Source of the DNA: Takakia lepidozioides | Taxonomy: Eukaryota; Plantae; Bryophyta | Assembly: GCA_030704615.1 (NCBI GenBank) | Contig: CM060732.1 | Span: forward strand, 35,216,001 to 35,280,000 | DNA length: 64,000 bases | Direction of reading: 5' to 3' | In this document: positions 1 through 64,000 of the stretch, one piece after another | How the letters are laid out: the number at the start of each line of letters is the position of its first letter | How positions within the stretch are numbered: position 1 is the stretch's first letter | The notes under the pieces: generated by a model | Told to the model about the DNA's origin: nothing | Database searches by the model: none | The model's input: the letters and a program-made list of their open reading frames with translations, nothing else | Position numbers and translations under genes: made by a program

Positions 1-3000
1 TATGGAATTCCCAGAAGTTCAAGTTGTTGACATAGTTTTGTCTTTGGAGAAATTCGTGCCATGGTTCTGCATGTGCCACTGCATGCACGTAAATAGCATG
101 GCTAAAATTGTAGCCACCGTGGGTGGCTAAAACCGCATTAAGTGGGATGTCTATCCCAGTAGTGGGCAAACAGAAATGTGGTTGTCCTTTTGATTTATTG
201 GAATGAAAGGTTTTCAATATTATGGTAACAAAATTTTCACAACAAAACATCAATATTTTTCATCAAAAATAGCAACATTGTTTCGATGAAGAGTAGTTGT
301 TGTTCAATTGTTATTGTAAAAGCGTTGACTCTACAAGATTTGGGCATTGAACTCCAAAGGAGTTGAATCAATATTACTCAAGTATCATTTTAGTGTTGAC
401 TCAGCTGGGGGCATAGTTTGAGATGAGTCTACCAGAGCTTGATGATATGGTTAGCATCGAAGGATGGCTCCAAAGCACCATGATCGTTGTTCTTCATTGT
501 CAGCTTGAAAAGTGATACTTGCAAATTTAGGTGATGTAAATTCAAGTGTGTCTGTAAGTACCTCTATCTCCCTGATTATATTTTTGCACTGACAATAAGC
601 TCATTTAATGATGTCCAGATCTTTTGTAAATGCATCCATGACTACCGAGGCTTATGCACACTGTTGATTAACATTAGCAGTTAATTATGCATAAAGACCT
701 TGTAACATATCTAACAACCCCCCTATTTATGTGTTGGTGGTTAGCCTAAATGTATTGCCCTTTACATTCAAACTCAAAGTGGCCGATCTTGGTTGCCAGT
801 TCAGTGGTCCACCTCATAAACAACTCTTCCTGCTCCACATCCACCAAAAACTTGAAGGAAGAGAACTTATGGGGGAGGAAATATAAATTATGGTGTCACT
901 TCATCCCACCTGATTACTGACATTTTTCGTTGTCCGCGCCTGCAGCAGCCTCCAAAGCTGTCATCCTCCGTCAAATTTCACCACAACGGACTCCCCTCTA
1001 GCGCATGGCTTTTCCTCTTCTTTAGGGTACGAGTTTGGAGGATCCAAGTAGCATCCGTATGTGGTGGCGGTTCACTAATTACTAAATTAGGTAGGGCTGC
1101 AAACAAATCTCGCAGATGCAATCACCTTTGACCTTGATCCACCGTTGCACACAGGGCCTATGTGCAAACTGCCACATACTTTGGGTGAGATCGACATGTG
1201 GACCGTCTTCTTGGCAAAGTAATCAGTTACCCATTAGTTACTTGTAACCAACCAAAATGCCATTCATTTCGATCCGCCAACGAGGTAGTTAGCTGTAGCA
1301 AATACATAGCTTGGTTGTGACGTATGTAATATGATCATGATACATGTTGTACATATGATCATTACAAAGTTTAATAACACCTACAAAATCACACACACAC
1401 ATTATCAACCAATCTCCCTTCTATTTTTCAGTTTTATGTTTGATTTACTAACACCTTGGTCTGAGCATGACAAAAGGTTATCAAATATGTTCCTGATTGA
1501 AGTGATGAACCCAAGGCAATGGGAAGGCCAAAGCCATGAGATATCAGCCTCCTCTCCCGCCATGACCACGGTGTGGAGCAAGCAAGTCCTTCATAAGGTA
1601 AGATCTTCTCCAGCAAAAATATGTTGGCTAATTGGGCATGGAGAGCAAGGCATCCTTGAAGGTACCTGAGATAAGCATAGAACATCTATAGGGCTTATGA
1701 ATGCTGAAGTTTTGAGCTAGGCCTCGGTAAGACAGCTTGCTGGAGTAGACGTGTACACCTAATACATGATCCGATCAATGCACATTACTCTTGTTTGCCG
1801 GTCCCCCGTAGCCGATGCCTTATGTCATATTTAGATACCTTATGATAAGAATGGGTTCCATTTCTTTGGCTCAAATGTTTCTATGTTTCTCCTGGTTATG
1901 GCTTTGCTCTTTATAGCACCATAAAAAATACCCAATTATGATATGCTGCTGGTAGATGTCTCGTAGTTTAGATAACTTGATCAAAGAATGCACATACTCT
2001 AGCAAGAATATGACACATGACAAACGAAGTATCCACTCAACATCATAAGAAATTCCACATTGATTGCCATTGCTTTAGGCTTAATAGCTTTAGGCTTAAT
2101 AGGGTTGTCCAAAGCCAAGTTCTTTACTAATAAAGTCCGATATTCAGCCAATATGTACCCCAAACGCCCGAAAAATCAAATCAGCTAGAGGCAAGCCCAT
2201 GCTTAAGCGGCTGTCCGAATAGAAGTGGCAGCGGGCATTGGGCCCATATGGCCATTGCACCGCGTAAGCATATACCTTTGCGTAGACAACAACACGACGC
2301 CGCCAACGGTGACCTGTAGGCCACGGTCATGGATGTTGGGCGCACATGGCTATTGCATGCAACATCTAGCAAGCTGACTCAGCTCAACTAGTGTGGCTAT
2401 TTGCATTGGGCCCACATGGCTATTGCATGCCCCTTGAAAGTGGCTATAGCATGCGGGGCCCACATGGAATCCATGCCAAGGAATGCTAGGGAAGGTTCTA
2501 GAACGGAGGTGATTTTCGCAAGGTATAGCCCAAAGTGGGAGCTCAGGCAAGGACTAGAGGGTGCAGGAGGATCGAGGGTTCAAGTAGGGTGGGTGATTTC
2601 AAGGTGCGGGAGGAGGAGTGGGCCCAGGTCTACGTAGACTGCAGACAAGGAGATGGAAGGATTTTGGAAGACAGTGGTTTACTTGGGGGGAAGGGTTGCT
2701 TGGTGCTGTGCTGATCCGCACGACACGACTTGAGGGATGTACGGTAAATAAGTTACTACTGATCCACGGGTGAGGTCTGTAGTCCCCTTGCTTATTACAT
2801 GCGCTGTAAAGAGAGAGTTATCCGTTTAAGTCAAGGGGATCGAGGGTGAGTTAGTCCAGTTTAACCAAAAAACCGGCTGAAGTTAAAAAGAGCAGGCGAG
2901 TGAAATACAAGGGAGGAAAAAAAAGAAAGGCCACAAACTCAAAATGGCACAGAAATGAGCGTAAAACGCGTCCCTCGTCCGGTCGGACCCTGCTAGATTG

Positions 3001-3080
3001 TCTCTGGATTGTGGCCTGACCCGGCAAAACACGGAAAGTCCTTTTTGGGCTCCTCCAATTTGACAAAAAAAAGTTAAAGA
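1..3080. mobile_element. Degenerate transposon-like region (possible Ulp1-carrying DNA transposon remnant)
   Basis: No intact spliced gene. Minus-strand peptide scraps (ITRRNIETFEPKKW ~1860-1900; MFYAYLRYLQ ~1660-1685) resemble Ulp1 N-terminal motifs. Clustered short repeats at 2230-2470. Boundaries not determined. Confidence 0.3.
2238..2468 (+). repeat. Cluster of ~5 imperfect GGGCCCACATGGCTATTGCATGC motifs
   Basis: Copies or partial copies near 2240, 2338, 2393, 2408 and 2440-2468. Confidence 0.7.
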
Positions 3081-3696
3081 AAGAAAAAAAACTATTATTG
3101 TCCTCATTTAAACTACTCTGTATGTGTCCCTACCGAGTCAATTTGGAGCCTAGAAACCGAATAAATTCCAAGATTCTTTTTTTTACTTATTGGTGCCCAT
3201 GTTTTATTGCCAGAAAATCAGGGTGAGGTGATCGCGGGATCAAATCTGGTGGCATTGCTAATTGCAAAGAGAGAGAAGACTCTGGCCAAAGCCTGCATAA
3301 CTAAGAGCCATTTTGCCATACGGCTGCTGCCCCGAGAGTGGGCCCTCTCATAGAACAAGTGTCTGGAGTAACTGGGGGTAAAGTAAGTAGTAGATATAAA
3401 CGTCCAGTGAATTTACAGTAAGTAGTGCAGTAGGTTCCGTAGTAGGCCGTTGACTCAGCCGTGATTGAAGACGAGGGGCGGAGGTTAGTAATAAATGTGC
3501 CGCCATCGCTGCTGCGGAGTGCCAAGCGATAGTCTCAGAGAGTGGGGAGAAGGCGAGAGAGAGTGAGAGAGTGAGAGACGGAGTGCCAGAGAAGGGGGGA
3601 TTTGTGGATTTGTGTGTCTGAGACGAGGAAGGGATTGTTTGTTAGCATTGGAAGGCGGTTGCAAGCAGAAAAGAGGGTGCCAGAGGAAAGGCGGAG

Positions 3697-5124
3697 ATGG
3701 GGGTGGATAATCTGCTAGAGCAGGTGCAAGGGCAGCTTCCATTGCGCTATGAAAAACTGGTGCTGCCTTCGAACGGGAAGCGTACTGGGCTGGTGGTTGT
3801 GGATGAATTGAAGGGATTTTGCACCGTGGGAGGCGGGAATTTGGTCTGTATCATTCCCTCCCCACCCCCAATCTTTTTCTTCTCGGGATGTGGTTTCAAG
3901 AAAGAGTGTTTCTCCTGGGTTTTTGAGTTTCTCATCTGTTCTTTGAAGAATAGATGCGTGAATTTTCTTAAAGCAGACTTGACATGAACCGATTGTGGGC
4001 GCTTCCTGAGAACACTTGTGATGGTCGATAGCGTCTGGTAATCTATGGTAGTAAGAGTGGAAGCATTGAGATCACCTTATCTGCTTAATTGGGCGAGAGT
4101 TAGAAGATCACAGGATTAGACGTGGGTTTGTTGGCCGAGGCGAACATGAGTTTTCTTTTCTGCCTTAGTGTTCTCTTTTTGGTTCTTTGTTTATGTTTTT
4201 CAGTGACATGCTATGAAATCCTCACGAGGAAATTTCTCTTTGTCGTGCAGGCCCCACAGTCACCGAGTGCGCCGATAACGCGCATGGTCGAGGAGACTGT
4301 CAGAATGACCAAATATTTTAGTACACACAAGTGGCCAATGCTTGTTCTCCTTGATACTCACGAGGAAAATAAGCCGGAAGTTCCATTCCCACCTCACTGT
4401 ATCGTTGGATCTGGCGAAGAGGACCTTGTCCCTGGTTTGTGAGCTCCCTCCCACGTCCCGCTTCCTCTCTCTCGTGTGAGATTTTTGAGTTGTCACTGCT
4501 TATTTCGTTTCACTCTTATCTCTCTACTCTTCATCATTCTCCAGGAAGGCCTTTCTGGTTGGCAATCTGCAAGTGCGCCTTCAGAAATGAGATGCTTCCT
4601 CTGCTTTCAACCATTGTCCAACTTGTAACCTCAGTGGCACTGCCTGATGAATCTCATGTTTTTAACTATGCTGTACTGCAAGCTCTTAGAATAACATTCA
4701 ATCCCCTGCAATGTGGGGATGGGTTCCGGTAATTAGTGTGGTGAAATCCTACACACATATGGGGAAGTTTAGTATCACAGGCGGCCTATGTGCATATATA
4801 TTATCAGTGTTTAGTCAATGATTACATCTGCCTGCCTGCCTCTCTCTCTCTATCTCTCTCTCTATCGCGGATTAATTCTATATATGATGGTAAGTCACAC
4901 TACCAACGACAGCCCCTGACAGAGGTAGGTTCTGTCCCTTTTGGTCCCGCTCAAACTGGGCGCGGGGTCAATGGCCACAAGGCTACAGCAAACAACGTCT
5001 TATGAGTACAATCTATTGGCGTCAGTCCCTGATAAATGTAGTTTCTGTCTCTTTGTGCTCCGCTCAAATTGGGCGCGGAGTCAATGGCCACAAGGCTACA
5101 GCAAACAACGTCGTATGAGTACAT

Positions 5125-5170
<46 letters not shown>

Positions 5171-6346
5171 GCTTTGACTTTGTTTTCTTAACACTGTTTA
5201 TTATGTGGGTGCAGAATTGCAATGGTTAGAGCATGACGAAAATGCAGTCCTACTGAGAAAGAACTGCATAGATGGCTTTATTGGGGCAATTCAAAAAGAT
5301 GGGTCCAATGTTGTCATTGACTGGGTCCAAAATAATAACATCCAACAGGTTTCTCCTCACCTCCCTTCTCCAGTGGTTTCTGAGGTTCAAACAGTGGATG
5401 AGGAATGTGCATAACCACATGGGGCTTTTTCTTGGTCTTAAAATCTTAGTGAAAGGAGGGACAAGGACTTGTAAGCAATTTCTCTTAGCTCCAAGCAACC
5501 TATTCTGGTCTGGTTCTTTCCAATTGACCCCTTCCTTTGATCCCCTCTAGTTAAATGTCTGGGCCCATGGCCAGTAAGGTTAAGGGTGTCCAGCATGAAC
5601 CTCTTTGCATCACTCTGTGCAAGCTTAAGTCACTTCGACAATTTTCATTTTGTGCAGCCTCTGTGGCATCTCCCTTTTCCAGATTCTCTATCCTCTGCAC
5701 CCTATGAAGATGATCGGTTACTATTTGTGACCCCTACTACTGCAAAACTATTAACTTGAGCTGTACTAAACACTAAGGTGTTGTTTTGTGGTCATGGCAG
5801 ATTCTGGTGGTGGGGATTTGCACAGATATATGTGTTTTAGAGTTCGTGACATCAGTGCTGTCGGCAAAGAACCATGGTATTCTGGCTCCATTAGAGGAGG
5901 TCTTTGTCTACACTGATGGCTGTGCCACCTACGACTTGCCCTCACATGTTGCAAAGGACCTTCATGGCACCTTGGCACATCCCCAAGTGAGTGTGTTCGT
6001 GTCTCTTATAGCTGACGGTCACTGTCGAACTGGGCCATGTTACGGCTTATCTAGAGCCCGCGCAAAAGACGCCTAATCCAATTCAAGTCATGGGTGGCAG
6101 ATTAATTATGGCTTTTCCTGTATAGGCACTTCTAGTGATGTAATAGGCAAGGAGCTCTGCTTAGGATGAGGTTCTTGGAGTGCATAGTTATGGCTGCAAG
6201 TCTTACTAAACACACACTGGCCGTGGTGGGATTACTCATGGTACAGTTGTGTGGTGTGATTGCAGGATTTGATGCACCATATGGGTCTGTACTTTGCAAA
6301 GCTTAGAGGTGCGCGCCTCGTGGAGAAAATCACTCTCACCAGCTAG
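3697..6346 (+). CDS. NIC1: Nicotinamidase (isochorismatase-like cysteine hydrolase), 5 exons
   Basis: Exons 3697-3843, 4251-4434, 5215-5348, 5801-5986, 6266-6346, all GT-AG and in frame. Motifs GLVVVDELKGFCTVGGGNL, LDTH..KPE.PFPPHC, KNCIDGF, VVGICTDICV are typical of plant nicotinamidases. Confidence 0.93.
4868..5123 (+). mobile_element. Two tandem 5'-truncated 3' ends of a non-LTR retrotransposon (family A) in NIC intron 2
   Basis: Copies 4868-5010 and 5020-5123 match 16054-16198 and end in GAGTACA. They sit between (TC)n and (TC)n(AC)n microsatellites. Possible TSD tctatcg/tctattg. Confidence 0.85.
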
Positions 6347-7304
6347 CCAACATCCGAAGGATTCTTGTGCGAACCTCCATTCATAGATACAGTGTGGAAC
6401 TTTAGGTGCTGACCTCTGTGAGAAGTTATTTGGAATAGTGTTAATACAACCACTTGAGAACAGGTCCTCTGTGTTTTGATTGGCATGAAGTGCAACAGGG
6501 TTTGACTGTGCTTCATACATGCAATTGCTTCATACATGCAACATAGCTAGACATGTTTTGGAAGATGCTTCAGGACATGGCTAAGTTAAGGTAGTGTTCA
6601 CTGAGACCAGCAAGAACTGGAGTAATTTTCACCTAGAGGGAGGGAGATCATCTTCATCCGCCCAACGGATTCCACCACACATTCATCTAACAGATCCATC
6701 GATCCAACGGGAGCTCGACTCCTGAGCAACAGAATAACGTAGGACAGAGTCATGCATCCAGGTGGGCACGGCTGTAACACTCGAGCAGACGCTCAAGCGT
6801 CGTGGCTGCGAAGATGGAATGAAGCAGCAGCTGGCTGCGCTCTCTGTGCAGGGCTGAAATCTCGTTGTCTCTTTCTATCTCCCGCAGGGCCATACTCAAA
6901 CATTTGAATCTCTGTGGCCTTTCAGGGCTTCAGCCCATCCCTTTGGAGCTCTGCCCCACCCCCTTGCTTCCCCAAGCACCTCCCGAGTGCCTATCTCCAG
7001 GTAGTCCTACGAAATCCATGGCTCCTCTCTCTGGCTTGCTGTGTTGTGATCTGCTTCCAGATCCCATGAGCTCTCGAGTCCACATACAGGCTCTCCTGTC
7101 TGCCTTAGCCATAGTGGCATTTTTTCGCTGCTGCTTCCCGGGGATAGCGAACCCCGACAGTGTCAGGAAGCCATATATATCCTCTCCTTTTGAAAACTGA
7201 CCAAGATGTTTCTCTCTCCCACAATTGGATTTTAAATGATGGTTGCTTCAGGCTCTTCTGCTGTCTCTCTCGCTAGATAATCCATTGAGGAACTCTAGGA
7301 AGCA

Positions 7305-9603
7305 ATGGAACTGGTAGCTTTGCTTCAAGATCCCAAACGGGTGTTCTACGGACACGATACTGCACGTGTGTGCACCACATATCTTCCCAACAACAATAGC
7401 TATGGAGGTACCTGCTCTCTGGAGCAAAACCCATTGATGGATGAGCGGCTTTGGAGTCATTTGCCCGAGGATTTGATCGACCGTGTGTTAGCCTGGCTGC
7501 CCGCTGCGAGCTTCTTTCGCCTGCGCACAGTGTGTAAGAAGTGGAGCACCATTATGAACTCCACCAGCTTTCTGGAATTTTGTTCTGAGGTTAGTCCGAA
7601 GTCCTGGTTTATAATATCCAGGTTCAGAGTCACATATCTCTTTCTGCAAATGGCAACTCTCTCTCAGATTGCTACAGTCACACTGAGCCCAATTATAAAA
7701 CTGGTTGTGACCTCGACTTAACGTCAAAGGGAACTAGAAAACCTCACTCATGGATACATGCACAGGTTCCCTAAATCGCCTGGTTTATGGCTCTCGATAT
7801 AATCTTACAATCTTTCGCTCCTTCCAGGTGCTCTCCCAGTGGAGAGGCGGGGCATTCTCGTATCAAACAAGACTGGGTGACGCTGCCAGGACTTAGATCA
7901 GTGATACAACATCTATAGAACAGCTTGCTAGGATTGTTCAGTATACATTACAGATTCCAGAACTGAAATGTACAAAAAACTGCTGCAGAACTGCCAGTCA
8001 ATTAAATTTTACATGTACGCATATCTCAACTGATTGATTAGCTCTAGGATATCAACCTCTTTCACAAGCTTTGCTTATCTTGCCAATGTCACAGGTCCCA
8101 GCACAAGGGCCCTATTTCGTCAAAATCTCTAACTGCGAGTACAGTCGGACGCTCTCCAGCTACAATCCCAATTTGAATAAGTGGCACAACCTGCCCATAG
8201 GCTTTCTCCCCTCACAAGTGAGCTTTCCTGTTGCTGCGTCGGGCGGACTCCTCTGTTTCATCAATAAATTTCAAGGTTATGTTGATGAGCACTGCGTGCT
8301 TTTTGTGTGTAATCCACTCATCAAGACATGGCGCGAGTTACCTCCAATGCTTTGCAGGCAACGCCCCGTCTTGATCAGCATGGTTGTGGAGCGTAGTCCA
8401 TATGTCTACAAAGTGATTGTGGCAGGGCTACTGAATACGGAAGTCTATGACTCGGTCTCCTGTTCGTGGAAGAAGACAGGATGTCTTCCCCGGGGGGAAG
8501 AAGTTTCTCGCAATGTTGCCTTTAGTAAAGGAAGTCTCTACTGCCTCACACCTCGCTGGTACAACTGCGTGCTTTTGGCGTACAGTGTGCAGCAAGAGGT
8601 AGAAAACTTTGGGACCCATCCTGTTAATTCACTTAGCTAGAAATTGGATTGGGAATTCTGGTCTGAACATCCCCTGCGAAAGCATTGTCTGAACTCGACT
8701 GTTGTGAGGCACTTCTGAGCTCTAAGCTTCTCTTGGCATTTAGGAGTATGATAAAATCCCACAACCTATCCGCATCAATCTGTAAGAATGGCGGATCTCA
8801 GATGAAGCTTTCAACCCTTCTCAAGGATCCCAGAGATTGAATTTTGTTGCAAGTTGCTGAGAATGTAAACATCTATCAATTTGTAGGTTAACTGGAATAA
8901 GCTCAACGAAGTGAACTTAGTGTAGCCTACATATCGATGTGAAACTCACAAAGTACTCAAATGATCAACAAAGTTGCAAGTCCGTTCTCAAGAATGGACT
9001 CGCAAGCTCCAGAGGAAGGCTGTCACGAAATTGCAGTTGCCCCCATAAATTGCACATGTCAAGTTGCCTGAGTTCGTCAAAATTGAGTCTTATGTTTAGC
9101 CCTTGGCAATCCAAGGAATTTATCTTCGCTCTGTATACTCAGATTACCAACAAGTTTATGCACACAGTCAACTGGAAATCCTGAGGTCCATTGCGATAAT
9201 TTAAAACTTGCAAACCTGGTGGTAGGTGTGGAATAAAGTGAAGACAGGGCGGCTCCCAGGTTACTGCCAGTTCCGCAACCTGGTTCAGTGCAAGGGTCAC
9301 ATCGTGATTGTTGGAAAGTCAGTAAGGCACCAAATTCTGTCAGTCTGTATCTGGCTGCTGGAGCAGAAGACGATGAAGTGGCGTGAAGTGGGGCGCATGC
9401 CGCAGAGGATGTCGGACCATTTTCTGGGGAGGCCATCCGAGAGCTTCTATTGCACAGGTCATGGAGACCTTATCTTCTTGAATCGGGACAACTGCGATAT
9501 GGGGTTGCTCTTTGACTTGTTCCAGAAATCATGGCGATGGGTGCCTGGGTGCCCCAACTTAGATGGACTGGCTTTCGAACCCAGATTGGACGCTTTGGTT
9601 TGA
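7305..9603 (+). CDS. F-box protein with kelch/F-box-associated beta-propeller, 3 exons
   Basis: Exons 7305-7589, 8095-8598, 9226-9603. F-box LWSHLPEDLIDRVLAWLP..SFFRLRTVCKKW; VAASGGLLC, VCNPL.KTWRELPPM, WREVGRMP; C-terminal AFEPRL. Confidence 0.92.
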
Positions 9604-11781
9604 TCAAGAGGTCTGTACATATGCAGGAGCCCAATACTAACCTCTAAACTGCGGGCTTCGTCTTGACCTTATGGACAATTACTAGGGATGCTCACCTCTC
9701 TATGGCTTAAGTCTTCATGGCACCATATGGTGTCTCTGTCTGAAGGACTCTAACCATCGTGTTTACGTTTCACGCTTACTGAATGCTAGATGCAAAATGC
9801 ATCGACGTTGACGAGACAATTTGCAGCTCATGATCGTGGGACTCTTAACTCCAGTTATGGCCGGTTATAAGACCACTAAAAATCGTCATATGCAAGATGG
9901 CTCGGCTTACAATCTCAGTCTCGGGACAAATAGGCTCTTGGCGCGTCTGTACATCAATATTGCACGCAGTTACTCCTATCAAGCTTGCACTCTAATCTAG
10001 GCTGTTCTTGCATGTGCAACTTTCAAGAGTTACTTCACACACAAATTTGTCACGACCTAACTTGTTCTAACTTTGATTTCAGTTAGAACATCATGTCCTC
10101 CCTCAGATATAGGCAGCAACTCGACATGAGGAAAACAAGATCCAAACACCAAGTTTGCAACTTGCAACACGAAACAGGCAACGTTACAATTGATCAAGTC
10201 AAAATCAGGACAAATTTCTCAGATTGAACCTGTAGATCATCTTACAAAGCCTGTAGATTCTAACTCAAAGACTCTCCACAGTTAACTAATCAGTACCCAA
10301 GAAGTCCTAGATTACGAACTCTTTCATACTACGGTCCTGGGAGCTGAGGAGGAGAAGAAATATGCGTGCACGTCGAGCTTTTTGAAATTTAAACGTGCAT
10401 TTGTAGCCTGCCACTCGGTAGGGGTAAGTGCCATTTGCCGGAAGTAGATAAGACAGGAGCTCACTAAGTGAAATTACTTAACAATTGATATATAAGAGGC
10501 GACAGTGCAGTTGGCAGGGAGTACTAATTCATAGCTAGATCCCTCTGTCTGGACCTGATCATTCTCCCCTGTACACCTGATCTTTCCCTGTAGCTGTATG
10601 CTAAATGTAATTTGGGGCCGTGCCAAGGGAGATAAGCTGCAGGTCGGCATAATGTTCCAGCCAATCCCCTTTTCATCAGTTGTGTCTGCTGCTTATCATA
10701 ACATATAAAACTGAGGTTGGAAAGTACGTGTACTCGTAAATGAATCCCCAACGCAAGGATTCGTGAACGAGAATTGTGTAGGGACCTCTGTCGTTTGATC
10801 TGACCAGTCCCCTGTTTACTCTAACGCTGAGTGTGGAAATGGGCTGAAATGTGCGTCACAGGCGTAAGCGATTCTTCCATAATATACGGTTGTCCTAATC
10901 TCAGAACTAATATGATGCGCATGCATGGATCCCAAAATTTTCTGTCACGCACAGTTGATATCATGTACAAAGACGAATAAATTAGAGTTCAGAGTTTCCT
11001 CGACACGATTAGCCAACTTGTCCTCCTCGAAGCAAAAGTGCATTGAAACATAGACTGCTACACAAGCTCAACTTCTCATCTGTAAAATTTGACTTATTGA
11101 CAATGGATTGTCGTCCTCACGCCTCTAGAAAAGTTTACAGTGTCTAGTTGGCTATTTAAGATCAGAGTTCCCTCGTCCGCATTATACTTGTGCGCAGAGT
11201 CGTTTCAGTTCAAAAGCTTTCGACACTGAAGCTGTACACATGTTGATTTGCCTTCTTTGACAAACTCAACCTCAAATTTCTGTGGGAAGTTCGGGTCGCA
11301 CAAGCGGAGTGATGAACCTTTTCCACCCTCTGCTTCCCCGCCCAGTAAAATCTCTGCTCTGACAAGCAAGATCTTTTGATGTGTCCCGAATTTCCCTTCG
11401 CTTTCACACCGAATGATATTGCCTCCACTGCAGGTCTACATGTCGACAAAGTTAATCCAACCACATCGACTGCCAACAAGTAAAAACAACATCATCAGCA
11501 AAACGTGTTAGGCGCCCTCGAAAATTCGAAGTGCTCTTGAAGTGTTTTTGTCAAGATTCAATCACCAGTTTGTTCTCCATGGCCAGAACATTGCATCACT
11601 GGAACCACCATAAGCTTATAATCCAACCTCTCCCCGCTGTTTAATCTCCTGTTCCTGCCATGAGGGAAAGTCGCTGATCCGGAGCATCAATGTGTGTACA
11701 TCAAAGACTTAGAGAAGTGGAAGTGATAGATCTGGATCTAGCAACACAGAAGCGCCAGATATGTACCATCAGGGAAAGCTT

Positions 11782-12093
11782 TCACCGTTGCTCAGATGGG
11801 GGTTTAGCCGTTGCTGGATGCGACGACTCCAAGGCCTGGTTTCCTTTCCCAGAAGGCTGTAGGTGGGGTGCGTCACGAGAAATGTAGTACGTCCATGTGC
11901 CGAGCGCTACAACAACAACGGCAGCTGCAAGGTACACTGGATATCTGGCAACTCGGCCACCACTTTGTTGGTGTAAAACCCCCCCAGGGCTATGACCTGG
12001 AGGCCTCCTCGCCCCTTCAAGTCCGAGGGTCTTGAGCTCCTCCGGACTCATCTTAGTGGTATCTACATTTTTCTTCCAGCTATGATCCGACAT
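11782..12093 (-). CDS. Small single-pass membrane protein (103 aa), uncharacterised plant family
   Basis: Intact ATG-initiated ORF. N-terminal VDTTKMSPEEL...RPPGHSPGGVLHQ motif resembles conserved uncharacterised plant proteins (recalled). It is followed by one hydrophobic segment, VYLAAAVVVVALGTWTYY. Confidence 0.7.
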   Translation of the reverse strand: MSDHSWKKNVDTTKMSPEELKTLGLEGARRPPGHSPGGVLHQQSGGRVARYPVYLAAAVVVVALGTWTYYISRDAPHLQPSGKGNQALESSHPATAKPPSEQR

Positions 12094-12418
12094 TTTGTCA
12101 ACCCTTGGGTGTAACTGTAGTCGCTTTAGTTTGCAGTGACTGCCGCCACAATCTCCCGCAGATGCGAATTACCCTCGAAGAAATTACGGTACACCAACTT
12201 CCTTTCCCTGACTGACTCACTGAGCTATGCTCGGTCGATTGTAGCATCTACACTTTCTGCGTTTGATCCTCTCAATTTTAAATCTCTTTCTCTCTCGAGC
12301 AAGGATTGTCTGTCTGTTCTAGAATGATCGCATCGCGTCACGACTATGTACAGTAATAAGTAAGTCCCACCCACCATTCTGGACACATGTCACATTCCGA
12401 ATGTCGTGAACGAGATGT

Positions 12419-12763
12419 TTACCATTTGGCATGCGTCAGATACTTGTAACCGCCACCTTGCACTGCTCGCTTGCAATCGCGTGTCTCCCATGCAACCATC
12501 CTCCTTTTCACTGTCACCACGCGTTCCACTTCCGTGATTAAACTCTGGGTTGTTACATCTTCGCGAAATGCAGAAGGATCGATGTCGCTGGATGCTCTGT
12601 GTGCACCAACAAGTCCGAATTTGGGGTTGGATCTGCCTTTGCACTGTCGGTAATCGACAGAGCTGAAAGGAGAATATCCCTGTTTCATGGTATATCCTTC
12701 ATACTGGTGCATAAGTGTCCAGCTGTGCGGAAGAATATTATGCTCTGGCACTAGGCCTACCAT
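12419..12763 (-). CDS. Hypothetical protein (~114 aa from the ATG of MVGLVPEH; the frame stays open to 13006)
   Basis: Long open frame with globular-looking composition; no family recognised. Confidence 0.35.
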   Translation of the reverse strand: MVGLVPEHNILPHSWTLMHQYEGYTMKQGYSPFSSVDYRQCKGRSNPKFGLVGAHRASSDIDPSAFREDVTTQSLITEVERVVTVKRRMVAWETRDCKRAVQGGGYKYLTHAKW

Positions 12764-13225
12764 GTTTGCTTTGACTCCTTGTTTCTCGAAACACCTGCAA
12801 GGAGATCTGACTTGTCGAGCCCAATAAGTTCCACACGTCGCCAAGAATGTGGCTGGATTCTCCGAGTGTCTGGGAAGGAGCCTGGAGGTGGCGGCTTTGA
12901 TATCACAATTCCGCAGAAGAGTCCGCTTTGTGTTCAATGGAAGCATACTCTTCAACGCTTTCTTCCGAAGGAAACGTGGGCACTTCGAGGACACACTTGG
13001 ACCCACAAGCCTACCACAAGTAGGGATTCTGTGTAAATGGGCCCAACAGGTCTACTAATCACGGTGCTCGACATTGTGGACCAAGGTCTAAGCAGGTGCT
13101 CCTTGAAATCTCAAACTACTGGGTTCGCAGTTTAAACTGTTTCGCCGATTCTTTCCAAGTCAAAAGCTCAAAGATTGGTTTTACAAAAATTTCGACTACG
13201 TTGATTTTCACACGCATCCTTCCTG

Positions 13226-16200
13226 ATGGCAGATGCGCCTACGGCAGAGCTGCGACGAGACCCAGTAGTGCAACGATGGGTTATAATCTCCTCGTCACGC
13301 AGCAAGCGACCGACAGATTTCCAATCCCATGGGAGCCTTGATAGAATTCGACCCGGCCCTTGTACTTTCTGCCCAAATCATGAGCAGGAAACAGGCCCCG
13401 AAACATTTGCATTCAGAGATGGTGAAGAAGCTAATGCTCCTGACTGGCGGGTCCGCATTGTGGTCAACAAGTTCCCGGCTCTCCTGACCTCTGAAGTCAC
13501 TGATCATGGATCGGCAAATGGGGTGGGTTCACTCTTTGGCGAATGCCGGCTTGCTGGGTTCGGATCCCATGAGGTGGTGATTGAGACCCCCGACCATTGT
13601 ACCACCATGGCGGAGTTGCCAGTCCCACATATCTCCGAGGTAAAGAATCGATGTTTCTCTATACAGAGGAGATGGGGGGAGGGATCCTGTTTTCCATACT
13701 TACTAAAAAATCTGCTTTATTCTCTTAAATTGCTTGTAGGTGCTGAAGGCATACCAAGAGCGATTGAAGCAGTTCAAGAAGGACCCTCGCTATAAATACT
13801 GCCAGGTGAGACTCCAGATTTCACGCTTTGGGTGCGGGATTATAGCAATTAAGTTCTTTCTCGCTCCCTCTGCACTAGACTGAAATTTAAACTCGGGGCG
13901 GGGAGTCACCCTTGAACCATAAACAGATGCAGGGAGGAAAGGGATATTTGTCAATGCCCGTTGTGCAGGCAGCCTGAAGCCAATAATTAATTTCTGACAC
14001 AATGTCCGGGGTACTGGCATCAGAGAGCGAACCTCTTCAGGAACATCAAGAACATAGTCCCTGCACCTATATTCACCAACTTTCAAACTCTGGAGGCTAA
14101 GCCCAAAGCTCTGACCCTGTTGGGGTGTAACTGTTGAGCAGATCACACACAGCAGATTGATATGTGTGTGAAGGGCTTTCTAGAGGGTATTTGGAAAGCC
14201 CAAACTAATTGTTCATATCAAGCTAAGTTCCACTGGAGTGAGCCCCTCACAAAGGTTGTGTCTATTCTGAAACTGGGCGCAGGGTCTATGCCCCCAAGTC
14301 GAAGGCAAGTGGGTCTGCACGTACTCTTTTTAATTCTAGTGATCAGCCTCTAGCATTAAGGGTTTTCTCATTCACAAAGTATAAAGCTGGTGCCCCACAT
14401 GCTGCAGATCTTTGGAAGTCCATCATGCCAATATTGCTAAGCTGATCCTCCCCTCAAGTAACTGTGGTTTCGTTAACTATTGGACGCTCTCTTCTGATTC
14501 CACACCCTTCCCTGTCGTCATACAACGAACACTATTGGTAGAACGCTCTGAAGGCTGTGGAAGTATGTTGGTTTAGGAAGTTCACAAGAACGCGATTAGC
14601 TTGGCTTCTCTGCATGGATTCTACCATTCTAAGAGGCTTTGGCTTCTTTGGATTCATTACTAACCAGAGAAGGTCAGGAGTTCAGATCAGAGAGGCAGAG
14701 GCCACAGGCAGAAATCTCCTCTCTGCTGTCTTATGAGTAGACATTCTCTTCCTTTCCTTCATATAACTGGCAGTGTCATCAATGCTGCAATCAACAGTGT
14801 GTTTAGCATTATGTCTATACCAGTGTACGTCAGATACTCAATTCCCTGTCACTGGATTGTAGTTAGCTGTGGCTGAGTTTCCATACCAAAGTGCTTATGG
14901 CTGAAAGGTGTTTCCTTCCCTAGAAAATAGGGAGGGCTGACAGTACATTAAGTTTATGCATACAAGGGGATGACATGGCCGATGGTTCAGAGACAGTTTT
15001 TGATGCCCATGTTTTCCCTCTCTCTGTGACCAAACCCTTTCCTGCAGATTTTCAAGAACAGGGGAAATAGAGCTGGAGCATCAATGACACATTCACACAG
15101 CCAGATGCTTGCTCTTCCCATCATAACGGACAACACAAAGGATGAACTGCAGGGTGCAAAGGAGTACTATGACAAGCACGGAAAGTGCATATTCTGCGAA
15201 ACTCTATTTTACGAAACCACGGGCCATAGAAGCCGCGTGATTGATGAGAATTCACAATACGTTTCTGTAGCACCCTATGCACCACGCTTCCCTTATGAGA
15301 TATGGTTGATCCCAAGGCGGCATGCATCAAATTATGAAACCATTGGTGGGGATGAGGTAAGCTAGTTGAACTACATTACGTGCTCTCTCTCTCTCTCTCT
15401 GCTGTAAGTCAGCTGGTAAAGGCTCAGAAGAAAATGTCTTGGGGAGAGTTGTACTGTGACATTAATTTGAAGCACCGCAATGGTAATGATTGAAAGATTC
15501 TGGTTGGCCGTGCAACCTTTGTAAAGGCTGAAGAATGGTCAGCAAGTACACGCTTCAAGGAATTACAAGGGTGCCGTGGTGACTTCTATGGTTGAGGTTG
15601 TGAAATCTTTGAAACACACTACAGCCTTCTTGGCGTTAATCCAACTCTAATAGTGAGTTACCTCAAACAGTGTGTGACATGGGGGACGACATCATGGATG
15701 ACCTCAAGGGTCTACCCACTCTCGGCACTAGACTAAAATTTAAACTCAGGGCGGGAAGCCTACCTTTGAACAGCAAACAGAAGCAGAGAGGAAATGGAGA
15801 GTCCAATTGCCCGTTGTGTGGGCAACCTGAAGACAATATTCATTTTCTGATTCACTGTCCAGGGTTCTCTCACCAGAGAGATGCTCTCCTCAAATCTATC
15901 AAGGGAATTGTGCCTGTACCTCTGTCTACCAACTTTGAAAGTCTCGAAGCTGAGCCAAAAGCCCAGGCCCTTTTGGGGCCTAGTTATTGGGCAAACTACA
16001 GATAGCAGATTGATGCTCATGTGAAGGGATTTCTAGAGGATATCTGGAAAACCCGGATCAATTGGTTAATTTCAAGGTAAGTTTTACTACCAACGTCAGC
16101 CCCTGACAACGGTAGGTTCTGTCGCTTTTGTGTTCCGCTCAAACTGGGCACAGGGTCAATGGCCACAAGGCTACGGCAAACAACGTCTTATGAGTACATT

Positions 16201-18215
16201 CTAATAGTGAGGGGTTTTCTAAGGAATGGAAGGATACTGTAGAAAGAACTGTTCTTATGATCCATGACAGCCCCGATGTACTGTAGTATACCAGAAAGGG
16301 ATACACACCCATTAGTTCTTCTGAGATTGCTGAAGCACTAGAACATCTAAAGGGCTATAAAGCCAGTGGGTGTGATGTCATTATCAACGAGTTAATTAAG
16401 CATGGTGGCGATCGTATGTCAGAGGCTCTTGCCTCCTCTTTAACCTTATTTGGAAGACTGAAATGATACACTTTTGACGGAGAGAGGGTCATGTCAATCT
16501 GTATAAGGAAGGTGACAGAGAAGAGTCTGGGAACTACCGCGGAATTACACTTAGCTAGTTGGCAAGCTGTTTTGTAGAATAATAAGCATCCGTCTCGAGG
16601 TCGATATGCTTTCCATGAAGGTCAGGTGGACTTCTGGAGAAATAGGGGTTGCTTTGAATATATCTTTACGTGAAGCCAGACTATCCAGGGGAGGAGAAAA
16701 AAAGGAAAACCTACCTTTTGTCTGCTTCCTGGATATTAAAAAGGTTATGACTGGGTATGGCGCCAGGCTGTGGATTTGACTGTGGTCTTCTGGGGTCAGG
16801 GGATAAATGTGGACGATGGTTCACAACCTGTATGCGAACACCAAAAGTTGTGTTATGGTCAATGGCCAGAGTCTAGTATCTTTAACATTGACCAAGGTGT
16901 AGCTCAAGGTTGTACCCTCTCCCCACTGCTCTTCAATGTTTTCATGAATCAGCTCCTTGAGGATGTGGGAAGCGAGGGATTTGGGGTAAAGGTGGGTGAT
17001 GCCACCATACCAGCTCTACTGTTTGCGGATGACTTTACGGGCCTACGGGATACCCCATCCAATCTTCAGGAGTTGATTGATCGTCAAAGAGGTACTTTGA
17101 CCTGTGGAGGTAGAACCGAATGTTAGTATATGCACGGTGGTGGCCTTTAATGATCGTGTTGAGGGAGGAGGAGATCTCAAATGGACATGGGGCAGTGAAG
17201 AGATCGTGTGCTCCCTTCTACACATATCTTGATGTTGAGTTTGCCACCAGTTGTAACTAGGATGTGGATATACAGAAAGTGGTTCAAACAGCTAAACACA
17301 AAGCTTTGGATCTCACTAATATCTCCACTGCAGAGGGATTAATACTGAAGTTAAAAGGACCGTGCTATGGAGTATGCATCTGCCATGTGGGAGGGGAAAT
17401 CCAAAAGTTTAGAATCCAGTCAGCTTTCGGTGTTCGAAGAGAGCATGCCAGCGTGTTCTAGAAAAGCTAAATGTGGCTGTTCGGGGTGAGTTTTGCAAAC
17501 CACCCTTGACCTGTGGACGTGAGGAGTTCAAGGGCAGATGGTGATGATCAATTCAATCGTCCTGTTAAATGGCTAAAGTCCGGGTGGAGAAGGGTAGAGC
17601 AGATTTTCAAGTACCCGTATATTAGGCAGGAAGAACTGACCCCCTGCTAGATGAAGCTGACTTGGAGACTGAAGTGTCCAAGCATGAGGATTGTCTGAAC
17701 AAAATGAAGTCCTTGAAGTTGTTTCCAGTTTGACATGAGTGTCCAGTTAAGTGTCGTGAAGCACCACCTCCAGAGGTTGCATTTCTATTAGTGCTCTTCC
17801 CAGATTGGAGCATCACCCAAAACTGAGGCTGGGGTTAATGAACGTCACACCCCATTGACACAAACATTTCGGAACAATTTCTGTCATTACAAATACTTTT
17901 TGTTCATACTGATGTGACAAAGTGGTTTGTTGTGGGAAATTCCTGCAGGTTGAAGCCCTGGCACAAATCTTGAAGCTGACACTGCAGAAACTGGATGTTG
18001 CATTTTTGCGCCCACCTTACAACTACATGATTCAAACTGCTCCTCTGAAAATTAATGATTTAGCATACTACCATTGGTATGTTCGCATTATACCCCATCT
18101 CATCACTCTCGGTGGATTTGAACTTGGCAGTGGATGTTACATCAACTCAGTTGCACCTGAGGCTGCTGCAGAACTTCTTCGAAATGTGAAGGTGGATGAG
18201 CCGCCCCCAGAGTAG
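13226..18215 (+). CDS. GalT-like HIT-superfamily nucleotidyltransferase (ADP-glucose phosphorylase / galactose-1-phosphate uridylyltransferase), 4 exons
   Basis: Exons 13226-13639, 13740-13805, 15048-15356, 17949-18215 in frame. Motifs ELRRDP...WVIIS..R..RP, CTFC, WRVRIVVNKFPAL, GSHEVVIETP, KN.G..AGASMTHSHSQ (the HSHSQ form of plant At5g18200-type enzymes), YHWYVRIIP, GGFELGSG. Confidence 0.93.
13868..14325 (+). mobile_element. Diverged LINE family A 3' fragment in intron 2 of the GalT-like gene
   Basis: Aligns by eye to 15720-16170 (RLKFKL.AG, CPLC zinc knuckle, aaactgggcgcagggtc). Confidence 0.8.
15480..17750 (+). mobile_element. Degenerate LINE reverse-transcriptase pseudogene in intron 3, interrupted by a younger insertion
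   Basis: Frameshifted RT motifs LKGYKASGCD, GNYRGITL, FLDIKKGYD, QGVAQGCTLSPLLFNVFMN, ALLFADD. Confidence 0.88.
15658..16198 (+). mobile_element. 5'-truncated LINE family A copy (C-terminal CCHC zinc finger + 3'UTR; RTE-X-like) with 12-bp TSD
   Basis: ORF end RLKFKLRAGSLPL...CPLCGQPEDNIHFLIHCP. TSD tctaatagtgag at 15646-15657 and 16200-16211. Confidence 0.9.
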
Positions 18216-18397
18216 AAAGTTCCACTGTCTTTCATCCTCATCTTTTGGAATGTCGAAATATTGTTGGTCAAACAAGAGTACACACTATCATTGAACATTT
18301 TTATATACAACTTTGAATTGGATGCAGTTGCTAGACTGTTACATCTGAATCATGTGTACTTGATACTGTAGTCATCTGCATATGTAAATTAAAAAGC

Positions 18398-18650
18398 CCC
18401 TATAGATTCAAAACAGATTTGAGGAGAGCATCTCTCTGGTGAGAGAACACCCGACTCTGAATCAGAAAATGAATACTGTCTGCAGGTTGCCCACACAACA
18501 TACAATTGCACTCTCCCTTTCCTCTTTCCTTGTATTTGCTATTCAAAGGTAGGCTTCCCGCCCTGAGTTTAATTTTCAGTCTAATGCCGAGAGTGGGTAA
18601 GCCCTTCAGGTCATCCAGGATGCCCTCCCCCATGTCATAGACTGGAAACA
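18398..18650 (-). mobile_element. LINE family A internal fragment (zinc-finger region), antisense
   Basis: ORF DDLKGLPTLGIRLKIKLRAGSLPLNSK...CMLCGQP is closely similar to 15670-15900. Confidence 0.88.
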
Positions 18651-18720
18651 AATTCAGGGAAGTGGTCTGCCTAACTTAATTTTCATCACACAATTTCCTG
18701 GCAACAGACGGGCTAAGAGG

Positions 18721-18842
18721 AAAACCAACTTCATCGTTCTGGCCCCACTCAATTTCATGCATTCAAAGCATTTTTGTTGTTGAAAACCAACTTCATCGTA
18801 TGGGCCCACTGAATTTCATGCATTCAAGCATTTTTGTTGTTG
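18721..18842 (+). repeat. Tandem duplication, ~61 bp x2
   Basis: aaaaccaacttcatcgt...gcatttttgttgttg at 18721-18782 and 18783-18842. Confidence 0.9.
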
Positions 18843-19124
18843 TTCCACATGTCTTTCTTCCTTCCTTCAGTAGAGATGGCAATGGTACTACATATAGTAT
18901 CTCCAAGGTTCAAAGCTCCTTGGTGAATAGCTAGTAAGACATTGTGGAAGTGTGAAAGAAGCCTTGTTGGACAGAATGACTAAATGAGATGTAGTTTCAT
19001 AGAGTGCAATGATGCCAGTATACTAATGTTCGGTACTGGTTAGGAGGCTTTCAAGAGTTATGAGCACATAAGGGAAAACCAACTTCATCACATCAATATG
19101 CAAGTTACATATTCTAATCTTGCC

Positions 19125-19183
19125 CAAACTGGGCGCGGGGTCAATGGCCACAAGGCTGCGGCAAACAACGTCTTATGAGTACA
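19125..19183 (+). mobile_element. ~60-bp LINE family A 3' terminus with 15-bp TSD
   Basis: TSD tctaatcttgcccaa at 19113-19127 and 19185-19199; ends in GAGTACA. Confidence 0.9.
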
Positions 19184-19369
19184 ATCTAATCTTGCCCAAC
19201 CACAACTTTTGAAAAACTAATCTCCTTCAAAGTAACCATGGCATGAGGAACCAAGCACATGGCTCATGGGAGCCCAACAAGGGAAGCGAAAGAAGAAGCC
19301 AAACAAGTCTCCCGGTTTCTTGCACTATGATGGAATTGGAACATGTTCTAAAGCAAAAGAAAAGCTTGT

Positions 19370-20441
19370 CTAGACTTTTGCACCTAAACTAAGACCGCCA
19401 ACCAAACCATTAAGGTGAATGTCTAGCTGGGCCCTCCATTGTAATGCAAGTGGAAATTCAGTGGATGTCCATGTGTGTTGCTTCATGTCATATATCACAA
19501 CTACATCATTGGGTATGCTCCTCTACATGTATAAGAGATTGTCATGGCTCACCACTTTAAAAATGTCCATGTCGGCCAAACTACTCCTTGCAATCTCAGT
19601 TCTTGCACTCGTTGTAGAACCTTTGAACTCCCACACACAGACGGTTGGTGTGAGGTAAATTTGATCGCGAGGCGGCCCACCCAGCAACAGGCCCCCCTCA
19701 CTCTCTACAAGTCGACACCCACTATCTCCACGCATCACAGTCAGGCATCCGTACAGCAACTTGCGTCCAAACACGGCTGCCAATGTCGCAAGCCATCACA
19801 ATGCTGTCTTCCTCTTGTGTATCCAATAGAGCAAAGAGAGTAGGGCCACATATCACACTTCCTCTACAATTCGAGAGGGTTATTGAGGGCATCTTTCCAA
19901 TCTCGGTCCAACACTCGCAAGTTGAGTCATACAAGTGTGTTCTCCAACTTCGTTCGTCGTAATAATTTCCTGACATCACAAGGACCTTGTAGGTGTTGCT
20001 GCATCTATCCACAATCATATGTACTCTTTCCGCGTAGAAACGTATTGAATTGTCGTGAGGCAGGGCAGGCAATTGTCTGGAACCGTTCAACAGAGGATTG
20101 TACACACTGCATGATATGTGATCGTTTCGCTCCTGCGTTATGCAAAATAAGCCTCCACCTGCAGCACAAACTCTGTTTAGTAAATGATCCCTGGGGAGTT
20201 TGAGGTCGATCCTGTGCCACCGTCGAGGAGTTGTGGGGGCATACAACATACAGTATGCGCCTAAAAACATGAGATAGGAGTCTTGCTGAAGAGGGAGCCG
20301 CTGACAGAGTTGTTGGAAAGAAGCAGTGGATGGGAGGGAGTTCCACAACTTGCACACCGACTTAAAGCGGACGAGACTTCACCAGGCCAACACTACCATC
20401 ACTAACTCCAAAGGGAGCCTGCTCCAAATCTCCTCCTCCAT
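19370..20441 (-). pseudogene. Intronless F-box/kelch-type pseudogene
   Basis: MEEEIWSRLPLELVMVVLAW*SLVRFKSVCKLWN has an in-frame stop and a deletion inside the F-box. CAAGGGLFC, VYNPL...RQLPALP and YDS...CW.EIGKMP follow. Frameshift ~19735 and a further stop at 19523. Confidence 0.85.
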
Positions 20442-20654
20442 ATTGCCCACCCACAAAACCTCTCTAACGTGTTCTTGTGATCGTAACACGGAGCTTGGGG
20501 AAAGAGACGTGTAGGTAAGGTATGAACCAGTCAAGCACCGCACGTCCCTTGCCCCCCGTGAAGAAAAAAGAGGAGTGAATAAAATCTTCTGTACGTTCGC
20601 CCATTGTACATGTTGTAAATAAAATCTTGCAGGGTTTCATCGAAGGAGCGATCT

Positions 20655-20916
20655 ATCCTCTAGAAAGCCCTTTACACAAGCATCAATCTGCCGTGTGTGA
20701 GGTGCCCAGCAAGGGCTTCAGGCTCAGCCTAGAGATTTTCAAAGTTGGTGAACAGAATTGCAGACGTTGTGAAACATTTTCAGAAACATTGTCAGAGAGA
20801 GTGTACTCATAAGACGTTGTTTGCTGTAGCCTTGTGGCCATTGACCCCGCGCCCAGTTTGAGCGGGAACAAAAGGAACAGAACCTACCTCTGTCAGGGGC
20901 TGACGTTGGTAGTACG
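20655..20916 (-). mobile_element. LINE family A fragments: internal piece 20655-20757 and 3' terminus 20802-20916 with 13-bp TSD
   Basis: Reverse complement of the family A sequence. TSD ttgtcagagagag at 20789-20801 and 20917-20929. Confidence 0.88.
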
Positions 20917-22526
20917 TTGTCAGAGAGAGAGAGAAAGAGAGTATGGCACACATTCATAAGTTCATGGGCTGACTTACCCATCTGCAGTTGCACAGTAAAG
21001 GCGTCCACCAACTGGTGTGGCAAGCACATCCCCTGCGAGACAGACATATTCCAACTATATTGTAATTGGTGCAATCCAGAGACTTTCAAGCATTTGGACC
21101 TTTTTCTGTCTAATGATATATTTCTCAAATCCTATTGAGTGTAGTTCTTTTTGCCACTCTTAACTGTCAATGACTCTCTTTTTGTCTCTAGCTTGTCTTC
21201 AAGAGGGAGACAATATGCCCACATGAAAGATCTTGATGTTGAACACAAGCAGGACTTACCCTTGAAAAGCTGGATGTCTCCCATATGCCTAAACTCTATC
21301 TTTCCTGAGCATCCCCGTCCTCTTCTTCAGTTGCAGGCTGCACTGGGTCCCATAATTGCAGCACCAACCAACAGCATACTGAGCCGACATAGGACAAATC
21401 TAATCTCAGTCAACAAAACCCCTTCTGCAGCTTCCTTTACTCTACACCACCTCCTCTCATATATTACCTAAGCATCATGTTATTGTCACTTAGAATTGTC
21501 TGGACCCACCCAGTGTGCCCCCACAACACAGCTTCAGACACTGGAACCCAGTCACACGTCCTCCATGCCTACATCTGTCTCTTTGCTGTACCTAGTGTGA
21601 TAAAATAAACATCACCCAACGGACATAGTAAGTATTCGTTGTCCTGCAACTAATTTACATGCACATTCCGCATACACAGCCAAAACTCCATCCTTGATTA
21701 CATCTATGTTGCATTGAAAGAATCAAAACTTTTTCTTTTTCACTGTCTCCTGTACGCTGCAAAAGAGAAATTGGGATGCTGAGCTGTTTGTCACAAAGAT
21801 GTCACTGCCCAATGACATTAACTCTGCTGTGATTTCCAACCGACGGGTCACTTGAAGAAGAGAGCAAAGAGAAATTGCCTGTAACAAATTAGAGAACATT
21901 TCTGGTCAGACTGATGAGGTAAGACACCAGCCTGATCCTTGAAAGTTGTAAACATGTTTGGATACAGCTCATCTATCACTCCTGTTGCCTTACCAAAACA
22001 CATTACTCATAAGGTAACAAACATATTGGGTATACCTACACCTACATCAGTGAGATGGAGGAGAGCAAGAAGAGCACTTTTGTGAAGATCTCTCCAGATA
22101 CACTCCTGCACCAGCCACACAAAGCTGAGCCTTTATAAGATTTCTGGAAGATTAAGAATCTCTTAAATTGTTGCGCTTGTGGGTCCATAGGGACCGACGT
22201 CAAAAGGAACAGACAGAAGAGAATAGTTGTGCCATTTTGCCCTGAGTGGACGGTTGCAGAGAAGCATGAGCAGGAGGGAGAGAAAAAGTACCAAAACAGC
22301 TATCATGGTTGGGGCCGCAGGTCTTGGGACTTGAGTGAAATATTCCAGAAACATAGGTAAAGATTCTGTAGGCTTTGAGATGCAATGTGGCTTGAGGCTC
22401 AACCTCAAGACGTATAATGTATTTTCTATATATTTTCAAAATACGTATATCTTATCTGAAAAAATAAGGGATGGGCAGTCATAAAAAAACTTCATGCCGT
22501 AGACCTCAAGCCCTAGGATCCCCATC

Positions 22527-22628
22527 CTAGGCCACATGATCTCAGGCCCTAGAACCTTAGGCCACATGACCTCAGGCCCTAAGACCTTAGGCCACATGAC
22601 CTCAGGCCCTAAGACCTTAGGCCACATG
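22527..22628 (+). repeat. 30-bp tandem repeat x3.4 within the left TIR (inverted counterpart 30978-31045)
   Basis: ttaggccacatgacctcaggccctaagacc units. Confidence 0.95.
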
Positions 22629-25600
22629 TACATAATACGTTTTAATATTCTTCGAAAATCGGGGAACAAAGAAGGGAACCACCCGGTTTAGGGGTTCGCA
22701 ACTCAAGGCGGGAGTTTTGCCGCTGCTCCTCTGCGGCAGAGGAGCTCTTCCCAGATCGAGAAGGTACACCAAGCAAACTCTGGTCTTGGAAAAACTCGGT
22801 AATTTACGAAATTTGAGTGTCGTGCAGCGGTCGATGCGGTTTCCTATTGAAGAGGAGGTCAAGGCAGTGGTAATTGGCAACGGTTGGGCTGCAGCAGCTA
22901 CTGGTCTTCATTTTCTTCGAGTTTACTCTGAAGCTTGCAGGTATGACATTTCCCATTCTAACGACTGAGCAATCCTGTCCATCTGTCCTTTTCCATACTT
23001 TACGGCTTTCGGTCTGCAAGAAGATTGGCTGCCTCACCTCAAAATTCCTGTTTTTGCAGCAACACGTTTGCAATTCTGACTGCAATTCTGACTTGCCCAG
23101 CAAGATAGGCCCCAGTACATCCGTAGCTTGCCTTAGCCCTTTCCCCATGTGAATTTGTTTGAAAGTGGAAGTGGTGTCACAAAGTCTCATTGCCTAATAA
23201 AACTTGAATGGCCTTGCAGAGATTTGTTTCATCTTTGGCAGGTCCAATTGTAGTACTAGCAGGCCATGAGCAGCAGTTGGCCGTAGACACTCATGCCTCC
23301 AACCCCCTACCTTCCGGTGAAGGGGGGCTTTGTACGGCAGAGATTGCCATTGTCGTCATCTCTTATTGAAAATGGAACTTGGCAATCCGTGTCATCGTCA
23401 TCGGATCGCTTTGGACGTGTTTCATGGCAAGGTGCGTGTAGGTAGGAAGCAGCAAGACCTGATTCCAGGGTTGGAGTCTCTCACCGAAACGTCAAGGCCA
23501 GTGAGCTCTACATTCAGGATAGTGCGGCGGCCGTAGAGGAGTTGGTAATTCCCCTGAACGACATGTTTCTTAAGGATGGTTTACTTATGTAATCAAAGCA
23601 AGCTGGTCCACTAGGAATCACGTTGGTCTCTCCAAAGTTAAATGCCAGCAAGCAGTTTTATTTATCATTGTGCTGCAGCAATACTATGTAATAGGAGGTA
23701 GAGTTGTACTAATGGGAGAGATTGCGTCAGAACAGTTTACACCAGACTGGAGTATGCTGCAGATTTGTTTCTTGATTTCCGTGTAGATGTGCAAATGTGC
23801 ATCTGACTCCCTGACAGACATTGTCTACCTGAGAGAGAGACCAAATGGAAGTGGAGACTGCAAGTAGGATTATTTTCTGACGTTCACTCCTGATTGATCG
23901 AAGGCAATGGGGTGTTCTGGGGACTGACATTTACGGGTGTACTGTGGCAGCCGCTTGGCAATGGGACCGTTCATCAACTTCATGGTATAGAGGTGGAAAC
24001 TCCAAGTGAGTGAGCTTGAACTTACATCCTTTCCTGTACAGGCAGCTGTAGTGTCGTTTTATTGGAATGAGTGCCCCTACTGACCACATTGTCAAACATT
24101 ATTTGCTGAGAACTTCAAATGTTTTTAGAACAAGACAGCTGTTTATGTTGTTTAGCTGCTGTGTGTGCACAATGGTGACTTATAGATTTCTTGGTTGTTG
24201 TTGCAGGCATGATGGGCAGTGCGAAGACGACATTGGGAAAAATATTGTTTGAAGCCCTTGGTTACTATTTTTGCGATAGGTTTGTAAATGCTATTTACCC
24301 AATCCATTCTTTGTATCTGCACATGTATCTGTCTACTTAATATATAGGCCAATTTTGTGCAACCAATCATTCTGCATATGCAAGATGCCATCCCCTCCTA
24401 TTCACCTTTCGAGCTTGCTTTGTTATACTTTGAGAAAGGGGGTTTGGTGTTGTATAAGATTCTAAGGAGGTTTAATGTGGCAGTTATTATTGGCACCTTT
24501 GCTTTGAGCCATCCATTCGTACAGTGTGACACAGCAGATATGGGCAGCCCCTATCATTACACTCAATGCACAACGCACTGCCATGCTGGTGGCTGACTTC
24601 ATGAAGGTCAAGTCCCTCTCTCTCTTCTGGATCTTCACTTTTATGTAGCTCTGGCGCTTTGAGTTTGTCTCAGGTTTTACAACAGCTCAAGTGATTTCAT
24701 CCCAGATGAAGTCCATATTACACATGTATTAATCTGCGTGAGTGGAGGAGAGTATTGACAGATGACAATTGTGGTTGCATGGTGCATATGGAGGATCTGC
24801 AGACCAGCTCTGTTTCGTGGTCTGTCGAATTGTGATCCAGAGAGAGACTGATATTGCTGGTTGGGACTGCACCAGGGTGCTGGAAACGCAGAGAGGTTCC
24901 AGAATGAACGGTTTTGTTGAGGTTTGGGGGAGAAGTCAACAGACCTGGTGTTACACCAATTAGCAAAGTTGTTGGCAGCCCACGTTGCAAGACTAAGCAA
25001 AGATAAAGAGCACTTGAGTGGCCGTGAAGGAGCCTGCGGAGCGGTCTTAGAGCAAGGAGACAGAGACACACTTGCCAGCTCTTTTGGGAATGAGAGAGCA
25101 CGGTTAGATCTGGGGTGTGAGTAGTTCGATGATATGTCCTAGACTGACAGCCGTTGAGACTAAACTAATAGAACAGGTGGCATGTTCTTATGTACAGGTA
25201 GTGTCTACGCCAGTTCTGAGCATATCCTGTGGCACACTCAGACTTGGCAGCAGACATCCTGGAAATTGAGTATTTATGGGGTATAGTGTATCTTACAAAT
25301 GTAAGGTCTAAACCTTAAACTGTGAACTGTTTGCTTATATACAAGTCCTGGAAATTGTGGGCGTTCATATTTATAAGACTCTGAACTGTTTGAACAGACT
25401 GCAGCCCTGCACAAACATGGTCTTTTTATGCTTACATGCCCTGGGAATTGTGGGCATTGACGCCCACAATTTCCAGGGTTTGCACTGAAGCATTTCTAAG
25501 CTGTTCTTAGGCCACTAACACACCCTGTGTAGCTGCAGAAATTGTTCCCACGGGACCCTATAGATTCACCTGTAAGGCTGCTCAACCCCTGAGCTTAGAG

Positions 25601-26106
25601 TATGGTTGGATCACTTGCTCATTAAAGGACCACAGAATATCTACAAAAGGACCCCTGCAGCACATTTTTAAGACTGTTAATGTCTCACTAACAGCAGCCC
25701 TTCACAAACAGGGTGTGTTTGATTCTAATATACATACTTGCAGAGCCTTGCAATGATACCGTTCTTAGGCCATTAACACCCTCTAGCACATTTTTCAGAC
25801 TCTGCTGCACTGTGTCAATTGACTGCAGGGGCCTACACAAGAAAGGTATGAATTTCCAGGGCTTTCCAAGCAATCATTTCTTTGTCTTGCTAAGGGACCA
25901 ACACCCCATGTGGCCTCGAATAATAACCCTAAGAGCATGACACAAGAAGAATCCCCACTCATGCAAGTCCGGGATTCAGGCTTATTGCTGTTTCAATGAA
26001 GGGGCTAGAAAATGTGGGCATCAATGCCCACATCTTGCGAATGTAGCAACAAACATAGAGTAATTAGTTCATCAGGGCTGGACTGAAGATTGGCTTGCAT
26101 GTGCAG

Positions 26107-27135
26107 AATTACAACTCCATTTTTGAGTATCCCAACAATCGCGAGGGGCAAATTCTGCACCCTCTGCTTGAAGCTGAGGTTGTACGACCTGATATACAAC
26201 TGGATGCAGTAAGTTGGCTATCCATACACTACTGCTATTGCAATTTCAAATCTACAAGATTGGTGATTAGCGCTAAAAAAATCATGATTTGCAGGCACAT
26301 ATGGTGGGGCATTTGATTTGGATGATTGCAACTAATCATCTAGAGGTCTCTCGGCCCTTTTCGTTTTTGACGTTGATTATGCTATGCGACCAAGTTCCTG
26401 AATCAAAGGACCTATCAGAAGGCGTGGACCCCAGATTGCGGGCTGACTTGGAAAGGGATTTCCGGCTTGGATGGGCATCTAAGTGGAGTGTGCTCAAATT
26501 GTTCCGCAATTCCTACCATGAGGCCCAACAACTGGTTACAAAGCTCGCTACTGAGGAGATTTTTGAGGAATTAGGTTGGAGCTTCTCAGACTTCCACCTT
26601 GATGAAACTGATTGGCGTACACAGGTCGAGAAGAAAATTGAGGGCATAGTCTGGAGTAATCTCTTCAATGGAAGAGAATGTGTGGGCAAAGCACTTAGGG
26701 CTGGCTTCTACAAAGCCATTGAACAAGCCCCTGCGACAGAAGAAAAAAAAAAAAAAGCTTTCGTGCAGGCCTGGACTTGTTCACATCTGCGGCTCTACGG
26801 ACCACGTTCTCAGGTTCTTGCGCCATAGAGGCTGACCAGTTCCTACGGGAGGTATCATTCCATACCTCCATTCATGAAATGCAACGAGCATTGTTCACAA
26901 AGACAATCCATGCTATGTCGATGCAGGGCGCACCCGACTCGCTGTATTCATAACAGGGTTGGAATATTTTGGGGGTTCAAAGATCACAGTGGAGCTTTTG
27001 GACAGATCAGACGAGCCTTGCATTCAAGCAGCTACATGCTTCCACCTTCTTTTTCTCCCACCATACAAAGATCTTGAGACAATGATCCGGAAGATCAATT
27101 ACTCTACAATGGATTCTAGCTATGGACGACCTTAG
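26107..27135 (+). pseudogene. HECT-domain E3 ubiquitin ligase remnant (two frameshifts)
   Basis: Exons 26107-26208 and 26295-27135. Repaired translation: VGHLIWMIATNH...PESKDL...VDPRL...ALRAGFYKAI...LDLFTSAALRTTFSG..AIEADQFL...LFTKTIHAM/DAGRTRLAVFITG...IQAATCFHLLFLPPYKDLETMIRKINYS. Frameshifts at the A14 run (26743-26756) and ~26918. Confidence 0.8.
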
Positions 27136-28945
27136 GTCCCAAAGATAATGGTCCCTTAAAGACCATAATCAAGAGCAAGGGACAATAGCGAGGGCCCAGT
27201 GATGAAAGACAAATTTAGAAATTGGCTGGAAAGGCCCGGTGATGTAGCTGGTTGAAGCAGAATGGCCAGACCTAGCTTCAGGGTCAAGCACAACCGTGCA
27301 CATTGCCCAGACAGGTAGCAGATCCACACTATGAGTTTCAGTGAAGGACATACATTTGAATCACTGGATCTAGAGTCTTTGTGACCAATCAGACTGTGCA
27401 AGTGTTAGATGCAGCAAGCTGACAGATCATTCCAAATCCTAAGAGACTACCTTGACAAATAGAAGAATGTTTCCTCAAGCTAAGCCTTACCAGCCTGACC
27501 ACCACCTGCTTGTGCCAGCTTGTTCAAAGATTTGCCCAGGTACTTTCCTTGTCTCTCAGCAACCTGCACTCCCCCAAAGAAGCAAACAATTGAATTTCAC
27601 TGAGCACTACTATCCACATAGAATCAGTCGAGCAATATAGGACTGGACGTGAGAGTGGCTGCAATGCTTCAGCGTTGCATGATATCCAGATGGAGAAATA
27701 GCAAAGATCATCCAAATTGCCCTTCATCTGGCCAGATTGTAACTGACAGCACTGACATGGGCAAGAGCTGGGAGCACACTCTTGCCAGTACTCTCGAGAT
27801 AGCCAGCACAATCACCGACAAAGCCAGTTCCAAGCAGTTACATATGACTATCAGTCAAAAATCACTTTTGTAGGAGAAGGGCCTACTGCAGCTTGATCTA
27901 GCAATTAACAAACCTAGTGTTAATATAAAGATGTCTGATAATGTGTTGGGTTAGTAAAATGTATCCCAAGAGTCATACTCTATTTGTGCTCTTGTTGATA
28001 AATTTTCGAATATATTATATGCCTTAACAAGATAAGAGCCAAATGCATTATAATAGTGTATGGTAAATGCTTACACTCTTCGTTTGCGGTAGGGCTTCCA
28101 TTAGTAACTGGATCAACTGCCAAGCTGTGATTGAAACACCAGCCAACAAATATATTCCATTCAGCAAGAGAGACTCCAATTAAGTGAAAGAAGCCTTGGA
28201 AGAGAAAAAAAGAGAGTTGTCTCAGGAAGACCAGGCACCTTCCACCAGGGGACTTCTTCACAGGTAAGGAGTGGACAAAGGAAGAAGATCCAACACCCGT
28301 TGATCAAACCAGCAGCCCGTATGGCACCTCCGTCCCATCTGTAAGCACTAATTTGTCTAGCAGAACATCCTTGACTACATCTTGCATCAGCTTTACCCCA
28401 GTCTGAAAACAGTTATGCGTTTAAGACCCTCCAGCTTATCCCTCCAAACCCTACAATTGACTGACGATGGAGACTCATCCCACAAGTCGCCTCTCTATGA
28501 GTCAGGGTAAGTAGTGCTGAAATCAGAGTCGTGCAGTCTGCTACAATGTCAATCTCATCTCCTGTTACTCAATTATTGCATTCGTGCATCAGCCATAGTT
28601 CAGGCATTTCGACAATAGCACGGGACACTTGGATCCACCAAGTTGTAAGGTCAGGCCTTCTGAAAGACTCGCAACAACTTCATAAAGCTCTATAGAAATA
28701 AATCAATGTCGTCTGCTCAGCATAACCTTTCCTTCAACTGCACAAGGCACGTTAGGCACTACCCCATACCTTGATCAGGTGCCTGGTCGCGTACTCACGG
28801 AGTCGAACATCAAAAGATGACAAAATCTCCTTTGCCTGGCATGACCATTAAGACACACATAAAGAACAATTTATATCTAGTTGATGGAAGCAATAGGCAG
28901 CTGAACACAGAACTGCCTAGATGCTGACAGTACAAGAGAGAAGAA

Positions 28946-28975
28946 GAAATGAAATGAAATGAAATGAAATGAAAT
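28946..28975 (+). repeat. (GAAAT)6 microsatellite
   Basis: Directly visible. Confidence 0.95.
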
Positions 28976-29183
28976 GGTACTTTATGACGTACTTTATAAG
29001 AAAGAAAGCATGTCCAGAGCAAGCCCAGATGGAAAGAGAAAGGAATGAACTTGCCTAGAAGCAAATTTAGAGGACCAGACAGATGACAAGGGGGTTGAAG
29101 AGGTATAGAAAAAAGCAAGTAGTATACAGACCTCAATAAGTGTGACCTGGATAAAATCTTTCACATGGCCGAACTAGCCGTAG

Positions 29184-29292
29184 ACGTCTCTCCTGATGAA
29201 GTCACTGAGCTCACCACTGAGTTCCACCCCTGTAGGACCACCACCTACGACAACACAGTGTAGCAGTCTTGCCTTCTCATCTGCTGATATCC
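29184..29292 (-). pseudogene. NDA: Captured exon fragment of type II NAD(P)H dehydrogenase (NDA type)
   Basis: [37 protein letters not shown], with its upstream splice acceptor (ttgcag) retained. Confidence 0.9.
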
Positions 29293-29639
29293 CTGCAATC
29301 CATCTGAGCAGCAGTCTGTTTGAGTCAGGATGATTGCAGCATAAGAAAACAAGTTCGAGGGACAACATGCTCCTGGAACAGAAACCAGAATGAATAATCC
29401 ATATTGTCAAACCTGTGACTGCCATTTTCTCACCAAGTCATTCAGTACTTCAGAGAGATAACTTTAATTGGCAAGAGAGTGAAGCCAGCCACACCAGGAA
29501 TTTCACAGAGCATCAGATTGAGCAGCAGTTAATCTCGGATATCTCTTGCATTTTCCACATCTCAAAGAAAATGTGCATACTGGTGCACTTCCAGATATAG
29601 CCAATTACAGGGTAAAGACAGCAAGGCATTGCAACTCAC

Positions 29640-29773
29640 TGTCAAGATGACAGCATCAAAGTGTTTTTCTTGCTTCTTGGATGAACCTCCTTTGAAAAAA
29701 GAAACTGTCCAGGTACTGCATGCTGGATTGCCTTGTCGGTTGTTGGCTAGTCCCACCACTGCTGTATTTAGCC
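29640..29773 (-). pseudogene. Captured exon fragment of protoporphyrinogen oxidase (PPO2-like)
   Basis: RLNTAVVGLA...STWTVS...HFDAVILT followed by a GT donor, where PPO2 reads DAVIMT|APL. Confidence 0.65.
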
Positions 29774-29957
29774 TTCTATCACATGAATCAAGTCGTCCAC
29801 AGTGGTGTCTTCCCTAAACAGCACCTGCAATCCCATGGTGAGATGTAAAGCACCAATTAGCTCTTCACGGCACCACACAGATACATGGATGGTAGTCACC
29901 TATGCATAATGGATCTTGTATTTGCAAAATTTGGTAACAAAGCTTCTCATCCACATG
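29771..29957 (-). pseudogene. DRG: Captured two-exon fragment of DRG (developmentally regulated GTP-binding protein) with its intron
   Basis: HVDEKLCYQIL(fs)YKIHYA* | intron 29825-29899 | VLFREDTTVDDLIHVIEG, versus the recalled DRG sequence HVDEKLCYQILHEYKIHNAEVLFREDATVDD.IDVIEG. Confidence 0.88.
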
Positions 29958-31909
29958 TAGCTTCTCTCCAAGGGTAGAACTTACTTGCCACTACTGTCCT
30001 TGTCAATGGTGATTCAGTTAGAGTCACCCCTGAATCACGATAACTTGCAGCCCCAAGTGACAACGTTCAGATGTGGACCCACTTTTGAGACCCACCAAAT
30101 GTCATTTATGCCCAGTCCTCTGCCAAGTCACAGATACACACAACTATCAGGGTTTCTATCAGTTGTTGCTTGATTAGTTTGCAGCTTATTGCTGCTCACA
30201 CAACCTGGATGCATAGAACCTTGCATGGGAGCTTTTACTATTTGGTCACAGGCTACTAACACATCTTTAATGCTTATCCTTGCCTGGAGATTCCGATAGC
30301 AACTATGGGAAATTGAACATAATGAGTGGGCCTATAGTTGTGCAAGATTGCTTGCTTCTCGTTAGAGGAGTATCAGACAGCAAAAACGGCATTTTTAGCC
30401 GGGTCTACCAAAATACAGGGTTCAAGACATGAATTTGGAAGTGCACTACCTAGTTGGATCAGAGCCTTCTTCCGAGCAGAGCATTCTTTTCCGCGCTGCA
30501 GTGTCATCTGCTGCCAAAAATTTGGAAGACAAGGTTCCACCCGCTGTTCCACATCATCATCATCGTTCGTTGTGACTTCAAGCTTCTGATTCTGCAGGTC
30601 AAGTTCCTTGGTTTCAGCTGGGGCGCTTGCTACAGCAATGCCATGCACAAAAGCCGAACAAACTCTGCAGGAATGAAAATTTCCATGGAATCATAAACAA
30701 GGCACCGAGGAAGACAGCAAAGGATCGAATGAGCTCATTGTTACCTGCAAAGCCTGGACAGTCAAGCGGTTGTTCCTTTGAAAGAGGATCAGTGGTATGC
30801 AATGAAGCCTTCAGACATGACACACAAGACCAGAGTTTGCTTGGTGTACTCTCTCGATCTGGGAAGAGCTCCTCTGCCGCGCAGCAGCAAAACTCTGGCC
30901 TTGAGCTGCGGAGCCCTAAGCCGGGCGGTTCCCTTCTTTGTTCCCCAATTTTCCGAATATTAAAAACATATTATATACATGTGGCCTAGGGTTTTAGGGC
31001 CTGAGGTCATGTGGCCTAGGGTTTAGGGCCTGAGGTCATGTGCCCTCGGATCTAGTTTTAGGGCCTAAGGCCTAGTTATGGACAAACGACCTCAAAGCCT
31101 ACGCCCAAGCCGAATTGCCCCAGGTCTTACAACCTCAAGCCTTATGTCCTTGGGCTACAAATTTTTACTTAAAGGTGACCGATGAGGAAATGCCAATAAA
31201 ATATATGTATTAAATTTACTTTATACGACTTTGTTGGAAGGTATTATACGTATTTTAGCCTGAGGTTCAATGTCAAGCCCAAGAGAATCTTGTCTCGAGC
31301 ATAAAAGAATCTTTCCTTGAGGATAAAAGAGATTCTCCTAATAATGTCATTGAAACAAGAATCTTATCTTGAGATTAAAGAATATTCTTCCCAAGTCCTA
31401 TGGTTTTTGGCATCTTGTCTTCAGGTCCATCGTATTTTGGAATCTTTTCCAGAATGGCTCTTTAGGGCTTCCGTACCTGCGTTGGTCACGGTCGCCGCGA
31501 CGCGTCGCTCCCCATCCGCCCGCCCGCCTATGTTGCCGCTTCAAACCCGTCATACATGAATCATGTCACACAGCCATGCATGTTGAACATGCTCTATGTC
31601 ACACAGCGGAGATGCACATCACTCATATAACACAGGCATCCATCATCACCAAGATATGACACCTCCACATAGATGCATGGATCGTCACACATCCATTCAA
31701 AATTCAAATTTGAACTTCTAAATAAATATTTTACTCGATTGCACCGGATGATTTCTGTCATGTACCAGATGATTACTTTTGTACGGGCAATTGTCCACAT
31801 GTCTCCATCTTCCTCCTCCCCATCATCGTCCTCAAAATTCTCCGATCACCATTGTAGCAGCGTTTGACACTCGTGCATGCAGTGTGAACCCGACTGCTGC
31901 TGAAACGAC

Positions 31910-33993
31910 ATGTCTGTACATGACAGAAGTGAAGAGTTTATCCCCCAAGTTGTTCCCCATCTTGTTTCGAATCTTCGAAATCAAGTGCAATCTCCGAACG
32001 CAGGTGCTTTCAATCACAATGTCTTACAATGGCGTTATCAATGGCATGGTATCCCTCCCGGTAAAGACGACGCTTCAGTGGCCTACATTCCATGGAGTCG
32101 TGTGAATGATTTCATAATTGGGGAATCATCCCGCCCCGATGGGCCATGCACTTTCCGCAAACATCGCCAAAGAGGTTGTCAACATGGATCACTCCTCGCT
32201 CCACGCACGAATAGTGCCTTAAGTCTAACAAGGTAAAACTATGTGAACTCCATGTAATACAGTACTATTTCGTGTCATCATTGGGGGCCCCTTGTTGTAT
32301 TAGTCTTGGAGTCGCTCCATTGCAGTATGAGTAATGTACCATGGTTTCTTTCGTAGGTATCACTGCTCATATGGGCCAGAGGACAAGACGACTACCCTCT
32401 TGGAGGTAACCTCCGCCATGGCAGCCAAGAAATAGAAACCACGACCTCCCAAAAAGAAGGGGAGAAAGCCAAGACTTGTGGGATCTGCGAGCGAGCAAAA
32501 ACCAAAACAAATGAGGACCACAAAAACGAAATCTGGAGAGGGCATAAAGAGGGGATATGTATGTCGGTTTGTAGTGAAGCAATGCTATGTTGACCCTGAA
32601 ATTGCAGAGTTGGTATATTACGAGAAGAGACACGTCAATGGAGCTGGAGAGATATGTCATGGGCCTACACATGAAACTGGACGTGCTGCATTAGCTCCCC
32701 ACGTCAGTGAAGACATGAAAGCATGGGTAATGCACAATTTGCGGTTAGGGCTAAGCATCAACAAAATAATGGCGAAGCACACGCAACGGGTAAAGGAGAT
32801 GATGGATGCTGGATTGGAGGTCAACCGTGATACTTTCCTCCTTTCATGGGACATCCGGAATATTGCCAACAAATGTGATGAAGAAACATTCAAAAAACAC
32901 TCAAATGATGCACGTAGTGTCCGCATGTAGGTGGAGGCCAACCCACATAGTGTTTTCTACTACCAGGAAGAATCGAACCACCCTGCATGGACTTCCAATG
33001 ACAGAAAACTCGACCTCCCATTTGTGTTGGGCATACAAACTGAATAGCAGAAAAAACAGATGGTGAACCATGGACATTCGCGAATAGTGGCGTGCGATGC
33101 AACTTTCGGGACAAATGGAAAAAATGTGAACTTCATTATGATGCAATGTGTATTAGAAGACCGGCAAATGCACTTTACATCATAACATGTACATTCCATA
33201 TGCATGAAAGAATTTGTAACATCTGTTTTACATGATTGTTGCTGCAGTATCCATTGTACACCATGATGGTGTTTGATGAGTGGCTGAATGGAATTCCAGC
33301 CGCGTACATTATCACGGCTAGGTGCAAAACCAAAGATCTGCAACCTTGGATGGAGGCACTGAACGACCAAATGAAAGCCAGGAAAGTCGACTGGCGCCCC
33401 AATGCGTTTATTATCGACGATTCAGATGCAGAAATTGCAGCCATCAAGTACCTGCAACTTTACAAAACAATTGTTTGGTCATTGCTTTTGAAGATGTTGC
33501 ACCCTCATCTCGAAGATGGGCTCATTGCAAAGTTCTGTGGATCTCTCATGGGCACATCAAAAGGTGGTCTTCAGAATTTGGTGACAGGTTCACAATCCCC
33601 TCCCCTCCATGTGGTCTAACTCCTCCAAATTTGAAATCCCCTTCTATGTCTGTAAAAAGCCCTCTTCATGGAAGTCCCTTGCATATTAACCTCATGGCCT
33701 CAATTTCTACAGAATGGCAGAGTATTCTTGAATTGACACAGAAGAATGACTTCCTCCAGCAACATCTGCTTGCCCTCGTGAGAGCTGCAAAGGGAAAGAT
33801 TTTGGACTTGACTGCCATGATGGAGGAGGGCCTTCAATACCCTGGTGAAGAGCCAGTTATGACTGTTGTTGATGATGGGAAGGGAAAGTCCCTCGTACGC
33901 TTCAAAGACTTTTTGGAGAGGCATGGGCGCAATCACAATGGCAGGCCCGCACCCGCAGATTGTAGGACGAGGAAGAGGCTATACACAGGATGA
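31910..33993 (+). pseudogene. MULE transposase of the At1g60560/At4g13970 (SWIM) type, with stops and an internal deletion
   Basis: VAYIPWSRVNDFIIGE, Y.CSYGPED, RG.VCRFVVK, RHVN.AG.ICHGP, FVLGIQTE*Q, VACDATFGTN, YPLYTMMVFD...PAAYII, FIIDDSDAEIAAIK. Homology breaks off after AAIK, so the third catalytic E and the SWIM region are missing. Confidence 0.88.
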
Positions 33994-35057
33994 AAGGCAT
34001 GAAGGTACTGCTATACACTTCCTGAAATTCAGTTTATAAAGTACAATCCTGATGCAGATCCACTGACAGCATGAATTCGACCATTTCACTGTGGAGGGAC
34101 AATGATGCCACCTCTCAGCAAGGGAGATGGAAACTGTTGGATACGTGCGCACATATATGCCTTGTCCTGGCATGTGAGCTCTCATATAGTTCCGTAATTT
34201 TGAAATTATGTGTTAGGTACTCTCCCTACAATCACAATTTGTATTGACTGATGCCTCTGCTGTTTTGAAGGGATTATACTCCCTGCTCTTCAATCCACAT
34301 GCTATGGACTATGCTCTGGATGGCAGGGTATACATGTTCAACGTCTTTGTTAGCAACATAATGTGGACCTCTTTCATCTCAGTTCAGAGTTTGTTTTCAA
34401 ACATGCACCGACACTCCATCATAAACGTACATTATAATGTACAATTTCAGTCACCAAGTAAGCCTTTGTTTCACATTCGACCAGATTTCATGTCAGTTGA
34501 GGGTCAGTTTGTAACGTGCACTGGCACTCCCCTATAAACTGAAACAAATTAATGGACATCTTCAGTCATCAAGTAAGATCCTCTTCCCTTATCATGCACA
34601 GATCCGTGCACCCGCTATGTATCCACAACGTGGTCATATTTGAACATGACACTTTTACATCAACACTAATTGGAAGTCAACACCATGTTTTCACCACACT
34701 GTAATTACCATAAAATGTGGGATAAGCAACATGTGTACACAAAGATCATTCTTCTACCACGTCAACCTGCTAAGGAAATGTTTGGGCCTCCGCTGGAATG
34801 TCTTTTTTCCCGCTCCCTATCATGTACTACATTCAGAATGACCTGACTCAAACTGACACAATATCATGAACCATGTAACACATACATACATACAATTGAA
34901 ACATACATCGCAGCTCCATAAGTGGCACTAAGGAGTCATGGATTCTAGGTCGTTTCTCAGTTGCCTCTTTCCATCGCCCTCTCATTTCTTACTCCTTTGA
35001 GCTGCCCATCATATTGTGCTTCTGACTTCCCTCTCCTTGCAGTCCGCTTCTTTTTCA

Positions 35058-35796
35058 ATGGCCGACCTTCCCAGTTATTCCTCCATTCCATGGCTACAGG
35101 AGCAAGTTGAGGTTGATGAAGACACAATATAGGAGTTGTTGGGTGACCTTGGCGGCATTGTGGGGTCCCGCGTTTCCGTTCTCGAAGCTTTGGTGGACTG
35201 GTCACAACCAACAACGGGGGACATTATTCTCAGGGGACACGACTCTGCAGGTAGAGTGGCTTGGTGTGGTTTCTATGATGAAAGTACTATTGAGTGTTCA
35301 AAGCTTCCAAACACGATGGTTCTGAGGTTCAGATTCTTGTGTGCCCCCAATGAGGAGTGGGGTCCATATCAACTAGGTTTGGATCCAGACAAGGAGAATG
35401 AATGCTTTCATATTCTCATTGTATTCCAGTGGATGGGCGGAGGTTGGGACTCCGTCAAGCTGATTGACGCTCTTCCCTCCCCTATTTGGAGGATGCTTCA
35501 GCGAAGGCAAACACCAGATAGGCCATGGACTGTTGTTGGAGACATTTGTGTCACCCTTGAGGGTGACACAATGCATGTGATGTTTGCATCACATATGCAC
35601 ATGCCAAAGAATGGCTCGTCAGTTTTCATGCGTGTTGTACCTGACTGGGGGGGGCAACCATTTCCATCACTCTGTTTATTTCTGTCATTGGGATGGGCGA
35701 GTTTGTGTATGGAAGGAGCGAATGGTTAGGCTGCAGGTGGATGTTCCTTCATATGACTGGAACTTCAAGGAGGTGGACTGGCTAGAGGCAGCATGA
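35058..35796 (+). pseudogene. Intronless cargo ORF of unknown function (~245 aa if repaired)
   Basis: ATG 35058, one TAG at 35130, and a frameshift at the G8 run (35647-35654) joining ORFs 35136-35729 and 35584-35796. Confidence 0.5.
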
Positions 35797-36582
35797 AGGT
35801 AAAAGAATTGCAGGACTGGAGTTTGACGTGTTTTGCATTGGCCCCACGTTTGAAGTAGCACATGTGCATGGCCTAGGGGTCTGATTTCGGATCTGCATGT
35901 GGATTGTCAAGTGTGAATAAAAATTCATATTCAATTTCAGAAGATGAATTGATGTGTGTAATCTGCATGAAGTTTTGGTAAACATTGCCCAGCTGTATCT
36001 GCATTATCACAGTTTGTTTTTGTCTTCAGTTTCAGTTTCAGTACTGTTAAACTCATGGGTGATACAATGTACCACCAATGTGAAAGTGAAAGGCAGTATG
36101 TATTTCCATGGTTTGGTTGTGAATATGCATATGGATGAAAATCGCATGTACATGTGAGACAGATGGAAAACAGTTGGTGACAGTGCCATTATATAATGCA
36201 CTTGTAACGCCTACACTGTCGGTGGCATGTCCCTGTCATTGTCTCGCCCAGGTTGTTGTCGCTCTGGCCGAGGGTTCATGTAACACAGGTTGTGCATCAT
36301 TGGGAGGATATAAAGGGTTCTAGAATAGACAGCTCTCGCACTTCTCCATTTCATTGTCTTCACTTTTTCCTGCTTGCACACCCATTTGTGCCATACTGAT
36401 TTCATTGAGGTCATCCTTGTCATAGTTTTCTTGGGTTTTCTGCCCACATGAGGTCTTTTGTGTTGCAAGTGTTAGGGTCCTCTTGTACATCTCATATTAT
36501 CAGTTTGCACTCTTGTTACTACTTCTGAATTTAGGCTGAGTTTGTGTTGCAAGTTCGAGGGTTGTCATCTTTGCAGTTTCCC

Positions 36583-39500
36583 TCACACTTTGCACAGTTT
36601 TGTGGCCTCTGTCCACTCTGGGTTTGGAGGGTATAATCCTCGCAGTACAGCCCACACTCTTGCAAACAAAGGCTTCAACATCTTGTGTTTATGCAGGCTT
36701 TCAATGCTATTGAAGTGAAGGTAGCGCTCGTGTTCCAAAATAAGAACACTCCAGTGGTTGCTCCACAAAACATTTACACCTTCAGCTTAGTCTTCATCAG
36801 GATGTGCATGAAATAGAACCCATATGCACGAAAGTGATAGGAACAGAGGCAGGTTAAATGGAGAAAACTCACTTAAATGTAACAGGGACAACGAGCACCT
36901 CGACACCAATACAGTCAAGGGTAGGGAACCTTGTGTCCACCCAAGCCTGTATGGAACTGACTCCGTTTCCAAATTTCTTGCAATGGGTGCGAAGACACAT
37001 CCAGGCGAAGATGTCTAGCACACGAATTTTACTGCACACATTATGTGGAAGAGACAATTTTTTGCAACACACCCAAAAGTCCATCACATGGTCACTTGTC
37101 CAGCCCCTTTCATCCACCAGATCATATGCATCTTCTAGTAAGAGGGATCTGAGGGGACAACGAATCTTGGAAGAACCAGACGTCCGTAGTCTTGCTCACC
37201 ACTGCACCACAGCAAATCCTGAACAGACCCCACAGAGCATGTCAAGTGGCTGCATGGACAATGTAAGCATACACTACAGTTTCAAACAGGATTGAAGGTA
37301 TACCATAAGATTTACGATAAAGAAGGGCGCACGGGCACATCCACGAACACAGTGCATTATGACAACAACACAATCTGCATGACAGTTACATTGTATGGGC
37401 CAAAGAAACATATGCATGTGCAACAAATGCAAATGCATACCTGGACAATGATTTTTTCCCACGGACTGCAACTACTTGATTATCGGTGGATGGAAGTTGA
37501 CATAGCGGAGGATTGTCTGCGCTGGCAGGTGGAGTGGTATGGGTGGCAATGGGATTGGCAAAGGTAACAGAGTGAGAGCGTTTAGGTCCTTTGTGCACAC
37601 TCCCATGCACATCACCATCAAATTGTGTCGTGGGCATATGTGTTGTTTGGAGTATTCAGACCATCAAAAATCATCTTGAAACGACGAAGGGGGGAGGGCA
37701 AGGCCATAATGTGCCAATGTTGCATATCATACTGTTCAAGTAGTTCACCATGAGGGGTTTTGGACGACCCAACATTGGTTACTGCATGCACAATTACACC
37801 CTCATCAGTGGGATCTCGGACAGAAATGGGGGGAGGACTCACAAAGTTATGTGATGAAGTGAAAGACCCCATAGGGGGAGGTGGTCCACCAAAGTCAGGG
37901 AATACCTGACTGCAAGACAAATCCATTTCAAGTTGAGTCAGGGGACCTGTGTCCGGACCAAGAAGGTCGGCACAGACTTCAGGAGATGGCACATGGTGTT
38001 CGGGGAGGTGGCTCAGAAGTCGTGATGCCTCATCATCAGACCGGCACACAATCGCTTTCCCACCGTTGGTTGTGGATGCAAGGTCATCAGTATTGCCCTC
38101 TGAGGGCATGCCTACAGTCTTTGGATAGAGAGGACCTGTTTCTGCTGCCTGCTGCACCTCATGTTCTTCATTTTCTGATTGAGGCATGGATTTGGTGGCA
38201 AGCTCAGCAGCATTGCACAGTGTTGCGATATTTGCATTCATGGGGATGTCTACAAGGTGTGCAGTTGTTGCTGTGATGGGTGGTGTATGCGGTCAGTGGA
38301 TGATAGCCCACTTGCCAACATCACCACCCGCTTTTGCAAAACGTGCTTCAGCCACCCCCTGCCTGGCCGTGATGAGAGCATCTGCATTGTGTTCCAAATT
38401 TTTCAAAGCTTGCAACACCGGGGATTCACCATAGTCAAAGCTGCCTGCACACATCCAAAGCAGATGTTGCACATGAGGGCGGGTTAAGGATGGATTTGGC
38501 ACATGACAACATGGTGGACAATATTATTTGCTAATTCAATGAAATCTTGCAGCGTGGACATTCGAAAGCATTGTAATGACATACCTGGTGGGCAAGGAAG
38601 CCACCCCATGTCCAAGTCCTCGCGATACCTCAACATTTCAGTAAATTCAAGGATGGCTTTATCAATCCCCATTCCTGGTTGTCCCCCTCCACACCACAAG
38701 ACCTCAAAAGTTGTACGATTAACAATGGCAAGGTCACGGATAGTCCTGCATCTGACTTGCTGCATAAAAGCCTGCAGCGACTGTATGGCGCGGTCTTGGT
38801 CGTCTTTCTGTCTCTCCAGAAGGTCTGCCATAGAGTCCAGCACCTCCCTTCGAGCCTGCTCGTATGGTGCCATGCAACCATATAGAAAGTATCCAATCTC
38901 AAGAAAATTATTGGCTGCATTTGTAATGGCCACGTGACCCTCGGTTGTGTCTAGAAGTTGGTGGAGGAGGTCGTGCAACACAGAGTGGACAGGGGAATTG
39001 TCTTCTGAACGTGACACATCCATATGACAGACAAAAGAGAATGGTCAGTGCAGGAGAGGATTAGAAGAGGTATTACCATGCGTCGGACGAACCATTGACC
39101 ATACGCTTTACCCATCATACTATTAGCAAATTCCGCGCTCCCCACAAGTGTAGCAAGACTTTCTAAAAAGCAGGGATTGTCAGGTGAAGGGAACCCATCA
39201 GGCAACAAATTGTAGTCCATGAGGTAGCTAAGACCTGGGCGTGCAACAAGTGCAGGTTTGGGGGGCATGACAATGTCAGATTTCAGTATTAGAGAAGGGC
39301 ATGCCACAAAGGCTTGTTTGGCCTCTTCTCTAGTCGTGGATTGAAGCAAAGCAGACTTGATCAACTGATCCAGAGTTGGTGCCTCTGTATGTGTCCTCGT
39401 TGGTGGGTCTGGCATCATGATAGTTTCCTCGTCCATTGCTAAGTCCCCCGCCTGAAGAGGTACACGGGAGTCCTTAGCTAGTAGCCGCAAATGCCTCCTT

Positions 39501-39889
39501 CGCTTCATTTCTGGCTGAAATTCGTCTTCACCCCCACTGTCCTCCCGGCCCACCTTCGCCCGCGAGTTTTTGAGCGGCAGATGCCCATGGTCCTTCAGAA
39601 CAGTCTCCATCAACGCCCTCTGACCGGCTTCAAACACAGGGTACATTTTTAGTTTAGCCCCACCCTTCCCAACAGCAGCTCACCCATTTATCCTGTGAAC
39701 GTTTAATTTTTTTTTGTCTTTATACACCTGTTTACAGTAGATACATATGAACCGCTTCCTGTTATTATCCCCGGGTTCATCAAGCCTTGCCCTCGTGTGA
39801 GCCTCGCAAATCAATGCTTCCCACTCATCAGTATCATATTCCTCAAGGTATACCCGACGCGCTTCGAGCATGGTGGATTTTTTCACCAT
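36583..39889 (-). pseudogene. Transposon-borne Ulp1/C48 SUMO-protease-like gene with an N-terminal C2H2-like finger
   Basis: CIYCKQVYKDKKKLNVHR near 39700, then long ORF segments, then GWTSDHVMDFW...VLVVPVTF | NHWSVLIL...HFNS. No catalytic Cys segment seen. That all segments form one gene is inferred. Confidence 0.7.
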
Positions 39890-42464
39890 TTCGGAAGTAC
39901 AGGTAGACAGCGTAGACCACGCCTGCCTTGAGAAAGCCGACGTTCATGTTAACCCTTAAGTGTCGAACCGACCCCTTTTGGGTTGGTTAGGTTTCATTAA
40001 CCAGCCATAACTTTGATTGGCCCTTTTTTGGCCTCAATCGACATACAATCGGGTCCCCCTTCATATGGCATTGGCCAATTGGTCAATGCTTGAAGGGGGA
40101 GGGATCTCGACCAATTGGAAGGGGGCCAACTGAGCTTTTGAGGCCATTTTGGCACCCCTAACTTGCCCAAGTTGCTGACATGGCAACTGCGGTCAGGTTA
40201 GGGTGAATGAATGATACCCCATAAAGGGATGGGCGGCACGCTTCCCCAAACCCATTGATTGCCTGGCGGGTATGGCGGCCTGCGCAGGTCTGGGTATTCC
40301 CAGGCCTACATCCTAACCTAAGATCAACGGAGATGGTAGCTCCGGCCAACACGATGGGCTCATAGTAGGGCGGACTGGAGTGCAGCCGCGATGGCGGCAG
40401 AGCTCGCGGCTCGAAAAAACTCCATGAGGGGTGGGCCAAATCTAGGTAGGGGGTTTGATAGGATTGGGGGTGGAGTGGCCCCCCATGAAAGCAGGGCCGG
40501 GTAGCCAGTGGAGCTCCCAAACCCCGTGGCCTTCTGGGCTATGGCTCCAAATATCCTAGGCCTGCAGGCTATAACATAGGTGTGCCATTTGAAGTCTTGG
40601 GCAGGGAACCTAAGGATCCGGTGGCATTGGCTGATTGGTCTCAAAGTTTTTCGGGGACTTCATATGGAAGCCCATGACATTTCAACCGGAGGGATTAGGG
40701 ATTGACCGGCTTATTTTTTTTGTATAATTTTAGGAGGAGAGATTTTGGCCTGCCCAAAGAAAATGGCATATTTTGACCCCCCAATTTGTCACTACAAAGG
40801 AGCCCACTTGAGAACATTTCAGAAAAAACTGAAAATTTATGAGAATGTGTGTTATCAGTTATGGACTAACATTTCTTGAGACTCTCAAACAGAAAAAATA
40901 AAAACTGCCCAAATACGAGCAAAAAACTGCTTTTTTTGGCACCTAGTTCCTAGTGGAGATTTATTTTGTCCCCACTCTACACTTTATAATCTTCAGATCT
41001 GGCAGTTGGATTTTGGTGAAACTTTTTGTGGTAGGAGGTGGGGTAGGTGGGAAGTAATTCCAACGGTCAGTTTTACAGGGACACAGAGATTCTCTAGATA
41101 AAAAAAATTGTGCCCCAAGGTCATGTTTTTCCACGAGAGGGTGAAAATGAGTTTTGACACTTAAGGGTTAAGGCACAAACTGAGAGTGTGAATGGGTACT
41201 AACAGGGGCCCTCACAACAAAGTATAAGCCATTTCCATTCTGGTCGCCACCATCTCGCATAAGCGAAAGAAGCCATGCATTTGCCACACGAAGTATGCAT
41301 TGGAGGGAAGAGCAAGACATTGGCAACACAATGCCAATGGGAACACAATGCGACAACGTAAAAAAAATCCACAAAACTCACATTAATCTCTGAACCCTAA
41401 AGACAGACTTATGGAGGCCTTCTAGCTTCACCTGCAACACGAGAATGATATAGGCAGATCAACAGAAGCTCCCGAGCATGAGAAAAGCAGTCGCGTAGCA
41501 AAGCAAATGAAAAGGAAGGCGTTTCGGTATACGTACACTTCCTTCCGAATCGTGTTGCACAAGATGCGCTACTTACATGAAAAAAGCGGGCGAAGAGTGT
41601 GTAACCAAAGCAAATGAGAAACATGAAACAGGAAAGACTGACGCTGCTGAGAACCTCCTCTGAAAGCGCTTTCTTGCGGGACATATCTTTCACTGAACTT
41701 GCCACAACGTCTACACATGATGTTTCCAGAACATGCACTACGGCATCGATAGAGACAGTGGCACGGTTCAAGCGACGTGGTTGAGGAGAGACGTTCCCTC
41801 GCATAAGAAGCGTCGCCTTCAGTGTCTCTGTAAGCAGCTGACAATCACTTCCGCAAAGCACGATCACGTCCTAATCTATATGCAATTATGAACAATGCAT
41901 GTATGAGCAGACATGCATACATGTGGGACGACGCATGCATGTATGACAACCTTCACATATGGATGCATGCATCGTGGTAATATAGTTGAAGTAAAACCGT
42001 TTCATGTATTACGTGGGTGACGGCCTCACAGGGGAGGGAGGCCGGGCGGGGGAGACAGGAAGCCCAATCGCGGCGATTGCGGGGGGAGGGAAGGGGAGGG
42101 CCACGTAGGCAGCCCCCGCTGATGGCGCATTAAACTCCAGGGCCTCTTCTATTACTTGCCTCCTGTTACCATGGCTCAGCAATAGGAAGGCTTCCGAACA
42201 CAAAAGTGCACAATGTGGTGTGTATATGTGTGAAGATCCCAAATATCATGAGAAATTTTTCTTATCTTTGATACAACCTTTGCAATGCCTTGTAAAACAA
42301 GCACACAAATGAACAATAGTATGTTCCAGCCTTAGTGAATTGGCACATTTTCAGTTTTAAAATGCACAAAATCAACACCCAACATCTAACCCAATAACAC
42401 TCGCTGCTGACTCAAAGTTCAAATGTGACCCTTTCACAGCCTTGTCCCAACTTCCAAGCATCTC

Positions 42465-42577
42465 ATTTATTTATTTATTTGGATAACAGGGACAGAGGCC
42501 CTGTGGATTTTATTAAGTGGCAAAAGGAGAACAACGAGGAAAAAATAACCTCCATAGAGGGTGCCATAGAGGCTGAC
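42465..42577 (-). mobile_element. Short 3' end of retroelement family B with (TAAA)n tail
   Basis: Shares gaggaaaaaataacctc...gtgccatagaggctga and a (TTTA)n flank with 63561-63705. Confidence 0.65.
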
Positions 42578-42648
42578 CCAAGATGACAATGCATCTAAAT
42601 TCTTAATACTAGCGAATAATGAAAATGCACCATTGAATGGGTAGTAAA

Positions 42649-43005
42649 CAGTGTTGGACTGGTATCAAGTATATTACATACCAGTCTGTTCCTGGTATGT
42701 ATCTCTTAAGCAATGAGATACCAGACTAGATCGCACCAGGCATAGTTTAAAACTGATCTACCAGCCTAATCCAAGTAAATGATGCATTACCTTTTCATGA
42801 TGCAATGGTGTCAATGTCTGATTGGCTATTATTTTCGTGAAGGAAATATGGTTGAAAAGCGTGTGTATGGGCCCTAAGTACTTTTTTTATTGTCCGTGAT
42901 TTTTTAGTCTCGAGCCTATAAGCGAAGCATTCTGTATCATATGCCTATGGCGATGTTACATAAATATGCTTGACGTGATACCAGCACTATATATAATGAA
43001 CACTG
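42649..43005. mobile_element. Possible hAT-like MITE
   Basis: Termini CAGTGTT...AACACTG, repeated CTGGTAT/ATACCAG subterminal motifs, and 8-bp flanks gtagtaaa/gtattgat (5/8 identical). Confidence 0.4.
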
Positions 43006-43931
43006 GTATTGATGAGAAGCCACAATAAGAAGGTAGCCATGTTCAAAATAGACACATACCACATCAATCTGTATACAAGTAGAAGGCAGCCATTGAAACT
43101 TGTGTGTCCCAAGTTTCATGTGGTGCAGCAAAATAGAAGTAGCAAAATAAAAGTAACCTCCTCCTCCAGCCCCAAACAGTGCCTATGTCAGCTGCCACAA
43201 ACAGCATTGAAAGTGAAGCAACACACACAATGTCTAATCTATCATAACTAGTCATGCTCTCACAAAATTAGGCAAAGGAGATGGAACAACAAAGAAATCT
43301 CAATTCCCAATTCTTTTACTCATCCATGCTACAAAAGGAATCTCCCACAGATTCCTACATGACGTAGTCCCCCATCAATTCACCCAAACGTTTTACCTTG
43401 TGTCCTTGCAAGGATCATTACCAACACATTAAACAAAAGTCTGCTCCCTGCTTCAAACTACTTCCTCCACCTATGGAAATAAAACGGCATGATGTCCAGA
43501 ACTCAAATAATTATCAGAAATAATCCTTGTTACATTGAGAACCAACCCACTGTTTAAACTGTGAGTTTCAAGCTCAAAGGTAGAAATGACCTACAGATGA
43601 AAATGACACAAAATAAGCTCTGGCAAGGTTGGTTCGCTGCAAAACCAAGTCACTTTCGCTAGCTTGAGAAGGCAGTAACATGAGCATGCCATTATCTCCA
43701 GAAGATGTATTCACAAATTTTGAGAAAACAGTGGATCTTGCCGAACTATTACGCAAGTCCAGACCCTAACTTGACAACCCCCAAAAACAAGTAAAATAGG
43801 GGGCAGCCAAACACCCCCTCGGAACTTTTGAACATTTCAAAGTACATGATTTGGCAAGAGAGACTGTCCTGATTAGACCGACCCTGTATTGAAGCACAAG
43901 GGGGCTCCAATTTAGCGGTAGCAAGCAAGGT

Positions 43932-46900
43932 TCAGGTTTCCACATCCGGTCGGAAGCAGCAAAAAAAACTACTTTTCTGCACAGACAACAAATGTTAGAA
44001 AGGAAAACACATTAGAAACTGGTCAACACGGGTGGATAAAGATGGAAGCTCTAAGTTAATGCCTACTTTTTGCTGCTTCACAAAAACAACAGAACTGAAG
44101 GTGTTATTGTACAAGCCAACACTTGACACACATTCCCAAAGCTCGCCAAATCATCTCCAAAGCATGGGGTTCCTCCACAAGACTCTCCACCCAGACACTC
44201 TGAGGTCGAGCAGCAAGGGTAACCAGAGATGGTACCCATTTTAGCTCCAAAATTGAAATGCTCAATAAGCCGTGCACACAGCCACTGACAGCTTTCCTCC
44301 ACTAATAGTTGGGCTTGAAGACAGCTAGTAGATTAACTCTAGTCAGCTAACTGCTATGGAAACACTTAACAACCCTTATGCAATCATACTTTGGAGGTGG
44401 TATGAGATCTAAATCTTCAAGGTTGTGAGAGAACAATGGATCCCGTGGGATGCTAATTCCCAGTATGCTTTAAAGGCATTCAAAATGAATGAAATATGAC
44501 CACCGTTATCTGAAAGCTGTCAGTACAACACAAATGCTGGTGTCTGCTGAGCTAAAGCTGTAGGCTGAATAATTAGTTAGCTAGGGCCACTATACACTGG
44601 TTGTGAAAGGAAACCCCTAAAACAGTAAAGAGAAGGGGAAAAAGAGGCACTAGAGAGGGAAGGAGTCTTACTCAGAGGAAAATGCATGGGGTGCAGCATT
44701 CCTCTGAAAAAGCTTACTGTGGGGAGGAAATTAGCCAGACGTTCATAATTTACATCACCACAACTGAACAATCATTTGAATATAAATGTACCCTGCAATG
44801 TGGGAACAGGAATAAGGTGTAATCAGGGTCACAAGCTATCCTGGGTGAACCTCAATATTCACACAAATTGAAAAGACTACACGACCAAGGTCTTTTGGAA
44901 GCTGAGTTCTATGTTTGTTGGACTACTGATAACTTCTTCAGTTGCTGAGGTGCAGGTGGAAAACGGCCCTTGAAAGATCTTCCTTGGTGGCAGAGGGGAC
45001 CAGACAAGTCATACTACCCTCATCACATTTATCAACATCTCAGTAAAAGCAGACATCCATGATTCTTCCCACACTCAATTCAATTAAGAAGAACGTAGTA
45101 GTGACTTACTTGACTGCTGCGTTGTTTCTGCACCCCATAGTTGGGCTGCTTGTAACGATCTTCTGTAGGCCGGGAAGGTGAGTCAGTCTGCAACTGGGGG
45201 ATGCGCACAGGACCCCCCTCCTTCTTTTCATTTCGTGCATTGTTGAAGATCATAGTGAACCCATCCCCTGAAGTAGGATCATTCGCATTCCACTCTCCAA
45301 ACTTGGGCAGCCCTGCGCCTTTCTCCGGCTGTCCATGTTTTGCAAAGATTGTTGTCAGGAATCATAGTACTGACAAACACCAGTTCGTCTTAGGGCAGTT
45401 TTCACAGTTAAAGGAGGCTGAAGGTTGTATGAAACATGCAGTGTAACGTACCTACGCAAATTATTTTCCTGAGAAGAGGTTCCTACCAGTCTGCCTCCAC
45501 CTCAAGGGGGAGGTAGAAGTGTCAAGCCCAAAAGTGCTTATTGAGCAACAACTTGGATGTTATTTGTGAAACATGCCATGAGTTAAGTCAAACTGTGGTT
45601 TTTAAGGTAACTTTTAAGGTAACTAAAGAAGGGGGTCATGGAAATAATGATGCCACACTGAAGCATATACAGACAAGAACTTACAGGGTCTTCCGCTCTT
45701 GAAACCCGTAACCGTGACCTAGTAGGTGTACCAGGTGCAAACCCTGACCCCTCATCCCCTGATGCTGACCGCTTCCGGGCCTCCCAGGCAGGGGAAGCCC
45801 CACCATGCTTTCCTCCTAGTCTCCCTTGATATGACTGGTGGACGGGCGACCGTTCCGACTGGTGGTTTGACCCCTCTCCATTTGCCCGTTCCGACGAATG
45901 ACTGCTCCCATTTTCCCGGTCTATTGCACCCCTCCTAGGTGCATCTGAGGTCGTTGTCCTCAAAGCACCCGCACCTGGACCTCCCCGACCTCCAAAGCGG
46001 GGAGCATTATCTCCTTGAGAGCGGTGTGGGGGAGAATCCCCTGGAGGTTTCCGGGTTGAGGGATCACCATAAGGATATCGACCAGGGGATTCCATTTGCC
46101 GGCGCATATCAACTTCCTCTCGGCTGGCACGCCGCTCGTGACGCGGTCGCGGCACCATACCGCTACCATCCTCAGGGTCACTGGGATTCACAGCCCTGCG
46201 GGGAGGGCGCTCTGTACCTCTGTTTGAAACCCCCCGGGAGGATGGAGGCAGAGCAGCAGCCAGGTCTGGATTCTCAGCTGGAGGGCGTTCTGAACCTCTG
46301 TTTGAAACCCCCCGGGAGGACGGAGGCAGAGCAGCAGCCAAGTCTGGGTTCTCAGCTGGATCATTGGGGTTTATGGGTTTCCCACCTTTGCCGGCGCGTG
46401 CACTGTCGAAGACTGCAGTGTAGGCCCCAGGGGTGTCTGAATCCCAAATCCCAAACTTTGGAACGTGGGTTCGATTCTGTAGCAAACCAGCACAACACAT
46501 CAGCAAAGGGTAGATGCCTCAAGTTTCGATGACCATTACAAAGGCATAGGCTTACCAATAACGCACAGACACAAACAAGTGTCCACTTTGTTTGTATAAG
46601 CATATATCCCTGCAAGTGTTAGAGGAAAACCCCAGATTTCCATTGAGATAATAACCAAATGATAGGTTGAGATAAGACCATATCCCGGCAACAAATCGCT
46701 TGTGTTAGAAGTTCAAGCCTCGAGTGCAGACATCATTTACTTTCACCATCTACTACAGCAGTGTTGAACATCAGCTGATTATCCAGATTCGCACTCTGTG
46801 CCTCTCAAGCTCTACATAAGGCAACTGAAATTGACATGAAGGCTTTAAATTGGCTACCCACCTTGTGCACCGAGCTAGTCAATGAATGACAGGAGGACAC

Positions 46901-47541
46901 AAAGCATGTGGAGGCTCTATAGACCCTCTACAAAGTGGTTAAGAGACCACATGGATTCATCTATAGCTTCCTAGCTCTCAGACATCACAAATTGAAAGTA
47001 CTGTACTTGTCAAAGTACAAAGTGAAGGGACCAAAGGGGTACACAAATTCCATGCTGAAGAACCTCCTACCTTTCAGATCACAACCAAATTGCTCAGGTT
47101 GGTTCATCTGCCACAGACATCTTCGCAAGAAGGCACTAAAGCCAACAAGATTACTCTACATTGAACCTTAAGATAGATCCATGAAGAATGGTGCGGATTC
47201 AGATGGGTTGAAACACATCCTGAGAGCGCTATTTGCCATCAACCTGGCAAGTACGGTTCTTGCCAAGTCAACGAAGCATGTGACTCTTCCTTGACGACTG
47301 TTCTAACGATTGCCCAGCTGATGCAGCAAGACAGAGGTGCCAACCAAAGCGAGGAGGTCTAGCCATTACCCCACTTCGAAAGCCTCTGGCCGTCGAGGAG
47401 AGTGAGAAGGTGAAACACGCTTCAATCAAATACATCGTGAAAAAGCCCGTATGTTGAGGAAGAAGAGTGACCAAAGTTCAGAGCAATTTAATAACTTAGA
47501 TTAGGCAGCTCACAGGAGATGGAGGGGGAACTTACAGCCAT
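43932..47541 (-). CDS. RIN4: RIN4-like NOI-domain protein, 4 coding exons
   Basis: Exons 47541-47536 (MA), 46476-45685, 45328-45110, 43976-43932. N-NOI HVPKFGIWD..YTAVFDSAR, NPNDP.ENP; C-NOI LPKFGEWN...GDGFTMIFNNARNEKK; C-terminal FFCCF acylation motif. Confidence 0.92.
46205..46360 (-). repeat. In-frame 78-bp tandem duplication in RIN4 exon 2
   Basis: PAENPDLAAALPPSSRGVSNRG(S/T)ERP x2. Confidence 0.95.
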
Positions 47542-49574
47542 TACTAGATCCCTTCAGTTCGAGGACAGCTCCTAAGGATTGGCCGGTCCTACTTGGAGAG
47601 TTTGTGCCTATTTCCCCCCAGGGCTGCCCTAACACTTCCGTTGAGGACGAGACACCCCGCCTGCACTCTGAAACTCCTAGAGACCTTTCTCCAAATCCAC
47701 CTGCTCTTCCCGTCACCTTTTAAGTTACTATCACAGATCCAAGCTCCAGCTCCGTGCTGCCAGAAAATTTGAGTCGCAAGAAGTGATATTGTTATTGCCT
47801 GCCTGCCTGCCTGCCTGCAGTCTCATAAGAAAAATTTGTGTCGCATTAAGTCGCGTCGCATTCCTGCCATTCCTTTTTCCATACATCTAGATGCACAGGA
47901 ATGCCAATACAATGCAAACTTTCCCCTATCCAACATACCTTGAAAACCTCATCATGCAAATGCCATCCCCGAAAGCCAGCTATGGCCTACCCTAGCCTAC
48001 GCTTTCACGCATTACCTCTTATCTTAAGCTCCAGATCAAAAGGCCACACCTTTGCAGCTCTTGTCTACAGCATACCGACAGTACTCAGACAGCTGCCATC
48101 CTCCGTCAGAATTCTCCCCTTCTCTTCCTCTACCACACGTCTGTAGAAGCCACTCCAAGATAGCTCCCGCACCCAAAAGCCAAAACTTCTCCTACTCAGC
48201 CACGGCCTGCCTGCACGACACTATCATACGCCTTCAACCTTGCAACTCCCAAAAGTAAAAGTACGAGTGAGAAAGCTCACAACTTCCAGCTATACTTTTC
48301 ACTACCCTCACACCATTCCCAGTCAGCTCACAACATCTCCCACCCTTAAGCGCGTCGCAAGCAACCCAAGCGCGTGCGTACAAAGACACGCACGAAGAAC
48401 AATGCAGCGCTGCAGACGCTCTCAGAACCCACACACCCCCACCCCCTTTTCGACGGAGGTGGAAGACGACGGTGACCGCCGGGAGGCGGTCACCCGGTCG
48501 CCTTGCCCTCCTCGTATCGGTCTCCGGTCACGCGCCCCGAAATACTAATTCAGATACATTTATTTTCTAACCTTTCTTTCCGGTGTGAACAGGGTTTAAA
48601 TTTGGCTCCTAGTATAACGTGGCATCGGGGCTCCTACGTACACTGCGCGCCGTGCCCGACTTGTCGAACGGGTTTGCCAGCTTTTGAGGGAATCTTGCAG
48701 ATGGATGAACATCGGTTTCTGATGGATGTCATCCAAATGCTTCTGGTGGCTAAACTCTGGCTGTTGTCTTAGGGTTGGCAAAATCAGATTTGGGAATATG
48801 GGTTTTTCTGGGTTTTTCCGCAAACATTGAATGAGAGGGTTGACTGGAGTGAGAATTGTGTGGGGTAAAAATAGAGGGAGCAGAATATGCGAGTTTGGAA
48901 TGAGAGTGCAGAGACGATGTGCTAAAGATAGTGTGCATTTGTTTGCAGGAAGGGGAACTAAAATCTGATGCTTATCCCGGACACACTGATCGGGTTGCTC
49001 GGAGTTCGAGTTTGTATGGGAAAGTGTTTGGTGAGGAGCTGGTCAAAGGCACGAGAGCTTGACCGAGGCTGCAGTGGGGTCAACAGGGGCGTGGCAGCAT
49101 GGTGTAGAAGAGAATCGAGATACATACTAGGTAGTCTGTCGATATCCTACCAAACATGGGGTTAGAAAAGGAAGGAAAGGTGGGTGTGATGGACAAGGTG
49201 GGGTAATGCACCTTTGCAACCGCCTCTAGTTTTAGTCCCTTCACTGCGTTGAAGGGATTGTGTGAGGAATTGTCATTGTGGCGTGTATGGATTGACTGGC
49301 ACAGGAATGGTAGATAGAAGATACAAGGAGTTGTCATATTACTTTATGTGTTGAACTTGGTAGCTACATGATAGAGTTGCTGAGGTAGCAGCGTCCTGCA
49401 CCACCCATTCCAAGATCGCAAGAGCTTCACTCTACCCCATTCCACATGTGATTGAAAACTGTGCAATACCAGCAATTTCTTTTTGGATCTCTTTTGTGAT
49501 CTTTCTCTCTGCACGGCGTGTCTGCAGCTGGAAGGGGTAGCAGAATCGGCGAAAGCAACTGCTGAACTAAGTGC

Positions 49575-49921
49575 TGGCAGCCTGAAGAGAGCATCCATTT
49601 TCTATACATTGTCCGGGGCATTCTCACCAGAGAATGACCCTCATCAGGAACATCCAGAACATTGTTCCTGCACCTCTGTTCACCAGCTTTGAAAATCTCG
49701 AGGCTGAGCCTAAAGCCCTGGCCCTGTTGGGGTCTAATTGCTGGGCCCAGCAGATTGATGATTGTGTAAGGGAACAGACACTACCTTTGTGAGGGGCTCA
49801 CTCTGGTAGTGGGACCTACTTTAGTCTAAACAATTAGTTCAGGCTTTCCAGGTTCTGCCCAAACTGGGGATGGGGTCTATCGCCGCCACAAGGCTACAGC
49901 AAACAACATCTTATTAGTACA
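49575..49921 (+). mobile_element. LINE family A 3' copy with an internal ~80-bp inversion
   Basis: Collinear with 15820-16198, except that 49770-49850 is reverse-complemented. Confidence 0.85.
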
Positions 49922-50270
49922 TTCTATTTGCTTCTTTGCTCATATGGTGCGTGTGGTTAAGCAGGACAGTTGTTGTTACTTGCTCCAAATGAGAGAATTT
50001 TGCACATGCCACCGCTAGCATACAGATCTTGCTTCTTCACCTACAGCCTTGAAGAGGAACCAAAGCCTGACAGGGCATAGACTTACACGCAACTCTACCT
50101 GACCACCTTTTGCACTACTTACTGCTGTGGGTATGTACATGCGCTTGTACACTCAGAAGGGATTGCACATGCTTAGAGAACACCAGGACTAGAGGCCAGA
50201 TGACCTGGTAACATTGAGGTTTTATTTGCCAATATGTGAGCGGAAAACAAGCTCCTCTCAAATTTCATGT

Positions 50271-59660
<9,390 letters not shown>

Positions 59661-60138
59661 GGTGGATCCAGAACTCCAACACTCACAAATTCACTGCAAC
59701 ATTTGCACCAGATTACTATCACCACAGCTTCGACGCATATCAACTCACAATCCTTGACAAGAAAACGCAATCAATCCTGTACAGACTCGAGTCCCTCTCA
59801 CCCTCTCACGAGGGAGCCCGTCTCTCTACGCACAAGAGGAGATGGGGCTGGACCCTGGATAGTATATTCTATGTATATTCCTTCCGTCGAAGAGGATGGA
59901 TGAGACAAAGTGATCTCAGATGAATATAGAGAAGACTGAACTGAGAATTACCTCATCCACGAAAGTCACGATTTTGTGGCACAAAATATATTAAATATGT
60001 TAATTGATATTGTTTGAATTTCAATATGCTTTTGATCAATCGTGATTCTGCATCGTACAATCGAGAGATTCACTACCTTGTGATGAACGGTTGAGATGCA
60101 TCTGGCATATTGTAGTGGATAAGACCCCAGTTTTTTAT

Positions 60139-60861
60139 GCTTCTCATTGTTAAATAATTGGGAGTTTAAGGCTCACGTGTGTTAGGCGCCGGGCCCATGC
60201 ACTGACGTCGGCCCCTTTGGATGGCCCCGCTGTGACCCATGACCTGGCCAAGTGGGTGTGTCGCGAGGATAGGTCTGCCCCATGTATGGTCTACCGCTAG
60301 GTAGGGTCCACAGGTAGGGTCCACAGGCCCTCACCCTAGGTGAGACTCAGCTCGGGTGGGTCTGCCGCAAGGTAGGGTCCGCAGGCCCTGACCCTAGGCA
60401 GCATTGGGGCTGACTGCGGCTGTTTTCTAGGTTAAGAGAGAAAAAAATGTTGGGTTAGCAACAAGCAACGGGTAGTATGGTGGTTGGGTGCATTGAATAG
60501 TATCTATGAGATTGTGGGTTCAAATTTGGTTGCGCCAAATGTGTATTAATGATGGTTCTGGCTGACATTGCACGTGTATTAATGACCCTCTTTTTGATGG
60601 GCGAGTTTTCCCGCAAAAAAATTCTAAGTCCTGCGGGCGGGCTGCGGCGCAACGAGCAGACCATTCAGTTGGACCCAAGACCCGCGAGGAGACCCGACCT
60701 GCGAGCAGTGAGCGGACCCGACCCGACCTGCCAACAGACCCAACCTGCGAGCAGACCCGGACCCTCCAGGTGGTCGCGGGGGCGCTCGACATCCATGCAT
60801 AGAGCCCGCTGCCTGGCGCACACGTGCGTCTTAAATTCCCAATTATTAAAAAATGAGAAGC
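60139..60861. mobile_element. Mutator-like MITE upstream of PEX6
   Basis: ~80-bp TIRs (gcttctcatt...ataattggga.tttaag), inverted subterminal GGTAGGGTCC/GGACCCGACC repeats, and an imperfect 9-bp TSD gttttttat/gtttttagt. Confidence 0.8.
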
Positions 60862-60900
60862 GTTTTTAGTTTTAATTATTTGTTTTTGGTATTATTTGAC

Positions 60901-63450
60901 GCCTCTCATTTTTGAATAATTGGGAGTTTATGTCGCGCTTGTGGGACAGGGCGCACGGACGCGGGGTCGCCCTCCCCCGCCCCGCCCACCCCCACCTGCC
61001 TGCACGCCGCCCAGCCCGCCCCTGGACCGCGGCCCCCGCCCGCCCTCGCCGCTGGGTCCGCACCCAAGCCGAGACATGCTCCATACACATTTCGAACCCA
61101 TAACAATATCTCCACAGGTTTGTGCATCTCCTTGATTGAGCACCCGGTCAATAATCACCAAACTCCAAAGAGACCTGCCACAACGCAGGGCGGATCAGCA
61201 CAAGGGAACAGCTGCAAATCAAAATGGCAGACCCATTGAGCAGACTGGTAGACCTGGGCAGACCAATGTTGCACACCAGTGATGGTGGACCAATGATAAA
61301 GGGCAGAGAAACAGTGGTACGCACGAACAAAGAACACTTACCCATCAACTATTGGTACCAGTATGTACTTGCAGGTCTTCAACTCCTTCCCCATACGATG
61401 CACTGTCAATCCGTGCTCTACATGCGAGCGAACCCGTTCCTGACCTGCACTCCAGTGAATCTTCACTACACTCCAAACCCACGTCGGCAAAATAGCAACA
61501 TCGTTATATGTCTTGACATCCAGATCCTTCTGATAAAACCTACACCACAACTCAAGCAATCGGTCCGTAGCCTCGGATTCCTGTTTCTCTAGGGCTTTGA
61601 GGTCCTCGGTGGCAACACTGCACTCAAACTGTGGGTCGTTTTCAAAAAAGTACAGCATTGTTTTTCCCTCAGAGATATGTGCGTTGAAAGTGGAGCCAAA
61701 TCGGGCAGTGAACCTGCACAAACTCGGAAAAAACCTTTAAGAAGATAGACCACGACAGAACCAGGCTGGCGGACCCAGAAGGACCACAGCCAGAAGGACT
61801 AGACCTACAATGGATACGGTACCAGACCCAAGGACCAGACCAACGGAGCAGGCCAATGGAGCGGACGAACGGCAACCACATCGGACCCAGCAGACCCATG
61901 AAGCAGACCCATACAACCTTTTTGCTGCAGACCCATGGAGTTGGTGTGTTCAGAGCATCGCAAGCAGACCATCGACACTTACTTGTGTTTGTTACGGAGC
62001 TCTGCAACTTCGCTCTCCACTTCCAAGCAGACCTTCCGGTCAGCACTCATGTATACTCCGGACTTCGGTTTTTTTGCAACGCCTTTTTGGGGGGAAATTG
62101 TTTTTAGCCTCGGGTCTGCCACGCCATCTGGTATGCACTTCTTCCCACCTCTATTTGGTGAAGCAGGTTCCTCCAACTTCTTTTCCAATGCAACAGCCGT
62201 CTCCTTCATACCCTCCCGGAGCTGGCTAGCTCGGCTTCGCAACAAGATTTTGTCCTGGGGTTTATTAACACTCTGTGGTCCCATTCTAGACGCTTCCTGC
62301 ACTCCGTGGGTCGAACTGGCCCCTACGGTGGGGGTTATCACTACTGGTACACCCTTTGTGCTTGACCCCAAGTTGAGCACCTGCGATGGACCACGAACTA
62401 AGACCTCAAACGCCATAACCTTCACACGAATATCATACCACAAAACATCAGCAATGACCACCCAAATGCACTGGAAAAAAAAAATGTACTGCAAAAATGC
62501 AATGGAATCAGACCTTTGTGGGCGCTGTGGGTGTCTGCAATTGCGCCACTCCTGTGGTAGGTACATCTTCGACTACAGTGACTGAATCCAGAGAATGAGA
62601 AGGGACAGAAACATGTGCATGGGTTTCGATAAGGTATGATGAATGGTCTGTTGTCGGGTCGAACATGCGGAGCACCCTATCAACGGATTGGTCTATTGCC
62701 AGTATTGGGTCTACAGACGAGTCGGGGTCCACAAAAGTAAGCGGCAAAACGGCCAAAGATGCATCATCATCTGATGTAGACCCTGCCTCTAACAGATGGG
62801 GAAGGTCACCGACCAAACTGTCACAGTCATAGTCCATAGTTGCAATTGCAGAATTGGTCTGTACTATGGATAAATGAGCAGTGACACTTTCTCGATTATG
62901 TTCAGGCTGTGCTATGTCAGAAGGTCTGGTGGCAAGGGTAAGGTCCACTACCATTCTCTGCTTCTCAGCAGATGTTGCAATGGGGGGGAAAGGAATTGCT
63001 CCTCTCATTTTCGGCAACTCGTAAGTACCAGCACTACAACAGATGAGCGTTTTTATGACTACACATATGACTATTTTTTCAGTCCTATATGCGTTCATGA
63101 CTACATCACTCTGCAGTGAAAAAAACCCTGTCATAGCGACTAGTCTTTAGGAGTGCGTTTTGCAAGTCATGGCCGTGACTGCGTGCGTGGTACCTGGAGT
63201 CATGCTGCAGAGAGCGATGTAGTCACAACTATATGATTTATATATGATTAACTATATGACTACATGTCTACAAAGTATATGACTCCATGGGAGAGGCGTC
63301 AGAGGGACACATGTAGCACTCCAAATGTGACACGTGTCCACATGGATAACATATATGACCTACATGTGGGAAAAAATATCGTATCATATAATGTCACGAT
63401 GCCATGATGTAGTCATGAGTATATAACTTCATGACTAAAGAAGTTTTTTA
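60901..63450 (-). mobile_element. Related DNA transposon carrying a degenerate Ulp1-like protease
   Basis: Starts with a third copy of the TIR (gcctctcatttttgaataattgggagttta). Minus-strand KYILVPIVDG | ..HWS ... NQGDAQTCG (His and Gln/Cys motifs). ATGACTAC/GTAGTCA repeats at 63050-63440. Confidence 0.7.
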
Positions 63451-63560
63451 GTAATATTTTAATTTAATAAATTAAATCATACAATTATAATATTTAGATT
63501 ATTAATTGATTTAAATTCTCATTAGGTTTCTAGGAAAATAGAATGGAAGCCATTGTTGTC

Positions 63561-64000
63561 TTTATTTTTATTTTATTTTTTTTGTTAACAAAGAGGGACA
63601 GTGGGGGGACAGTGGCCTCCAAAACTTTATAGGTAATGGACATAAAATATCCTTGGATACAAAGAGGAAAAAATAACCTCTGGATAGAGTGCCATAGAGG
63701 CTGAAAGAGGAAGACACAGCTTCGTGTACCGAGACAAGAAAGAGTAGTAAAAGGAAAGCAAGTAAAGAAGGAGGTCTGCATAGAGCTAAAGAATCTAGCA
63801 AGAAAAGAGACTGCAGCCAGAAACTACTGCCATAACTTGGAAACAGAAAGGCACCGAGCTAAGGAGAAGAACTGAAAATCAGCTAACACTGTCATAAGAA
63901 AGCTGGGCCGTAGCCTTTCACTTCCTAAAAGATCTACAGATGGAGAGACATCCCTGCAGGGGTCGTGCTCTTCACCTCAAACCAACCAATTGATCATCTA
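63561..64000 (-). mobile_element. 3' end of retroelement family B (L1-like, A-rich tail), running off the window
   Basis: A-rich/(TAAAA)n tail on the minus strand; shared block with 42465-42577. Confidence 0.6.

Follow-up and report, generated by a model that had tools for sequence, protein, structure and literature searches.

A gene-fragment mosaic between long inverted repeats in Takakia lepidozioides: a candidate Pack-type TIR DNA transposon

RESULTS

We analyzed a 64,000-nucleotide stretch of the Takakia lepidozioides genome (the window). Within it, a left arm at positions 22355 to 22790 and a right arm at 30825 to 31317 form an inverted pair around 8 kb of DNA. Each arm has a strong block on its inner side (22526-22790 on the left, 30825-31055(74) on the right; 265 and 231 bp long) and a weak outer block (22355-22455 and 31196-31317), which extends the arms to ~436 and ~493 bp. 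BLAST aligned 22526/22549-22790 with 30825-31055 at 87% identity over 241 nt (E ~1e-77), and in a self-BLAST of the 64-kb window the two arms were the sole copies of this sequence. An earlier sequence-only reading of this DNA had reported inverted repeats with a core of ~260 bp, and this unique pair bears that out. It had also placed 30-bp tandem arrays inside the repeats, and TRF found both of them. The left array (22528-22628, plus strand) contains 3.4 copies of a unit made of two alternating 15-mers (period 30, 95% matches). The right array (30978-31046, minus strand) contains 2.3 copies of a 29/30-bp unit and mirrors the left one.

The outer blocks (22355-22455 against 31317-31196) aligned with a local score of 45, compared to 24.7 ± 3.7 for shuffled sequences and a maximum of 39 in ~1,000 real-genome control segments. 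The claimed extension of the repeats to ~500 bp is thus real though weak. Since no arm similarity was detectable past 22355 and 31317, the limits given before, 22325 and 31400, were slightly too wide. Identity between the arms is 87 to 93% beside the cargo and ~65% at the putative outer ends; in TIR transposons, the outer ends are usually better conserved than the inner parts of the repeats. The strong block opens with TAG on both arms, at 22500 and 31074, and the inverted similarity runs on outward from there to 22355 and 31317. Where the strong block starts with TA, the flanking letters are ATGCCG on one side and GTTATG on the other. We found no second inverted repeat able to bound the mosaic inside 22790-30825, and no further copies of the arms in the self-BLAST of the window or in exact-pattern scans of metagenome contigs (not a plant genome); a word search with an ORF read across the arm was likewise blank. 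Another inverted pair in the window, 88% identical, consists of two independent LINE 3′ ends.

The interval between the arms is a mosaic of unrelated gene pieces that lie on both strands and retain their introns. We searched these pieces exon by exon against Pfam and PDB. On the plus strand, a fragment of the middle region of Mcl1/Ctf4 (WDHD1) occupies 22827 to 23366 as two colinear exons. The first exon (~22827-22934) begins 36 bp from the inner edge of the left arm, is bordered by an AG acceptor and a GT donor, and matches Mcl1_mid (E = 7.9e-6, profile positions 80 to 131) as well as WDHD1 chains. The second, within 23208-23366, continues along the same profile (positions 133 to 170). The first exon had been read as PPO2-like, an identity that we dropped in view of the Mcl1/WDHD1 profile and chain matches. 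Further along the plus strand is a shikimate kinase-like P-loop exon (24200-24290; AtSK2 3nwj, E = 8.2e-5, with weak SKI/dNK matches). The longest internal open reading frame (24680-25138, minus strand) had no Pfam match and no usable Atlas match and is probably spurious.

Two assignments made earlier, NDA and DRG, were confirmed on the minus strand, with weaker support for DRG. A genomic fragment of NDA, the alternative type II NADH dehydrogenase, extends from 27483 to 29330 and includes six or more colinear exons, separated by their introns, for the middle of the protein. The exon at 29180-29330 matches type II NADH dehydrogenases (E = 9e-8). Five more (~29125-29165, 28307-28400, 28235-28303, 27727-27830, and 27483-27590) had no match in PDB or Pfam, and we take them to be NDA exons from their colinearity with Arabidopsis NDA1. 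A two-exon fragment of DRG (developmentally regulated GTP-binding protein) lies at 29771-29960. One exon weakly matches MMR_HSR1_Xtn (E = 0.015), and the other, recognized by eye from its likeness to plant DRG, presumably belongs to the same gene; the PDB search was blank for the DRG exons. Back on the plus strand, 30347-30430 is a weak SGT1-like TPR exon whose sole PDB match is an SGT1 homolog (E = 0.88, with 11 of 15 core residues identical). A low-sensitivity test recognized no gene fragments in the immediate flanks, and no MULE or integrase domain was found within the interval. CpG is depleted in the interval, and by this measure the flanks are not distinguishable from the interior.

The remaining piece, at 26104 to 27135 on the plus strand, is the 3′ part of a divergent GingerRoot-type HECT gene. 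It consists of a small exon (26104-26211) and a last exon (26298-27135), which reaches its natural stop and retains the catalytic Cys motif. The remnant carries two frameshifts, one at an A14 run (~26742-26757) and one near 26905-26925, and is truncated at its 5′ end, as is every other fragment in the interval. Its C-lobe scored 25.8 bits against Pfam HECT; a word search with the C-lobe piece gave no result. The family is tiny, with 24 matches among 1.84 billion representatives. The remnant shares 51 to 63% amino acid identity with the HECT protein of L001 (ENA ERZ25073694 ctg129559, locus coordinates 4941-12041), which we verified as a complete GingerRoot: it has an rva_4 integrase (1.3e-30), TA...TA ends, the 6-bp target-site duplication CCTGTG, and inverted repeats of ~800 bp that are 90 to 96% identical. 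The few known relatives of the HECT piece are carried by GingerRoot/IS3EU transposons (we checked one, L001); judged by homology, it is a transposon gene and not a host gene. The HECT assignment of the sequence-only reading was right as to the domain. Just upstream of the remnant are palindromes (25439-26032), one of 40 nt at 25439-25478 and one of 20 nt at 26013-26032, with a half-site at ~25347-25364; the two matches compare to 0.03 expected. We searched for ParB or methyltransferase exons around the palindromes and found none.

We then considered the termini. Pack-MULEs, which are known from rice, maize, and Arabidopsis, make target-site duplications of 9 to 11 bp (8 to 11 bp). GingerRoot/IS3EU elements make 6-bp (rarely 7- to 8-bp) duplications and have termini of the form 5′-TA...TA-3′ or TG...CA. 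We scanned all boundary pairs in 22150-22540 by 31040-31600 for duplications of 7 to 11 bp, and the best candidates were at chance level with unmatched termini. Nor did the duplication of 8 to 11 bp anticipated earlier rise above chance at any plausible end. No 5- to 6-bp duplication coupled to matching termini was found at plausible boundary pairs, and 6-bp duplications with TA/TG...TA/CA ends occurred at only chance level in wider zones. CACTA-type ends were absent, with no CACT[AG] in 22200-22540 and no [CT]AGTG in 31040-31520.

A MULE remnant adjoins the interval. Its transposase runs from ~31.9 kb on the plus strand and reads away from the right arm, and a zinc finger accessory-like gene lies at 37.6-39.9 kb. 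On the other side of the interval, an F-box/kelch gene occupies 19.7-20.5 kb. A search for its partner repeat in 39.9-45.1 kb gave a score of 39, which equals the control maximum and is not significant. The arms have no similarity to this remnant or to the rest of the window, the arm words are not enriched in it, and no painting motif is common to both. Likewise, a tblastx comparison of L001 positions 5701-10000 with the window was blank for an integrase remnant, and the arms have no DNA similarity to the L001 repeats.

DISCUSSION

We give about an even chance to the reading that ~22355-31317 is one dead, nonautonomous "Pack"-type TIR DNA transposon, as judged from sequence. According to this model, the two arms would be the ends of a single element that once moved. 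Its ~440- to 490-bp TIRs, made partly of short repeated words and the 30-bp arrays, would have served as binding sites for a transposase acting in trans, and its own coding interior would have given way, piece by piece, to copies of genomic DNA from other places. Since the introns are retained, DNA-level capture would be involved, with template switching in the course of repair as the probable route. The outcome would be five host gene pieces (Mcl1/Ctf4, shikimate kinase, NDA, DRG, and SGT1) together with the GingerRoot-type HECT 3′ end. Such an element would be old and inert, since its arms are 13% diverged, no target-site duplication is found, the HECT gene is frameshifted, and CpG is depleted.

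Several observations support a single element. The inverted pair is significant, unique in the window, and ends ~436 and ~493 bp out from the cargo, and six or seven unrelated gene fragments on both strands fill the interval from edge to edge. The repeats and the intron-containing, multigene mosaic thus sustain the core of the earlier proposal of a gene-capturing TIR element. The size, the long repeats, the introns, the several parents, and the lost transposase match the gene-carrying GingerRoots and Pack-MULEs described from a lycophyte (PMC6839031). Other observations count against it. There is no duplication of 5 to 11 bp, conservation is highest at the inner edges, and no further copy of the arms was found in the window. 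We also found no integrase remnant and no similarity to the neighboring MULE, and another inverted pair in the window proved to be two independent LINE 3′ ends.

A serious alternative, although we consider it less likely, places the true termini at the sharp edges 22790 and 30825 and assigns them to separate copies of one transposon family. With conservation best on the cargo side, the arms could be two transposon ends that face away from each other. The right arm would then be the 5′ terminal repeat of the neighboring multigene MULE, the left arm a solo end facing left, and the 8 kb between them flanking DNA. Consistently with this, identity peaks at 22790 and 30825 and decays outward. The MULE-type transposase reads away from the right arm ~0.6 to 1.1 kb after it, which is the canonical layout, and the zinc finger accessory-like gene follows. 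Independent insertions do yield inverted pairs in the window, as with the LINE 3′ ends, and the arms may likewise be two independent copies of a dispersed repeat, a case that the sequence-only reading had itself raised. However, no partner repeat was found for the neighboring MULE in 39.9-45.1 kb or for the left copy in the 64-kb window. The two copies would have only ~450 bp in common, and the arm words are not enriched in the MULE. Since there is no other internal inverted repeat, two separate ends would also leave the edge-to-edge mosaic of gene fragments without a carrier.

If the interval is a single element, a MULE and a GingerRoot/IS3EU carrier are about equally likely. A Pack-MULE mobilized by Mutator-like transposases, with the HECT piece captured from a GingerRoot copy, is a doubtful candidate. 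Long repeats and multigene cargo on both strands are typical of Pack-MULEs, and a MULE remnant adjoins. In the lycophyte Selaginella lepidophylla, Pack-MULEs average 8.81 kb (Cerbin et al. 2019, PMC6839031). The window element is near this size and resembles them in its long TIRs, its lack of a transposase, and its intron-containing fragments of several genes in mixed orientation. Unlike them, it has no 9- to 11-bp duplication and no link to a MULE end, one of its pieces comes from another transposon superfamily, and the outer parts of its repeats are poorly conserved. The sequence-only reading had suggested mobilization by MULEs like the neighbor, and such kinship is not borne out: there is no 7- to 11-bp duplication, and the neighboring MULE shares no similarity with the arms. 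A Pack-MULE would also have had to pick up a segment of a different and much rarer transposon.

Because the HECT piece comes from GingerRoot/IS3EU, the carrier may be a GingerRoot derivative instead of a MULE. In this second form of the single-element model, which we also rate as improbable, the element would have kept its own HECT 3′ end, lost its integrase, and gained pieces of host genes to its left and right. HECT genes of the remnant's kind are found specifically in GingerRoot elements. As in L001, long inverted repeats enclose a HECT gene that reads toward the right repeat, with palindromic arrays upstream, and the strong repeat block opens with TA on both arms. In S. lepidophylla, GingerRoots that carry gene fragments average 8.57 kb and have mostly lost the transposase, with 73% lacking the DDE region (PMC6839031). 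The window element, at ~8.6 kb, resembles them in DNA-level capture with introns, and the absence of an integrase, and it holds a HECT gene like that of L001, a lineage-specific accessory gene of the moss branch of GingerRoot. However, no 6-bp duplication exists at the TA or any other boundary, the repeat runs on beyond the TA, and TA...TA termini are not demonstrable. No trace of an integrase was found, and the repeats have no DNA likeness to those of L001, which is complete, with an integrase, TA...TA ends, the CCTGTG duplication, and 90 to 96% identical repeats. The HECT piece is 5′ truncated like all the other fragments. The window repeats are also much longer than the 100 to 150 bp published for GingerRoot/IS3EU elements, which occur in bryophytes and lycophytes, and five or six host fragments contrast with a reported maximum of two parent genes in one element (PMC6839031).

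Least probable, and by a long way, is that no transposon bounds the block, which would be a pseudogene-rich junkyard within a ~450-bp local inverted duplication or within Helitron/CACTA ends: although no duplication or defined terminus was found and only two arm copies are known, CACTA-type ends, raised earlier as an alternative boundary, are absent from both zones, both-strand cargo between long arms rich in tandem arrays is not Helitron-like, and 8 kb of DNA that combines six or more unrelated genes, in pieces of one to six exons, is hard to explain without a capturing element.

A single element at this locus would be of an ordinary kind. Gene capture of this sort, elements in this size range, and their presence in non-seed plants have all been described before, no new mechanism is involved, and this copy is dead. 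The earlier view that described gene-capturing elements are mostly angiosperm and a few kilobases long does not hold for the lycophyte Pack-MULEs (8.81 kb) and GingerRoots (8.57 kb) (PMC6839031). Few seed-free plants are known to have gene-shuffling DNA transposons, and a single element here would add a bryophyte case, with an unusually rich cargo that includes part of a HECT gene from a different transposon. We tentatively raise a moss "Pack-GingerRoot," an IS3EU element that would have kept its HECT tail and swapped the rest for five host gene pieces; if true, it would be the first in bryophytes and would far exceed the reported maximum of two parent genes in an element. The mirror case, if true, would be a Pack-MULE with part of another transposon's accessory gene, that is, a cross-superfamily capture. 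A single element is also relevant to the question of which superfamilies take up genes in early land plant lineages. Recognizing the mosaic is also useful for genome annotation, because its fragments would otherwise be called genes.

Two inverted arms flank a mosaic of gene fragments

We found that 22549-22788 and 30825-31055 form an inverted pair with 87% identity over 241 nt (BLAST E ~1e-77), far above chance. This bears out the inverted repeats reported in an earlier sequence-only reading. The 30-bp tandem arrays that it described are likewise present in both arms (22528-22628 on the left, 3.4 copies; 30978-31046 on the right, 2.3 copies), and their unit is two 15-mers in alternation. When we compared the window with itself at word sizes down to 7, we found no arm copies besides these two in the 64 kb. 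A weaker outer inverted block pairs 22355-22455 with 31317-31196 at a local score of 45; shuffles gave 24.7 ± 3.7, and the maximum among ~1,000 real-genome segments was 39. Outward of 22355 and 31317, we sought inverted similarity and found none left. Because the outer block is real and the similarity stops at these positions, the arms total ~436 and ~493 bp, so the proposed length of ~500 bp was roughly right once the weak outer block is included. Arm identity is uneven, at 87 to 93% beside the enclosed gene pieces (the cargo) and ~65% with indels at the outer side.

The cargo was identified from stop-free pieces, each searched singly, with no joined spliced models. Just inside the left arm, on the plus strand, lies exon 1 of an Mcl1/Ctf4 (WDHD1) gene (Mcl1_mid, E 7.9e-6, profile positions 80 to 131; WDHD1 chains). 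Its AG acceptor and GT donor are intact, and it lies 36 bp from the arm. A second plus-strand piece (23208-23366) matches positions 133 to 170, the next stretch of the same profile. The segment beside the left arm had been called PPO2-like, an identity that the Mcl1_mid and WDHD1 matches displace. A plus-strand shikimate kinase P-loop exon follows at ~24200-24290 (AtSK2, E 8e-5). On the minus strand, we found an NDA exon at 29180-29330 (type-II NADH dehydrogenases, E 9e-8). Five more colinear minus-strand exons, down to 27483, presumably also belong to NDA by their likeness to Arabidopsis NDA1; searches of Pfam and PDB with these five gave no match. Two minus-strand exons at 29771-29960 probably belong to DRG, one by a weak match to MMR_HSR1_Xtn (E 0.015) and the other by its likeness to plant DRG. 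A plus-strand TPR exon at ~30347-30430 is SGT1-like, SGT1 being its sole PDB match (E 0.88). Because introns are kept throughout the pieces, we concluded that the cargo is copied from genomic DNA and not from cDNA.

The HECT fragment derives from a transposon

We found that the HECT piece in the cargo is the gene of a transposon. Its C-lobe ORF matches Pfam HECT, and a 183-aa ORF upstream has one relative by word search. The relatives of the HECT-piece ORF number 24 among 1.84 billion representatives, every one a short ORF. The last exon (26298-27135) retains the Cys motif and ends at the natural stop, and a small exon lies upstream (26104-26211). The window copy is disrupted by two frameshifts, one within an A14 run, and is without the N-terminal part of the gene.

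The best HECT relative is on ENA contig ctg129559 (ERZ25073694; L001), within an element that we examined directly. This element has inverted repeats at 4941-5716 and 11236-12041, TAGGG... ends on both sides, a 6-bp duplication (CCTGTG), and an integrase core domain (rva_4, 1.3e-30). Its HECT gene is oriented toward the right repeat and, as in the window, has palindrome arrays upstream. GingerRoot elements, as published, are recognized by their integrase-type transposase, their TA...TA termini, and a duplication of 6 bp (PMC6839031), and because the L001 element shows all three, we assigned it to GingerRoot. We sought an integrase remnant in the window, and none was present.

Both long terminal repeats of the L001 element share an ORF (5431-5715 and 11237-11521), which has no Pfam match at E<0.01. 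We take it to resemble a MAP65/PRC1-type N terminus; if so, the repeats themselves would contain a captured piece of a gene. Several diverged GingerRoot HECT copies, some with in-frame stops, are in the same ENA assembly (L001 1403-2239 and 10001-10834; a second locus, L002, 9798-10833). The L002 copy has no integrase within 10 kb and has a DUF7869 transposase-like ORF nearby.

In the window, near-perfect palindromes with the core TGTGGGC-N6-GCCCACA lie directly upstream of the HECT remnant (25439-25478, 26013-26032, and ~25347-25364). With CpG decay mentally reversed, the core would be CG-N4-CG. A search around them for a ParB or methyltransferase exon found none.

The region may be a single Pack-type element

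The best reading of ~22355-31317, to which we give an even chance, is a single dead, non-autonomous Pack-type TIR transposon. The arms are the only inverted pair able to bound the mosaic, which begins no more than 36 bp inside the left arm, and a low-sensitivity test recognized no gene fragments in the immediate flanks. The region resembles published gene-carrying elements of a lycophyte in its long repeats, its size of ~8.5 to 9 kb, its lack of a transposase, and its fragments of several parent genes with the introns kept. We found no target-site duplication of 5 to 11 bp at any plausible boundary pair, so the region lacks the mark that would show it to have moved. CACTA ends were also sought, and none were found.

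The carrier could be either a GingerRoot or a MULE. GingerRoot is favored by the HECT remnant and the direction in which it reads, by the palindromes that precede it (L001 has such palindromes too), by the size, and by a strong repeat block that starts with TA. The neighboring MULE remnant favors a MULE. The diagnostic duplication is absent for both.

The main alternative, which we hold less likely, is that 22790 and 30825 are the true termini of two separate outward-facing copies, the right arm being the 5' repeat of the neighboring multi-gene MULE. Conservation at transposon ends is normally highest at the terminus, and the arms are most conserved, with sharp edges, on the cargo side. Transposase pieces of this MULE begin 0.6 to 1.1 kb beyond the right arm and read away from it (WRKY/FAR1-like and MULE-domain pieces, 32436-33616, plus strand; Pfam MULE E 0.014 only). 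A zinc-finger accessory-like gene then lies at 37.6 to 39.9 kb (minus strand, multi-exon, C2HC/C2H2-like finger in the first exon). Independent insertions can also imitate an inverted pair, as 15668-15897 and 18415-18644 do in the same window. However, we found no partner repeat for either hypothetical copy, their shared stretch would be just ~450 bp, the words of the arms are not enriched in the neighboring MULE, and the edge-to-edge mosaic would be left without a carrier. The MULE remnant (31900-40000) has no detectable terminal repeats of its own.

If the region is one Pack-type element, its size has precedent. Selaginella lepidophylla Pack-MULEs average 8.81 kb, and its GingerRoots with gene fragments average 8.57 kb, 73% of them without the DDE region (Cerbin et al. 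2019, PMC6839031). These data overtake the earlier case for novelty, that Pack-MULEs are mostly angiosperm and a few kilobases long. Two features are mildly unusual: how many parent genes contributed, and that the cargo includes a gene from a different transposon.

Other repeats in the window

The second inverted pair (15668-15897 and 18415-18644; 87.8% over 230 nt) is two LINE 3' ends. Their ORFs encode the C-terminal zinc knuckle of non-LTR reverse transcriptases, and an RT fragment lies at 16740-17123. All sit in introns of a GALT-like gene (exons 13226-13795, 15030-15362, and 17913-18212). A dispersed ~115-bp repeat, 82 to 97% identical, occurs at 4899-5131, 16076-16203, 19122-19190, 20798-20914, and 49851-49934. 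It is tandem at 4.9 to 5.1 kb and often lies beside LINE-related fragments (13868-14308, 15721-16179, and 49571-49772). The word CAGACC, counted on both strands, occurs 53 times in the whole window, 20 of them in the last 4 kb (60000-64000).
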